Shown here piece after piece: positions 1-64,000 of a stretch of DNA of 64,000 bases (position 1 is the stretch's first letter; each line of letters begins with the position of its first letter). The DNA lies in the NCBI GenBank assembly GCA_045862955.1, contig BTVI01000005.1:1-64000 (forward strand), given 5' to 3'. The stretch is from Fimbriimonadales bacterium (GTDB taxonomy: Bacteria > Armatimonadota > Fimbriimonadia > Fimbriimonadales > JABRVX01). The notes below the pieces were generated by a model that saw only the letters and a list, made by a program, of their open reading frames with translations, was not told the DNA's origin and did not search any database. The position numbers and the translations under genes were made by a program.

Positions 1-875
1 TCATCGCTGTCGATCAGGTAGCCGGTGAAGAAGCGGGCATCGTACTTGCCGTCCCGGTTCTTCATGTCGCGCAGCACGCTGAAGTCGATCGAGTGCAGGG
101 CAACGCAGTACTCGAACTGAATCAGAGCCTCGAGGTTGTCACGAACTGCCAGCGCTTCGCGCAGGCAATCCACGACGTCCTCGGTGATCTTCGGCTTCTG
201 AGTCACGCCCGCAGCCACGGTGCTGAAGTACTCGATGTTGCAAGCGATCTGATCGCGGGTGGGAACTTCCACCTGCACGCAATACTTGACGGTCACGGGA
301 GCGCCCGTGCGGCCGGTCGAGTTGTCGCGGCGAACATAGGTCACCCAGAGGCAGTACTTCGTCAGCGGGGGCGAGAACAGCAGCGCGCGGTTGCCCAGCG
401 CTGGCTGGTCGAGCGGGATACCGAAAGCACGGTTGACCAGCGGATCGTTCAGCATGGTGCTGTCCGCATACTTCCAACCGCTGTCGAAGTTGGTGTTGAG
501 GCCGGAGCCGGGGCCGTTCACGAAGGCGGTGCACTTCCAGTACGGCGTCTCCTTGGTCACGCGAACACGCTGCACGAGAAGCGTGTAGCCCTGGCACTCG
601 ATGTCCGTTCCGGTCGCCTCGAGGACGTCGCGGATGGTCAGCCCGTCGAGGTTGATGACCTCAGGGCGGAACACCGTGAACTGGTTTTCCGTCGGATGAG
701 CGCAGATCAGATTCGGGACTTCGATCAGGTACACATCGCCGTCACGGCACCCCTCTGCTATCGTCACGCCGCTGCTAGTGGCCGACTGGCTGCCCGAAAC
801 AGGCCCGCGGACGAGCTGGCCGAAAGCACCGGTCACGAGACACAGCGCGGCAAGGCCGAGAAGCGTCTTCTTCAT
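1..875 (-). CDS. Secreted Cys-rich hypothetical protein, paralog of 2306..3247 (3' end runs off the window)
   Basis: Not in the ORF track; translated by hand: MKKTLLGLAALCLVTGAFGQ...EGCRDGDVYLIEVPNLIC...TPYWKCTAFVNGPGSGLNTNFDSGWKYAD...; signal peptide; AGGAG SD upstream; collinear with 2306..3247. Confidence 0.88.
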   Translation of the reverse strand, partial: MKKTLLGLAALCLVTGAFGQLVRGPVSGSQSATSSGVTIAEGCRDGDVYLIEVPNLICAHPTENQFTVFRPEVINLDGLTIRDVLEATGTDIECQGYTLLVQRVRVTKETPYWKCTAFVNGPGSGLNTNFDSGWKYADSTMLNDPLVNRAFGIPLDQPALGNRALLFSPPLTKYCLWVTYVRRDNSTGRTGAPVTVKYCVQVEVPTRDQIACNIEYFSTVAAGVTQKPKITEDVVDCLREALAVRDNLEALIQFEYCVALHSIDFSVLRDMKNRDGKYDARFFTGYLIDSD

Positions 876-1171
876 TATCTCTCTACTCCTTCCAAACACA
901 GGATTACATCAGTAGATCCCCGATTGGGAATCCCAACTGTTGGACACACGACAGCCGGACGCCTTCTGACGGTACGGTCCGTCTGCACTGGGTGTCTCAC
1001 CAGAGACTTCCCCACGCCGAGTGGCTGGGAGATCCTTGGCAAATTCGACGATTGGAGCATCGGCACGCGGTCACCCACGCATCGAGTTCCCTTCCCGTCT
1101 CGACCCCGCCTTTCGAGCCTTGGCTCTCCAAGCGCGACCGTCCTAACCACAGGCGCACGACCGAGGAGCGG

Positions 1172-1193
1172 CTACCCCTCACTGGCAATTATA
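1172..1193 (-). promoter_or_regulatory. Putative sigma70 -10 box (TATAAT) followed by GAGGGGTAG, about 300 nt upstream of the 1..875 gene
   Basis: The same TATAAT...GAGGGGTAG arrangement occurs at 3558-3580 upstream of the paralog. Confidence 0.55.
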
Positions 1194-1268
1194 TCGCAGG
1201 TTCGGCGCACTGCTCGGATTGCCAGCCCAATCCTGGTACTCGCACGGCGTCCCTGCAAAGATTCTCGC

Positions 1269-1298
1269 AAAACAACGGGAGGGGTCGAGCCCCTCCCG
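1269..1298 (-). terminator. Rho-independent terminator after the LolA-like gene
   Basis: CGGGAGGGG-loop-CCCCTCCCG stem followed by TTGTTTT on the minus strand. Confidence 0.75.
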
Positions 1299-1334
1299 CG
1301 CACCTAGGCTTTTGGTTTCTTCTGCGACCCGAAT

Positions 1335-2066
1335 CTACGGCTTGCCTCCTGTGCCCGATGCCGCGTCGTCCGTGGTCCCGGGCGCGCGGTTGCGGGGCCC
1401 GAGTAGCTTCTTGCCATCCCCCATATCCACGACGGTAGTCGGTGGCTTGAAGAGATCGGCAGAGATCGGCTGGTCTTTTGCGTACTTTACGTAGTCAATG
1501 CGGGTCTGATACTCGATGGTGGAAGGGTCCTTGACCTGGCTCAACGGGATGTTGGTGTTCTTGTTCTGCCCCCACTGCGCCCGAAGCGGACGCCTTGTCG
1601 CCTCTTCGATCCACAGCGTAGCAACGGTCTTCCCGTCCTTCAGCGTGTAGTTGTACTTCAGGGCCTTATAGGTCTTCCCCTCGACCTTGATCTCGGTCTT
1701 TCCGATCAGCTTGGCCTTCCAGTCCTCCAGGAACTTGTCCACGTCCTCCATGGGCCAGGTGGCGTATTGCTCGACCAGCTTGCCCTCCAATGCGGGTGAG
1801 TCATTGTTTAGGCGAACGCCGCGGTCCCCGCGGTTGACGACCACGTAAGTGCCTTTCGGGGTCGAAATGTAGGCCTGATGGAGCGTCGTTTCGTACTCCC
1901 GGCGGACGAGGTCACCGCTCTTCCACATGCTGACCGTCATTTTGAGGCGGTCGGCCTGGTACAGCTTCAGCTCGGTGTAGAAGGTCTTGGGCGTCTGAGC
2001 AGACGCCTGCATTGCGGGCAAACAGCAAGCGACGACGAGCGTCGGCAGCAGCAAGAAGCGTTTCAT
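1335..2066 (-). CDS. Secreted LolA/MucB-like beta-sheet protein
   Basis: Signal peptide MKRFLLLPTLVVACCLPAMQASAQ; TLWIEEATRRPLR and PISADLFKPP motifs typical of LolA-like folds. Confidence 0.6.
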   Translation of the reverse strand: MKRFLLLPTLVVACCLPAMQASAQTPKTFYTELKLYQADRLKMTVSMWKSGDLVRREYETTLHQAYISTPKGTYVVVNRGDRGVRLNNDSPALEGKLVEQYATWPMEDVDKFLEDWKAKLIGKTEIKVEGKTYKALKYNYTLKDGKTVATLWIEEATRRPLRAQWGQNKNTNIPLSQVKDPSTIEYQTRIDYVKYAKDQPISADLFKPPTTVVDMGDGKKLLGPRNRAPGTTDDAASGTGGKP

Positions 2067-2250
2067 CGGTTGGCTCTCCAGCTTAGGTTCCCGTTGTTGT
2101 CGCGCGCCCCGTCCGGATGGTGGAACTCGCGGCCCCTGATGCAATCTTCGGGTGCGCGGGCGAGCCTACATTACGGCCCGCGTTCGAACGCAACCTCCAA
2201 TACATTATGGACTACGCGACCCCGGGTCGGCGTGGTTCCTCATTTAGCCC

Positions 2251-2282
2251 GCAGGGGAACGGGGTTTGTCCCGTTCCCCTGC
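2251..2282. terminator. Strong hairpin downstream of 2306..3247
   Basis: GCAGGGGAACGGG / CCCGTTCCCCTGC 13-bp stem; no clear U tract. Confidence 0.5.
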
Positions 2283-2305
2283 TCACACGGCAGAACCTCT
2301 ACAGT

Positions 2306-3247
2306 CTAGTACCAAAGAGCAGCTGCAGCCATCTCGAGCAAGAGGCAGGCGATGGGCTCCTCGTCGGTATCGATCAAGTAGCCGTCGTACCAGCGGGCGT
2401 CGTACTTGCCGGCAGGCTTCGCATCGCGGAGGACGGCGAAGTCTATCGTAGTCATCGCAACGATGTACTCGAACATGATCAGGGCCTCGAGGTTGTCCGG
2501 ATTGCTCAGGGCCTCTCCGAGACCGATCTTCACGCCTTCGGTGATCTTGGGCTTCTGAGTTACGCCTGCGGCCACGGTGCTGAAGTAGTCCACTGTGCAG
2601 TAGATGTCAGCTCGCGTGGGGATCTTGACCTGGACGCAGTACTCGACGATGACGGGCGTTCCGGTGCGGCCGGTGCTGTCGTCGCGTCGAACGTAGGCCA
2701 CCTTGATGGTGTACTTGGTGTTGGGCGGCGAGAACAGCAGGGCACGGTTTCCTAGGGCTGGGCGGTCCAGCGGGATTCCGAACGCGCGGTTCAGCACCGG
2801 GTCATTCAACATCGTTCGGTCGGCATACTTCCAGCCGGTGTCGAAGTTGGTGTTGAGGCCGGAGCCGGGGCCCATTACGAACGCCGTGCACTTCCAGTAC
2901 GGGGTCTTCTTCTCGACCCGGATGGCCTGGACGAGTAGCGTGTAGCCCCGGCACTCGATGTCGGTGCCGGTGGCTTCCAGCACGTCGCGGATCGTTAGGT
3001 TGTCGAGGTTGATGACCTCGGGCCGGAAGATGAACCCTGGGCGACCGAAGTCGGTGCAGATGAGGTTCGGGACCTCGAGCACGTAGGTATCGCCTTCTCG
3101 GCATCCGGTGGCGGCATCGACTCCCGAGTTGGCCCAGACGGCCCCCGCGTTGTTTGGCGACGGATTCTTGGCTAGTGTCTGTGCAGAGGCGCCGACGCAC
3201 ATCGCGAGCGCCAGCACAGCAGGCATTGTCTTGGCAAGGATTGACAT
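2306..3247 (-). CDS. Secreted Cys-rich hypothetical protein (possible surface protein)
   Basis: 313-aa ORF; signal peptide ending ASA-Q; AGGAG SD; strong paralogy to 1..875. Confidence 0.88.
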   Translation of the reverse strand: MSILAKTMPAVLALAMCVGASAQTLAKNPSPNNAGAVWANSGVDAATGCREGDTYVLEVPNLICTDFGRPGFIFRPEVINLDNLTIRDVLEATGTDIECRGYTLLVQAIRVEKKTPYWKCTAFVMGPGSGLNTNFDTGWKYADRTMLNDPVLNRAFGIPLDRPALGNRALLFSPPNTKYTIKVAYVRRDDSTGRTGTPVIVEYCVQVKIPTRADIYCTVDYFSTVAAGVTQKPKITEGVKIGLGEALSNPDNLEALIMFEYIVAMTTIDFAVLRDAKPAGKYDARWYDGYLIDTDEEPIACLLLEMAAAALWY

Positions 3248-3557
3248 TAGGTTTTCTACTCCTTCACATCAAGCAAGATATGGGTTCAGGGCTCGGCTCC
3301 ACATCTGGGGCCTCACCGCATGGGTCGGCGATCCGCGATCCGATCTCGCTTTCCGCTTCCCCTTGCGCGTCTACATCGGGATGCTCTCAACCTCCCGTGG
3401 CGAACGGCGGCGCGAATGCACTTCCTTTCCTCTCTCCTCGAACCGTGTGCCACCGGCAGCCGGCACGTCCCGGTCACACCGGGAAGGTCGAGCAGAGCGG
3501 CGGGACGAGGGCTCACGACCCCGCTGGCAGCCGCTACGCCGTGTACATCGTTTCGGA

Positions 3558-3580
3558 CTACCCCTCCGCCCAGCATTATA
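3558..3580 (-). promoter_or_regulatory. Putative extended -10 promoter (TGATATAAT) plus GAGGGGTAG
   Basis: Shared with 1172-1193. Confidence 0.55.
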
Positions 3581-3778
3581 TCACGATACTGGATAAGTGC
3601 AGAGAGTAAAGTAACGTATCTGCGCAGTTACAGCGTAATCAAGAATAACCTACAGCCAGTATCGTTGTCATACAGCTAGTATTGCTGCATAATAAGCGGT
3701 AAAGTTGCTTGCCGGAAGTTGTGCCTGCCCGCTTCGGCAGTTCCACGAGCCGGTACCCGTCGCGGGTATAAGGAGGTC

Positions 3779-4300
3779 ATGCTGCTCCACGAACTCCCCA
3801 TCGGCCCGAATGCGCCAGCCGAGGTCAACTGCGTAATCGAGATTCCTAAGGGAAGCTCGAACAAGTACGAGTACGAGCCAGAAACCGGCACCATGCGGCT
3901 GGACCGAGTGCTGTACTCGCCTCTGCACTACCCGTGCGACTACGGCTTCATCCCGACGACGCGGTATCTCGACGGGGACCCGTTGGATGTCTTGGTGCTG
4001 GTGACCCACGCGACCTTTCCAGCTTGCGTCGTGAGCGCGCGGCCAGTCGGTGTCCTGATGATGGCGGACGACAAGGGGCCCGATGAGAAGATCCTGGCCG
4101 TCGCCGCGGGCGACCCTCGGTTTGCAGACACCCGGTCTTTATCGGGCGTCCAGGACCACCTGCGGAAGGAGCTGATCCATTTCTTCGAGGTGTATAAGGC
4201 GCTCGAGTGGAAGGCGGTCGAGGTGCTGGGCTGGAAGGACATAGACGTTGCCCTGCAGCTCATCAACAAGTTCCGTCTGGACAAACCCCAAGGGGAGTAG
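3779..4300 (+). CDS. ppa: Family I inorganic pyrophosphatase
   Basis: IEIPKGSSNKYE, YPCDYGFIP and DGDPLDVLV motifs; AAGGAGG SD. Confidence 0.97.
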   Translation: MLLHELPIGPNAPAEVNCVIEIPKGSSNKYEYEPETGTMRLDRVLYSPLHYPCDYGFIPTTRYLDGDPLDVLVLVTHATFPACVVSARPVGVLMMADDKGPDEKILAVAAGDPRFADTRSLSGVQDHLRKELIHFFEVYKALEWKAVEVLGWKDIDVALQLINKFRLDKPQGE

Positions 4301-4301
4301 G

Positions 4302-4994
4302 GTGACTCTCGACGCCATCGTCCTAGTCTCCGGCGGCCTAGATAGCTGCGTCACCGCGGCGATTGCCAGGAACGAGACCTCGCGGCTGGGTGCGCTGCAC
4401 GTGAGTTACGGGCAAAGAACAGCGGCACGCGAGTTGCGTGCGTTCGAAGAGATTGCCGACGCACTCGGGTTCGAGGATCGGCTGGTAACCGACATCGGAT
4501 ATCTGGCTCAGATCGGCGGCTCCAGTCTGACCGACCCGTCCATTCCAGTGACGGTGGCCGACCTAGAAGCTAAGTCCCCGCCCAGTTCGTATGTGCCGTT
4601 CCGCAATACCCATCTTCTCTCCATAGCCGTCTCGTGGGCCGAGGTATGCGGAGCGCGCCAGGTGTTCATTGGAGCGGTGGAAGAGGACTCGAGCGGGTAT
4701 CCGGACTGTCGCCGTGCCTACTTCGACCAGTTCGAGCGGCTAGTGGCTCTCGGTTCACGGCTCGAAGGTTTCACCGTGGCGACGCCGCTCATCGCGCTCC
4801 GGAAAAGCGACATCGTAAGAGAAGGCCTGCGACTGGAAGCGCCGTTACATCTCACCTGGTCGTGCTATTCGGAGAGCGAGGTGGCCTGCGGGGTGTGCGA
4901 CTCCTGCGCCCTCCGGCTTCGCGGGTTTCAGGAGGCCGGCGTGGAAGACCCCTTGCCCTATCGAGTGCGCCCCGACTACTCCCGTGGCCCGTAG
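4302..4994 (+). CDS. queC: 7-cyano-7-deazaguanine synthase
   Basis: SGGLDS PP-loop, YVPFRN, YPDCR and TWSCY...CGVCDSC motifs. Confidence 0.97.
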
Positions 4995-5323
4995 GACGCT
5001 GTCACCACGGAGCTAATGCCGCCTCGCACATTGAACTCGCCGGTTACCGTCATCCGGCGCGGCGAGCAGGCTGATACGAGGTCGTCCAGAATACGGTTCA
5101 CCACAGCCTCGTAGAAGATGCCCTGGTTTCGGAAGGAGAAGTAGTATAGCTTCAGCGACTTGAGCTCGATGCAGAGCTTGTCTGGCACGTATTCAACAAT
5201 GATCGTGGCGAAGTCCGGGTTGCCCGTCTTGGGGCAGACCGACGTGAACTCTGGGCAGACGTGCCGGATGGTGTAGTCGCGCTCTGGACAGGGATTCGGG
5301 AAGGTCTCCAGGGTGGCGGACAT
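4976..5323 (-). CDS. queF: preQ0 reductase (unimodular QueF)
   Basis: [23 protein letters not shown] and FNVRGG motifs. Confidence 0.96.
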
Positions 5324-5461
5324 ACCGCAATTGTACTCGTCCCGCAACCAGGTTCGTCGCGAACACACCCGGCGACGGGGTCTCCGGCTACATGCGGTGG
5401 CTCCAATTGCGTATCATTGTTCTAGCACCGCAACGCCCGATGGGCTTAGGAGTTTGATGAT

Positions 5462-7174
5462 ATGTTTCTGTGCGCCATAGCCTCCGCCATCTTCTCTCTG
5501 GCTGCGACTCAGGTCCCTATACCGCACCAGACTCTGCCATTCCAAGAGATCACCGACTTCACGCTTCGGGCCGAGTTGGTTCGAACGATGAAGGCCCTGG
5601 CCGCGAGCGACTTCGAGGCCGCCGCGCAGCATGCGGCAAGGGTCCCGCTGAACGAGCTCCGCTACTCGATCGTAGCCAACGAGGCCCCGGCTGCCGAGCG
5701 CACTGCAATCGAGAGCGCGCTGGAAGCGGGGATGAAGGCCTGGGAGACTGCTCTCGGCGGGGTGCTGAAGCTGGAGAAGGTCCCGGATGCGGGTTCGATT
5801 GGACCGAGCTCCGCGCCGTCGCGGCCTCACATTCGGCTGGTGGTGAAGAAGGGGTACAGCCTCTTCATTCAGACCGGGTCTCCGTACATGCCGGTCTCGG
5901 GGATCGGGGGACAGGACCTGGCATGGTACACGGGCCCCGACGGCCCGCGCCAGGTGCAGGCTTTGATTTACACCGACGCGGGGCCGGAAGGCACGCCACA
6001 CTCGTTGGCGCAGTACACGCATCTGGCTGCGCGCACCCTGGGCTGCTACTTCGGCCTTCGTCCGACTGCTGGAGTGCTGGGTGTGATGGGCCTCCCGACG
6101 ATGGGCCTTCCGCGAACCGCGCCGACACCTCAGGAAGCCGCGACGGTGAAGAAGATCATCGAGGACTACCTGCAGCTCTTGGCCTCGGTACGCGAGAAGA
6201 AGACCGTGGAGTTCGCGGCCCCGGTGATCAAGGTAGAGAATACGAAGGTCAACTTCGGTCGTGTGAGTGCCGAGCAGCCAAAGACCGGCGAGGTTCACTT
6301 CAGCAACGAGGGCAACCTACCTCTTCAGATATCGGTCACAGCCGACTGCAGTTGCGTAACCAAGGAGTACGATGCCAACGTGGCGCCAGGGCAGAAGGGC
6401 AAGATATCGTTCACGCTCGACAGCACGCGTTACTCGGGCCGCATTACCCGTACGCTCGGGATTAACTCCAACGACCCGGAGACCCCCTACGTCCGCATAG
6501 ATGTCGAGGCGATCGTCGAACGGGACGTGGCAACCTTCCCGCCAGGTGGGACGTCGCTGGATCTACTGCTGGACCAAGACACGGTCCACGAGTTCTTCGT
6601 GTACTCGCCGACGGGGAAGCCATTCGAGATAAAGCAAGTTTCCTGCCAGCCAGAGCGGTACCAAACCACTTTCGAGAAGGGCAAGCGGCGGTTTTCTGCA
6701 CCGGATTACCCAGACATCGGCGAGAAGGAGCACGACGGATACATCGTGCGTGTGACGATCCCCGTAACCGAAGGTCATGGTGGCTTTATGCAGGGTCGGG
6801 TGACTGTGGAGACGACGCTTTCCAGTCCACCAGTCCTCACCTACTCGCTGCGCCTGAGCAAGGGCATCCAGGTGACGCCGGGCGTCGTGCACATGAGCGT
6901 GAAGGACGGGCAGTCCGACCGCCGAGTAGTACAGCTGGAACAGAAGGGGGCCGCGTTCAAGATTCTGAATATCGAGGTCAGCTCCGACGAGATCGAAGTG
7001 AAGCAGGAGACCTTGGACGACGGGCACCGCTACCGGCTTTGGCTTAGTCCAAAGCAGAACCTGACCAAGGGACTGCGTGCTGTTCGGGTGCTCGTGACAA
7101 CCGATAGCCCCAAGCAAGCCAAGATCCCGCTCACGGTCTGGCTGAACGTCGAGGACAGCGGGGCAGGGAGCTAG
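5462..7174 (+). CDS. Secreted protein with DUF1573-like Ig domains and a degenerate metzincin-like N-terminal region
   Basis: Signal peptide; FGRV...FSNEGNLPLQI...DCSCV...APGQKGKI...SNDP pattern typical of DUF1573. Confidence 0.7.
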   Translation: MFLCAIASAIFSLAATQVPIPHQTLPFQEITDFTLRAELVRTMKALAASDFEAAAQHAARVPLNELRYSIVANEAPAAERTAIESALEAGMKAWETALGGVLKLEKVPDAGSIGPSSAPSRPHIRLVVKKGYSLFIQTGSPYMPVSGIGGQDLAWYTGPDGPRQVQALIYTDAGPEGTPHSLAQYTHLAARTLGCYFGLRPTAGVLGVMGLPTMGLPRTAPTPQEAATVKKIIEDYLQLLASVREKKTVEFAAPVIKVENTKVNFGRVSAEQPKTGEVHFSNEGNLPLQISVTADCSCVTKEYDANVAPGQKGKISFTLDSTRYSGRITRTLGINSNDPETPYVRIDVEAIVERDVATFPPGGTSLDLLLDQDTVHEFFVYSPTGKPFEIKQVSCQPERYQTTFEKGKRRFSAPDYPDIGEKEHDGYIVRVTIPVTEGHGGFMQGRVTVETTLSSPPVLTYSLRLSKGIQVTPGVVHMSVKDGQSDRRVVQLEQKGAAFKILNIEVSSDEIEVKQETLDDGHRYRLWLSPKQNLTKGLRAVRVLVTTDSPKQAKIPLTVWLNVEDSGAGS

Positions 7175-7175
7175 C

Positions 7176-8480
7176 GTGTTGGCCATTCGGTGGATCGCAG
7201 CCGCGCTGCTCGGCTGCTGCTCGGCGCTCTTGCTTAGCGGCCTCGCGCCCAGAGATGTGGCAGCGGAGGCGGATTGGACCGTCATCTTCTCGGGCGAGAT
7301 GAAGGGGAAGCTGGAGCCTTGCGGCTGCGATTCGCCACAGATGGGCGGCCTGTCGCGTAGGGCCACGCTGATCAGACAGCGACTGCACGACCCACGTCTG
7401 GTGCCTGTGGAGAACGGCGACCTGGTGGACGTGGTGAGTCGTCAGTCGGAGCTCAAACTGACTGTGCAGATGGCCTACTTCCAGGCTTTGAAATACGCAG
7501 CCGTGAACCTCGGTGCCAAGGACCTGGCGATGGGAATCCCGCTCCTGCAGACCGTCGCGCAGAGCTACAAGGTTCCTGTGTTGTGCGGAAACTTAGTGGA
7601 CGAGAACGGGGCACATCCGTTCCCTGAACACACTTTGCGCGAGGACGGCAAGGGCGGCTCGCTGATGGTCATCGGGGTGATCTCTCCGTCCAAGGCTCAG
7701 TTAGTGGAAGCCGCGTGCCCGGGCTACAGCCTAGGACCGGTGGAGCCCGCGCTCGAGCGGGCGAAGGCTGCGCTCCCCGCTGGCTCGCCGGCGATCCTCT
7801 TGTATCAAGGGGACGTGGAGGAAGCGAAGGCGATTGCCAAGAAGTCGCCCTGGCTGAAGCTCATCGTGTATTCCGATGCAGGCGGGTCCTGGAAGGAGCC
7901 GGTGACGGTCGAGGGAGTGCGGCTGGTGTACGCAGGCGACCGAGGGCGCGCCGTGGGTGAAGCAAGGATCGGCACAGACGTGACGGTAGTGAGACACAAC
8001 CTCGGCCCCGAGTTCGCAAACGACAAGCAGACTGCGACCATACGAGACATGTACATCGAGGCGGTTCGCGACGGCGGATTCATGGCCGAGTTCCCGCGGC
8101 AGCCTTTGCCCGAGAGCGTGAAGTACGTCGGGTCGAAGGTGTGCGGCGAGTGCCATGACGCTGCCTATGAGATATGGAAGAAGTCCAAGCACTCCCACGC
8201 CTACAAGACCTTGGAGGACGTGAAGCACGACTTGGACCCGGATTGCGTGTATTGCCACGTAGTCGGGATGAAGCACATCGGAGGCTTCGTGAGCATGAAG
8301 GAGACCCCGGAGCTGAAGGACGTGGGATGCGAGTCGTGCCACGGCCCGGGGAGCAAGCACGTGGCTGACTACAACGTGTCGCTGAAGACCGAGGGGGAGA
8401 AGACCTGCATCAGTTGTCACGATGCGGAGAACAGCCCCCGCTTCGACTTCGAAAAGTACTGGAAGCAGATCGAGCACTGA
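7176..8480 (+). CDS. Tetraheme cytochrome c554-like protein fused to a 5'-nucleotidase/metallophosphoesterase-like domain
   Basis: Four CxxCH motifs (CGECH, CVYCH, CESCH, CISCH); GKLEPCGC...GGLSRRAT N-terminal signature. Confidence 0.85.
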   Translation: MLAIRWIAAALLGCCSALLLSGLAPRDVAAEADWTVIFSGEMKGKLEPCGCDSPQMGGLSRRATLIRQRLHDPRLVPVENGDLVDVVSRQSELKLTVQMAYFQALKYAAVNLGAKDLAMGIPLLQTVAQSYKVPVLCGNLVDENGAHPFPEHTLREDGKGGSLMVIGVISPSKAQLVEAACPGYSLGPVEPALERAKAALPAGSPAILLYQGDVEEAKAIAKKSPWLKLIVYSDAGGSWKEPVTVEGVRLVYAGDRGRAVGEARIGTDVTVVRHNLGPEFANDKQTATIRDMYIEAVRDGGFMAEFPRQPLPESVKYVGSKVCGECHDAAYEIWKKSKHSHAYKTLEDVKHDLDPDCVYCHVVGMKHIGGFVSMKETPELKDVGCESCHGPGSKHVADYNVSLKTEGEKTCISCHDAENSPRFDFEKYWKQIEH

Positions 8481-8851
8481 CGGAAGGCGCACCGTGGACC
8501 CTCACCACTGCGAGAGTATGGGCCACTGGGGACGTCGGCCTCCGCATGGCGGTCTGGGACGCCGTGGCTGCGGTGGCTTCTTGCCAGTGACCCACCCGCT
8601 ACGAGTGGTGAGGAATATAGCACGCAACGGTCGCAGAGGGCTCGCCAAGATCGCAGGGGATCACGTTCGGAGTTCATGCCGTCTCCGAACACCTAGAGCA
8701 CATTCTTCCGGTCTATCTGCAGGCAAAACGAGGGAGTCCGCGGTGGACCGCCCTCTGCGAGTACGACGGATAGAAGCAGGAAGACCTGCAGGGGGCCGCT
8801 GTCGCCACCAGGCGCCGAACGCAGCTCCCCTCGCGTAGAATGGGCGTAGGC

Positions 8852-11140
8852 ATGCATGAGGTGGTTACAGTCTCCGGCGGGCTCCTCGCAGGGTTGGGTA
8901 TCGCCCTGTTCTTCTGGGGTGGCCGGCGTGCAGGGGAGCAGGCAGGGCCATCGCAGGGCAAGGCCCGCATGGACATCGCCATCGAGGGGATGACTTGTGC
9001 CGCATGTGTGGCCAGGGTGGAGAAAGCGCTCCTGCGCGTACCGGGCGTCGCATCGGCAGAGGTGAGCCTCCCCACCGAACGGGGCCGCGTTTGGTTCGAC
9101 CCGGCGATTGCAGTCACGGCAGACATCCTCTCGGCGGTCCGCAAGATCGGCTATGGGGCCGAGGATGCCGGCCGAGTCAGTCGTGAGGAGTCGGAGCTGC
9201 GTAGGCATCGGGAGATGGTCGCAGAGCGAAACCGATTCCTCGTCAGCCTGCTCTGCTTCTTGCCGCTGATGGGAGCGATGGTACCTGGCATGCCCCGAGC
9301 GCACTGGGGAGTGGAGGCAGTGCTGGCAGCCGTCGCAACCTTTGGAGCGGGAGCGTCGTTCCTCGGACGAGCGTGGAAGGCGCTGAAGGCACGCTCCGCC
9401 GACATGAGCGTGTTGATCAGCATCGGGGCGGTTTCGGCTTTCGCTTATAGTCTCTATCTGTGCCTGATTGGGCACTGGCATCACACCTTCTTCGAGACTG
9501 CCGCAGGGCTCATCGCGCTCGTGACGCTCGGGAGGTATCTGGAGACGCGAGCGAGGGCCCGTGCCGGCGACGCGATGAAGGCGCTGATGAGTCTTCGCCC
9601 GAAAACCGCGTGGCTGCTGACGGCGGAGGGCGAGCGTGAGGTTCTGGCGGAAGAGCTGGCTGTTGGCGACCGCGTGTTGGTCCGCCCGGGAGAGAAGGTC
9701 CCGGCGGACGGCGTGATCCTGGTGGGGTCCTCGGAAGCCGACGAGTCCCTGTTGACCGGCGAGAGCGCACCGGTGCCGAAGGGTCCAGGCGACAAGGTGT
9801 TCGCAGGGTCGCTGAACGGTCACGGCGCCATCGAGGTGCGTGTGGACACCGCTCCGGGAGACAGCACTCTGATGCGCATTCTCAGGTTGGTGGACGCGGC
9901 GCAGGCTTCGCGACCGCCGGTCCAACGGCTGGCGGATCGCATTAGCGGCATTTTCGTGCCGCTCATTCTGCTCATCGCCATCGGCACATTCGTGCTGTGG
10001 TACGGGTTCTTGCCCTCCTTCGGACTGGAGCGCGCGGTGATGAACGCGGTGACCGTGCTGATCATCGCCTGCCCCTGTGCGCTCGGCCTCGCGACGCCAG
10101 CCAGCATCGTCGTCGGCATCGGCCGCGGAGCCTCGATGGGGGTGCTTTTCCGCGACGCCGAGGCGCTGGAGCAGCTGGGCGGCGTGCGTGCCATGTGCCT
10201 GGACAAGACCGGGACCCTGACCGAAGGCAAACCCAGGGTGGTTTCGCTCAGCCCAGCGAACGGGGCGTCTGATGATGAGCTGCTCGCGGTAGCGGCTGCT
10301 ATCGAGGCTGGGTCCGAACACCCGCTGGCACGCGCCGTGACCGCCGAAGCCGCGAAGCGAGGAATGGCTTTGGAGCGACCAGCGCGTACGACTGCGGTTG
10401 CGGGGCTCGGAGTGCGTGCGGAGTGGCCGGACGGCAAGATCGGCGTTGTCGGGCGGCAGGCGCTGCTGGAGCAGGTCGGCGCCAAGGTAGACGGAGTGGG
10501 AACGCCTGACGAGGGGCACACGGTAGCACTGGTCGGGCTGGACGGGCGGTTCCTGGGTTCCATAGCCCTGGGAGACCCGCTACGGCCCGAGGCACCCGAA
10601 GCGCTGAAGCGACTGCGAGCCTTAGGCGTGGAGCTTCACCTGCTCACCGGAGACAACGCCGCTACTGCCGAAGCGATTGCCCAGCGGCTTGGGCTGGAAG
10701 AGGTTCATGCCGAGGTGATGCCGGACCAGAAGGCCAGTCTGGTGCGCTCGATCCGGCAGAAGAGCGGCGCGACCGCGATGGTGGGTGACGGTGTAAACGA
10801 TGCTCCCGCGCTCGCGGCGGCCGACGTGGGTGTCGCGATGGGCTCGGGCTCGGAAGCCGCGATGGAGACCGCGGACGTTACCATCGTGAACTCCGACCTG
10901 CGAGCACTGCCGGATGCTGTCGAGCTGTCCCGCGCCACGTTGCGGAATATCAGGCAGAACCTGCTGTTTGCGTTTCTCTACAACACGCTTTGCATTCCGC
11001 TGGCCGCAGGCGCGCTGTATCCGCTGACGGGGCACTTCTTGCCGCCTCTGGCTGCAGCCGCAGCGATGGCATTCTCCTCGGTTTCGGTCGTAAGCAACTC
11101 ACTGCGGCTTCGGCGATGGTCGCCATCGCGACCGGAGTAA
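8852..11140 (+). CDS. copA: Cu(I)-transporting P1B-type ATPase
   Basis: GMTCAAC HMA domain, TGES, CPC, DKTGT, SEHP, GDGVND, YN and M..SS motifs. Confidence 0.93.
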   Translation: MHEVVTVSGGLLAGLGIALFFWGGRRAGEQAGPSQGKARMDIAIEGMTCAACVARVEKALLRVPGVASAEVSLPTERGRVWFDPAIAVTADILSAVRKIGYGAEDAGRVSREESELRRHREMVAERNRFLVSLLCFLPLMGAMVPGMPRAHWGVEAVLAAVATFGAGASFLGRAWKALKARSADMSVLISIGAVSAFAYSLYLCLIGHWHHTFFETAAGLIALVTLGRYLETRARARAGDAMKALMSLRPKTAWLLTAEGEREVLAEELAVGDRVLVRPGEKVPADGVILVGSSEADESLLTGESAPVPKGPGDKVFAGSLNGHGAIEVRVDTAPGDSTLMRILRLVDAAQASRPPVQRLADRISGIFVPLILLIAIGTFVLWYGFLPSFGLERAVMNAVTVLIIACPCALGLATPASIVVGIGRGASMGVLFRDAEALEQLGGVRAMCLDKTGTLTEGKPRVVSLSPANGASDDELLAVAAAIEAGSEHPLARAVTAEAAKRGMALERPARTTAVAGLGVRAEWPDGKIGVVGRQALLEQVGAKVDGVGTPDEGHTVALVGLDGRFLGSIALGDPLRPEAPEALKRLRALGVELHLLTGDNAATAEAIAQRLGLEEVHAEVMPDQKASLVRSIRQKSGATAMVGDGVNDAPALAAADVGVAMGSGSEAAMETADVTIVNSDLRALPDAVELSRATLRNIRQNLLFAFLYNTLCIPLAAGALYPLTGHFLPPLAAAAAMAFSSVSVVSNSLRLRRWSPSRPE

Positions 11141-11305
11141 CCGCCTGTCCGCGAACTTCCCCCTTGCGAATCCGCGGAATCTGTGGAATCATGCACAAGC
11201 AGGTTTCTGTTGTTCAATTCTTGCATTGCCGACCCGACCTGGGGGGCAATGCGCCCACCCCGTGCCGCGGGGCGTAGCGCTCCATTCGAAGGAGGAACAA
11301 ACAGC

Positions 11306-12244
11306 ATGAGCGCCTCGAGGCTCTCGGCGCTGATGGCTTTCGGCGCATGCTTGCCTCTTGCAGCAAGCGCGCAATCCGCCTATCTTCCGCTCGTACCCGA
11401 TGTGTGCATGCCGCCCGCCGCTGCCGGTGGCTGGCCGGTAGTCGTGACTTCCAGCTGGTGCACCCCCACCGCCGGCGCTAACATCATCCTGTATTGGGAT
11501 GCGGGAGGCTACGCGGGAGTGGCGGGCAATCCTGCCCTCCCCGGTAAGGCAGTAGCCTATGAGTTGGGCTGGTTCATGGACACGAACGATTGGGCGGTCG
11601 CCGACGACGGACACGGCGGCACGCACCTCACGGACCCGAACGGGAGCGGCTTCGACGCAGTCAACGGCATCCGCAATTTCGCGCGGTGGGATGCCAACCA
11701 CACCAAGTTTGGAGCAAACCAGCTCACTCCACCCGGCCCCCTGCCCGCGGGTAAGGTGGGTTATGGCTGGGGTGTCGGCCTGGTCCTCGCCAACGGATAT
11801 GCAAACGCCGTCGCAGAGATCAACGCGGGCAGACCGCTTCTCACGAGCTTCCAACATTGGGGCATCTTGAACACCGGCCAGTTCGCCAACATCGGCGGCA
11901 CCAACTATCCTGTCTACGACTTCGGCGAAAATCCCGGGCATATCGGCGGGATAGACGAGTACGGCAATCCGTGGGACCAAGACTTCGGCCTGGGTCACAC
12001 GGTTACTACCGTCGGTTACTTCTCCAACTTCAATCTGCAGGGCCAGAACGTCAACCTGCTGATCGTGCACGATGGCGTTCCGGCCATGGGCCAGGGTTTC
12101 GTGACCCCCGTGGACCTGGCGATCGTCTTCCGCGGCAACCTGTGGAACGGGAATATCAACATCAATCCCGTGCCGGAGCCTGGCACGCTGGGAATGATCC
12201 TAGCTGGAGGCATCTGGCTGGCTGCCGCATTGCGCAGGCGATAG
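11306..12244 (+). CDS. PEP-CTERM protein with a C39-like/papain-like peptidase domain
   Basis: Signal peptide; WCTPTAG, GHTVTTVGY and VHDG; C-terminal VPEPGT-TM-RRR; GGAGG SD. Confidence 0.8.
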   Translation: MSASRLSALMAFGACLPLAASAQSAYLPLVPDVCMPPAAAGGWPVVVTSSWCTPTAGANIILYWDAGGYAGVAGNPALPGKAVAYELGWFMDTNDWAVADDGHGGTHLTDPNGSGFDAVNGIRNFARWDANHTKFGANQLTPPGPLPAGKVGYGWGVGLVLANGYANAVAEINAGRPLLTSFQHWGILNTGQFANIGGTNYPVYDFGENPGHIGGIDEYGNPWDQDFGLGHTVTTVGYFSNFNLQGQNVNLLIVHDGVPAMGQGFVTPVDLAIVFRGNLWNGNININPVPEPGTLGMILAGGIWLAAALRRR

Positions 12245-12261
12245 TTCATCTCGGATAGGTA

Positions 12262-12291
12262 CGCGCCGGCGGCCTAAGGGCCGCCGGCGCG
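12262..12291 (+). terminator. GC hairpin after the PEP-CTERM gene
   Basis: CGCGCCGGCGGCC-TAAG-GGCCGCCGGCGCG. Confidence 0.5.
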
Positions 12292-12327
12292 GTACCATTG
12301 CGGTACCCAACAAGGAGTGTCCCTGAG

Positions 12328-13545
12328 ATGATCCATTTCCTTCTCCCTCTTCTCGCTTTGTCCGTTGTCAGCGCCGCGTCGCCGGCCCAGAAGCAGGCCC
12401 AGCCATCTTGGAAATCTCTCCCCATCGTCCAGCCCGAAGGCGACAAGCAGATGACAGGGTCTTACACCGTTCGCGATCGTGCTGCGGCGAAGTGGACGCG
12501 ACCGAAGTTCGTGTACAACGAGAAGGCGGCTACGGGGCGCAAGCTCGCAAAAGTGATCGTGCTCATCTACAACCCCACTCTGAAGAGCGAGGGCGGAAAA
12601 CGTCTCATCGAGTACCTGAAGGCCAACGACCCCGTCGAGTACTCCTACATCCTTGCCAACGTGGTACGCGAAGCGAGCTGGGGGTACATCAACTACCAGA
12701 TCGTGGACATCATCGAGGTAGATGCGTTCCCTATCAAGACCGATGGATTCCGCTACACGGACGAGACCTACCTGGCGGCACGGAAGACCGAGAAGTGGCA
12801 ACCTACCACGAGCAGTTACCGCATGTTCTTCGTTGAGAACGGCCTACTAGAGCGATGCAAGAAGGAGCATATTACCGAGCTGTGGGTGTGGGGTGCTTCG
12901 GGGATGCACATGGACGAGTTCGCAGGCTATATTCCCAACCGGTACGCGAGGTTCGGCCCCACCGACAACCCATGGTTCTATCGTCCTTACGACATTCCGG
13001 AAGAGATTGGTCACACCATGTGGGTGATGGGGTTCAACTACGAGGTGGGCCCGGACAACATGATCCACAGTTATGCACACCGCATCGAGAGCATGGCAGC
13101 GCTGGCGTTGGCGGACGGCATCTGGGACACGCACAACAAGCGTGACCCTTGGAACGTGTTCTCGTGGCTCGAGTTGGACCATGTCGGCACTCCTTCACAC
13201 GTTGGCAACTGCCACGTGCCACCGAACGGACAGGGCGGATACGATTATAACAACTCGCGGCGTGTCGAGTCCTGGGCCGACAACTGGGCGAGGTATCCGG
13301 ATCTGCGTGGCAAGCCGCGCTTAGTGTCCAGTCAGGAGTGGGGGAACAACCATTTCGGCTACATGAAGTGGCTTCTGGAGCGGGTACCGAAGTTCCCCGG
13401 CTACACCCAGTACGGCTATAACAACTGGTGGCTGTATATCGCGAACGTGGACGAGGACCTGCCGGACCTGCCGATGCAGGATCTAACGCGCTTCCGGTTG
13501 CCTGCCGACATGCCGCCACCCGCACCGAAGGAGCGTGGGAACTAG
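12328..13545 (+). CDS. Secreted hypothetical protein (possible zinc metalloprotein)
   Basis: AAGGAG SD, signal peptide, aromatic-rich sequence, HSYAHRIES motif. Confidence 0.75.
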   Translation: MIHFLLPLLALSVVSAASPAQKQAQPSWKSLPIVQPEGDKQMTGSYTVRDRAAAKWTRPKFVYNEKAATGRKLAKVIVLIYNPTLKSEGGKRLIEYLKANDPVEYSYILANVVREASWGYINYQIVDIIEVDAFPIKTDGFRYTDETYLAARKTEKWQPTTSSYRMFFVENGLLERCKKEHITELWVWGASGMHMDEFAGYIPNRYARFGPTDNPWFYRPYDIPEEIGHTMWVMGFNYEVGPDNMIHSYAHRIESMAALALADGIWDTHNKRDPWNVFSWLELDHVGTPSHVGNCHVPPNGQGGYDYNNSRRVESWADNWARYPDLRGKPRLVSSQEWGNNHFGYMKWLLERVPKFPGYTQYGYNNWWLYIANVDEDLPDLPMQDLTRFRLPADMPPPAPKERGN

Positions 13546-13564
13546 GCGACCTCAGTTAGCGCTG

Positions 13565-13592
13565 TCCCTCCATCCGAGGGCGGATGGAGGGA
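13565..13592. terminator. Hairpin between convergent genes
   Basis: TCCCTCCATCCG-AGGG-CGGATGGAGGGA. Confidence 0.6.
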
Positions 13593-13610
13593 TGGTGCGC
13601 CGACGGGCGC

Positions 13611-13913
13611 CTATGCCGGGGTCCAGCCGCGGGTCATGTAGTCCAGGATCGCGCCGAAGAGAATGATGAGCCACAGGAATCCGGCTGCAGCCCAGAGCCA
13701 GACGAGTCGGCTGCTGTACCGCACTCCCATGAAGTAGAGCACGACGAGCAGCGCTTTCACGGACGCGATCAGCAATGCAACGAGATTACTGAAGATCCCG
13801 AGGTGCAAGTACGACACTCCCACGGTCACACCCAGCAGGATCACCAGCAACACATAAACGATGACGTAGGTGCTCACCGGGACTACAGGATGCTCATGCT
13901 GCCCTTCACTCAT
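13611..13913 (-). CDS. ctaF: Cytochrome c oxidase subunit IV (caa3 type)
   Basis: Small 3-TM protein with IASVKALLVVLYFMGV motif; last gene of the oxidase operon. Confidence 0.9.
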   Translation of the reverse strand: MSEGQHEHPVVPVSTYVIVYVLLVILLGVTVGVSYLHLGIFSNLVALLIASVKALLVVLYFMGVRYSSRLVWLWAAAGFLWLIILFGAILDYMTRGWTPA

Positions 13914-13917
13914 TCGT

Positions 13918-14687
13918 CTACCCCTGCGGTATCAGATAGAAAAGCGGGAACAAGAAGATCCACACGATGTCCACGAAGTGCCAGTACAAGCCGATCAACT
14001 CGATCGGCATGAAGTACTGCACCGACTTGTGTCGCCTAGCCACCAGTAGTACCGCGGTACCGATGACCAGGATCCCTACGATCACGTGCAGTGCATGTAG
14101 GCCTGTCATTACGAAGTAGAGACCGAAGAACATCTGCACGCTCTGCGCCTGCATCTGTCCGGAGCCCAATCGCACTGCGCCGATCATCGGACCGCCGACA
14201 TCCACGCCCTGCTGCACAGCGGGTGTGTCCACGAGGCCACGATCCGGCTGGGTCGGCAGTTTGCCTTCGTACTGGAAGTTGGGACCCGGTACTAGGTTGT
14301 GCTCGAACTTGTGGCTATATTCCACGGCTTTGATCCCGAGAAAGCCGAAGGCGCACAGCAGCGTTAGCGAGAGCCAGAGCAAAACACCCCTTCGATTGCC
14401 GAGCTGCGCCGCACGGACGCCGAGTGCTACGAAGAGGCTACTGGTAAGAAGCACGAACGTGTTGATCGCACCGAGCGGAACGTCCAGCTCGCGGTGGGCG
14501 TCGAGGAACGTGTGTGGATATGTGAATCGGTAGATCATGTACGCCGTGAAGAGTGCTCCGAAGAACATGATCTCGGTGACGAGGAAGGCCCACATGCCGA
14601 CCAGGTACGCATCGTTCTGTTGCGGCATGTCCTCGAACTGATGTGCGAGGTGCTCGTCGTGAACGCTGTGAGCGGTTGCCTCTAGGC

Positions 14688-14691
<4 letters not shown>
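13918..14691 (-). CDS. ctaE: Cytochrome c oxidase subunit III
   Basis: [22 protein letters not shown] and YWHFVDIVW motifs. Confidence 0.95.
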
Positions 14692-16381
<1,690 letters not shown>

Positions 16382-16385
<4 letters not shown>

Positions 16386-17374
16386 CGCGTACCACCCCCA
16401 GCCGAGCCTGCCTGCGTAGGAGCCGGCGCCTGCATGCCGCTCCTAAGGGTCTTGATGAAAGCGATTAGCTGCAACAACTGGTCCTCGCTCAGTTGGTTTC
16501 GATAGGACGGCATGATAGCCTGGTAGCCCTCGACGATCTTCATGTCCGGCGCGACGATGGACTCCCTCAGATAGGTTTCGTCCACGGTGACGGTCCGACC
16601 ATCGGCCAGCTTGGCCTTCGAGCCGTACAGGTCTATTAGGGACGGCGCACGTGCCGGCGCGAAACCGTGACACGAGCCGCACTGAAGGCGGTCGTAGATC
16701 TGCTGCCCGGCCTCGTCCATCGTAAGTTGGGTCATGCGAGTCTTGTCGCCGCCGCTGGCCAGCCAAGCCTGATAGTCGGCCGGCTCCATCACGTACACGA
16801 AGCCCGTCATTTGTGAGTGCTGAGTGCCGCAGTACTGGCCGCAGTAGATGCGGAACTTGCCCGTCTTGGTCGCCTCGAACCAAGCATAGGTGTACTTACC
16901 CGGCAGCACGTCCTGATGAATACGAAAGGCAGGGATGTAGAGGTCGTGAATGACGTCCTGCGATATCATCACCAGCTTGATAGGTCTGCCGACCGGTACG
17001 TGCAGCTCGTTGTTTTCGCGGACGCCATTAGGATGTTGCATGTGCCACATCCACTGTTTGCCGATGACGAAGATCTCAATGGCATCTTCTGGTACGGTCC
17101 GCGCATAGCCGAAAAGCTTGGCAGACCAGAAGAAGACGATTAGGGCAAGCCCTAGAGGAATCGCTGTCCAAATGATTTCGAGCTTGTAGTTGTGGGAGGT
17201 AGCACCCTTGCGACTTGCCTTGCTGCCTCGCCGGTACCGCACGGCGAAGAAGATAACTAGGGTGAAGACCAGCACCGTGAAGAAGAGGCTAAGCAGCAAC
17301 ATCGCGTAGAAGAGGGGGTCCATCTTCTCTGCGAAGGTAGAAGCCTGTTCGGGGAGCAACGTGAAATCCGGCAT
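16382..17374 (-). CDS. ctaC: Cytochrome c oxidase subunit II with fused C-terminal cytochrome c
   Basis: DVIH...[12 protein letters not shown]uA site; CGSCH heme motif. Confidence 0.96.
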
Positions 17375-17391
17375 CTGATACTCCTATCGCC

Positions 17392-18225
17392 CTACGCGGC
17401 GTCGGGCGTGGGACCCTCCCCTCCGTTCGCTGGAACCTGCGCCTTGTACCGTCGAGACAAGTAGAAAATGCTTCCGAAGAGCACCGCGATCGTGATGCCA
17501 CCCGCGATCTGGAGTATGCGTGTGATGGCCAGGTTGTACTTTCCCGTCGTAAGATCCACGTGGTAACACGTGAGCAGTACCTTGTCGACAGGGGTGCCAA
17601 TCTTCCCGCCTGCTGCCGAAACGAGAGCCAGCCGCAGGTCTCTGGGGCGATACTCTACTCCGTAGAAGTAGTGGGAGATCTTGCCCTGAGGCGTCAGCAC
17701 GATGAGACCCGCGGGATGCGCGTATTGCTGCGTCTTGGCGTCGTACACGAAGCGGTAACCGACCGTGGAGGTAAGTCTGGCGATCGACTCCTTGGTACCC
17801 GTCAGGAAGTGCCAGCCCTCCTTAGCTTCGGGCTTACCATAGCGCTCGATGGCATCTGCTTGCTTGGCCTTCGCCAGCTCCGGGCCTTCTTCCGCAGCGA
17901 TGCTGACGCTAAGCACCTTGTAGTCCTTGCCGATCTGGAACGACTGCTCGCGGAATGAGAGGATCATCCCCTCCTCGATGGCAATGCAGATGCCCGGGCA
18001 CTTGTACCACACGAGTGCGAGCACGATCGGCTTGTCGCCGAAGTAGTCACCGATTCGAACGGCTTGGCCGTTCTCGTCCACGAACGGAATGTCGGCAGGC
18101 ACTACGGTGCCCAGCTTCTGATCCAGTGCTACTTCGCGAGTGACATCGTCGGCGCCTTGCGACCACGAGACCGCGCAGGCCACACATAGCAGCCAAGTCG
18201 CGATGTTCCTCCATATCAACTTCAT
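17392..18225 (-). CDS. SCO1/SenC family copper chaperone
   Basis: CPGIC (CxxxC) and YAHPAG motifs; position in the operon. Confidence 0.9.
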   Translation of the reverse strand: MKLIWRNIATWLLCVACAVSWSQGADDVTREVALDQKLGTVVPADIPFVDENGQAVRIGDYFGDKPIVLALVWYKCPGICIAIEEGMILSFREQSFQIGKDYKVLSVSIAAEEGPELAKAKQADAIERYGKPEAKEGWHFLTGTKESIARLTSTVGYRFVYDAKTQQYAHPAGLIVLTPQGKISHYFYGVEYRPRDLRLALVSAAGGKIGTPVDKVLLTCYHVDLTTGKYNLAITRILQIAGGITIAVLFGSIFYLSRRYKAQVPANGGEGPTPDAA

Positions 18226-18641
18226 TGCATGCCTCCCTCGGGGGTGGGGGCGGACTGCCGAGTGGGCAATCCCTTTTCTTCTATCAGTTCCATCGCCCGC
18301 TCGATGGGGATGCGCGCGACGCCGCCCGCCTGATCCACCCATCCGTAGCTGTGCAGCGTGCGGTCTTCCTTTATGCGGAACTCGCGCATATCCAGCGCGG
18401 GATTCACCTGGAGAGGCGGTGCATTCGGGATCGGCTGCACAGCGTTGACTGGGCCAGTTTTCTGTCGCATCTTCTCGGGCGGCGGCATCGTCAGGTTGTA
18501 GATTCCCAGCGAGGCGAGTAGTGCTACTGCGATAAAAACTCCCAAGGCTATCGCCCACTTTAGCAGCGGACCCGTCGAGACGTCTCGCGGTTCATAGCCC
18601 AGTTGGGTCAGCGGATCGGGTGCGCGATGCTCATCCGACAT
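18222..18641 (-). CDS. Single-TM ACIII-associated protein (ActG-like)
   Basis: YEPRDV-TM-...PPLQ...YGWVD...RIPIERAM; overlaps both neighbours. Confidence 0.75.
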   Translation of the reverse strand: MSDEHRAPDPLTQLGYEPRDVSTGPLLKWAIALGVFIAVALLASLGIYNLTMPPPEKMRQKTGPVNAVQPIPNAPPLQVNPALDMREFRIKEDRTLHSYGWVDQAGGVARIPIERAMELIEEKGLPTRQSAPTPEGGMQ

Positions 18642-19812
18642 GCTGCGGCACCTCCTCCGACAGGGTTTGGTGGCGAGCCACCAGCGGATACCGGCCCAGC
18701 CGATGCGCGTAGAGGAGCAGCCAGATGCCGCCCATCGCAAGCAGCGTAGAGGCCGAGCCCCAGTAGGCCACTGCGGGCACGGCGCCACCGTCACCATAGA
18801 AGAACGGCGTGACGACCCAGAAGGTGTCAACCACTCTCATGAGCAGAATCCAAACGGCGACCGACACGATGAGGCTCGGGGTGCGCTTCGTGCGACCGGA
18901 CAGTAGCAGAAGGAAGGGGACGAAGAACTGGAAGATAACCAGCCCCGTTCCGATGGCCCACCAGGTGCCCTGTAGGCGCGCTGTATAGTAGGTGATCTCT
19001 TCCGGCAGGTTGCCCGAGTACATGATCACATACTGCGAGAAGGCGATATAGGCCCACAGCATGGTGAACGTGAGCAGCATGTTGCCGAGGTCGCGCGTCA
19101 GGCGCGGAGTCAGCTCGTCCGACACTGGCTTGTGCTTTCCGAATAACCCTAGCATGACGGTCGCGAGCGCTAGCGCACCGTATCCTTGAGCAACCACGAA
19201 CATCACGCCGTACACGGTGGAGTACCAGTGGGGATCGAGCGACATTACCCAATCGGTGGTAGCGAAGGTGACTGTCAGCACATACACCACGAGGCCTGCG
19301 GCACCCAGGTTGGCCCGACCCTGTGCAAGCGTGGCATTGCCACTGCTCTCTTGCGCTGCCGAGGATCGATTCAGGATGGACGCAAGCCCTATCCACACGA
19401 CGAAGTACCCGATGGCGAAAAGGATGAACCGTGTCGAGTTGAGGTATGGCGACTTGAAGCGTATCACCGCGTCGTGCGCGGCCGCATCGGGAGCGGCCCA
19501 TGGGTACAGATTCGGCAACCACAACAACACGGGGATGAATAACAGCAAGATGTACGGCAGCAGCGAAGACCCCGCTTCGAAGAAGCGCAGCACGGGTAGA
19601 GACCAACGAGCCCGGATCGAGTGGTGTAACAAGCTGACGCCCAAGCACCCGAGCGACAGGTTGCACCAGAAAACGAACCCGAACAGGTAGCTCTGCTGAA
19701 ACACCTTAGCGTCCTGCCCGAAGGCCAACGCGCAACCTATCAGGCCTAGCACAACGGCGATCACGCCAGCAATCTGCAGGCGGGTCAGGACGGGTCGGCT
19801 CTCTACGTTCAC
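18631..19812 (-). CDS. actF: Alternative complex III subunit F
   Basis: Multi-TM protein with DWVMSLDPHWYST and WAYIAFSQY motifs. Confidence 0.9.
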   Translation of the reverse strand: MNVESRPVLTRLQIAGVIAVVLGLIGCALAFGQDAKVFQQSYLFGFVFWCNLSLGCLGVSLLHHSIRARWSLPVLRFFEAGSSLLPYILLLFIPVLLWLPNLYPWAAPDAAAHDAVIRFKSPYLNSTRFILFAIGYFVVWIGLASILNRSSAAQESSGNATLAQGRANLGAAGLVVYVLTVTFATTDWVMSLDPHWYSTVYGVMFVVAQGYGALALATVMLGLFGKHKPVSDELTPRLTRDLGNMLLTFTMLWAYIAFSQYVIMYSGNLPEEITYYTARLQGTWWAIGTGLVIFQFFVPFLLLLSGRTKRTPSLIVSVAVWILLMRVVDTFWVVTPFFYGDGGAVPAVAYWGSASTLLAMGGIWLLLYAHRLGRYPLVARHQTLSEEVPQHVG

Positions 19813-20477
19813 TGCCGCTCCCCTTCCGTTCGAACAGCTTCGTTCAGACGCTCGCGGTCTGCCGGCGTCAATTCAGATACCGGTGCACCCTGCGAAAGCT
19901 GCAAGGCTCGGATGTAGGCGACGATCCTCCAGCGATCCTTTACATCGATGCGAGAGGCGTAACCGTACATCACACCGAAGCCGTTCGTGATCACGTCATA
20001 GAAGTGACCTATCGGCATCCGTCGCAAACGGTCGGTATGATAGTTGGCCGGTCGGCGTTGAAGATTGAACCCTCGCGCTCCGATCATGCCATTGCCATCG
20101 CCCGCGCGCCCATGACAGGGCGAGCAGAACGCATCGAACTGCGCCTGGCCTCTGAGGAGGTCCTGCCGCGTGATCGCAAACGGGAACTTGTCCACGTACG
20201 TCCCTCGGAAGATACCCGTTTGAACGGGCGAGCCCGACCGAATGTCAATCGGGACGCGAGTGCCACCGATGATGCCGGTGTACATCTCCCGGTCTGTGCG
20301 AAGCTCCCCTTGCGGCACGGTGTATGGTACGCGGGGTCGAGCCGACTGTTTGTCGGGGAAGAAGTCGCTCGGCTGGTACGGCTTGTGCACCTTGTTCTGC
20401 ACCCACATGTCGGTGTGACAACCGGCCAGGAATGCCACTGCGAGCAGAGGACCTATCACTCTAAGCAGCCGCATCAT
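19809..20477 (-). CDS. actE: Alternative complex III monoheme lipoprotein
   Basis: Lipobox LAGC, CSPCH and GFGVMYGY. Confidence 0.9.
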   Translation of the reverse strand: MMRLLRVIGPLLAVAFLAGCHTDMWVQNKVHKPYQPSDFFPDKQSARPRVPYTVPQGELRTDREMYTGIIGGTRVPIDIRSGSPVQTGIFRGTYVDKFPFAITRQDLLRGQAQFDAFCSPCHGRAGDGNGMIGARGFNLQRRPANYHTDRLRRMPIGHFYDVITNGFGVMYGYASRIDVKDRWRIVAYIRALQLSQGAPVSELTPADRERLNEAVRTEGERQ

Positions 20478-21004
20478 TCTGGCACCTCTTCCACGCCGTA
20501 CGGACCGAGCGAGCGGAGGAACCGCGCCGTCTCAGTGGGGTCGAACTGCGGGTCATCGGCCTCGATGCACAGGAAGAATCGGTCATCCGTCGCCAGTTCG
20601 AAACGGCTATGGTTGAAGATCGGGTGGTGTGGGTGCGGCAGGCCGTTGAGCGCAAGCATCCCTAACACAGCGGCAAATGCCGCCAGCAGCACGGCGCTCT
20701 CGAACGTAACGGGGATGTAATGCGGCCAGCTGTGTGTCGGTCTTCCTCCTACGTTCAGTTGGTAGTTGATGGTTGTTATGTAGTACTGCAGGCCGTAGCC
20801 GATGGCCGCCCCGAGCACGCCGAAAATGAAGATGATCCAAGGGACGCGATTGTCCTTGAAGCCGATGGCTTCGGCCAAGCCGTGTATGGGAAACGGCGTG
20901 TAAGCGTCGAGCCGAGTGTAGCCGTTCTCCCGCGCCTTGTGCACCGCCACTACCAAGTCCTCGGGATTGTCGAACTCCGCCACGATGCCGTGCAGGCCAT
21001 TCAT
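20474..21004 (-). CDS. actD: Alternative complex III subunit D (DUF3341)
   Basis: DAYTPFPIHG, NVGGRP and PVTFE motifs. Confidence 0.93.
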   Translation of the reverse strand: MNGLHGIVAEFDNPEDLVVAVHKARENGYTRLDAYTPFPIHGLAEAIGFKDNRVPWIIFIFGVLGAAIGYGLQYYITTINYQLNVGGRPTHSWPHYIPVTFESAVLLAAFAAVLGMLALNGLPHPHHPIFNHSRFELATDDRFFLCIEADDPQFDPTETARFLRSLGPYGVEEVPE

Positions 21005-22407
21005 TGCGTCTCACCACCCCCAGGGCCGTGGAGCGCAACGGCCGGAGCCGCGTGGCCGGGCTTCATCTTGTGCAGCAGATCCTTCATCTCGAAGATATTG
21101 ATCATGGGCAGGTATCGGATGAAAAGGAACATCAAGAACGTGAACAGACCGATCGTGCCGAGGAACAGGCCCCAGTCCCAAATGGTAGGATCGTAGAAGC
21201 CCCAAGCGGAAGGCACGAAGTCCTCGTGCAGGCTAGTGACCACGATGATGAAGCGCTCGAGCCACATCCCCACGCTTACTACCAAACTGATAGCGAACAG
21301 CATGAGCGTGTTGCGACGGACCTTCGGCCACCACAACAGCTGCGGCACCAATCCGTTGCAGAAGATCAGGGACCAATACAGCAACGAGTAGGTGCCTGTC
21401 ATGCGGTTATTCCACATCATGTGCCACTCGAACTCGTTGGCGCTGTACCAGCCATAGAACGCCTCGGCGATGTAGCCGTAGAAAACGATCAATCCAGTCG
21501 CCAACATGATCTTCGCCATCCAATCTATGTGGCGCATCGTGATCATGTGTTCTAGCCCGTACCACTTGCGGATTGGTATGGTCAGCAGAAGAACCATCGC
21601 GAAACCAGCGTAAATGGCCCCAGCGACGAAGTAGGGCGGGAAGATGGTTGCATGCCAACCCGGGATGATGGAGACGGCAAAGTCCAAACTGACGACGCTA
21701 TGCACCGAGAGAACCAGCGGGGTCGAGAGGCCGGCGAGGATCAGGTAGGCCGTCTCATACCGGAACCAGTGTTTGACCGAGCCGCGCCATCCGAACGACG
21801 CGATTCCGAACAAACGCTTGACGATCAGGTTCTTCGCCTTGTCTCGCAGGGTGGCGAAATCCGGAATGAGGCCCACGAACCAGAACAGTGCCGAGACGGT
21901 TATGTAGGTGGTGACCGCAAACACGTCCCAGATCAGGGGGCTCTGAAACTGCGGCCAGGCGCCTAGGATGTTAGGGTAAGGCAACATCCAGTAGGCCGCC
22001 CATGGGCGACCCGTGTGCAGCAGTGGGAAGAGACCCGCGCACATGACGGCGAAGATGGTCATCGCTTCGGCGAAGCGGTTGATCGAGTTGCGCCAGTTCT
22101 GGCGTGTCAGCAAGAGTATCGCAGAGATGAGCGTACCCGCGTGGCCGATACCGATCCACCACACGAAGTTGATGATCGCGAAGCCCCAGCCGACGGGGAC
22201 GTTCACACCCCACACGCCGATGCCCATGTAGAGCAGCCACGCGAGGGAGAGCAACATCACGTTCAGCAACAGGAAACCGAGCGCGAAGCCGCCATACCAA
22301 GGCAGCTTGTGCGTGCGCTGGTCCAGGACGATCGAGCTGATCTGATCGCCCAGCGAACTGTAGCTGTTGCTGCCGGTCAGGACTCGGGTGTCCACTACGT
22401 CGCTCAC
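21001..22407 (-). CDS. actC: Alternative complex III quinol-binding subunit (NrfD family)
   Basis: FVWWIGIGHAGTLISAIL and SPLIWDVFAV motifs. Confidence 0.95.
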   Translation of the reverse strand: MSDVVDTRVLTGSNSYSSLGDQISSIVLDQRTHKLPWYGGFALGFLLLNVMLLSLAWLLYMGIGVWGVNVPVGWGFAIINFVWWIGIGHAGTLISAILLLTRQNWRNSINRFAEAMTIFAVMCAGLFPLLHTGRPWAAYWMLPYPNILGAWPQFQSPLIWDVFAVTTYITVSALFWFVGLIPDFATLRDKAKNLIVKRLFGIASFGWRGSVKHWFRYETAYLILAGLSTPLVLSVHSVVSLDFAVSIIPGWHATIFPPYFVAGAIYAGFAMVLLLTIPIRKWYGLEHMITMRHIDWMAKIMLATGLIVFYGYIAEAFYGWYSANEFEWHMMWNNRMTGTYSLLYWSLIFCNGLVPQLLWWPKVRRNTLMLFAISLVVSVGMWLERFIIVVTSLHEDFVPSAWGFYDPTIWDWGLFLGTIGLFTFLMFLFIRYLPMINIFEMKDLLHKMKPGHAAPAVALHGPGGGETQ

Positions 22408-25400
22408 GCCTGCTCCTCGCTAAGCCGTGGATTGGGGTTCTTGATCCTTGCCAGGTAGGTGGTGCGCGGTCGAGTATTCAGTTCCGTTAGCAGGCCGTAA
22501 TCGTGTGGTTCCGACTTCAGCTTGGAAACAGCACTACCGGCATCTGCCACGTCACCGAAGACGATGGCACCGGTGGGGCACGTCTGCACGCACGCGGGCA
22601 CCACTTCCCCATCCGCGATGGGTCTACGCTCCTGCTTCGCTTTGATACGAGCGGCGTTGATGCGCTGCACGCAGTAGGTGCATTTCTCCATCACGCCTCG
22701 GCCACGGATGGTAACGTCCGGGTTTGCCAGCAGCTTCAGGGTGGGGTGATCGTAGTTGCCGGGTGCCATGTTCGGCTGGCCTGCCGAATACTTGTAGAAG
22801 TTGAAGCGCCGCACCTTGTAGGGGCAGTTGTTCGAGCAATACCTGGTACCAATGCACCGGTTGTACACCATCTGGTTCAGCCCTTCGTGGCTGTGTGTGG
22901 TTGCAGCCACGGGGCATACCGGCTCGCAGGGCGCCTTTTCACAGTGCATGCAGGGCACGGGCTGGAAGTGCACATCGGGGTCGTCCAGCCCTCGCTCGAA
23001 GTAACGGTCTATGCGGATCCAGTGCATCTCTCGGCCACGGCGGACCTGGTCTTTGCCCACGACGGGGATGTTGTTCTCGGCCTGACACGCAACCACACAC
23101 GCGTTGCAGCCGATGCATGCGGAGAGGTCAATGGACATTCCCCAGCGGTGGCCTTGGTAGTCCCGGAAGGATTTGGGGGGTTCGTAAAGCGTTAGGTCCT
23201 TCTCATGCCCGTCATGACCACCGTGTCCCAGCGAAGGATCGCGAACGAACTCCGCCAGCGTGCCGACGCGCAACAGGTCGCGACCATGCTGGGTGACACT
23301 GCCATGCAGAGTGTGGTGGTTCTGGGTGGCGGCGAGTGTATGCTTCCTGCCCGTCTTGCGGATCTCCGCGCCCGGCGCGAAGTCGTGCCCGGACACGGTG
23401 CGAAGGCGGTATGTGTCGAAACCGACTCCGGTGCCGAGTTTGCCTGCTCGAGTTCGGCCACCCCCCAGGTAGGCGGTTACGGTGTCTTCGGGGTGACCAG
23501 GCTGAACCCACGCCACCGCCTCTAGCTGCTGACCCGCCACACGAATCGCGATGACGTCCTGCGTGTCCACACCCAAGCGCTCCGCCAGAGCCGGCGACAT
23601 CAACACGGGATTGTCCCACGTGACGGTGATCAAGGGCTTCGGCAACTCTTGAAGCCACCCGTTGTTCGCGTCGCGGCCGTCTCCTACCGTCGGGTCCGGG
23701 CGGAACACCAGATCGATGCCATTTGCAGCTGACACACGCGGTAGGACCGAGGCGAGGTCGGGTCGAAGCGTTACTGAAATCGGCGGCAGCGCGCTGTTAG
23801 CGATGAACCCGTCGTGCTTGGCACGCTCCCACCAATTCTCGAAGTCTGCTCGTGCCTGAACGGACCGCCAGTGGTCGGTTAGGATGTCATACCCGCGGCG
23901 CGGATCTCCTTCCAGAAGCTGCAGCACTTCCAGGGGGGATCTGCTGCGGTAGAGCGGCTCGATGAGCGGTTGGGTGATGGACACGGTGCCATCATACGCT
24001 CGGGCGTCTTCCCAGCGCTCCAAGAAGTGCGATTCGGGGACATGCCAATCCGACAGGACTGCGGTCTCGTCCACATGCGAGCCCACGTGGATCTTCAGCC
24101 GGGCCTTCGCGAAAGCAGCGGCGAAGCCGAGGTCGGCCGGGGAGTAGTACGCCGGGTTGCCTCCGAGCACTAACACGGTCTGCACCCTGCCGGCATTCAG
24201 GTCGGAAACGAGTGCTCGGAGCGACGCCCTCTGAGAGCCGTGCGTGGGTCGGGGAGGCGCCTCGACGTAGGTGACTGTTCGGCCGACGTTGCCGAGTGCG
24301 GCGTTCATAGTATGGGCCAGGGCATGAACCTCCGCCGGCTGCTCATCGCCCACGATGACCAAGCTGCGACCGGCATGCGCCCGAAGGTCCTCCACCACGG
24401 CATTCAGCCACGCATCAGGCAGCGGCGAAGGGGCACCGCTGACAGCCACCCCTAGCCGGGAGGCCAAGGAGCGAGCGGTGTCCGCCATGGCACTCGGCTT
24501 GACCCCGATTCGATGATCGGCGTTGGCACCCGTGACCGAGACCGAGGATTCGATCGCGTAGAGCCGGTTCGCCTCGGTGACTCCTTTGCGAACCTTCCGC
24601 CGAGAAGCGAAGTCGTGGGCATACCGGACACTGCCCGGCATCGAGCAAAGAAAATCGGCATCCAGTGAGAGGATGCGGTCCGCCTGGTCGAGATGATAGA
24701 CGGAGTCCACTACGGTGCCGAAGGCCAGCCGAGCACCCTCCCACACGTTGTCGCGGTTCACGGGCTCGTAGGCGTGCCACACCATCTGGGGATAGCGCTG
24801 CTGTAAGCGACGCAGCAGCGCGAGCATCGAGGGCGAGGTGATTGTTTCGGTCAGCACTCGGAGCCCAGCACCGCCATCCATCGCGTGCTGCCTGCGGACG
24901 TCCCGCATCATGCTGACGAAAGCATCCCAGAGTGCGGGCTCGCCTTTGAACAGCACGTCCGTGGAGCGGTCCGGATCGTACAGATTGAGCACGGAGGCCT
25001 GAGCCACTGCATCGGCCGCACCCAGGCTTGCCGGGTGCTTGGGGTTGCCTTCGAGTTTGGTCGGTCTGCCCTCGTGGCTCGTCGCGATCAATCCGGTCGC
25101 GTAGCCATGGCGGGTAATCGCCGTCGCGAAGTACAGCGGCTTGCCCGGAATCGCGTCCTCGGGGGCCTTCACGTAGGGCACGATCTTCTCTTGCGGCAGG
25201 AAGCGGCAGCCGGACACGAGACCGGCAAGCGCCAGCGAGGCGCCAGCGAACTTCAAGAACTGACGGCGGTCCATCTCCGCCGCCCAGCTTCGCGCTTGCT
25301 GCGGGAACTCGTCTTGCAGGAACTCGCGAAACTCCGGGGTGTCGGCCAGCTCGTCCAGGCTGCGCCAGTAGGCACGGCCTGTCTTGCCCTCGAGCCGTGC

Positions 25401-25460
25401 CCGAATCTCGGCGATGGTCAGCTTTCTGTTGCTGTTGTCGTTTGTGTTCTCGGTTCCCAT
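22404..25460 (-). CDS. actB: Alternative complex III subunit B (molybdopterin-oxidoreductase-like + Fe-S)
   Basis: YWRSLDEL, Tat motif DRRQFLK, CIGCNAC, CMHCEKAPC, CIGTRYCSNNCPY and EKCTYC. Confidence 0.96.
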   Translation of the reverse strand: MGTENTNDNSNRKLTIAEIRARLEGKTGRAYWRSLDELADTPEFREFLQDEFPQQARSWAAEMDRRQFLKFAGASLALAGLVSGCRFLPQEKIVPYVKAPEDAIPGKPLYFATAITRHGYATGLIATSHEGRPTKLEGNPKHPASLGAADAVAQASVLNLYDPDRSTDVLFKGEPALWDAFVSMMRDVRRQHAMDGGAGLRVLTETITSPSMLALLRRLQQRYPQMVWHAYEPVNRDNVWEGARLAFGTVVDSVYHLDQADRILSLDADFLCSMPGSVRYAHDFASRRKVRKGVTEANRLYAIESSVSVTGANADHRIGVKPSAMADTARSLASRLGVAVSGAPSPLPDAWLNAVVEDLRAHAGRSLVIVGDEQPAEVHALAHTMNAALGNVGRTVTYVEAPPRPTHGSQRASLRALVSDLNAGRVQTVLVLGGNPAYYSPADLGFAAAFAKARLKIHVGSHVDETAVLSDWHVPESHFLERWEDARAYDGTVSITQPLIEPLYRSRSPLEVLQLLEGDPRRGYDILTDHWRSVQARADFENWWERAKHDGFIANSALPPISVTLRPDLASVLPRVSAANGIDLVFRPDPTVGDGRDANNGWLQELPKPLITVTWDNPVLMSPALAERLGVDTQDVIAIRVAGQQLEAVAWVQPGHPEDTVTAYLGGGRTRAGKLGTGVGFDTYRLRTVSGHDFAPGAEIRKTGRKHTLAATQNHHTLHGSVTQHGRDLLRVGTLAEFVRDPSLGHGGHDGHEKDLTLYEPPKSFRDYQGHRWGMSIDLSACIGCNACVVACQAENNIPVVGKDQVRRGREMHWIRIDRYFERGLDDPDVHFQPVPCMHCEKAPCEPVCPVAATTHSHEGLNQMVYNRCIGTRYCSNNCPYKVRRFNFYKYSAGQPNMAPGNYDHPTLKLLANPDVTIRGRGVMEKCTYCVQRINAARIKAKQERRPIADGEVVPACVQTCPTGAIVFGDVADAGSAVSKLKSEPHDYGLLTELNTRPRTTYLARIKNPNPRLSEEQA

Positions 25461-25470
25461 GCGTTCGTCG

Positions 25471-26217
25471 TTAGCGATGGCAGATCGAGCAGTCGGTTAA
25501 CTGCTCTTTGTCCACCTTATATTCCTTCATCAACTTCTTGCCCTCTGCGATCTCGGCGGGGGTGGGGTTGTAGGTCACACCGCGCAGAATGGCCTTCTCG
25601 CGCTCGGTTAGCGGTTCACCCCTTTGCGGCTTCAGATAGAGCTGGAAGATCTGCTCCGAGGGGGTCCGCTCGGGATGCGATCCGTCTTTGTAAAGGTGCT
25701 TTTCGACGTTTCGATGGCAGTCGAGGCACCACACCATGGTGAAGGCCTTCGCCTTGTACGTGAGGTCCATGGCTTGAACCGGGCCGTGGCACTCGTTGCA
25801 GTGGATGCCGCGGTCGACGTGGATCGCATGATTGAAGTACACGAACTCCGGCAGCTTGTTCACGCGGTTCCACTCGATGGGCACATTATCTTTGAAGCTG
25901 TCGCGCACCACGGCTAGCAACGGGCTGTTGGTCCACACCTGCGAGTGGCAAGACATACAAGTGTGGGTCGGCGGGATGCCCGCGAACGACGACTTCTCGA
26001 CCGAAGAATGGCAATACCGGCAGTCGATCCCGAGTTGGTTCACGTGGTGCTTGTGGCTGAAGGGAGCCGGCTGGTTTAGCGCGACGTCCACGTTAGTCTG
26101 ATATGGCGAGCGAGTTACGGCCGAGAGTGTGAAGATGAGTCCCAGAGGTAGGATGGGAAGGAGTGAGACACTCACCTTAGCAAGCGTATTCGCGTAGGGC
26201 GGAAAGATCTGCGCCAT
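25471..26217 (-). CDS. actA: Alternative complex III pentaheme cytochrome
   Basis: MAQIF N-terminus; five CxxCH motifs. Confidence 0.95.
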   Translation of the reverse strand: MAQIFPPYANTLAKVSVSLLPILPLGLIFTLSAVTRSPYQTNVDVALNQPAPFSHKHHVNQLGIDCRYCHSSVEKSSFAGIPPTHTCMSCHSQVWTNSPLLAVVRDSFKDNVPIEWNRVNKLPEFVYFNHAIHVDRGIHCNECHGPVQAMDLTYKAKAFTMVWCLDCHRNVEKHLYKDGSHPERTPSEQIFQLYLKPQRGEPLTEREKAILRGVTYNPTPAEIAEGKKLMKEYKVDKEQLTDCSICHR

Positions 26218-26889
26218 TGCTCCGAATCAGGATAGCCCGCCCGCGCGGCAGAGAGCGGTGCCCCCTCCGATCCTTCCCATAATCCGATTGTGAACCGGCA
26301 GCACGCGGCTGCCGAGCGAACGCCCCAACGTACCCGTTCTCCTTCCCCCGCATCGCGACGCGTCCATCCCGGAGGCCTGCTCCCCGGTTGCGTCGCTGCT
26401 TCGGTGGCGCCTCGGCGCGTCCCAGAAAAAGGAAACCCCGCCGAGGGCTTCCGCGTGGGACCATACCCGATGCCTCAAACCTTATGCAAGCGAAGTATTC
26501 GCTCCTCGCGTAAAAACTCGCGAACTGGGTACATAAGTACGCGGGACCGTGCGGGCTGGCGGTCCTGTGTGTTCCTGGACCATTTCGGGCGTCTCGGGTC
26601 CTCACGCAAAGGGCGCAACGGCACCGCAAAGATCCCAGAAGGGAGAGCGGACAAGGCGACGGGTTTCCCTCAGGCTAGGACAACCCTGGGACGTCACGAG
26701 CGAGTGTCCGGAGACGTTTTGACCGCCCTGACACGGGCGCTACGATCTCGGCGTACCCTCTGTGCACTTGGCGTGACACCTCGAGCTGCATTCAGGCCCA
26801 GCCTCTGACGATTGTGAACTGCAGCAGAGTCATGGCTCGGCACTCACGCACAACATGCGAAGGGGGCAGCGTCTCGAGGTTCTGGCCGG

Positions 26890-28713
26890 TCACAGTGAGC
26901 GGTCTATGGCCAGAGTAAGGAAGAGCAGGGCGAGGTAGAGCATCGAGTACTTGTAGAGCGACAGGGCGTGGGGACGGTCCGGGGTTCGCAAGAGCTGCGC
27001 GGAGCGCAGGATGAGCACTAGGTTCAGTGCGATGACCACACCGAGATACACGAGCCCTGTGTGCCTTTGCACCAGCGGCAGGAGAGAGATGATCGACGTA
27101 AGCAGCGCGTACAGCCCGATCTGCACCACCGTGAGGCGCTCGCCGAGCACCACCGGTGCCATGGGGATACCCGCCCGCGCATAGTCGTCGCGGATCAGCA
27201 ACGAGAGAGCCCAGAAGTGCACCGGGGTCCAGGCGAAGACGATGGCGAAGAGCAGCCAGGCCAGCGGGCTCAGGCTTCCCGTGACCGCAGCCCATCCGAC
27301 GAGCGGCGGGAAGGAGCCCGCGGCACCACCGATGACGATGTTGTGCCAGGTCCTTCGTTTCAGCACCAGCGTGTAGATAATCACGTAGAACACGAGCCCG
27401 GCGAGGGCGAGCATCGCCGCCAGCAGGTTGGCCGCCCACGTCAGGATGATGAACGACAGAAGCGCGAGCACCAGGCCGAAGATAAGCGCGTTGGTCGGCG
27501 GGACTTCGCGCGTGACAGTTGGACGCTTGGAGGTGCGGCCCATGCGGGCGTCCACATCCACGTCAATCGCCATGTTGATGGCGTTGGCAGCTCCCGCAGC
27601 CATATAGCCACCGATGAGCACCGCGAGCAACAAGCCGCCGCCGGGCCAGCCCCGCGCAGCCGCGAACATCGCGGCTACCGTCGTGAACAGTAATAGGCTG
27701 ATGACGCGTGGCTTGGTCAGCAGCAGGTAACTGCGCCACGTCGCCCGAGTGGCGCTCGGGGCATCGGATGCGGGCGGAGCTTCCGCGAAGCGCTCTGTGC
27801 GAGGGACGGTCTCCTGCATAGCGGACGCCGCGAACAGCAGGAGCACGATCCACATCACGTCTGCGACGACGAGGTGCACCATTTGAAGCCAGTGCGGAGT
27901 GAACAGCGCGATATTCGCCAGACCGATGACGCTTTGCGCTAGCACCAGTCCGACCAGCGCGCGGCTCCATACACGCACCTCGTTACTCGGCCGCAGGTAT
28001 GCGACGAGCCCCGCGATAAGAATGAGATAGAGCCCCACCGAGACCGCGAGAAGCGGGTGGACGCCGCGGACCTGCATGAGGAAGTGGGAGGTTGCGGGAA
28101 CGCTCTGTTCCATCACCTGGGCCATGTTCGCAGGCGGAAAGAGCGTATCTGCCAAGGCAGTCAGCGCCCCACTCACACCGAGAAGCAGGGTGGTGACGAT
28201 GCCGATCCAAAGCCCCCAACCGACCGCACCTTGTCCTCGCGCGACGACCTTGCGTTCCGCACCGCCGTGCCAAGCCGCCATGGCCGTGAGCGCAACGAGC
28301 AAGAACGTGTTGGCGAGGTGCAACGACACGGCGAAAGCACGCAAAGCCGAGGCGTTGTCTTCGACGAGGTCGAACTTCACCAGGCCTGCCCCGAGCAACA
28401 CCTCGATCACCATGACGAGGAGCGCCAGGGCCGCGTAGCGCCGGGCAGCATGACGAGGCGCGAAGCGCCGTCGAGCCCACACCGCCAGAACTACCACCAT
28501 GAAGAAGGAGAGCGCGCTGGTGAGACGGTGGGTCAGCTCGACGAAGAAATGAAACGCCTTGTTCGGGTCAATCCCTTCCTTGCTCCAGAAAGGCCACTGG
28601 TTGCCGAGACCCGCGCCGGAGCCGCTGGCACGAACGTAGGCTCCCCAAGCGATAACGGCAAGGAGAACCGCGAGCGTTAGCCAGGCGAAGTGGTTGAACC
28701 GGACCCTTCTCAT
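26890..28713 (-). CDS. ctaB: Fused heme A synthase (CtaA/COX15) - protoheme IX farnesyltransferase (CtaB)
   Basis: N-half GAYVRASGSG, ELTHR and HLA; C-half LTKPRV, DVDARMGRTSKRP and WTPVHFWAL. Confidence 0.92.
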   Translation of the reverse strand: MRRVRFNHFAWLTLAVLLAVIAWGAYVRASGSGAGLGNQWPFWSKEGIDPNKAFHFFVELTHRLTSALSFFMVVVLAVWARRRFAPRHAARRYAALALLVMVIEVLLGAGLVKFDLVEDNASALRAFAVSLHLANTFLLVALTAMAAWHGGAERKVVARGQGAVGWGLWIGIVTTLLLGVSGALTALADTLFPPANMAQVMEQSVPATSHFLMQVRGVHPLLAVSVGLYLILIAGLVAYLRPSNEVRVWSRALVGLVLAQSVIGLANIALFTPHWLQMVHLVVADVMWIVLLLFAASAMQETVPRTERFAEAPPASDAPSATRATWRSYLLLTKPRVISLLLFTTVAAMFAAARGWPGGGLLLAVLIGGYMAAGAANAINMAIDVDVDARMGRTSKRPTVTREVPPTNALIFGLVLALLSFIILTWAANLLAAMLALAGLVFYVIIYTLVLKRRTWHNIVIGGAAGSFPPLVGWAAVTGSLSPLAWLLFAIVFAWTPVHFWALSLLIRDDYARAGIPMAPVVLGERLTVVQIGLYALLTSIISLLPLVQRHTGLVYLGVVIALNLVLILRSAQLLRTPDRPHALSLYKYSMLYLALLFLTLAIDRSL

Positions 28714-28864
28714 CGAACTTTACATCGTTCTACGGCTGCGGGCGACCTGAACCGCCGACAACCGAGACGAACCGAGGGAGGTTACCTATCGAGTTCGGCG
28801 CTGCGCAAGCCGGACCCAGTGGTGCCACAATCCACAGCGACCCGTTCGGTCCAGGAGGCAGGTC

Positions 28865-30565
28865 ATGAACCTCGCGTGTTTGGCGCTCGTTACGGCACTC
28901 TTGGCTCAGACGCCGCTATCGGAGAGTCGAGAGGAGTTCGACAAGCGGATGGCTTGGTGGCGGGAGGCGCGCTTCGGCATGTTCATCCACTGGGGCCTGT
29001 ATGCTGTGCCGGCGGGAGTGTGGAACGGAGAACAGGTGCCGGGAGCCGGCGAGTGGATCATGTACACGAAGCGCATTCCTCGCGAGGAGTACGAGACCTT
29101 ACTGAAGTTGTTCAACCCGGTGAAGTACGACGCAGACGCATGGGTTCGGCTGGCCAAGGAAGCCGGCATGAAGTACATCGTCATCACCTCCAAACACCAC
29201 GACGGCTTCTGCCTTTGGGACAGCAAGCACACCGAGTACGACGTGATGTCCACGCCCTACGGCCGCGACCTGCTGAAGCCGCTGGCCGAAGCATGCCGGC
29301 GTCACGGGATTCGGCTCTGTTTTTATCACTCGATCATGGACTGGCACCACCCGGACGCCAACGAGGATCGGTGGCCGGAGTACGTGGCGGTGATGAAGGC
29401 GCAGCTTCGGGAGCTGATCGAGAACTATGGGCCGCTCGGAGTGCTTTGGTTCGACGGCGAGTGGGTTCCCGAGTGGACGCCGGAGCAAGGCGCCCAGCTC
29501 TACGCCGAGCTTCGTCGCCTGCAGCCGGACCTGATCATCAACAACCGAATCGGCAAGAGCCGCATGATGCCCGGTGCGGGCGGAGTGGGGGACTTCGACA
29601 CGCCGGAGCAGTACATCCCAGGCACGGGCCTTCCCTTCGACTGGGAGTCGTGCATGACGATGAACGACACTTGGGGCTTCAAGCTGCACGACCGCAACTG
29701 GAAGTCCACTGAGACCCTCATCCGCATGTTGGCTGATACCGCGTCGAAGGGAGGAAACTTCCTGCTGAACGTAGGACCTACGGCGGAAGGCCTGATCCCC
29801 GAGCCGAGCGTGGAGCGTCTGCGGGCCATTGGCGCGTGGCTGCGGCGAAACGGCGAGGCCATCTACGGCACGGGGCCGAGCCCTTTCCGTTCGCTCCCGT
29901 GGGGACGATGCACGTCGAAGCCAGGAAAGCTGTATCTGCACGTGTTCGACTGGCCGTCCAGCGGTCGGTTGGCGGTTCCCGGGCTGCGTTCTCCGGTGAA
30001 GCGTGCGTGGCTGTTGGCGAACGGGAGACCCGTTACGGTCAGGGCCCATGCGAGCGGGGTCGAGATGCTGGTCCCACTGGCTGCGCCGGACCCGGTGAAC
30101 AGCGTGATCGTACTGGAGCTGGCCGGGCCCGTCGTCGTAGAAGCCGTGCCGATCCTGCAACGGCCGAGCGGCGTGGTTACCCTGCGGGCCGCCGAAGCCG
30201 AGATCCTCGGTGACACCGCGCGATACGAGAAGGGTGACGGAAAGGACAACATCGGCTTCTGGACGTCGGAGAAGGACAGCGTCCGGTGGGCCTTCGAGCT
30301 TCGAAGACCTGGCCGCTACACGGTGGACGTGCTGTACGCTTGCGAGGACGGCTCCGCAGGCTCCGAGTTTGAAGTGCGCGTGGGGACAGCGGCAGTGCGC
30401 GGTCGGGTGGCGGGCACGGGCGGTTGGGCAGCGTTTCGGACACTCACCTTGGGCGAGCTGGAGCTCCGGACGCCGGGCACGCTAACGCTGGAGGTCCGTC
30501 CGCTGAGCAAGCCGGGAGCCGCGGTGTTGAACCTGCAGCTCGTAAGGCTGTCTCCTGCCGACTGA
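28865..30565 (+). CDS. Alpha-L-fucosidase (GH29) with a C-terminal CBM-like domain
   Basis: ARFGMFIHWGLY, KHHDGF, LWFDGEW and GGNFLLNVGP motifs; signal peptide. Confidence 0.95.
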   Translation: MNLACLALVTALLAQTPLSESREEFDKRMAWWREARFGMFIHWGLYAVPAGVWNGEQVPGAGEWIMYTKRIPREEYETLLKLFNPVKYDADAWVRLAKEAGMKYIVITSKHHDGFCLWDSKHTEYDVMSTPYGRDLLKPLAEACRRHGIRLCFYHSIMDWHHPDANEDRWPEYVAVMKAQLRELIENYGPLGVLWFDGEWVPEWTPEQGAQLYAELRRLQPDLIINNRIGKSRMMPGAGGVGDFDTPEQYIPGTGLPFDWESCMTMNDTWGFKLHDRNWKSTETLIRMLADTASKGGNFLLNVGPTAEGLIPEPSVERLRAIGAWLRRNGEAIYGTGPSPFRSLPWGRCTSKPGKLYLHVFDWPSSGRLAVPGLRSPVKRAWLLANGRPVTVRAHASGVEMLVPLAAPDPVNSVIVLELAGPVVVEAVPILQRPSGVVTLRAAEAEILGDTARYEKGDGKDNIGFWTSEKDSVRWAFELRRPGRYTVDVLYACEDGSAGSEFEVRVGTAAVRGRVAGTGGWAAFRTLTLGELELRTPGTLTLEVRPLSKPGAAVLNLQLVRLSPAD

Positions 30566-30569
30566 TGGG

Positions 30570-31400
30570 TTAGGCTCTCCGCGCCGCGTGCACCCATGCC
30601 ACGCCGGTGAGACCTCCGGGCGGCACCTCGGCCAGCGCGTCGAGGATTCGCTTACGGAGGGCTAGCCTCTCGTCCTCCGGCGTGCGCTCGAAGAGTGCCC
30701 CGATCGGTCCGGCTGTCGCGCGAAGGCGTTCCCAAGTTTGTTCGGGCCCACCCTCCTCCCAGCCGGGGACGAGCACGGGCTCCTGCGCATAGGTCCGCCA
30801 ACCGGCCTCGGTCAGTGCGAGGCGAACGGCTTGCGGGTCCGCCATATGGAAGGCGCTGGGGTCATCGGGGCCGGGTGGCGTCAGTCCGTGGTGTTCGATC
30901 AGGATGCGGGAAGGCACTTCGGACCACTGGTTCTGATTAGCGGGGCCCCAGACCGCGATGCATAGAGTTCCCTCGGGCTTCACGACATCCGCGATCCGCC
31001 GAAGGGCCAGCCCGACATCTGCGCAGAACATGATGCCGAGCCTGGAGTACGCCGCATCGAAAGGTCGGGGGGTGTCCACGGGGTCTTCCGCTCCGACGGC
31101 CTCGAACGCGACGTTGTCGAGGCCCTCACACGCGCTCTCTGCCGCCGCGACCATCTCCGGCGCTAAGTCCGTGCCGACGACATAGGCTGCGTTCGTAGCG
31201 AGGCGTCGGGTGAGGCCGCCCGTACCACAGGCGACGTCGAGGATCCGGCCGCCCTCAGGCGGCGGGGCCAGACGAAGCATGGCCGAGGTGATGGGCGTAT
31301 AGTGGAGTTCCAGCCAGCCGGAGAGCTCGAGGCAGCCGGCAGCGGCGAAGTCCCAGCAGCGACGCTGGCGCTCCAGCCACTTCTCACGAGTCGCTCTCAC
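30570..31400 (-). CDS. Class I SAM-dependent methyltransferase
   Basis: ILDVACGTG and FDAAYSRLGIMF motifs. Confidence 0.9.
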   Translation of the reverse strand: MRATREKWLERQRRCWDFAAAGCLELSGWLELHYTPITSAMLRLAPPPEGGRILDVACGTGGLTRRLATNAAYVVGTDLAPEMVAAAESACEGLDNVAFEAVGAEDPVDTPRPFDAAYSRLGIMFCADVGLALRRIADVVKPEGTLCIAVWGPANQNQWSEVPSRILIEHHGLTPPGPDDPSAFHMADPQAVRLALTEAGWRTYAQEPVLVPGWEEGGPEQTWERLRATAGPIGALFERTPEDERLALRKRILDALAEVPPGGLTGVAWVHAARRA

Positions 31401-31479
31401 CGCCGCTCTCTTCCTCGTCTTCCAGCCAGTAGTAGATGATGATACGGCCGTCGGGCATCTGCTGCACTTCTTTGCGCAT
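31384..31479 (-). CDS. 31-aa small protein MRKEVQQMPDGRIIIYYWLEDEEESGGESDS
   Basis: Hand-translated; AAGAGG SD; fills the gap between two co-directional genes and overlaps the next start. Confidence 0.6.
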   Translation of the reverse strand: MRKEVQQMPDGRIIIYYWLEDEEESGGESDS

Positions 31480-31503
31480 CGGGTTCCTCTTGCCTAGCGA
31501 CCC

Positions 31504-32625
31504 CTACTCCGCGATGATCTCGACGTTAGCGCGCGGAATGACGACTTCTTCGCCGTTCTCGTTCAGCTTGGCGTACAGCACACGAACGTGCGCCCCGGAC
31601 TCGATCTCCCGGAGCTCTGGAGGGAGCTGCGTGACGGTGGCAAGAGCGCCGAAGTACGGCTCGCGGATGATACGAATGGGTTTTCCGATCTCGAGGGCCT
31701 GGTCCTCGACTACCTCAGCGGCTCCGCGGGGCTCCGACAGTGGCACGATGATCTCGGGTCGGATGACGCCGGCGCGAATCTGCGTGGCGCCGTTGATTGC
31801 TGCATCTCGGCCCTCGAGCGACTTCAGCAGCCGGAAGGTTCGGTCGGCCATACGCAACATGCCAAAGCCTTCGGTGACGATGAGCGTGAGGGGGATCTTC
31901 TCTTGTCCCGTGATGGCGACGCCGATGTCGAAGCCGAGGTACTCGATGAGATCGGAGTCCTTTACTCCACCACACACGATTCCCACCGCGCCAACCTCGA
32001 CCGCCCGTTTGATGCCGTCGGCAAGCACCCCCGCCCCACCCACGAGCACCTTGCCTTTGTGCTCCTCTGTGATGTGACGCGGTTCGAGGATGGTGTCCGG
32101 TCCCTCGACGGGCACCGCGAGCAGTCCGTGTCGCTCGCCACCGACGCCGAAGATGCCCTGAACGAAGGCTCCTTCGGTCTCGATGACGGCCCCGTCACCC
32201 TCCATCACCTCTACGACGCGCCCCATGATGTACGCCGTCTTCTCGATGGGGATGGGAGGCTCGCGGAGCGCCATGTGTCCCGATGCCTTGAACAGCGACT
32301 CGAAGGTGCCGTCGCAGGGGGCGGTTACGCTGGCTTTGAACAAGCCGAAGAAGCCTTTCGTCTCTGCGAGAAGTTGCCCCTTGGTGACCTTGTCCCCTTC
32401 CTTGACCAGAAGGTAGTTGTGGACCTCCCTCGCCTCCACGCCGAGCAACTCCGCCAACTTCACCGTCTGAATGAGGCCGGGTAGCTCGGCCCGGGCCACG
32501 ATCTGGTCGGGCTGGACCTGATCGCCGACTTTGACCAGCACCTGGCCTTTGATGGGAAGAAGACGGGTCTTGCGGATTACGGCCTGACCGCTGACGGTCA
32601 GGCCCGGGGTATATGCGGTTCCCAA
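31504..32625 (-). CDS. Conserved hypothetical protein with barrel-sandwich-hybrid-like repeats and a C-terminal KOW-like motif
   Basis: TTG start after AGGAGG; AYTPGL, VKVGDQV / VKEGDKV repeats and TQIRAGVIRPE. Confidence 0.8.
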   Translation of the reverse strand: MGTAYTPGLTVSGQAVIRKTRLLPIKGQVLVKVGDQVQPDQIVARAELPGLIQTVKLAELLGVEAREVHNYLLVKEGDKVTKGQLLAETKGFFGLFKASVTAPCDGTFESLFKASGHMALREPPIPIEKTAYIMGRVVEVMEGDGAVIETEGAFVQGIFGVGGERHGLLAVPVEGPDTILEPRHITEEHKGKVLVGGAGVLADGIKRAVEVGAVGIVCGGVKDSDLIEYLGFDIGVAITGQEKIPLTLIVTEGFGMLRMADRTFRLLKSLEGRDAAINGATQIRAGVIRPEIIVPLSEPRGAAEVVEDQALEIGKPIRIIREPYFGALATVTQLPPELREIESGAHVRVLYAKLNENGEEVVIPRANVEIIAE

Positions 32626-32991
32626 CGGATCCTCCTGACTTCCCTGGGGTCTCGCGGCACGATGCCTTCGCACCGCCCTGCGCAAGTGGGGCACCCGAAA
32701 CGCCGCCGGGGAGAAGAGTGTAGCACGGGCCAAGACACCGAAGTCAAACCAGGGTCTCAGAAGCGATGCCGTGTTATAATGTCACTGTCTCGATCTTGGC
32801 CGTGCAGTCCCGAGCGCAGCCCCGGCGTCGCTATCTCAGTCGGTCGGTGGTGCTGGGACCACTCGACAGACTGGACGGCCCGAGGTGCGAGACACTCTCG
32901 GAGTGGAGAAGTGCGTCCGCATCGGCGATCCGACTGAGGTCATCGAGCGGGCGCATCAATTTGGGAGGGACCCCGCCGCAGAAGGCCGGCG

Positions 32992-34389
32992 CTAGTCGTC
33001 GCTAGGCTCTGCAGTATCGGTGAGTACCGGTTCAGGACTAGCCTTCTCCGGCTCACGCTGCACTGGGGCCGGAGCAGCTTGACTTGGCCCCACGCGAACG
33101 ATGCGGGTCGAGGGGTTGTAGCGACTGCGGCCGAGGAAGTCTTTTCGCACCAACTTGTCCCCATCGTACACGTACCGCCATGCCGCGCAGCGGAAGCCGG
33201 CGCCACCCTTCTCCACGACTTTCTGCTGGCCCGGTGCGAGTGAGGGATCGGGGATTTTCTTCGTGGTGTAGCCCGTGGAGCTCTTGTCGGTCACCACCAG
33301 CTTATAGGTGAGCCCGCTCGGAGGTTTGGAGCCCAGTACGCGTACCGTGAGCCGGCCAGGCTTGTACTCGGTTACGAGCGCTATCGGGCCGCCGGTGTTG
33401 TTCTCGAACTTCAGGTCTTTGTTCCCGAAGTCTACGGTCGCATCGAGCCCGACGGGTACGTAGCCCACCACCATCTGGTGGTTGTGGCGTTCTCGAATCT
33501 TCAGGCCGGCGAGCAACGCCGCGTTGTAGGTGGTCGAGGACACCTGACACACCCCGCCGCCGATGCCCGGCACATGACGCCCGTTGGCGAAGATGGGAGC
33601 AATTCGGAAGCCTCGCGAAGCCGACCGCTTCCCTACCACGGTGTTGTATGAGAAGACCTCACCGGGCAAGAGCACCACTCCGTTGAGTTCCTGTGCAGCC
33701 AGCTTGATGTTGTGACTTCGGGAGGTCTCGCCCGCGCGGAAACTCGTGGTCTTGCTTGCCAGCTCATAGCGGATCGAAGCGAGCGCCTTGTCCCGCTCGT
33801 CTGGCTTCGGCTCAGTGAAGGGCGCCTCGATGGTGCGCATGCGCGTGCAGAGGGCTTGCTCGATTCGCCGCAGTGCCTCGTCCGCGTCGAATGCGCGGCC
33901 CGGCTCGCCGTGCACTACCGAGATGTTGCCGTCCACATACTCGATACGTGGTCTACCGCGAGGGCGGTCATAACGAGACATCCTCTTTACAAAGGCTGCG
34001 AAGGGCTCGTCCTCCACGACCCAGCGGAGGCACTGTGCTGCAGAGACCGTCTTGCCAGGTCGGTTGGCGGGGATGCGGAACATTTCGACCTGGCGAATTG
34101 CTGCGTCGAGCGAGGCTCGCGAGTCCACTCGTAAGCCGATCTCGTAAGGGGATACGGAGACGGACGGCGCAGCGGCATCCGGCACCGAGAGCCGGATTTC
34201 CTCTAGAAGCTCGGAATCCCAGTGGCGCAGGAGCTCTGCCTCGGCCTGCTCGCGGGTCAGGCCACCCACCGGAACGTCCGCAATTACGGTGCCGTTGGGG
34301 AAGCGCGGAGCAACCAGTGCAAGCGCAAGCGCAGCTCCTATCGCGCCGGCGGCCACGCACACCAGACTCCACAGCAGAAACCGTTTCAC
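32992..34389 (-). CDS. VanW family protein with PG-binding and G5-like domains
   Basis: RSHNIKLAA, FSYN and GGGVCQVSSTTYNA motifs; N-terminal TM. Confidence 0.92.
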   Translation of the reverse strand: MKRFLLWSLVCVAAGAIGAALALALVAPRFPNGTVIADVPVGGLTREQAEAELLRHWDSELLEEIRLSVPDAAAPSVSVSPYEIGLRVDSRASLDAAIRQVEMFRIPANRPGKTVSAAQCLRWVVEDEPFAAFVKRMSRYDRPRGRPRIEYVDGNISVVHGEPGRAFDADEALRRIEQALCTRMRTIEAPFTEPKPDERDKALASIRYELASKTTSFRAGETSRSHNIKLAAQELNGVVLLPGEVFSYNTVVGKRSASRGFRIAPIFANGRHVPGIGGGVCQVSSTTYNAALLAGLKIRERHNHQMVVGYVPVGLDATVDFGNKDLKFENNTGGPIALVTEYKPGRLTVRVLGSKPPSGLTYKLVVTDKSSTGYTTKKIPDPSLAPGQQKVVEKGGAGFRCAAWRYVYDGDKLVRKDFLGRSRYNPSTRIVRVGPSQAAPAPVQREPEKASPEPVLTDTAEPSDD

Positions 34390-34414
34390 GACTTTTCCAC
34401 CCTACTAGCTTCGC

Positions 34415-35836
34415 CTACGACTTTAGCTTCCAAGTCGTTCCAGTTGGCGAGTCCTCGAGCACGATGCCCAGTTGCTTCAGGTCCTCACGAACCATATCGG
34501 CGAGTTCGTATTGTTTCTGCTGTCGTAGCCTTGCTCTCCATGCAATCGCTTTCTCAATCAAACCAGTGAGCAACTCGTCCGAGTGGGCGTTCGCGCCCGA
34601 TTCCAAAGGCAAGCCGAGAATGCCTGCCATGAACCGTATCGCTTCGAGCAGCGAAACGACCGACTTTGCCGCGTCCGGGTCTTCCGCGGGGCTAGGCGAT
34701 TCGGACAACAGCTGGTTCAGGGCACTCACCGCCTCGAAGAGCGGTGCAAGTGCCTGAGCGGTGTTGAAATCATCGTCCATGGCCGCCGAGAACCGCTCGA
34801 TGTAAAGGTTGCCAGCGTCCGAGGGTTCCGGCTTGCTGTCACCCAGCCACCGCACGGCGTTGCGCACTGCGTTCTGGATGCGTCGGACGCCCGCCTCTGC
34901 CTGGTCCACACGGTCGTAGCTGAATTCTAACTCCGAAGTGTAGGACGTGCCCAGCAGGAACAAGCGAATGGCACCGGGCGAATAGCGCTCTACGACGTCG
35001 CGCAGAGCGGTCACGTTGCCGGTGGACTTGGACATCTTCTCGCCGCCGAGGGTCACCCTGCCCCAGTGCATCCAGTAGCGGGCGAAGATCTGCCCGTCTA
35101 GGTAGGCTTCGGACTGGGCGATCTCGTTCTCGTGGTGCGGAAACTTCAGGTCTGCACCGCCTGCGTGAATGTCGAACCCTGGGCCGAGGTACTTGATGCT
35201 GAGTGCGGAGCACTCGATGTGCCATCCCGGCCGACCAGGGCCCCAGGGGCTATCCCAGCTGGGTTCACCGGGTTTGGCGGCCTTCCAGAGCGCGAAGTCC
35301 TTCGGGTCGCGCTTTCGCTCGTCCACGGCGAGGCGCGCGCCGGCGATCATGTCGTCCGTCTTACGCCCCGACAGCTTGCCGTACTGCTCGAACTTCTCGA
35401 CCGAGTAGTAAACGTCGCCATCCAGTTCGTAGGCGTACCCCTTTTCGATAAGGCGCTGAACCATCTCGATGATGGAGTCCATATTCTCGGTTACGTACAC
35501 CCACTTCGCCGGGATGACGCCGAGCTGTTCGAGGTCGTGGAGGTACTTCTCGCCATACTTGCGCGCGACGTCCGCAGCCGAAATGCCTTCCTCCGCCGCT
35601 CGGTTGATGATCTTGTCGTCTACGTCGGTGAAGTTCTGGACGAACTCGACCTCGTACCCTCGGTGCATGAGCCATCGGCGGACGACATCGAAGAACACCG
35701 CTCCGCGCATGTGTCCGAGGTGCGCGGGAGCTTGAGGCGTTAGGCCGCAGGCATAGATGGTTACCTTGCCTGGGTCACGCGGGACGAAGTCGGTCTTCGT
35801 GCGGGTAAGCGAGTTGTATATTCTTATTTGCGCCAT
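34415..35836 (-). CDS. cysS: Cysteine--tRNA ligase
   Basis: [32 protein letters not shown] and KMSKS. Confidence 0.98.
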
Positions 35837-36507
35837 AACCTCGGACGGCGGCCGTTCGATTCGACAACATCCTCGAGCCTCTGTTCGAGCTGCCTAATCC
35901 GCTCCGCGAGTTCGAGTAGGGTCTCGTCCTCGGGGTCCAAGCGGTTCAGGACGTTGTCCATCACCGGCTCCTCCTGCGGAACCTTTCCGCCGTCGCGAAT
36001 TATGACGCGTCCCGGCACTCCGACCACGGTGCAGTTGGGCGGCACGTCCTTGTTCACGACAGCGTTCGCGCCAATTCTACAATGGTCGCCGATCGTGACG
36101 GGTCCTATGATCTTCGCTCCCATGCCAATCAGGACGCTATTCCCAATGGTGGGGTGGCGCTTGGTCTTCTCTAGCGACGTTCCTCCCAGGGTGACGCTGT
36201 GGTAGATGAGGCAGTCGTCGCCGACCTCGGCCGTCTCGCCTATGACGATCCCCATGCCATGGTCTATGAACACTCGCCTCCCGATTTTGGCTGCGGGATG
36301 GATCTCCACGCCGGTAAGGCTGCGGGATATGTTGGAATACATCCTCGCGAGAGTCTTGAGCCCGAGGCGCCACAGCAGGTGGGCCGCTCGGTAATGCCAG
36401 ATGGCCCATAGACCGGGATAGGTGAGCACCTCGAAAATATTCCTGGCCGCTGGGTCCTTGCGGAACACGGTTCGGATGTCTTCGGCTGCCCTGCGGAAGA
36501 TGTTCAT
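35824..36507 (-). CDS. cysE: Serine O-acetyltransferase
   Basis: [21 protein letters not shown] and KRHPT; adjacent to cysS. Confidence 0.96.
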
Positions 36508-36627
36508 TCACTAGCCTCTGAGAAGGCAGAAAGTATACCAATCGTAACGTTGGCAGGACTACAATCGGCGGCACCCGTCCCGGGACCGACTGCCTACCGG
36601 CTGCCCTCTCTGGGGCACCCCGACTCA

Positions 36628-36668
36628 ACCCTCACCTCTATCCTCTCCCTTAGGAAGGGAGAGGAAGG
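36628..36668. repeat. REP-like palindrome family B (ACCCTCACC...CCTCTCCC-loop-GGGAGAGG)
   Basis: Further copies at 48122-48160 and 57734-57773. Confidence 0.75.
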
Positions 36669-36750
36669 CAACCTACCCTTGCCCGGCATCGGGGGAGAGG
36701 GCGTTGCATCGCTGCTGGTAGTCTGGCCGCAGATCGAAGAGCAAGGCGTT

Positions 36751-36903
36751 TGGGAGTGCGCGAGCCTGCTCGCGCTTTCGAGGGGTCCGACTCTTCATAC
36801 TGTGTCCGAAGGAGAGGTTGCGCGCACAACGCCTACCAAAGCGCGAGCAGGCTCGCGGAATCCCGAACGCCACCAAAGCGCGAGCAGGCTCGCGCACTCC
36901 CAG
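36751..36903. repeat. REP-like family C (GGGAGTGCGCGAGCCTGCTCGCGCTTT), three copies, one forward and two inverted
   Basis: Copies at about 36751, 36837 and 36874. Confidence 0.8.
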
Positions 36904-36913
36904 ACTTGACACC

Positions 36914-38677
36914 CTATTCCGTCGGAAGCTCGGAGCGCATGCGGGCGATCAGGTCCTCCAGGGACATGGGGCCGAGATCGCCTTGCCCTCGGGCTCGCAC
37001 GGAGATCGAGCCCGAGGCCACTTCCTTGTCACCACACACCAGCGTGTAAGGGTTCTTCTGCTTTTCCGAGTCGCGTATCTTGTGACCCACGGTCTCTCGG
37101 CGATCGTCCAGCGTCACGCGAAAACCTTCGGCGGCGAGGCGATCTCGCACGGTGGCACCGTATTCGGCGTGGCGGTCTGCGATGGGTACTACCACGGCCT
37201 GAACGGGAGCGAGCCACAGCGGGAAGGCACCCGCGTATAGCTCGATCAGGTAGGCCATCATGCGGTCGAAAGAACCTATGGGTGCCCGGTGGAAAACGAC
37301 GGGCCTGTGCTCCCTACCATCCTCGCCGATGTAGTGCATGTCGAACGTCTCGGGTGCTAACAGGTCTAGCTGGATGGTGGATGCAGTCTCTTCACGACCC
37401 AGAGCGTCCTGAAGCTCCACGTCGATCTTCGGTCCATAGAATGCGGCCTCGCCTTTCACTGCCATGTAGTCGCGGCCCATCTCGTCCATGGCACGTCTTA
37501 GTTCGGCTTCCGCCATCTCCCACTTCTCGAGGTCGCCGTGATACTTCTCTTTGTCGTTCAGGTCCGGGAGCGAGAGGCGATACCAGTACATGTCCTCGGG
37601 GATCTGCAAGCGGCGATACACCTCTTCCAGCATGAGAACGTGGTGCTTTACCTCGTCGCCGATCTGGTCGGGCCGCACGAAACAGTGTGCATCGTTGATA
37701 GTGAAGCAGCGTACGCGCATCATGCCAGACAGCACGCCGGAGCGCTCATAACGGTACACGGTACCTGGCTCGCCGATGCGTAGCGGAAGGTCTCGGTAGG
37801 ATCTCACCTCGGCCTTATAGATCATGTAGTGGTGCGGGCAGTTCATGGGACGTAGCACGAACTCCTCGCCATCCAGGTCCATGATGGGATACATGCTCTG
37901 CTTGTAGTGGGCGAGGTGGCCGGACTGGCGGTACAGCGAGGCTTTGGCGAGCGCGGGAGTTAGCACGTGCCAGTATCCGTGCCGCTCCTCTACGCCGTGG
38001 ATGTACTCCTCGAGCAGCTTGCGTATCACAGCGCCCTTGGGAAGCAGCATCGGCAGTCCGCTGCCTACCTCGGGCGAGATCATGAAGATGCCGAGTTCTT
38101 TGCCCAACCGCCTGTGGTCGCGCAGCTTCGCGTCTTCCACGCGCTTTAGGTACGCGTCGAGTTCCTCCTGAGTGAACCATGCGGTGCCGTAGATGCGTGT
38201 CAGCATCTTGTTCCGCTCGCTGCCCTTCCAATAGGCACCGGCGATACTCAGCAGCTTGAAGTACTGGATAACATGGGTGTCCTCGACGTGAGGGCCTCGG
38301 CACAGGTCTACGAAGTCCCCCTGCTTATAGAAACTAATCGTTTCGCCTTCTGGGATGTCGGCGAGTAGCTCTAGCTTGTAGGGGTCGTCCGGATGATGCT
38401 CCTCGATGTACTTGCGTGCCTCATCGCGCGGCAGCTCGAAGCGCTCGATGGGCTGGGAAGCATCCGCCAGCTCGTGCATCCGCTGCTCGATCTTGGGAAG
38501 GTCCTCCTCCGTGATCGGATGCGGCAGGTCGAAATCGTAGTAGAACCCGTTCTCGATGGGCGGGCCGATCCCGAGCTTAGTGCCTGGGAAGAGCTGGGTG
38601 ACGGCCTGAGCCATCAGATGGGCGGCGGAGTGCCGGAGCCTGAAGATGGGCTGTTCGGCGTACGGCTGCTTGAGCAT
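36914..38677 (-). CDS. thrS: Threonine--tRNA ligase (short form without TGS domain)
   Basis: RHSAAHLMA, DLCRGPH, RDHRRLG, PMNCPHH and AAFYGPK. Confidence 0.98.
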   Translation of the reverse strand: MLKQPYAEQPIFRLRHSAAHLMAQAVTQLFPGTKLGIGPPIENGFYYDFDLPHPITEEDLPKIEQRMHELADASQPIERFELPRDEARKYIEEHHPDDPYKLELLADIPEGETISFYKQGDFVDLCRGPHVEDTHVIQYFKLLSIAGAYWKGSERNKMLTRIYGTAWFTQEELDAYLKRVEDAKLRDHRRLGKELGIFMISPEVGSGLPMLLPKGAVIRKLLEEYIHGVEERHGYWHVLTPALAKASLYRQSGHLAHYKQSMYPIMDLDGEEFVLRPMNCPHHYMIYKAEVRSYRDLPLRIGEPGTVYRYERSGVLSGMMRVRCFTINDAHCFVRPDQIGDEVKHHVLMLEEVYRRLQIPEDMYWYRLSLPDLNDKEKYHGDLEKWEMAEAELRRAMDEMGRDYMAVKGEAAFYGPKIDVELQDALGREETASTIQLDLLAPETFDMHYIGEDGREHRPVVFHRAPIGSFDRMMAYLIELYAGAFPLWLAPVQAVVVPIADRHAEYGATVRDRLAAEGFRVTLDDRRETVGHKIRDSEKQKNPYTLVCGDKEVASGSISVRARGQGDLGPMSLEDLIARMRSELPTE

Positions 38678-38979
38678 GAAGACCTCCCCTACCAAGGGAA
38701 TTGGGATTGGCGGCGATTATACCGGCCCGGTCCCTTCTTGAGTATCGGTAGGTTATACGGAGCCTGTACCGGCACGGTCGCTGCGAGGCCTGGCTCAGGA
38801 CGGTCGCTTGATGGGGCGCGACGCGGGCCGGGGCATGGACAGCGCATCATCAGCCACCTCATCTCTTCACTCCCGCGGCAGCGGCAACGAAGTCGTGCCA
38901 AAGGCAGGAAGGGTCGCTAGTTTAGCGAAAGTGCACCGCGAGGACCTTGGGGGACCCACGTTGCCTTTGGAGAGCACGA

Positions 38980-40080
38980 ATGAACGCCTCGCCCGAACTT
39001 CGCAACAAACTCGAAAGATGGCTCGAGAAGGTTCGCGGCTATCGCGAGAACCCGCCGCCCAACGAGTCCACGACGTGCTACTGGGTCATCGATCCCCTGC
39101 TCGAGGCACTCGGATACGAAAGGGAGGACATCGAGCCCCAGGTCGGTGACGTAGCAAGGCAGTACCCCGACTACACAATTATGCCTCGGTCGGACTCCAC
39201 GTGGTATATCGAGGCGAAGCAGTGGAAAGACAGTCTCGATGACCTTCAGGCCTCGCAGGCCCTAACCTACGCAAACAATAACGGTCGGCGATTCGTGCTG
39301 CTCACGAACGGTAGGGATTGGCGGCTGTACGACAACGATCGTAGAGGTACCATTCGTGAGAAGCTGGTGGCACGAGCCGAGCTGGACGACGGCGACGGAT
39401 TGGTGCAACTACTCACGGCCCTCAGCAAGACTGCGGTCACGAGCAGGCGCCTAGACGCTTTCGCCGACCGGTTTCGCATTCGCAGTCTCTTGGAGGAAGG
39501 CCTCACGGATCCAAAGGGGGAGATCGTCAAGGCCATCGGCCGCGCCTTGGCGAGGACCTATCCGGAACTCGGAAGGTTGAGCACTAGCGAGCTCGCCGAG
39601 TGCCTCTCGGAAATCCTTCACCCACGAGAGCCCATCTCGTTGGATACCGGGCGGACGGGGACTGGGGAGGAGAAGGTCCCGGATCGGCCTCAGGTAAGCA
39701 GCGCCACATTGAAGGACTTGGCAGAAAGGCGTGTCGACCCGACGGGCAGGAATCTCCAGTCGGTCCGACTCCCTACGGGCGAGACCCTCGACATCCGCAC
39801 TTGGCGTGACCTGATGCTACGCGTTGTGGAGTGGGCTGACCGCCAAAAGCCGATTCCGGTGCCTTTCAGAGGGCAATCGCGGGGAAAGCGCCTGTTCATC
39901 AACAAGAGTCCCGTGCATGAGGACGGCCACGGCATGCGTGGCTACTATCAGATTACGCTTTCCACCGGAACGGGGTACGTTGACGTCTTTCGGTCGGCCC
40001 GAGACTTCGCCAGGTCCCTAGCGACCCTCTGCGAATCGCTGGGCATGGACCCATCCGAGATTGTCGTAGAGCTCTCCTAG
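38980..40080 (+). CDS. HsdR N-terminal-like PD-(D/E)xK nuclease with an extra C-terminal domain
   Basis: NE...IDPLLEALGY, YPDY, IEAK, QALTYA and LTNG..WRLY. Confidence 0.82.
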   Translation: MNASPELRNKLERWLEKVRGYRENPPPNESTTCYWVIDPLLEALGYEREDIEPQVGDVARQYPDYTIMPRSDSTWYIEAKQWKDSLDDLQASQALTYANNNGRRFVLLTNGRDWRLYDNDRRGTIREKLVARAELDDGDGLVQLLTALSKTAVTSRRLDAFADRFRIRSLLEEGLTDPKGEIVKAIGRALARTYPELGRLSTSELAECLSEILHPREPISLDTGRTGTGEEKVPDRPQVSSATLKDLAERRVDPTGRNLQSVRLPTGETLDIRTWRDLMLRVVEWADRQKPIPVPFRGQSRGKRLFINKSPVHEDGHGMRGYYQITLSTGTGYVDVFRSARDFARSLATLCESLGMDPSEIVVELS

Positions 40081-40274
40081 GGCCCTTGTCGTGACGGCGT
40101 GAAGCCGCTGCGAAGTTACGTGGTTATTTAGGATCGCTGTCCCATGTCACCACTGCGCCTGACGGATCGGTCGCTGAGACGCGAGAGCATCCCAGCGGCG
40201 CACTGAATCGTCGTTCCCCTACGGTGGAGCTACTCACCTGAGCGGAGAAACTAGGCGATCTCGGTGGGAGGAAT

Positions 40275-40466
40275 CTACTCGGGGGTCTTCGTCTCTTCTG
40301 GTTCCCCTTCCACGGTCTCTCGCACGACCCTTTGGGACTCGCGAATGCCCTTCTGCAACTCGCCGACGGCCTGCCCGACCGAGCGGGCCAACTCGGGAAT
40401 GCGCTTGGCGCCAAAGAGCACGAGGATGAGGATGCCACCGACGACGAGTTCAGGCGTACCGATCAC
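40275..40466 (-). CDS. tatA: Twin-arginine translocase TatA/E
   Basis: GTPEL...VLFGAKRIPELARSVG; GGAGG SD. Confidence 0.93.
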   Translation of the reverse strand: MIGTPELVVGGILILVLFGAKRIPELARSVGQAVGELQKGIRESQRVVRETVEGEPEETKTPE

Positions 40467-40565
40467 AATTGAACCTCCACCCGCCACAGCCGAACGAAGC
40501 GGTGTAGGCGGACAACCTTATTATACGTCTTTGGAGCCCGCTTTGGTTGACTTCGCGTTGCGGTA

Positions 40566-41129
40566 TCAGCGACGCGGCGCGGGGCTCGGCTGGAATCGGA
40601 CCGATCCATCCGCAAACGCCGCGTTGTTACCGGGGCCCGACTTCGTGCGGTGGCGGCCTTCCGGCGGCAGGCTGGTGACGGGGTCGGCGGCGTTTCGCGC
40701 GAGGTTGGCCGAGTCGTACAGAAGGAAGGTGAGGCGGGGAGCGGCGATACGCGGGAGCGGCCGGGCGGCGAGATCCGCGTTCAACGCATAGCCGTACCTG
40801 TCCGACTCTGAACCGAACACCGGACACCGCAGGGAACGGCTCGAGGAGAGGTTCGGTCGTAGCGCGTCCATCCACACGGCGGCTGGAGGAAAGTAGCCGG
40901 AGTGGTCCTCGGCATACGCCAGGGCGGCTTGCGAGAGCAGGCGGAGGCGCGACTGACACCGATCGGTGTTACGTTCGGCCCACTGCAGGCTTAGTTTGGG
41001 GAACGCGATTGCGAGGAGCGCGCCCGACAAAACCAACAGCGTCCCGAACGCGACCAGCACCCACACGATGACACGCGCCCTTCGGCGAACCACATCGCGA
41101 TTATGCGGAAGCCGCGTCGGTCGGGTCAA
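40566..41129 (-). CDS. Pilin-like protein with a C-terminal H-X9-DG-type motif
   Basis: TM, CQSRLRLLSQAALAYAEDH..YFP, YGYALN and RH...NNAAFADGSVR; start uncertain. Confidence 0.75.
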   Translation of the reverse strand: MTRPTRLPHNRDVVRRRARVIVWVLVAFGTLLVLSGALLAIAFPKLSLQWAERNTDRCQSRLRLLSQAALAYAEDHSGYFPPAAVWMDALRPNLSSSRSLRCPVFGSESDRYGYALNADLAARPLPRIAAPRLTFLLYDSANLARNAADPVTSLPPEGRHRTKSGPGNNAAFADGSVRFQPSPAPRR

Positions 41130-41173
41130 CCGAAGGGCGAAAGGAGCCCGGTCGGCTGGGGCATAATGGCGGC

Positions 41174-42538
41174 GTGAGCGACGATGCGAGGCGCAGGCTG
41201 CCTTCTGTAGACCGCCTTCTTGGGCGGCCCGAGCTGGCCCCTTACTTCGTGCTCGGCCGGGTGCTGCTGCGTGACTGCTGTCGCGAGGTACTCGAGGATG
41301 CCCGCCGGACCGGGGAGACGCCGGATGCGACGGAACTGGCCCAACGCGTGGCGACCAGGGCTGCCGATGCCAGGACCGTCCGGCTTCGCTACGCCATCAA
41401 CGCCACCGGGGTGGTGCTTCACACAGGGCTCGGGCGAGCGAGGCTGAGTGAAAAGGCAGAGTCCGCCGTGCACGACGTGGCGAAGGGCCACAGCGTGTTG
41501 GAGATCGACGAGGAGACCGGACGGCGAGGCTCCCGCGTGGAGAGCATCCGTACTCTGCTGCGGCGCCTGACCGGAGCGGAGGACGCGCACGTCGTCAACA
41601 ACAACGCCGCGGCGGTACTGCTATGCGTGAACACCCTGGCCGCGGGTCGCGAAGTGATCCTGTCGCGAGGTCAGAGCGTGGAGATCGGCGGGTCCTTCCG
41701 AATGCCGGAAGTGATCGCCGCCGCGGGGGCGACGTTGGTGGAGGTGGGCACCACCAACCGTACGAGGCTGTCCGACTACGAACAGGCCATCGGACCGAAT
41801 ACCGGCTGCATCGTGCGCTGCCATCCGAGCAACTTCCGCATCGTGGGCTTCACCGAGGAGCCATCGGCAGCGGCGCTGGCAGCGCTGGGGCGGGAGCGCG
41901 GGGTGCCCGTGCTGGACGACGTGGGCAGCGGCTGCCTGGTGGATATGGAGAGGGCCGGGCTACCGCACGAGCTGACACTCTCGGAAGCGGTGCGAGCGGG
42001 TGCGGACTTGATCACCGCGAGCGGAGACAAGCTGCTAGGCGGCCCGCAGGCCGGGATCGTTCTGGGCCGGCCCGAGCTCGTGCGTGCTGCGGCGAGGAAC
42101 CCCATCGCACGCGCGGTTCGGTGTGACAAGCTGACGCTGGCGGCGCTGGAAGCCACTCTTCGCGAGTATCTCGATCCCGAGGCCGTGTGGAGCGCCATCC
42201 CTACCCTTCGCTACCTCTCCCGTCGTGCGGAGGACGTCGGGCAGCTTGCCGAGATGCTAGCAGCGGAGCTCGGGCCAAACCGGTGTGAGGTCTGCGACGG
42301 CGTGTCTGAGATAGGCGGTGGAGCGCTACCGGGTAGCCAGTTGCCGACTCGTGTTGTTAGGCTCCGGTCGGGGAGGCCTGCCGAGGAGGTGGCGCGGGCG
42401 CTGCGATTGGGAACTCCTCCCGTGTACGGGCGGATCGCGGAGGATGCCGTGTGTCTGGACCTGCGGACGGTAGAGGAGAACGAGGTGCCGTTGTTAGCCA
42501 GGGCTGCTCTGTCGGTTTTGGCGTCGGCGGGGGAGTAG
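41174..42538 (+). CDS. selA: L-seryl-tRNA(Sec) selenium transferase
   Basis: INATGVVLHTGLGRA, VNNNAAA, EIGGSFR, EVGTTNRT and SGDKLLGGPQAG. Confidence 0.97.
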   Translation: MSDDARRRLPSVDRLLGRPELAPYFVLGRVLLRDCCREVLEDARRTGETPDATELAQRVATRAADARTVRLRYAINATGVVLHTGLGRARLSEKAESAVHDVAKGHSVLEIDEETGRRGSRVESIRTLLRRLTGAEDAHVVNNNAAAVLLCVNTLAAGREVILSRGQSVEIGGSFRMPEVIAAAGATLVEVGTTNRTRLSDYEQAIGPNTGCIVRCHPSNFRIVGFTEEPSAAALAALGRERGVPVLDDVGSGCLVDMERAGLPHELTLSEAVRAGADLITASGDKLLGGPQAGIVLGRPELVRAAARNPIARAVRCDKLTLAALEATLREYLDPEAVWSAIPTLRYLSRRAEDVGQLAEMLAAELGPNRCEVCDGVSEIGGGALPGSQLPTRVVRLRSGRPAEEVARALRLGTPPVYGRIAEDAVCLDLRTVEENEVPLLARAALSVLASAGE

Positions 42539-42600
42539 AGGCATGCAACGCTCTCATGTCCGCAGCACCTATTCTGTCGGGTACCAATCCAGACATCTTG

Positions 42601-43212
42601 CCGTGATTCTGAGCTCGACGAGGCATGGCAACCGCTCATCCACCCGCGACGCGGCGAGCCACACCGTCATGCTGAGCCTGTCGAAGCATGGCAACCACCC
42701 AACGCGCTCAGAGCGCAGGCCCGGCAACGTCTCCTCGAGGCGCGAGACCGTGATGGTAGGTCCTCTGCATCGGGACCACCACGCAGCCACGCGGGAGGAC
42801 AGTCCCCACACCGTCATGCTGAGCCTGTCGAAGCATGGCGACCACCCAACGCGCTCAGGGCGCAGTCCTGGCAGCGTCACCTCGAGGCGCGAGACCGTGA
42901 TGGTAGGTCCTCTGCATCGGGACCACCACGCAGCCACGCGGGAGGACAGTCCCCACACCGTCATGCTGAGCCTGTCGAAGCATGGCAACCACCCAACGCG
43001 CTCAGGGCGCAGGCCCGGCAACGTCTCCTCGAGGCGCGAGACCGTGATGGTAGGTCCTCTGCATCGGGACCACCACGCAGCCACGCGGGAGGACAGTCCC
43101 CACACCGTCATGCTGAGCCTGTCGAAGCATGCGATCGGTAGCCGCATGGCAGCAGATCAAAGAGTCGGGTTGGCGGCCCCTGCCCGCATGCTTCGACAGG
43201 CTCAGCATGACG
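42601..43212. repeat. 147-bp tandem repeat built on REP-like family A (GTCATGCTGAGCCTGTCGAAGCATG), closed by an inverted copy
   Basis: Palindrome starts at 42664, 42811, 42958 and 43105 (exact 147-bp period); inverted copy at about 43186-43212. Confidence 0.95.
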
Positions 43213-43288
43213 GGCACTGGTCCTGCGTATCTCCTAAGGTCTCCACAGACGTCCACACCCTTCCGGGTGATGCTGGCAGGTGCTCCTA

Positions 43289-43780
43289 ATGAAGGGGAAG
43301 GTGCTGATCGGTCTCGGGCTGATAGTGGTCCTACTCCTGCTGCGCCTGCTGCTCTCGGCACTGGGCCCTGCACCCAACGACGTGGACCAGATTCAAGCGT
43401 TGATCGAGGAAGCGCGCATCGGTGCCGAGGCGGGCGAGCCGAATCGCATCACCGACTCGATTGCGGAGAACGCCGTGGTGCAAGGCATGACGCGGCGCGA
43501 GTTGGTACGTCTCATGCGTGCCAGTCTCCGCCAAGCAGAGAACATCCGAGTTACGCTCTCGAGGCCATCGGTGCGCGTCGAAGGCGACAAAGCTACGGCG
43601 CAGATTGACAAGGCGAGCGTGTCTTATACGTGGAATGGTATGGACACCAGTCTCGGGCTGACCGGCTTGACGCTGCACCTGGAACGGCAGAAGGTGCGGA
43701 AGTGGCTGGTGTTCACCGAGAGCCGCTGGCAGATCGTGCGCGCAACGGCGTCGGGAGCACCCAGTATGGGAGGTTTCTAG
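43289..43780 (+). CDS. Membrane-anchored hypothetical protein (NTF2/SnoaL-like)
   Basis: N-terminal TM; V.VEGDKATA and WQIVRA pattern. Confidence 0.65.
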   Translation: MKGKVLIGLGLIVVLLLLRLLLSALGPAPNDVDQIQALIEEARIGAEAGEPNRITDSIAENAVVQGMTRRELVRLMRASLRQAENIRVTLSRPSVRVEGDKATAQIDKASVSYTWNGMDTSLGLTGLTLHLERQKVRKWLVFTESRWQIVRATASGAPSMGGF

Positions 43781-43782
43781 GC

Positions 43783-44514
43783 GTGGCACTTGCACACGTG
43801 CGCTTCTTCAGCCAATCGCTGGAGAAGTGTTCCGAAATGGTAGTGTTGTTGCCCGAAGGGGATCGGCTCGGCCCCTACCCCGTGTGGTATCTGCTGCATG
43901 GCCTGAGCGACGATTGCACGGCCTGGAGCCGATACACCACCATTCAGCGCGCCGTGGAGGGGTTGCCTCTGGTAGTAGTCATGCCTGACGGCGGTCGGGG
44001 CTACTACACCGACAACGCACAAGGGCCGGCATGGGAGGCGCACTTCTTTCGAGACGTGGTACCGTTCGTCGAGCGCACCTTCTCTGTTAGGACGGAGGGA
44101 GCGTGCCGCGTCGTCTCGGGGCACTCGATGGGTGGATACGGTGCGATCAAGTTCGCGCTTCGTCGACCGGACATGTTCGTAGCCGCGGTGGGGCATTCGG
44201 GAGCTTACCTCGCCCCGTTCGAGCGAACGGATCCGGAGGGAGTACGCATCTTCGGCCGTGCTCCGGCGGGCGGGCCGGACGACCTGCTATCGCTTGTCGC
44301 CTCCGCTAGCGGTTCGGAACTCCCGGCGCTTCGGCTGGATTGCGGGACCGATGACTACCTCCTCCACCACTCGCGCAGTCTGCATGACAGGCTGATGGAA
44401 CTAGGTATCGAGCACGACTACCACGAGTACGCCGGCGCCCACACGTGGGACTATTGGCAACAGCGCCTACCGCAGACGGTGGCATTCGTGGCCCGCCAAC
44501 TAGGGCTACGGTAG
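43783..44514 (+). CDS. Putative esterase (alpha/beta hydrolase)
   Basis: YLLHG, GHSMGG, DCGTDD and GAHTWDYW. Confidence 0.93.
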   Translation: MALAHVRFFSQSLEKCSEMVVLLPEGDRLGPYPVWYLLHGLSDDCTAWSRYTTIQRAVEGLPLVVVMPDGGRGYYTDNAQGPAWEAHFFRDVVPFVERTFSVRTEGACRVVSGHSMGGYGAIKFALRRPDMFVAAVGHSGAYLAPFERTDPEGVRIFGRAPAGGPDDLLSLVASASGSELPALRLDCGTDDYLLHHSRSLHDRLMELGIEHDYHEYAGAHTWDYWQQRLPQTVAFVARQLGLR

Positions 44515-44537
44515 GCACGCGGCTCGTCGAGGCCGAG

Positions 44538-45263
44538 CTACCAGGAGACGAACTTCACATGACCGCCCACGTATAGCACGTTCGACCTTCGCACGCCGTG
44601 AACACTACGGGTTGCCGCTCCCGCAGCATAGTCCAGCCACAGCGCATCCTCGAGGTAGGGTGTATCCGGCGCCAAACTTCGCAGCCGATGTCGCAAGGTG
44701 TGACCTTCGCCCTCATACATGCAACGCTGCAGACGAAAGTCCAACTCGTAGCTAGTGTACAGCGAACGATGGTCCTTCGGATCGTCCATGTCGGCCAGAA
44801 AGCTCGGGTCGGCGCGGAACCTATCCGCGGCACACCAGAAGACCTCGTCGGAGCGAGTGTACATCTTAAGGGAGTCCCGCCAGAGCTGTGGTCGGCCTGC
44901 GATGAAGCATTTCAGGTTGTCATAGGGGGGCGGGTAGTCGTCCCGGTACTCTTCGGGAGGGGGCGCAGATGTACCGCCGCCCTCCCCTGGCTTCAGCGCC
45001 CAGTAATGGGTCTGGAGCGGATGGCACGGTAGCAGTCCTACGTGATCGTCTGCGTACATCACGCTAGCTTTGTGAAGCTGCGCAAGATTGGATGCGCAGC
45101 TCCCGGCTTGCGCTTTCGACTTGACGAAGTTGAGAACCGGCATGCTAATCGCGGCGAGCGCGAGCAGGATGGCGATGACCACGAGGGTCTCGACCAGAGT
45201 AAGCGCTCGTGAGCAGCAGCTTCGGCCCAGCGAGGTTGACCTAGTTACGGCTATTCCGGCCAT
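44538..45263 (-). CDS. Prepilin-type N-terminal cleavage / DUF1559-like protein (cassette B)
   Basis: ALTLVETLVVIAILLALAAI..P, CASNLAQL...MYADDH..LP, VFWCAAD and HGVRRSNVLYVGGHVK; start uncertain. Confidence 0.85.
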   Translation of the reverse strand: MAGIAVTRSTSLGRSCCSRALTLVETLVVIAILLALAAISMPVLNFVKSKAQAGSCASNLAQLHKASVMYADDHVGLLPCHPLQTHYWALKPGEGGGTSAPPPEEYRDDYPPPYDNLKCFIAGRPQLWRDSLKMYTRSDEVFWCAADRFRADPSFLADMDDPKDHRSLYTSYELDFRLQRCMYEGEGHTLRHRLRSLAPDTPYLEDALWLDYAAGAATRSVHGVRRSNVLYVGGHVKFVSW

Positions 45264-45955
45264 AGGAGTTCGCATCGCTTCCTGGCAACCTGCCCCACGT
45301 CATACTCCCCAGTGCAGTCGGTAGTGTAGTAGTAGTGCCTCTGGCAAGAAGTCGGGTAGCAATTGTAGTTCTCGTTGATGCACTGCGTAGCGTGATTCGC
45401 GAGCTGCCGGTACGACATCCCCGAGCCCCACGGCGCGCACGCGATAAGCTCGCACACGCGGTGCCCTTGTCTGCAATTCGAACGGTCTTCCAGCATTAGA
45501 CCGATGCTGGCCCAGCCTAGTCCTACCGCTAGGAACAGGACAACGGCCCCAACGCTGCGCGCGGCAACGGTAGGACACTGGCTAGCCGACATCTGTCGCA
45601 CCGTCGCTACAGCTATGACAGCGAAACAAGTCCAGACGCCGAGGCACAGCGGGCAGACCATGCCACCGACGGCCATGGAATTCAGGGCCACCACCGCGAC
45701 AGGCAGCCCGCAGAACGTGCAGAAGCGCCCTAGGCGCTGCCATATGCCGTGCTCGCCGCGAGCGAAAAGCTGAAGCACGAAGTAGCCGATGCCAGCGATT
45801 GGAGGCATGAACGCGATGAGTGTCGCTCCGACGAGAACAGCGCCCGAGCAGTCGCAGATGCGCAACCCTCCGGCAGATGCGATCCTAGCAGCTAATAGGG
45901 AAAGGGAAAGTACTACCCCTACCCAGCACGCCCAGTTCGTAAGCTTATTCGTCAT
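45251..45955 (-). CDS. VKOR-like membrane protein fused to an 8-Cys C-terminal mini-domain (cassette B)
   Basis: About five hydrophobic helices, loop CDC, CPLC at a helix start, Cys-rich tail; GAGGTG SD. Confidence 0.75.
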   Translation of the reverse strand: MTNKLTNWACWVGVVLSLSLLAARIASAGGLRICDCSGAVLVGATLIAFMPPIAGIGYFVLQLFARGEHGIWQRLGRFCTFCGLPVAVVALNSMAVGGMVCPLCLGVWTCFAVIAVATVRQMSASQCPTVAARSVGAVVLFLAVGLGWASIGLMLEDRSNCRQGHRVCELIACAPWGSGMSYRQLANHATQCINENYNCYPTSCQRHYYYTTDCTGEYDVGQVARKRCELLWPE

Positions 45956-46006
45956 TCCTACACCTCTCCGTTGCATCCTCTGCGGTCTGCAGAGCATGCC
46001 TAGTCA

Positions 46007-46035
46007 AATATACAGCGTCTCGCTCCGCAGGTCAA
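46007..46035 (-). promoter_or_regulatory. sigma70 promoter TTGACC-17-TATATT
   Basis: Exact 17-bp spacing; equivalent element at 47961-47989. Confidence 0.75.
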
Positions 46036-46061
46036 GTTCTCACCGCGAAACTCCTGTAAAC

Positions 46062-46388
46062 CTACACGAGGAAAAGGCTTGCGGTCAATCTGGTGCCTGG
46101 ACTCACGTCAGCGTTTGCGGACCGAGGCGCAGGCGCAGATGTACCGCCGCCCTCCCCTGGCTTCAGCGCCCAGTAATGGGTCTGAAGCGGATGGCACGGT
46201 AGCAGTCCTACGTGATCGTCTGCGTACATCACGCTAGCTTTGTGGAGCTGCGCAAGATTGGATGCGCAGCTCCCGGCTTGCGCTCTCGACTTGACGAAGT
46301 TGAGAACCGACATGCTAATCGCGGCGAGCGCGAGGATGATCACCACTACCACCAGCAGCTCCACAAGCGTTATTGCGCCTAGTCTCAC
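46062..46388 (-). pseudogene. Truncated prepilin-type gene, near-identical to the 5' part of 44538..45263
   Basis: About 200 bp direct repeat (46132-46334 vs 44962-45164, about 4 mismatches), then runs into the promoter block. Confidence 0.8.
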
Positions 46389-46555
46389 ACCACACCTCGT
46401 TTCGGCCGGCCCACATTGGCGGTGGGAGCAACTGCGGGCCTACCCGCCGCAGCCCCACGGTACCTCGCGGCAGGCGACGAAACTGGCAGTCTCGTTGTCG
46501 GATGCCTCCGCTGTGCCCGGCATCGGGCAGCTCGTGGTGCCAGCGTAGTTCAGGA

Positions 46556-47176
46556 CTAGTCCGCCCGCGTATACCGCACGCTGCCATCGAGGTAGAGCGC
46601 GTTGGCGCCGCCACCGTGGAACGTCTTCCAAGACGTCGAACCTGGTCGCGGCCACCACTGCGCGTCGCCGATGTAGGGGGTCTCAGCCGGTCCGCGCTTT
46701 GTCCTGTCAAGACGAATCGCGAGGGCCTGGCTTGGTCCCCACGATGACCTCATGTGGGCGAGAACTGCCATCCGATAGCTGGTATACAGGTAGCTCTTGT
46801 CTTCTGGGTAGTCGAGGAAGACCACGAAGGGCTTCCCCCGATACCCGTCGGCGGGACACCAGAACACCTCTCGGGACTTGGCGTAAACGGCTAGCGCGTC
46901 CCGCCACTCCCTGGGACGACCGATCACCTTGGTCTCCATCCTACCACGTTCGTCAACAGCCTTGATAGACTGAATGGAGTGGCAAGGTAGCCAGCCGCTG
47001 TGGTCGCCCGCATACATCAGGACGGCCTTTCCGATCTGGCTCAGGTTATTTGCGCACCCGGACACGAGGCTTCGGGACCTAACGATGTTCGCGACAGGCA
47101 GAGCGATAGCAATCAGCGCCAACAAGATCACCACGACGACCAATAGCTCGACGAGCGTGAAGGCTTTAGTCCTCAT
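46556..47176 (-). CDS. Prepilin-type N-terminal cleavage / H-X9-DG protein (cassette A)
   Basis: MRTKA|FTLVELLVV, CANNLSQIG...MYAGDH, VFWCPAD and HGGGANALYLDG. Confidence 0.9.
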   Translation of the reverse strand: MRTKAFTLVELLVVVVILLALIAIALPVANIVRSRSLVSGCANNLSQIGKAVLMYAGDHSGWLPCHSIQSIKAVDERGRMETKVIGRPREWRDALAVYAKSREVFWCPADGYRGKPFVVFLDYPEDKSYLYTSYRMAVLAHMRSSWGPSQALAIRLDRTKRGPAETPYIGDAQWWPRPGSTSWKTFHGGGANALYLDGSVRYTRAD

Positions 47177-47185
47177 ATCACACCG

Positions 47186-47907
47186 CTACTTCGGGGGTGG
47201 AGGCAGATGATGACAGCATTTCCTGCTATAGTACTGGCCGTACCACCACCCGTTGCCTGGGCAGTCCGGCTCCTCGTACACCCTCATGAAGCAGCTCATC
47301 CAGTCGCAGCCCGGGCCATTCCAGTCATAGCAGCGATCGTAACCATTTGGCAGTCTCAACGTCGAACCGCCGAGAGGGCCCTCAGGGTAGCAGCCGTAGT
47401 CACAGCAGTGGCCGTCCGGATCGCAATTTGGATTGGGCTCAGACATTGCGCCCACGCCCTGTGCGACCGCGATACCTACTACGAGAAGCACTACTACCGA
47501 TGCGAGGCTACGAACCACCGAGAGGGGCTTGGCACGAGCCACGATCTCCCGCACGGTCGCCGCGACTACGACACCGAAGCACACCCAGACGCCGAGGCAC
47601 AGCGGGCAGACCATGCCACCGACGGACATGGAATTCAGGGCCACCACCGCGACAGGCAGCGCGCAGAACGTAGACAGGCGTGAGAAACCCTGCCATCTTC
47701 CGCGCTTCCAGCTGCCGAGTAGCTGGATGATGAAGTAGCCGATGCCCGCGATTGGAGGCATGAAGGTCATGAGTGTCGCCCCGACGAGGACTGCGCCCGA
47801 GCAGTCGCAGATGCGCAACCTCCGGCTGATGCGATCCTAGCAGCTAATAGGGAAAGGGAAAGTACTACCCCTCCCCAGCACGCCCAGCTTGTGAGTTTGT
47901 TCATCAC
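47186..47907 (-). pseudogene. VKOR-like + 10-Cys mini-domain protein (cassette A) with a 1-bp frameshift near 47820
   Basis: Paralog of 45251..45955; GGAGGGTTG in B vs GGAGGTTG here; may be a sequencing error. Confidence 0.7.
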
Positions 47908-47960
47908 GCCTACACCTCTTCCGGGGCACCCTGTGCGTGCTGCAGAGCATGCCCAGTTAA

Positions 47961-47989
47961 AAGATACGGCGACCGCTGTAAGATGTCAA
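47961..47989 (-). promoter_or_regulatory. sigma70 promoter TTGACA-17-TATCTT
   Basis: Consensus -35 and 17-bp spacer; duplicated at 46007-46035. Confidence 0.8.
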
Positions 47990-48121
47990 GTCCTCACCAA
48001 GAGATTCCTGTGACTCCGCATGAGGGTAAGGCTTGCGGCCACGCCCGTGCCTGGTTTCACGCTAGCGTCTCCGGCCCGTCGCACAGGCACAGCTTTCTGG
48101 CGGGAGAGCGTAGGTGTGACA

Positions 48122-48160
48122 ACCCTCACCCCGGCCCTCTCCCTTCGAAGGGAGAGGGAG
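48122..48160. repeat. REP-like family B copy after prfA
   Basis: ACCCTCACCCCGGCCCTCTCCCTTCGAAGGGAGAGGGAG. Confidence 0.75.
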
Positions 48161-48163
48161 GGG

Positions 48164-49225
48164 CTACTGTGCGGCAGCGGCGAGAAGCTTGGCTTGGTGA
48201 TCGGCGATGAGGGCGTCGCAAAGGGGCTGCAGGTCGCCGTCCATGATGCCTGACAGGTTAGTGATGGTCAAGTTGATCCGATGGTCGGTTACGCGGTTCT
48301 GGGGGTAGTTGTAAGTGCGTATCTTGTCGCTCCTATCACCGGTTCCGATGGCAGCCTTTCGGGAGGCGTCGGCCGTGGCGGTCTGCGCAGCCAGCTCGCG
48401 TTCATACAGCTTCGCGCGCAGTACCTTCATCGCCTTGTACTTGTTTTGTGCCTGCGAGCGCTCGTCCTGACACTGCACCACGATGCCCGATGGCTTGTGC
48501 ACCAAACGGACTGCCGTCTCGTTCTTCTGCATGTGCTGCCCGCCCGCGCTGCTCGCACGGAAGCTCTCCCACTCGATATCCGCCGGATTGATCTCGACGT
48601 CCACCTCATCGGCCTCTGGGATCACTACCACGCTGGCAGCGCTGGTATGGATGCGTCCGCTGCTCTCGGTGGCGGGGACCCGCTGCACTCGATGCACGCC
48701 GCTCTCGTGCTTCAGCTGGCTGTATGCGCCTTTGCCCTCGATGTTGAAGGTGATCAGGCTTGCCCCGCCCATGTCGGACTCTTCGTAGTCCACCAGTTCG
48801 GTCTTCCAGCCTTTGCGTTCGGCAAAGCGGGCGTACATGTTGTACAGGTCTCGCGCAAAGAGGGCAGCTTCCTCGCCGCCGACCCCCGCACGGATCTCGA
48901 TCACGACGTTCTTTTCGTCGTTCGGATCCTTGGGTAGCAGCATGATGCGCAGCTTGTCCTCGAATTCTGCGATCTGGGCGCGGAGCCGGTCCACCTCGTC
49001 GAGGGCCATGTCCCTCATCTCGGGGTCATCCACCAGGGCTCGCGCCTCGGCGAGCTGCTCGTGGGCCTCTCGATAGGCGCGATACACGCCGACGATGTCC
49101 TCCAGCTCGGCCCGGATCTTCCCTAGCCGCTGCAGTTCCTTGGGGTTCGAGGCAACGTCCGGGTCCGCCAGCAGACGCTCTGCCTCTTCATAGCGCTCTT
49201 CTACCTGTTTCAGCTTGTCTAGCAC
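48164..49225 (-). CDS. prfA: Peptide chain release factor 1
   Basis: GGEEAALF, HRVQRVPATE (PxT motif), GGQ and IRTYNYPQNRVTDHR. Confidence 0.98.
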   Translation of the reverse strand: MLDKLKQVEERYEEAERLLADPDVASNPKELQRLGKIRAELEDIVGVYRAYREAHEQLAEARALVDDPEMRDMALDEVDRLRAQIAEFEDKLRIMLLPKDPNDEKNVVIEIRAGVGGEEAALFARDLYNMYARFAERKGWKTELVDYEESDMGGASLITFNIEGKGAYSQLKHESGVHRVQRVPATESSGRIHTSAASVVVIPEADEVDVEINPADIEWESFRASSAGGQHMQKNETAVRLVHKPSGIVVQCQDERSQAQNKYKAMKVLRAKLYERELAAQTATADASRKAAIGTGDRSDKIRTYNYPQNRVTDHRINLTITNLSGIMDGDLQPLCDALIADHQAKLLAAAAQ

Positions 49226-49312
49226 GAGGATAAGGATACCAGCGGGAACCGGTCCTCTTTGTGGAGTAGTATCCGCATTGGGCTGTTCCCGGTTGCCCGC
49301 TGGTGCAGATGT

Positions 49313-50164
49313 ATGGTCGAAGTGTGCCTTCTTGCCGCGCTGTCTCCCATAGTTGCTGAGCCTGTAGAGATCGTTCGTAGCTTTCGGCAGGGCGAGAAGG
49401 CTTCATACGTGGTCACCCGCAAGCAGAAGGATGCGGACGCCGTGATGAAGGGCTCGGGAGGCACCTGGCGCGTGGACCTCGAGGTGCTGTCGGTCCGCCC
49501 GGACGAGACCAAGTTGCGGCTGACTCGGACCACGGTCAAGCTGGACGCCGAGGGCTCGCCAGCGCTTAGCGACGATTTGCTGCAGCAGATGAAGCGTTCC
49601 TCTCAGGTTCAGGTGCTGATTCGCAGCGACGGCAAGCTGGAGGTAACGGGCGACACTGCGGCGCCCGGGGGCTTCGAGGGCTGGATGCAGTGGTACCGGG
49701 ACGTGATGCTCTCCGCCCTGCCTCCCAAGCCGGTCGAGCCTGGCGATACGTGGGACGAGCCGTATCCCGTCGTAGACCTTTCCCCCGCCCTGCGCCCGGT
49801 TGGCGCTCCCAAGATATCTTACAAGTTCGAGGGGATGGAGGACCTCGCGGGACAGCCGAGCCTGAAGCTAGGCGCAGTGACTGCACTCGACCAGGTCAGC
49901 GATGCGGGGCTGGGGGGTGAAAGGCCGAAGATAGACCTTCGTATCCACCGTGAGCTGCGCTACACGATGTGGTTGCGCCCTGCCGATGGCCGACTGCTGA
50001 AAAACACGGGCACGGAGACCCTCACGCTCGAGTCCAAGTCCCCGGAGCTGCCTTTCCGTCACAGCTTTACCATGACCTTGGAGGTACTGCCTCTGCCTGG
50101 GGAGGCAAAGCGCAGTATGCGAGTGCTGTGGATCCCCTTTGCGGTAGTCGCCTACTTGGACTGA
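49313..50164 (+). CDS. Secreted hypothetical beta-rich protein
   Basis: Signal-like N-terminus; LPPKPVEPGDTW motif; start uncertain. Confidence 0.65.
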   Translation: MVEVCLLAALSPIVAEPVEIVRSFRQGEKASYVVTRKQKDADAVMKGSGGTWRVDLEVLSVRPDETKLRLTRTTVKLDAEGSPALSDDLLQQMKRSSQVQVLIRSDGKLEVTGDTAAPGGFEGWMQWYRDVMLSALPPKPVEPGDTWDEPYPVVDLSPALRPVGAPKISYKFEGMEDLAGQPSLKLGAVTALDQVSDAGLGGERPKIDLRIHRELRYTMWLRPADGRLLKNTGTETLTLESKSPELPFRHSFTMTLEVLPLPGEAKRSMRVLWIPFAVVAYLD

Positions 50165-50177
50165 AGGGAGTAGGTAT

Positions 50178-52118
50178 CTAGAGCCCGACCTGCTCGAGGG
50201 AGTAGCACTCGATGAGGTCCCCTTCGGCGTAGCCAGTGAACCCTTCGAGCTGAATACCGCACTCGAAGCCCGCCGCCATCTCCCGCACGTCCTCTTTGAC
50301 GTGCTTTAGCGAGGCGATAGAGCCGTCGAACAGGGGCTCTTCGACACCCGGACGTCGGACCCGAGCACGGGCGCTGCGCAGGATCTTCCCTTCTGTCACG
50401 TAACACCCAGCGACGGTATAGCCTTTCGAGAGCTTGAAGACCTTTCGGATTTCGGCGACCCCGTGGAGCACCTCCTCGAACTTCGGAGCGAGCAGGCCCT
50501 TGGCGGCCAACTCCATATCTTCCAGTAGCTCGTAGATGATGCTGTACTGGCGCACGTCTATGTTCTGGTCCTTGGCCGCCCTCTTGGCTCCCGGCTCGAT
50601 GCCGGTGTTGAAGGCGACGCACACCGCTGATGCGGCGCGTGCGAGAAGAATGTCGTTTTCGGTGATCGAGCCGACGCCTTGGGATATCACCTTGACCTTG
50701 ACGTCTTCGAACTCGAGTTTGTTGAGCTGCTCGGCGATAGCCTCGACCGAACCGCGCACGTCGGCTCGAAGGATGATGTTCAGCTCTCTAGTCTCGCTCT
50801 CGGCCATGGAGCGGAGGAGGTCCTGGAGGCTGGCCCTGTGGTGGGGTGTGGGTGCCATGCTCTGCTCACGAAGGGCCATTTTCACCTCTTCGGCCTTCGC
50901 GCGCGCCTCGCGCTCGTTCTTACAGGCAACCACCTTGTCTCCAGCGTTTGGCGGTTCGGAGAGGCCGAGCACCTCGACCGGAGTGCCGGGACCCGCCTCG
51001 GTCACCGTCTTGCCTTCGAAGTCGCTCATCGCCCGCACGGTGCCGTATGCTCCCGACACCTGAATGGCATCGCCTCTCCGAAGGGTGCCCTCGTGGACGA
51101 GAATGGTGGCTACGGGCCCCCGCCCCTTGTCCAACTTGGCCTCGATCACCACCGCGTCGAGTGGCGCCTTGGGGTCGGCCGCGATCTCGGCCATGTCGGC
51201 TACCAAAAGGATCATCTCGAGCAGGTGGGGGACGCCGTCGCCCGTCAGTGCCGAGATGTTGCAAACAACGGTCTCGCCGCCCCAGTCTTCGGGCACGAGG
51301 CCATGCTCCGTGAGCTGCTGCTTCACGCGCTCGGGGTTCGCGTCGGGCTTGTCGCACTTGTTGATGGCGACGATGATGGGGACGCCGGCACTTTTCGCGT
51401 GGTCTATGGCCTCGCGGGTCTGCGGCATGATGCCGTCGTCGGCGGCAACCACCAAGATTGCGATATCGGTGACCTGAGCGCCTCGCGCACGCATGGCGGT
51501 GAAGGCCTCGTGGCCGGGGGTGTCCAGGAAGGTGATCTTGCGCCCCTCCGCCTCCACCTGGTAGGCACCGATGTGTTGCGTGATGCCGCCCGCCTCCCCC
51601 GCGGCCACTGCGGAGTGGCGGATATGGTCCAGAAGCGTGGTCTTGCCGTGGTCTACGTGGCCGAGGATGGTGACGATGGGTGGGCGAGGCTGTGCACCCG
51701 TCTTCGGCTTAGGCTTGTGAGCGGCGGGCTTGGGGGGGGCAGCGGGGGTGGTGCCCTCGTCCCACTCCAGAATGTAACCGAGTTCGTCGGCGAGCTGCTC
51801 CACGACCTCCGGCTTGAGGCGTTGTGTCAGGCCGACCAAGAGGCCGTCCTGCATCAGCCGCTTTTGCAGTTCTTCCGGCTTGGTGTCGAACACCTTGGCG
51901 AGGGAGCGCACCGTCTGGTTGGGCTTGACGTACACGCGGTCGTTGTCGAAGGATTCGTCCTGAACGAGTTCCCTGGCGGCCTCGATCACGTCCTCGGACA
52001 GCTCGGGGTCGTCGGTCTTGACTTCGACCCCGACCTGTTGCAAGACGCGAAGAAGCTGGTGCGGCAGGATGCCCAGTTCTTTTGCCAGATCACTCAGTTT
52101 CAGTTTGGTTACCGCCAA
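50178..52118 (-). CDS. infB: Translation initiation factor IF-2
   Basis: [31 protein letters not shown] and ECGI; TTG start. Confidence 0.98.
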
Positions 52119-52392
52119 TATTCACCTCGTTTTCCCAGGTCGCCACGAACTCCTCGATAGCATTTTTGGCTACCGAGCGGCGAAAGGCTCGTTCGAACCT
52201 GCCGCGCTTCGCAGCAGCTCGCGCGCACGCTGCGCCGCACACGTAAGCGCCTCGGCCGGGCAAGCGGTTGCGCTGGTCCCGCCGAAGCCGGCCTTTCGGG
52301 TCGAGGGCCAGCCGAACCAGATCGCCTTTTGCAGCCTTGCGCGCACAGCCCACGCAGGTGCGGACCGGTACATGACTTCTGCCGTCGCCCAT
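52090..52392 (-). CDS. ylxR: YlxR/DUF448 RNA-binding protein
   Basis: PVRTCVGC, LVRL and GRGAYVC...C; directly upstream of infB. Confidence 0.92.
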   Translation of the reverse strand: MGDGRSHVPVRTCVGCARKAAKGDLVRLALDPKGRLRRDQRNRLPGRGAYVCGAACARAAAKRGRFERAFRRSVAKNAIEEFVATWENEVNIGGNQTETE

Positions 52393-52533
52393 CTCGCATC
52401 CGTTCGCGCCGCTGCGCGGCACACGATCCCGGGATAACGCATCATTATACCCGCGAACGCCCGGCGTCCCGGCTTCGAACCTGGGCCCCGATGGCCGAGC
52501 CCAATCCTGGGGAAGGCATAATAGCCCTTAGGT

Positions 52534-55500
52534 ATGAGTTCCCTGTTCCTAGAGACGCTGCAGAAGCGCTTGCTGATTTTCGACGGTGCGACCGGTACAT
52601 CGCTGCAGGCCGCGGGTCTAACGGCTGCCGACTTCGACGGTCTGGAAGGCTGCAATGAGATACTGAATGCTACTCGGCCGGACGTGGTGGCATCTCTAGC
52701 ACGGGGGTATTTCGAGGCAGGCGCCGATGCCGTGGAGACCAATAGCTTCGGTGCAAACTGCATGAACCTGGGCGAGTACGGCATTGCCGACAGGACGCGC
52801 GAGCTGAGCAGGTTGGCCGCGTCCATAGCGAAAGAGGTGGCAGCCGAGTTCTCGACACCTGATAGGCCACGGTTCGTGGTCGGCTCGATGGGCCCTGGGA
52901 CGAAGCTGGTCACGATGGGGATGATCGGCTTCGACGAGCTGCTCGCCAGCTATCGTGAGAACGCACTGGGGCTGATCGAAGGCGGCGCCGACGCACTGAT
53001 GATCGAGACGTGCCAGGATCTGCTGCAAGCCAAGTGCGCGGTGATTGCGGCATGCGAGGCCTTCTCGGAGTCGGGTGGCAAGCTACCGCTCATCGTCTCG
53101 GTAACCATGGAAAGCAACGGCAAGATGTTGCTGGGCACCGAGATCGGCGCGGCGCTAACAACCCTAGAAGCGTTTCCGGAAGTGGATGTCATCGGCCTGA
53201 ACTGCGCGACCGGGCCGCAGGAAATGGTAGCGCACGTTCGCTACCTGAGTGCGCACTCACAGAGGCCGATCAGCGTGCTTCCGAATGCCGGGCTTCCGCA
53301 AATGGTGGATGGCAAGGCACACTATCCGCTATCCCCCGAAGAGCTGGTGGAATACCACTCGCTCTTCGTGCACGAGTTCGGGGTGAACATCGTAGGTGGT
53401 TGCTGCGGGACTACCACAGAGCACATCCGTGCAGTGTCACAGGCATTGGCGGGTGCGATGCCCGCAAGGCGTAACCCTCACCATGTCCCCGCGTGTGCGA
53501 GCCTGTATCAGCAGGTGCCCTATCAGCAGGACACTAGCTTCTTGATCGTGGGTGAGCGGACCAACGCCAATGGAAGCCGAAAGTTCCGCGATCTCCTGCT
53601 GGCAGGGGACTGGGACGAGATGGCGCAGATGGCACGCGATCAGGAGCGCGAGGGCGCACACGTGCTCGATGTGTGCATGGCATACGTAGGGCGAGACGAG
53701 GTCGCGGATGCAACCACACTGATCCCTCTTATCAATCAGCAGGCCACCATTCCGATCATGATCGACTCCACCCAGCCCGAGGTCATGGAGGCGGCGCTAA
53801 AGCTGATCTCCGGCAAGCCTATCGTGAACTCGGTGAACTTGGAGGACGGTGGCGAGCGTCTGCGCAGAGTGCTGGCCCTGTGTCGTAGGTACGGTGCAGC
53901 AGTCGTAGCACTCACGATTGACGAAGAGGGCATGGCGAAGACCGTAGACCACAAGCTGCAAGTAGCCGAGCGGCTGCACCGGATCGCCACACAGGAATTC
54001 GGCATTGCACCCGAGGACATCTTCTTCGATGCGCTGACATTCACGCTGGGCAGTGGGGATGAGGAGTTTCGCGGGGCGGGCGCTAATACCATAGCTGCAG
54101 TGCGTGAAATCAAGAGACGCTGGCCGGAGTGCAATACGCTGTTAGGTGTCAGCAACATCTCCTTCGGTCTGAAGCCTGCTGCGAGGGTGGCACTCAACTC
54201 CGTGTTTCTTCACTATGCGTTGGAAGCAGGCCTGGACGCTGCCATCGTTCATGCGGGCAAGATCGTGCCTTTGAACCGCATTGACCCCGAGGTTCGGGAG
54301 ATCGCCCGACGTCTCATCTTCGACGAGAGGGTGGATGGTGAGGACCCGCTGCACGCCCTCATGGCACTCTTTCGTGAAGACGTTGCGGTCGAGCCGACCA
54401 CCGAGGACCTAACCGCCCTGCCTATCGAAGAAAGACTGCAGAGGCACATTGTGGATGGTGTCAAGACGTCGCTCGAGGCATCGCTCGATGAAGCGCTCAC
54501 GACGTACGAACCGTTGGCTATCATCAACGAGATTCTGCTGCAAGGGATGAAGACGGTGGGCGAGCTTTTCGCCTCGGGCGAGATGCAACTGCCGTTCGTG
54601 CTACAGAGCGCCGAGGTGATGAAGCGCGCAGTGACATACCTGCAGCCCAAGATGCAGAAGGTCGAGGGGGCTTCTCGGGGCAAGCTGGTGCTAGCGACCG
54701 TCGCGGGAGACGTTCACGACATCGGCAAGAATCTCGTGGACATCATCCTTAGCAACAACGGCTACGAGGTGGTCAATCTCGGTATCAAGCAGCCCATCGC
54801 GAACATCCTCAAAGCGTACGAGGAAACGGGCGCGGATGCGATTGGGATGAGTGGCTTGTTAGTGAAGTCCACGCTGATCATGCGCGAGAACTTGGAGGAG
54901 ATGAACCGCCTCGGATTGTTCAGTGCGCCTGTGCTGTTGGGTGGAGCTGCGTTGACACGTAGCTACGTGGAGAATGAGCTACGTAACATCTACCACGGCA
55001 AGGTGTTCTATGCGCAAGACGCATTCGAGGGATTACGCCTGATGGACGAGGTGATGAAGGGACCTGCCGCGATGGAGGAGCTGTATCGCAGGTCTGCCCC
55101 CACGACGCACTCGGAAGTCAGGCTGCCAACGGCGACAGCGGGCACGACCGACACTCGACGCAGTGACGTGTCCCCCGATGTGCCTATTCCCGAACCGCCG
55201 TTCTGGGGCGTCCGTGTGGTCGACGACATAGATGTGTGGGACGTGTACCCCTTCGTAAATTCCGAGGTCGCTCTGTTTCGCGGGCAGTGGCAGATGCGCA
55301 GAGGCAAGCTGACGAAGGAGGAGTTCGAACGGCTACTAGAAGAGGTTGCACGCCCGACCTACGAGCGACTGAAGAAGCAGTGTGCAGAGGAACGACTGTT
55401 AGTGCCGAAGGTGGTGTACGGGTATTTCCCGGCCCAGTCCGAGGGTAACGACCTGATCGTGTACCACGAGGATCGCAAGACGGAACGCCTGCGGTTCACG

Positions 55501-55983
55501 TTTCCTCGGCAGGCGTCGGATCGCAGGCTCTGCTTGGCGGACTTTTTTGCTCCCAAAGACAGTGGCCGAATGGATGTCGTGTGCTTCACCTGTGTAACGG
55601 TGGGCAGCCGCATCTCCGAGTACGAGAGAGAGCGGTTTGCCGCAGGAGACTATCAGGAGTACCTGTACCTCCACGGCATGGGAGTGGAAGTTGCGGAAGG
55701 CTTGGCCGAGTACTGGCACAAGAAGGTGCGAGAGGAGTTGGGGATCGCAGACAAGGATGCCAAAGAGATCCGACTGCTGTTCAGCATGAGCTACCAGGGG
55801 GCACGCTATAGCTTCGGCTATCCGGCATGTCCGAACCTGGAGGACCAGCGGCTCTTGTTCGAGCTGCTCGACCCCAGCCGCATCGGGGTGGATCTGACCG
55901 AGGAGTGTCACATGGTGCCGGAGCAGTCCACGTCTGCGATCATCTGTCATCACCCGGAGGCTAGGTACTTCAACATCCGGTAG
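52534..55983 (+). CDS. metH: Cobalamin-dependent methionine synthase
   Basis: DGATGT, GLNCATGP, GGCCGT, GERTNANGS, DVHDIGKN and RYSFGYPACP. Confidence 0.98.
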   Translation: MSSLFLETLQKRLLIFDGATGTSLQAAGLTAADFDGLEGCNEILNATRPDVVASLARGYFEAGADAVETNSFGANCMNLGEYGIADRTRELSRLAASIAKEVAAEFSTPDRPRFVVGSMGPGTKLVTMGMIGFDELLASYRENALGLIEGGADALMIETCQDLLQAKCAVIAACEAFSESGGKLPLIVSVTMESNGKMLLGTEIGAALTTLEAFPEVDVIGLNCATGPQEMVAHVRYLSAHSQRPISVLPNAGLPQMVDGKAHYPLSPEELVEYHSLFVHEFGVNIVGGCCGTTTEHIRAVSQALAGAMPARRNPHHVPACASLYQQVPYQQDTSFLIVGERTNANGSRKFRDLLLAGDWDEMAQMARDQEREGAHVLDVCMAYVGRDEVADATTLIPLINQQATIPIMIDSTQPEVMEAALKLISGKPIVNSVNLEDGGERLRRVLALCRRYGAAVVALTIDEEGMAKTVDHKLQVAERLHRIATQEFGIAPEDIFFDALTFTLGSGDEEFRGAGANTIAAVREIKRRWPECNTLLGVSNISFGLKPAARVALNSVFLHYALEAGLDAAIVHAGKIVPLNRIDPEVREIARRLIFDERVDGEDPLHALMALFREDVAVEPTTEDLTALPIEERLQRHIVDGVKTSLEASLDEALTTYEPLAIINEILLQGMKTVGELFASGEMQLPFVLQSAEVMKRAVTYLQPKMQKVEGASRGKLVLATVAGDVHDIGKNLVDIILSNNGYEVVNLGIKQPIANILKAYEETGADAIGMSGLLVKSTLIMRENLEEMNRLGLFSAPVLLGGAALTRSYVENELRNIYHGKVFYAQDAFEGLRLMDEVMKGPAAMEELYRRSAPTTHSEVRLPTATAGTTDTRRSDVSPDVPIPEPPFWGVRVVDDIDVWDVYPFVNSEVALFRGQWQMRRGKLTKEEFERLLEEVARPTYERLKKQCAEERLLVPKVVYGYFPAQSEGNDLIVYHEDRKTERLRFTFPRQASDRRLCLADFFAPKDSGRMDVVCFTCVTVGSRISEYERERFAAGDYQEYLYLHGMGVEVAEGLAEYWHKKVREELGIADKDAKEIRLLFSMSYQGARYSFGYPACPNLEDQRLLFELLDPSRIGVDLTEECHMVPEQSTSAIICHHPEARYFNIR

Positions 55984-56029
55984 TTCCTCTGGCGATCGTG
56001 TGACCCTAACCACTTCGCATGGATGGGTC

Positions 56030-57700
56030 GGGGAGGGCGTGCAGCCGTCCGGAACCGTCATGCTGAGCCTGTCGAAGCATGCGCCCTTGGGTGCCAAGGC
56101 CAACGAGTGAACTCGAGGACGTGCGGCTGGCGGGGTCTGGGAGGGCGTGCAGCCGTCCGGGACCGTCATGCTGAGCCTGTCGAAGCATGCGCCCGTGGGT
56201 GCCAAGGCCAACGAGTGAACCCGAAGACGTGCGGCTGGTGGGGTCATGCTTCGACTGGCTCAGCATGACGAAGGGTGTGGTATGACATCGGGTCGGCATG
56301 GCGTGAGGTCCTGCATGGCGAACGGTTTGCTATTGGCGGCAGGCTTGGCATGGTCACAGGTTCGGTATGGCGTCGCCGGTGATCCACCCTCTGAGCGTTG
56401 ATGGCTCAGGGAGAAGGAAGCACCGCACCCGGGGCGCGTCCCAAACCGTCATGCTGAGCCTGTCGAAGCATGCGCCCGTGGGTACCAAGGCCAACGAGTG
56501 AACTCGAAGACGTGCGGCTGGTGGGGTCTGGGAGGGCGTGCAGCCGTCCGGGACCGTCATGCTGAGCCTGTCGCAGCATGCGCCCGTGGGTGCCAGGGCC
56601 AACGAGTGAATTCGAAGACGTGCGGCTGGCGGGGTCATGCTTCGACAGGCTCAGCATGACGGAGGGTTCAGCGTGGCGATCCAAAGACGTGCGGTCGGCG
56701 GGGTCATGCTTCGACAGGCTCAGCATGACGAAGGGGCTGGTATGACGACGGGTCGGTATGGCGACAAGCTCAGCATGGTCACAGGCTTGGCATGGTGGCA
56801 GGTTCGGTATGGCGCCGCCGGTGATCCACCCTCTGAGCGTTGGTGGCTCAGGGAGAAGGAAGCACCGCACCCGGGGCGCGTCCCAAACCGTCATGCTGAG
56901 CCTGTCGAAGCATGCGCCCGTGGGTACCAAGGCCACCGCGTGAACTCGAAGACGTGCGGCTGGTGGGGTCATGCTTCGACAGGCTCAGCATGACGAAGGG
57001 TGTGGTACTGGCGACAGGCTCAGCATGACGAAGGGTTCAGCGTGGCGATCCAAAGACGTGCGGTCTGCGGGGTCATGCTTCGACAGGCTCAGCATGACGA
57101 AGGGGCTGGTATGACGACGGGTCGGTATGGCGACAGGCTCAGCATGACGGAGGGTGTGGTATGACATCAGGTCGGCATGGCGTGAGGTCCTGCATGGCGA
57201 ACGGTCTGCTATGGGCGGCAGGCTTGGCATGGTCACAGGTTCGGCGTGGAGATTCGAAAACGGGCGGTCAGCGGGGTCATGCTTCGACAGGCTCAGCATG
57301 ACGAAGGGTGTGGTATTGGCGGCAGGCTTGGCATGATCACAGGTTCAGCGTGGCGATTCGAAGACGTGCGGCTGGCGGGGTCATGCTTCGACAAGCTCAG
57401 CATGACGAAGGGTGTGGTATTGGCGACAGGCTCAGCATGACGAAGGGTTCAGCGTGGCGATCCAAAGACGTGCGGTCGGCGGGGTCATGCTTCGACAGGC
57501 TCAGCATGTCGAAGGGGCTGGTATGACGACGGGTCGGTATGGCGACGGGCTCAGCATGACGGAGGGTGTGGTATGACATCAGGTCGGCATGGCGTGAGGT
57601 ACTGCATGACGAAGGGGCTGGTATGACGACAGGCTCAGCATGGTCACAGGTTTGGCATGGTGACAGGTTCGGTATGCCGTCGCCGGTGATCCACCCTCTG
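56030..57700. repeat. ~1.7-kb mosaic array of REP-like family A palindromes
   Basis: About 13 full and several half copies of GTCATGCTGAGCCTGTCGAAGCATG in both orientations, with recurring linkers. Confidence 0.95.
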
Positions 57701-57733
57701 CGCATGGTGAGGAGTAGCAGCGCGGCGTAGGAA

Positions 57734-57773
57734 ACCCTCACCCCAACCCTCTCCCTTTCAAAAGGGAGAGGGA
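57734..57773. repeat. REP-like family B copy
   Basis: ACCCTCACCCCAACCCTCTCCCTTTCAAAAGGGAGAGGG. Confidence 0.75.
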
Positions 57774-57830
57774 GGGGGAGCCCCTCCCTCTGCAGCGGTG
57801 TCCACAATGATGGCTAACGCATGCGCGGAC

Positions 57831-60452
57831 CTACTCCTGCACCACTCGTACTGTGAGAAACAGTACCACCTCGGACCCGGTCTTGGTCTTCGAGCGATGG
57901 CGGAATAGCTGTCCCAAGAAGGGCAGGTCACCTAACAGCGGCACCTTGGTCATCGTCATCAGCTCTTCTTCGCGGATGAGGCCGCCGATGACGATGGTCT
58001 CGCCGTCCCTCATGCGGATGTTAGTGTCCACGTTGCGCGATGCCACCTGCGGGAGCTTCCCGCCACCGGGTACGTCGTTGAACGCAGTGATGAGGCTCAC
58101 GTCGGTCGCCAATGACAGTGTCACGCTGTTGTCGGGTGCTACGCGAGGCGTGGCGTTCAGCAGGATGCCGGCTTGGACCTCGCCGATGGTGATGGTCGGA
58201 CCGGTGGTAGTCTGCGATATCTGCTCGACGTACTTCACGATGTCGCCGATGAAGATTCTCGCCGGCCTGCCATCCAGCGCCGACACCTTGGGACTGGCTA
58301 GCAACTTGGATCTCTTACTTACTACCAGGGCGTCCAAGATGCCGTTGATAGATCCGATGAAGGTTTTCGGATTGAACGACATGTTGAACGTGTTGACGAT
58401 GGGATCGCCGAGCGTCTCGAACGTTCGCTGCCAGTCGTTAGTAGTATTGTACTGGTTCCTCTGCTCGAAGGTATTGTTACCCACCTTATCGTTCAGCTGC
58501 GAGTTGCCGTCGCGTACGTTCTGCTGAGTCTCGCCGGTACTGGCACGCTCGATGTTCTGAACGTTGATGACACCGTTGTCGAATAGGTCCCACTTGACAC
58601 CCAGCTTGTCCAAGTCGTCGCGCAGAACGTCCATGACCTTGGCCTCTATGACCACCTGCGGCTCCGGCTTGTCGAGCTGAGCTAGCAGCTGCAGTGCCTG
58701 CCCGACCTGCTCTTTGGGGCCGGTCACTAACAGGTGCCGAGAGGGCTCGGGTTCCCGTTGCTGTGTCTTCACTCCGGCGGGCACGATGGTCATCGGACCT
58801 TCGGTTACCTTCACCCCAGGGATGAGGCTCGATGTGCCGTCGCCCGACTTGCCACCCGAATCGGTTCCGCCGGAGAAGAGGGATTGTAGCGAGCGGCTGC
58901 TCAGGTGCTTGGCGACGTACACCTCGGTAACCTGATCGAACGGCACGTCGAGAACGGCGAGAATTTCGAGAGCCTTATCTACCGCCGCTCGCGGGCCCTT
59001 CAGAACCAGCTTGCGATCGTCGCCGCTCGCAGGGCCCGTTTCGCCGCCGCCTGCCGGCTTCGTCTCCGTCTTGGCAGCTTCTTCCTGCGCGGCGCCGCCG
59101 GCCTCTTGCGGCTCCTCGGGCACAGCGCCACCGGTCGTCTTCGTGGTCGCGGCCTGTTCCGTGTCCTTTGCCTTGGCCGCAGACGCGCCGGCCTGGGCTC
59201 CTTTGGCCTGCTTAGCAGCCATGCCGAGGGCGGAAGGGCCCACCATCGCTAGCACGCCGGGCACCAGGTTCTTCGCTCCCTGGAAGTAAGTCTTCAGGTC
59301 GTGAGCGTCACGGTGGCGCGCGGTGTAGATCTCGATCACCTCATCCTGCGAGAGGTGCGTAGTGAGCAGCATTCGCGCGCGTTGCACCTCTGGAGCCGGT
59401 CCCCGAATGGCTACCACCGGCGCTCCGCCAGCAGGCCCGGGCATCACCTTGACGCTCGGCATGAGCGATTGTAGGGACTCCGCGATCTCCTGTGGCGAGC
59501 CTGTCACTGGCACGAACTCCGTGACATCCTGAAGCGGTACATCCTGCTGACCGGGAGGCGCCTCGGTGGTAGCGAAGCGCTTCAGGAAATCCTCGGTGCC
59601 GACAACGTAGGTTCGGCCGACCAGCGCGTAGCGATACCCGGCCATGGTGGTGATTAGTTCGAGTGCGGTTCGCACACTCTCGTCGCGCATCGAGACGGTG
59701 ATCTCCCCCTTCACGTCCGGTGCAGTGACGATGTTCACACCGGCGTTCTGGGCGAGTGCGCGCAGGATAACCACCACGTCGGCCTTCGGGAACTCGAGCG
59801 AGACCTTGGCATCCGGCACCGGCGGCCGCTGAGCCGCTTGGGGAGCCGCGGCACGCACGCGCTGCTGCTGAGTCTCACGCTGCCGCTGCTGTTCTGCCAG
59901 GTCTGCCTTGCCTTCGTAGGTGTTCTGGCGGACGGTGTCAGCAGTCTTCGGAGCTACCGTCGGCATCGGCTCGGAAGCGGGTATCACGGCAGGCGCAACC
60001 GGCTTCGTAGCCGGGTCGACCTTCGGAGTGACATCGGGCTTTGGCGCGACAGCAGGCGACTTTTCCGAGACCACTCCCAGCCAGATCAGCCAGTCGCCGT
60101 TAGATGCTTGCTCCACGACGGGCTGGACGCCTGGGTCGATCCAGGCAAGCACATTGACGACCGGAGGCTTAGCTTTGAACCACCCATACTGGACGTAACG
60201 TACCTTAGGCTGCTTGAGCGAGACGTACTGCGCCTTAATTCCGAGCGAGGCATTGAACGATGCGATCCATGCCTTGCCGGCGTTCGACCGTGAAAATGTA
60301 GGCTGCGGGAGGTCGGTGCCTTGCACACGGACGACTGCGCCGTCGCCCTGCTTGGTCACGGTTACTTTGGTGATGGTCGGCCCTGCCCAAGCCATGCCGG
60401 TGAGCAGCAGGCCGGCCCCCAGAACAACGAAGCTATTTCTTGTCTTCAACAA
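57831..60452 (-). CDS. Secretin (PilQ/GspD family)
   Basis: Signal peptide; N0/N3-like repeats; QVVIEAKV, LGVKW, GETIVIGGL and KVPLLGDLPFLGQLFR. Confidence 0.93.
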   Translation of the reverse strand: MLKTRNSFVVLGAGLLLTGMAWAGPTITKVTVTKQGDGAVVRVQGTDLPQPTFSRSNAGKAWIASFNASLGIKAQYVSLKQPKVRYVQYGWFKAKPPVVNVLAWIDPGVQPVVEQASNGDWLIWLGVVSEKSPAVAPKPDVTPKVDPATKPVAPAVIPASEPMPTVAPKTADTVRQNTYEGKADLAEQQRQRETQQQRVRAAAPQAAQRPPVPDAKVSLEFPKADVVVILRALAQNAGVNIVTAPDVKGEITVSMRDESVRTALELITTMAGYRYALVGRTYVVGTEDFLKRFATTEAPPGQQDVPLQDVTEFVPVTGSPQEIAESLQSLMPSVKVMPGPAGGAPVVAIRGPAPEVQRARMLLTTHLSQDEVIEIYTARHRDAHDLKTYFQGAKNLVPGVLAMVGPSALGMAAKQAKGAQAGASAAKAKDTEQAATTKTTGGAVPEEPQEAGGAAQEEAAKTETKPAGGGETGPASGDDRKLVLKGPRAAVDKALEILAVLDVPFDQVTEVYVAKHLSSRSLQSLFSGGTDSGGKSGDGTSSLIPGVKVTEGPMTIVPAGVKTQQREPEPSRHLLVTGPKEQVGQALQLLAQLDKPEPQVVIEAKVMDVLRDDLDKLGVKWDLFDNGVINVQNIERASTGETQQNVRDGNSQLNDKVGNNTFEQRNQYNTTNDWQRTFETLGDPIVNTFNMSFNPKTFIGSINGILDALVVSKRSKLLASPKVSALDGRPARIFIGDIVKYVEQISQTTTGPTITIGEVQAGILLNATPRVAPDNSVTLSLATDVSLITAFNDVPGGGKLPQVASRNVDTNIRMRDGETIVIGGLIREEELMTMTKVPLLGDLPFLGQLFRHRSKTKTGSEVVLFLTVRVVQE

Positions 60453-61029
60453 CGCCCCCTCCGATTGCCAGAGTCACGGTCTTCTTTAGATGCCGTACGG
60501 TCACGGAACGAGGTGTCACCTTCAGAATGCGAGTCGTGTCGTCTGCCGTGTGGCCCTCGCGAACCAACACCTGTTCTCCCGTGGCATTGCGCAGGACGAC
60601 GATGGGAACGGGTCCGACCACCACCCCGACTGCTTCCCAGCCACAGCCGTTCAGGGCCTTCTCGGCAGGCAGTGATGGAGGTGGGTTGCCGCCGAGCGGC
60701 TCGAGCTTGGGCGAATCGATGGCCTGGGTAGGGCGCTCCGCTTCCGGCGGCCTGAACCGCGTGCCATCCGGCAGACGCCCCGGGCCTGTCTCGGTTGCCG
60801 CCGTTGCACCCGCAGGCTTCGCGAACGGGTCTCGCACCGGCCCGATGCGTACGCCGTCGGGCAGCGGCATCTCTTGCGCCGGCTCGGCGCCCTTGGTCTC
60901 TGCCTGCTTCTTCGGCTGCTTGGGCTCGGGACGCGGCTCGTTCTTCGGCCCTCCTATGAATTGGAGTGCGCCCACGCCGAGCAACGCCACTGCCAAGGCA
61001 CCGACGATGAGAACCTTCTTATCCGCCAC
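60433..61029 (-). CDS. PilP-like protein
   Basis: TM, RDPF motif and C-terminal beta domain (LVREG...ILKVTPRSVTV); lies between PilO and the secretin. Confidence 0.7.
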   Translation of the reverse strand: MADKKVLIVGALAVALLGVGALQFIGGPKNEPRPEPKQPKKQAETKGAEPAQEMPLPDGVRIGPVRDPFAKPAGATAATETGPGRLPDGTRFRPPEAERPTQAIDSPKLEPLGGNPPPSLPAEKALNGCGWEAVGVVVGPVPIVVLRNATGEQVLVREGHTADDTTRILKVTPRSVTVRHLKKTVTLAIGGGVVEDKK

Positions 61030-61726
61030 CGCTCACCCCCTGAGTCGAGCCCGGACGATCCGTGGACGCTCGGGATGGGGACTCCGCGAGGTTTTGTGGT
61101 TTCGTCGGGAAGATGTACGCCCTAACGCCAAAGGTTGCGGTCAGCTTTGGCGGACCTACGTCTCTCGGGTTCGGCGAGGCGCTGATGGACACGGATCTCA
61201 CGGCAATGATCTTCGGGAATCCGCTGACCATTTCGAGGAACTTGAGGACCTGAAGGTACTGGCCGGTGGCCTCGATTTCGAAATCCATCTCCTCGTAAGG
61301 CTTCCGCTCTTCCTTTTTCTTGGAATCGTCCTTCGGTGCACCGGGAGCGGCCTGCTCTTTCTCCTCGCCCGTGGGCTTCGGCTTCTCCTTTTTGGGCACG
61401 GGGCGCACACCGGTAATGCGCAGGCCCGAGGCATGCCCCATCGCCTCTAGCTCGCGGAGCATGGTGGGGACGTAGTCGCGGGTCGGGAGGTTGAGCTCCA
61501 AGTGCGCGACGGCCAGCCGGCTGGAAACCGTGGCGTTTCGCAGCTGCGAGACCTGGCGGCGCAGGGCTTCCGGGTTCTCCAGCTCTTTCGCCAGCTTGTC
61601 GGCTTCGGATTTGACCGACTGCCACTCGGCTGCCTGCATGTAGCTCAGTCCACCGGCGAGGATCAGTGAAATCACCGTCAGTAATAGGAACACACGCTGC
61701 GACTTTGCGAGGGCATCATGAGTCAC
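61019..61726 (-). CDS. pilO: Type IV pilus PilO-like protein
   Basis: TM + coiled coil, LP...VPTML and ATGQYLQVLKFL; start uncertain. Confidence 0.85.
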   Translation of the reverse strand: MTHDALAKSQRVFLLLTVISLILAGGLSYMQAAEWQSVKSEADKLAKELENPEALRRQVSQLRNATVSSRLAVAHLELNLPTRDYVPTMLRELEAMGHASGLRITGVRPVPKKEKPKPTGEEKEQAAPGAPKDDSKKKEERKPYEEMDFEIEATGQYLQVLKFLEMVSGFPKIIAVRSVSISASPNPRDVGPPKLTATFGVRAYIFPTKPQNLAESPSRASTDRPGSTQGVSGGG

Positions 61727-62318
61727 CGGCCTTGCCTCCTTCCTTCGCTTCGGCGTCCCTCGGAACGGTGAGCTTTGCAACGATTTCGAACTCGACGCCG
61801 ACGTTGTTGCCGGACTCCTTTTCCTTGGTGTACTTCAGCTCCACTTGAGCGAGGTCTGGACACTCGTTCAGTCTTTGCATAACCGTGCCGACCAAGCTCT
61901 GGTCCTGAGCGTAACCTGCGAACCGAATCTCCACACCTTGCCCCGCGGTCTTCGCCTCCTGAGCTCGGAGGCTCGTCAGCCAGGTGTTCTGGGGCATTCG
62001 AGCCGCGACGTGGCCGAGCACACGATGCCACGTCCCGGTTGCGCGGCTTGCTGCTTGGAGGGTGGTCAGCTTGGGACGAAGGACTGCCAGTTCCTTTTGA
62101 CCTTCTGTGATGGCATGCTGATAGGGTTGCATGCCGGCACTCTTAGACTTCAGGTCAGCGAGTCGGTCATTCTGGCGGTCCACTTGCCACGTCAGCCCAC
62201 CGACAGCTGCCAGCCCGGCACCGAGTGAGATGACCCAGGCAAGCATGAACGCACGCGTCTTGCGCACCGCCAGCCGCTTCAGGGCCCTCTGTTCTGAGAT
62301 CAGGTTGACTAAAGGCAC
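61716..62318 (-). CDS. pilN: Type IV pilus PilN-like protein
   Basis: VNLI N-terminus, TM, MPQNTWLTSL and GYA. Confidence 0.88.
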   Translation of the reverse strand: MPLVNLISEQRALKRLAVRKTRAFMLAWVISLGAGLAAVGGLTWQVDRQNDRLADLKSKSAGMQPYQHAITEGQKELAVLRPKLTTLQAASRATGTWHRVLGHVAARMPQNTWLTSLRAQEAKTAGQGVEIRFAGYAQDQSLVGTVMQRLNECPDLAQVELKYTKEKESGNNVGVEFEIVAKLTVPRDAEAKEGGKAGDS

Positions 62319-62332
62319 GGTGAACTCACCTC

Positions 62333-63436
62333 CTAAGCCACCATCGCCTGGCGGCCGGTGCGTCGCATGGCCAATCCTGTGGCTACGCCGTATTCGGAGC
62401 CTTCTTCTGGGTCCACCCCCTCGCTGCCGACGAGGAACCTCGGGCTTTCCCAGGCACTGAGGAACTGACAGGGCAGACCCAGCTTGTATCCGAGGTAATC
62501 GGCGATCCCCTTCATTCGCGCTGCCCCGCCGCTTAGTAACAGCACCGACACAGGCGCGACCGATGAGGCCTCGGACTGCTGGGTCTGGTAGTAGTTGATG
62601 GAGCGGCGCAGCTCTCGAACCATCTCGTCCACGATGGGTTGCACCAGGCGGAGCTGGGGTGGCACCTCGGTGTTCTGTTCTGCACCGACGAGCGGCGAGA
62701 AGTCGAGCGAGTGCTTGGAGGTCCTTGCTGTCTCCTCGTCAGTCCGGAAGAAGGTCTTGAGGGCTTCTGTGAGGGTCTCTCCGGCGATGGGGATGGAGCG
62801 CGTAAGGGAGAACTGTCCGTTAGCCACCACGCTTATGTGGGTGTGTGCCGCCCCCATGTCGACCAGAGCCATCGTACGCTCCGCGTAGGCATCGTCACGA
62901 CGTGCCTCGATGAGGGCCCGGTAGAGAGCGAAGCCTTCGATGTCTACCACCTCGGTCTCGAGGCCCGCGTGATGGAGCGCGGCAACACGGCTCTCGACCA
63001 TGTCCTTCGGCGCGGCGACAACCAAGACATCCATCTTGCCGTCCCCCGCGTCTCCCATCATGTCGAACTCGATGTAGCTGTCCTCCACCGAGGACGGCAC
63101 GTACTTGCCAGCTTCGAACTTGATGGACTTGCGGAGAGCCGCTTCGTTCATTTTGGGGAGCTTGATGGAGCGTACGATGACCGAGGAGCCGGCGACTGCG
63201 ATGTTGGCGGCGGTAGCTCCTACTCCCGTGCGTCTCAACAGGTCCCGCAACGCAACGCCGAGCCTGTCCGGGTCCACGACGACACCGTCCCGCACCGTCT
63301 CCTCTGGCGTTTCGGCCTTAGCGAAGTGGCTAACCAGCAGTCTGTCGCCCGCGGGCTCGACCTGAGCGATCTTGATGGAATAGCTCCCTATGTCTACGCC
63401 GACGAACGTGTCTCGGCTGAATAGCTTAAGACCCAT
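62333..63436 (-). CDS. pilM: Type IV pilus assembly protein PilM
   Basis: VGVDIGSYSIK, VDMGA, LSGGAA and GLAMR actin-like motifs. Confidence 0.95.
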   Translation of the reverse strand: MGLKLFSRDTFVGVDIGSYSIKIAQVEPAGDRLLVSHFAKAETPEETVRDGVVVDPDRLGVALRDLLRRTGVGATAANIAVAGSSVIVRSIKLPKMNEAALRKSIKFEAGKYVPSSVEDSYIEFDMMGDAGDGKMDVLVVAAPKDMVESRVAALHHAGLETEVVDIEGFALYRALIEARRDDAYAERTMALVDMGAAHTHISVVANGQFSLTRSIPIAGETLTEALKTFFRTDEETARTSKHSLDFSPLVGAEQNTEVPPQLRLVQPIVDEMVRELRRSINYYQTQQSEASSVAPVSVLLLSGGAARMKGIADYLGYKLGLPCQFLSAWESPRFLVGSEGVDPEEGSEYGVATGLAMRRTGRQAMVA

Positions 63437-63884
63437 CCGTGTCCTCCTCCAAGTCCGTCTCGGCCAGAACCGGATCCAGGGACTGGGCCGCCAGCCAGTC
63501 GTCCAGGGCAGCCTTCGGGAAGCGCCATTTGCCCTGCAATCGGAACGCTGGCACCTGGTGTGTCTCGCATAGCTGTTCGAGCTCCGCAGCCGAGAGCCTG
63601 ACGTACTTCGCGGCCTCGCGCAGGGTGAGAACCGAGTGCGCTCCTCCGATGATGCCGCGGAACAACACGCTGAGCTGGTCGGGGCTTAGGAACAGTTCGA
63701 GTCGAACTACGCTGCCGCCGAAGACGCTTGCGGAGGGAGGCGCAGGCTGAGCCACGTGTACCGGTCGGGTCCCTGCCGTGGCAGAGGAGGGCGGCACGAC
63801 GGGAGGGGATTCCGGCACGAGAGCCGGATCGGCCACCGGCGTTGGGTTCTTGGCGGCTTGCCTTATGGCGTCTACGAGCTGCAT
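63426..63884 (-). CDS. Excisionase-like (HTH_17) DNA-binding protein
   Basis: VLTLREAAKYVRL...VPAFRLQGKWRFPKAALDDW. Confidence 0.85.
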   Translation of the reverse strand: MQLVDAIRQAAKNPTPVADPALVPESPPVVPPSSATAGTRPVHVAQPAPPSASVFGGSVVRLELFLSPDQLSVLFRGIIGGAHSVLTLREAAKYVRLSAAELEQLCETHQVPAFRLQGKWRFPKAALDDWLAAQSLDPVLAETDLEEDTDGS

Positions 63885-63885
63885 T

Positions 63886-64000
63886 CTAGGCTGCCCTCTC
63901 CTCGAAGTCCTGCGTGATCGAGTGCATCGTCACCCCGTCTATGTGCCTCAGCCCCTGGGCCATCCCAACCATCAGTGCGTTGTCGGCGAGCTGACTAATA
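63886..64000 (-). CDS. C-terminus of a probable ExeA-like AAA ATPase (partial)
   Basis: Hand translation ...ISQLADNALMVGMAQGLRHIDGVTMHSITQDFEERAA*. Confidence 0.55.
   Translation of the reverse strand, partial: ISQLADNALMVGMAQGLRHIDGVTMHSITQDFEERAA

Follow-up and report, generated by a model that had tools for sequence, protein, structure and literature searches.

What kind of system is encoded by the paired genes that recur on the minus strand of a Fimbriimonadales contig (BTVI01000005.1)? The window, a stretch of 64,000 nucleotides, holds two units, each with a promoter followed by genes for a membrane protein and a prepilin-type protein, as the original prediction had described. The features of the locus are as follows.

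47961..47989, minus strand: sigma-70-like promoter of unit A; the C49 and C2 copies are preceded by similar hexamers and spacing
47186..47904, minus strand: fusion gene of unit A, encoding a VKOR-like domain, a fifth helix and a tail with 10 Cys; apparent frameshift near 47819 by comparison with unit B
47189..47443, minus strand: tail A, the miniprotein of unit A, with 67-71% identity to that of C2
46556..47176, minus strand: pilA, intact, 206 aa, prepilin-type H-X9-DG/DUF1559 protein scoring above the cut-offs of PF07963, PF07596 and TIGR04294
46062..46388, minus strand: extra prepilin gene, truncated; about 79 codons near-identical to pilB, then a junction with the unit B upstream region
46007..46035, minus strand: sigma-70-like promoter of unit B, from the promoter search
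45587..45955, minus strand: VKOR-like four-helix domain of unit B, residues 1-123, with C34, C36, C101 and C104
45503..45553, minus strand: fifth hydrophobic helix of unit B, residues 135-151, from hydropathy and five homologue sequences
45251..45490, minus strand: tail B, a miniprotein of 79 aa with 8 Cys, modelled with six beta strands (AlphaFold2 pLDDT 90.5)
44538..45275, minus strand: pilB, prepilin-type partner and predicted binder of tail B; start codon uncertain, H-X9-DG motif degenerate
57831..63436, minus strand: secretin, PilO, PilN and PilM genes, a possible export route, with no evidence tying them specifically to the cassettes

The expected pilus genes are thus present nearby, and sigma-70-like promoters were recovered at three sites, against 0.8 ± 0.9 in shuffled sequence. 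The two units are not clean, however: the truncated prepilin gene between them (46388-46062) shares 92% identity with pilB over 239 nt, and of the two membrane proteins, each predicted at ~235 aa, that of unit B is whole (234 aa) whereas that of unit A is apparently frameshifted. Read from its ATG at 47904, unit A has an apparent deficit of one base relative to unit B near 47819, which places its first helix in a different frame; the database record of the unit A protein (P0004) begins at 47818. The CDC and CPLC motifs and the sequence switch after ATVR were all found. The N-terminal regions, described as near-identical, are less alike than that, with domains 56-87% identical in the pairs compared and 82-90% DNA identity across the shared 5′ parts of units A and B. 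Among the pieces listed from four public runs, none spans the frameshift site; a 30-letter joint, 45984-47940, in two of the runs was attributed to branching in the graph or a mosaic of strains and given no evidential weight.

The tails proved variable, as proposed, but homologous rather than different in kind: they form one family of ~75 residues with eight cysteines and a modelled all-beta structure. A cysteine-knot-like domain had been suggested; the confident AlphaFold2 model of tail B is instead a six-stranded all-beta fold, with no cystine-knot match. This family is new, without a family or fold match. Fold searches reached a best Z of 3.2 among 48,161 chains, comparison with the PDB and a viral library returned nothing at E≤0.001, PDB sequence searches gave no match, and an Atlas search with the tail gave no usable feature match; a toxin domain or fold, looked for through both sequence-family and fold searches, matched nothing. 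The P0006 tail was left out of the tail-only alignments (A10, A11), and hence of the tail model and interface counts given below. Outside the source genome, the family is present in 21 other genomes of Fimbriimonadales, mostly as stand-alone signal-peptide proteins, and among 28 stand-alone tails inspected, 22 carry a signal-peptide-like stretch of the ordinary type, in frame. In unit B, a signal-peptidase-I-like small-residue site lies at the end of the fifth helix, and cleavage there by signal peptidase would probably free the tail. The median net charge of the tails is -1, and a role as cationic antimicrobial peptides was rejected on that basis.

The constant linkage of tails to prepilin-type genes was borne out among related genomes: a pilin-like gene of the H-X9-DG/DUF1559 type lies directly downstream of the tail in 34 of 35 loci, including all three (3/3) that had been left out of profile building. 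Of 36 partners, 32 retain a class III signal (29 by pattern, three more by eye). For this N_methyl signal, pilA scores 22.8 bits against a cut-off of 21.2, and pilB, at 18.6, falls below it with the motif present. The claim that the partners are H-X9-DG proteins likewise held for pilA, which passes TIGR04294 and PF07596, and not for pilB, whose degenerate motif fails the model; at E≤0.01, TIGR04294 matches 2 of 31 partner heads, with a similar motif in most. The partner heads span ~170-190 residues, unlike the truncated, headless pilin of a PilA-N/PilA-C split. By passing all three models, pilA joins the family defined by N_methyl, DUF1559/SBP_bac_10 (PF07596) and H-X9-DG (TIGR04294). The source genome has 59 prepilin-like reading frames with N_methyl and DUF1559/H-X9-DG features, and similar expansions are recorded elsewhere, with 79 PulG-like genes in one case (PMC4072686) and 91 with both domains in another (PMC8567305). 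In the literature searched, we found for this family no specific partner family, predicted interface or interface diversification like those described here.

Complex modelling predicts that the tail binds its cognate pilin-like partner, as had been proposed. Tail B with pilB scored 0.88 against 0.01 for the best control, on a measure whose mark is reached by 116/157 solved complexes and 2/215 mismatched pairs, and which close cousins can pass; the runs shared at least 91% of contacts, with partner pLDDT at least 83. The predicted interface is large, involves strand pairing and takes up 22 of the 79 tail residues. Such a complex could be that of a cargo adaptor, in which a minor pilin would load its miniprotein within the periplasm and, by way of the secretin, transport or present it on a type IV pilus, the miniprotein being a variable adhesin or effector. 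This reading, which lies close to the idea of the original prediction, is possible, and it draws on the predicted binding, the class III signal kept in most partners, and the fact that prepilin peptidase, PilMNO and secretin are all encoded. Planctomycetes DUF1559-type genes are moreover often flanked by signal-peptide genes (PMC8567305), and in Vibrio cholerae the minor pilin TcpB binds TcpF, a secreted protein of the same operon (PMC9565799). TcpB-TcpF resembles the cassettes in having a pilin-like protein that binds (here by prediction) a co-encoded exported protein, with pilus-dependent release possible; it differs in that the cassettes are many, dispersed, polymorphic two-gene units outside a pilus operon, whose small disulfide-locked partner meets a large predicted face and not an N-terminal hook.

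Alternatively, the miniprotein might complete the pilin head in an obligate heterodimer, with its variation antigenic or phage-driven. The pilin–non-pilin heterodimers of Geobacter (PilA-N, 61 aa, and PilA-C, 104 aa) and Streptococcus sanguinis (PilA/PilC), as presented in PMC11046646, offer a precedent, and strand pairing over a large interface would suit it, as would the co-variation of tail and partner identities across 29 pairs (Mantel r 0.62), although linkage by itself should also produce such co-variation. We consider it improbable: the partner owns a full head, modelled at pLDDT 87, and by comparison with those systems the partners here are multi-copy, interface-variable and often lost.

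The distribution of changes bears on both alternatives. Among paralogues, variation fell on 107/174 interface positions of the pilin against 149/480 in polar non-interface columns, and on 82/128 against 60/125 for the tail, with the interface defined by a single model of pair B projected through alignments that also served as model input, and with pairs that are not independent. The modal residue frequency at the pilin interface is 0.22 against 0.42, so that no other part of the partner varies as much, where a cargo adaptor would be expected to conserve its interface; for a heterodimeric pilin, too, the changes lie in the contact face and not away from it. Between the tandem pilins C49 and C63, 13 of 28 interface residues differ against 6 of 143 others, and interface pN is 0.27 against a pS of 0.09 (Fisher p=0.002). 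Whole-gene dN/dS of paralogue pairs ranges from 0.24 to 0.71, so selection is purifying overall, an observation that counts against a recognition role.

The cassettes also turn over, and do so unevenly. The tail gene is broken or a remnant, with an intact pilin-like gene following it, in unit A, C2, C63 and two copies in the congeneric genome G001, and probably also in G015, G156 and G158. Partners thus outlive tail genes in ~8 cases, against 1-3 of the reverse, a bias that argues against a cargo adaptor, and the intactness of the orphans against an obligate heterodimer. G001 has an empty site where the source genome (G000) has the C49/C63 array, and G000 has no cassette at the site of the C23 copy of G001. 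Phase variation at a G-run in C2 was considered and rejected, as comparison with G001 shows that the run came from the loss of two bases. Many copies are broken, and partial tandem duplications are present, as they would be if the cassettes were neutral duplication debris with no functional pairing; this view is largely refuted, and very improbable, since the cysteines are conserved, selection is purifying, the gene arrangement holds across the order and a complex is predicted. Exceptions that count against a recognition role are a split pilin beside an intact tail in G143 (L119) and, in G103 and G154, intact tails whose partners lack the class III motif.

Collectively, these fast-changing cassettes, several in this genome, point to an undescribed recognition system. 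The explanation that we tentatively favor, at somewhat less than even confidence, is a polymorphic ligand with a cognate binder, following a toxin–immunity or self-recognition logic, in which each cassette would be a lock-and-key pair. The upstream gene would yield an exported beta-sheet miniprotein of ~75 residues with about four disulfides, acting as a released ligand, and the downstream gene a membrane-anchored type-IV-pilin-like protein, processed by prepilin peptidase, that is predicted to bind it strand to strand as a cognate neutralizer or receptor. Both binding faces would diversify together amid gain and loss of whole cassettes, and partner genes would be retained by cells once the miniprotein gene breaks. 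In CDI and Rhs arrays, an upstream ligand gene precedes a downstream cognate binder, the interface co-diversifies, and orphan binders follow 3′ remnants of ligand genes. The cassettes share this gene order, the co-diversifying interface and the orphan binders; like polymorphic toxin–immunity pairs, they combine an adjacent cognate binder (by predicted binding), a polymorphic interface and orphans. They differ from CDI and Rhs in having no recognized toxin domain and no carrier protein, and in that the binder is type-IV-pilin-like. The interface and orphan patterns suit a recognition pair no less well than they suit simple display, and the cargo adaptor remains a close rival; the two are compatible, since a protein that carries its cargo could mask it too. 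Two observations count against an immunity reading: the tail charge differs from that of membrane-active peptides, and the class III signal suits a pilus role and would be superfluous for immunity.

DUF1559/H-X9-DG prepilin-like genes number in the dozens in other genomes as they do here; one branch now has a defined small partner and a predicted interface. Because nature supplies a series of cognate and non-cognate pairs with a defined partner, function is testable with two small recombinant proteins. The tails are, in addition, a new type of small protein scaffold rich in disulfides.

The miniprotein of this genus is made behind a divergent VKOR-like domain and fifth helix. That fusion is not the core of the system, where the original prediction had placed it: the searches recovered it from G000, G001 and just two further, unplaced proteins, and most tails stand alone; genomic context was looked for around one of the fusions (P0006), and none was found. 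Two of three weak fusion matches were unrelated, and one in G249 was spurious. The proposed VKOR ancestry is nevertheless supported: although it lies outside the VKOR family proper, the N-terminal domain is homologous to VKOR, in divergent form. C36, which aligns with the second VKOR loop cysteine, and the C101-P-x-C104 motif at the fourth-helix start, which aligns with the VKOR CxxC, are invariant in 7/7 sequences, down to 28-34% identity, and an Atlas model matched predicted VKOR models with TM 0.74-0.77 over 121 residues, under the naming bar. With bacterial VKOR–thioredoxin/DsbA fusions (PF07884; Synechococcus VKOR, PDB 3KP9; PMC4555120), the protein shares four predicted helices plus a fifth, the CxxC at helix 4, the second loop cysteine and a C-terminal extracytoplasmic domain; it differs in that this last domain is the putative substrate and not a thioredoxin, and in a loop cut to CxC, a replaced canonical serine and a score below the Pfam cut-off.

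These differences would also fit a catalytically dead remnant serving as a membrane anchor or long signal, with the tail oxidized by housekeeping VKOR-DsbA; this is conceivable, though we lean against it. The first loop cysteine is absent from its canonical place (in the human protein the pair is C43/C51, and its spacing in alignment A7 is 6-8 residues), the CxC occurs in 6/7 sequences with a single cysteine in P0006, and the conserved VKOR Ser/Thr (human S57; PMC4555120), six residues past the second loop cysteine, is replaced by Val, or Phe in P0006, with an invariant Thr at +9. With Pfam VKOR, the unit A piece scores 11.2 bits (cut-off 27.5) and P0001 has no match; hhalign gives a probability of 6.8, covering the CxxC only, and a VKOR profile search did not place the cassette proteins in its top 30 of 21,183 targets. 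Fold searches with a poor AlphaFold2 model of the whole fusion (pLDDT 47.8) gave nothing meaningful, VKOR not being listed. No thioredoxin domain is fused, most relatives lack the VKOR-like domain, and housekeeping VKOR-DsbA, present in 57/61 genomes (C16 in the source genome), would make a private oxidase dispensable. Against a dead remnant stand the three invariant cysteines and a domain dN/dS of 0.27-0.53, and the domain probably helps to oxidize the tail, making it a candidate VKOR-type oxidase fused to its putative substrate. In its fullest form, which we regard as rather unlikely, the ligand-binder reading would cast the H-X9-DG/DUF1559 pilin-like proteins found in this branch as cognate receptors for, or immunity proteins against, disulfide-locked miniproteins of a new fold; together they would form a system of antagonism or self/non-self discrimination built on pilins, orphan receptors included. 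The ligand in this genus would be a self-oxidizing precursor, whose VKOR-derived domain directly oxidizes its fused substrate, with no thioredoxin relay, before release by signal peptidase. Among 22 regions around stand-alone tails, 16 had no visible redox gene nearby (some end at contig edges), a point against the favored recognition reading. The remaining six have a downstream CxxC thioredoxin-like gene, and a CxxC gene also sits beside each of three other pilin/Cys-rich modules in G000. This redox link counts in favor of the recognition reading, and the dedicated CxxC genes of analogous modules also argue against a dead remnant.

The cassette described here is real and previously undescribed, a two-gene system to which we assign an inferred recognition function. 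Within the window, two units each consist of a sigma-70-like promoter followed by genes for a membrane protein and a prepilin-type protein, as the original prediction had it:

44538-48060, minus strand, units A and B
46388-46062, minus strand, truncated prepilin gene between units A and B

The ~235-aa membrane protein expected in each unit is whole in unit B (P0001, 234 aa), where a VKOR-like N-terminal domain and a fifth helix lead into a Cys-rich tail, whereas unit A is frameshifted: near 47819 it is short by one base, placing its first 30 codons out of frame, and no bridging piece was found among the listed pieces of four public contig sets. Contigs from two public sequencing runs (X6 and X12) connect sequence lying upstream of unit A with sequence like that of unit B (window positions 45984/47940), which suggests a strain-level mosaic or reordered units. 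Elsewhere in this 94-contig assembly (G000), contig C49 carries an intact unit, C2 a unit frameshifted close to its start, and C63 one pilin. The C49 and C63 contig ends share 141 identical overlapping bases, giving the array order fusion, pilin, 3′ tail remnant, pilin.

Consistent linkage of tails to prepilin-type genes, also anticipated, was borne out across the order. A pilin-like gene lies directly downstream of 34 of 35 tail loci (4 in G000 and 31 in 21 other genomes), the sole exception being a 34-residue fragment in G015, and linkage held in 3/3 of the last-found loci, which did not enter the profiles. As a control, of the 59 pilin-like frames in G000 only 4 follow a tail of the family, and a fifth follows a tail remnant. 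Judged by sequence, the tails form one family with a conserved core of eight cysteines. Iterated profile searches placed it in 19 of 228 genomes of the order, counting G000, and in 7 of 401 genomes of a phylum sample, all 7 from this order and 3 of them new. Beyond the genus, each tail has a gene of its own, and 22 of 28 examined carry an in-frame signal-peptide-like stretch (1 lies at a contig edge; 5 are apparently broken). Tail B was modelled by AlphaFold2 as six beta strands (pLDDT 90.5). The tails constitute a new miniprotein family: Pfam returned nothing significant beyond one weak match (1/21 members), NCBIfam matched 0/30, and fold searches with the tail gave no match. At two loci, L031 (G084) and L112 (G103), cassettes sit beside Rhs-like repeat fragments and the class III motif is absent from both partners; the G084 partner contains a lipobox-like stretch.

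Complex modelling predicted that tail B binds the head of its pilin-like partner, pilB, with a score of 0.88 against 0.01 for the best control. At least 91% of contacts were common to runs, with partner pLDDT of at least 83, and the closest contacts place tail residues 64-69 against pilin residues 38-42. Of 157 solved complexes, 116 attained the benchmark mark for this score, as did 2 of 215 mismatched pairs; these counts are only roughly valid with the alignments built for this analysis. Because sequence searches found no solved relative of either chain, a score drawn from model memory is less likely. Mapping this interface onto alignments — a single model of cognate pair B, applied to non-independent paralogue pairs — showed that conservation across the pilin head is lowest at interface columns (0.22 vs 0.42), whereas for the tail columns taken as a whole the interface is not less conserved (p=0.25). 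Among close paralogues, differences were more frequent at the interface, falling at 107/174 interface versus 149/480 polar non-interface columns in the pilin (7 pairs), and at 82/128 versus 60/125 in the tail (6 pairs). The tandem C49 and C63 pilins differ at 13 of 28 interface residues and at 6 of 143 elsewhere, with interface pN (0.27) exceeding pS (0.09; p=0.002), and the tail remnant upstream of the C63 pilin likewise departs from the C49 tail within its pairing strand. Whole-gene dN/dS was 0.24-0.71 for paralogue pairs compared with 0.06 for a flanking control.

The cassettes also turn over, their sites not being the same in the two genomes of the genus. In G001, the sole other member, the site corresponding to the C49/C63 array is empty; in G000 the array lies between direct repeats of the 3′ end of an adjacent gene (~148 nt, 88% identical), and no integrase was noticed in the regions fetched:

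C49:19056-19203, first copy of the repeat
C63:13511-13658, second copy of the repeat

Conversely, G000 lacks a cassette that in G001 adjoins a cytochrome c554 gene, and the gene after prfA differs between the two. The C2 orthologue common to both is broken differently in each, yet its pilin is still 95% identical. Broken tails beside intact pilins number ~8, the converse 1-3. Orphan arrays of CDI and Rhs systems offer a comparison for such partners. Interfaces that diversify together and orphan binders that are retained would suit a ligand paired with its cognate neutraliser or receptor, and we tentatively assign these roles to the tail and the pilin-like protein, respectively. That the pilin-like protein is a pilus cargo adaptor strikes us as nearly as likely; this accords with the class III signal, conserved in 32 of 36 partners, and with the encoded PilD, PilMNO and secretin. 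The two readings are not mutually exclusive. In full-text literature, with most subscription papers outside the search, no title or abstract start described a tail-pilin pair or a fusion of VKOR with a cysteine-rich substrate; comparable neighbouring genes may be included in Supplementary Table 8 of PMC8567305.

In the fusion, the VKOR-like domain would oxidise the tail, which may be released. A small-residue site ends the fifth helix in 5/5 fusion proteins examined, presumably a signal-peptidase-I site. The VKOR-derived fusion is lineage-restricted, the N-terminal domain being found only in G000, G001 and two unplaced database proteins, P0003 and P0006, the latter a distant full-length fusion. 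The case for VKOR ancestry is consistent, though modest. In a profile search of 21,883 targets, ranks 1-10 were the domain's own family and VKORs ranked 11, 15, 16, 34 and 38 (best E 0.17), outscoring other membrane proteins (p=3e-4) and CxxC-bearing ones (p=0.004); one VKOR aligns across positions 3-114 with cysteines in register. Three weak matches arose in the order, one of them a VKOR-thioredoxin fusion whose gene immediately precedes a prepilin gene. Atlas structure searches gave VKOR clusters at TM 0.74-0.77 across 121 residues, under the search's naming threshold, and a feature search listed VKOR clusters at 0.87-0.88, which serves as a lead only. Against ancestry, hhalign gave a probability of 6.8, the domain falls below the Pfam VKOR cut-off, and 2 of the five signature residues given in PMC4555120 are out of place. 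It is a divergent homologue of VKOR that falls outside the family.

Of 61 genomes, 57 (G000 among them) encode a housekeeping VKOR-DsbA; G036, one of these, carries an unpublished mark and enters no other result. Three other G000 modules bring together a thioredoxin-like CxxC gene, a pilin-like gene and a secreted protein with 10-12 Cys from families other than the tail:

C7:58660-60424
C20:63267-64896
C6:77499-79252

A thioredoxin-like CxxC gene also lies downstream in 6 of 22 stand-alone tail regions, with weak Pfam support for 3. Together, these genes point to a private redox partner that is recurring but optional. Second VKOR or VKOR-DsbA paralogues occur in other genomes of the order (L092-L100, L156), those at L098 and L156 adjoining prepilin-like genes.

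Positions 42600-43213 of the window hold a long inverted repeat as well as three repeats of 147-nt period, whose unit is a palindromic element with >100 matches in G001; a second short palindromic family with many genome copies lies immediately upstream of unit A (48120-48170). Adjoining selA, 40566-41129 (minus strand) encodes another H-X9-DG-type protein, its class III signal not clear. Further away, 13918-28713 (minus strand) carries genes resembling those of alternative complex III (multihaem cytochrome c, Fe-S protein, NrfD), after which come cytochrome c oxidase genes.
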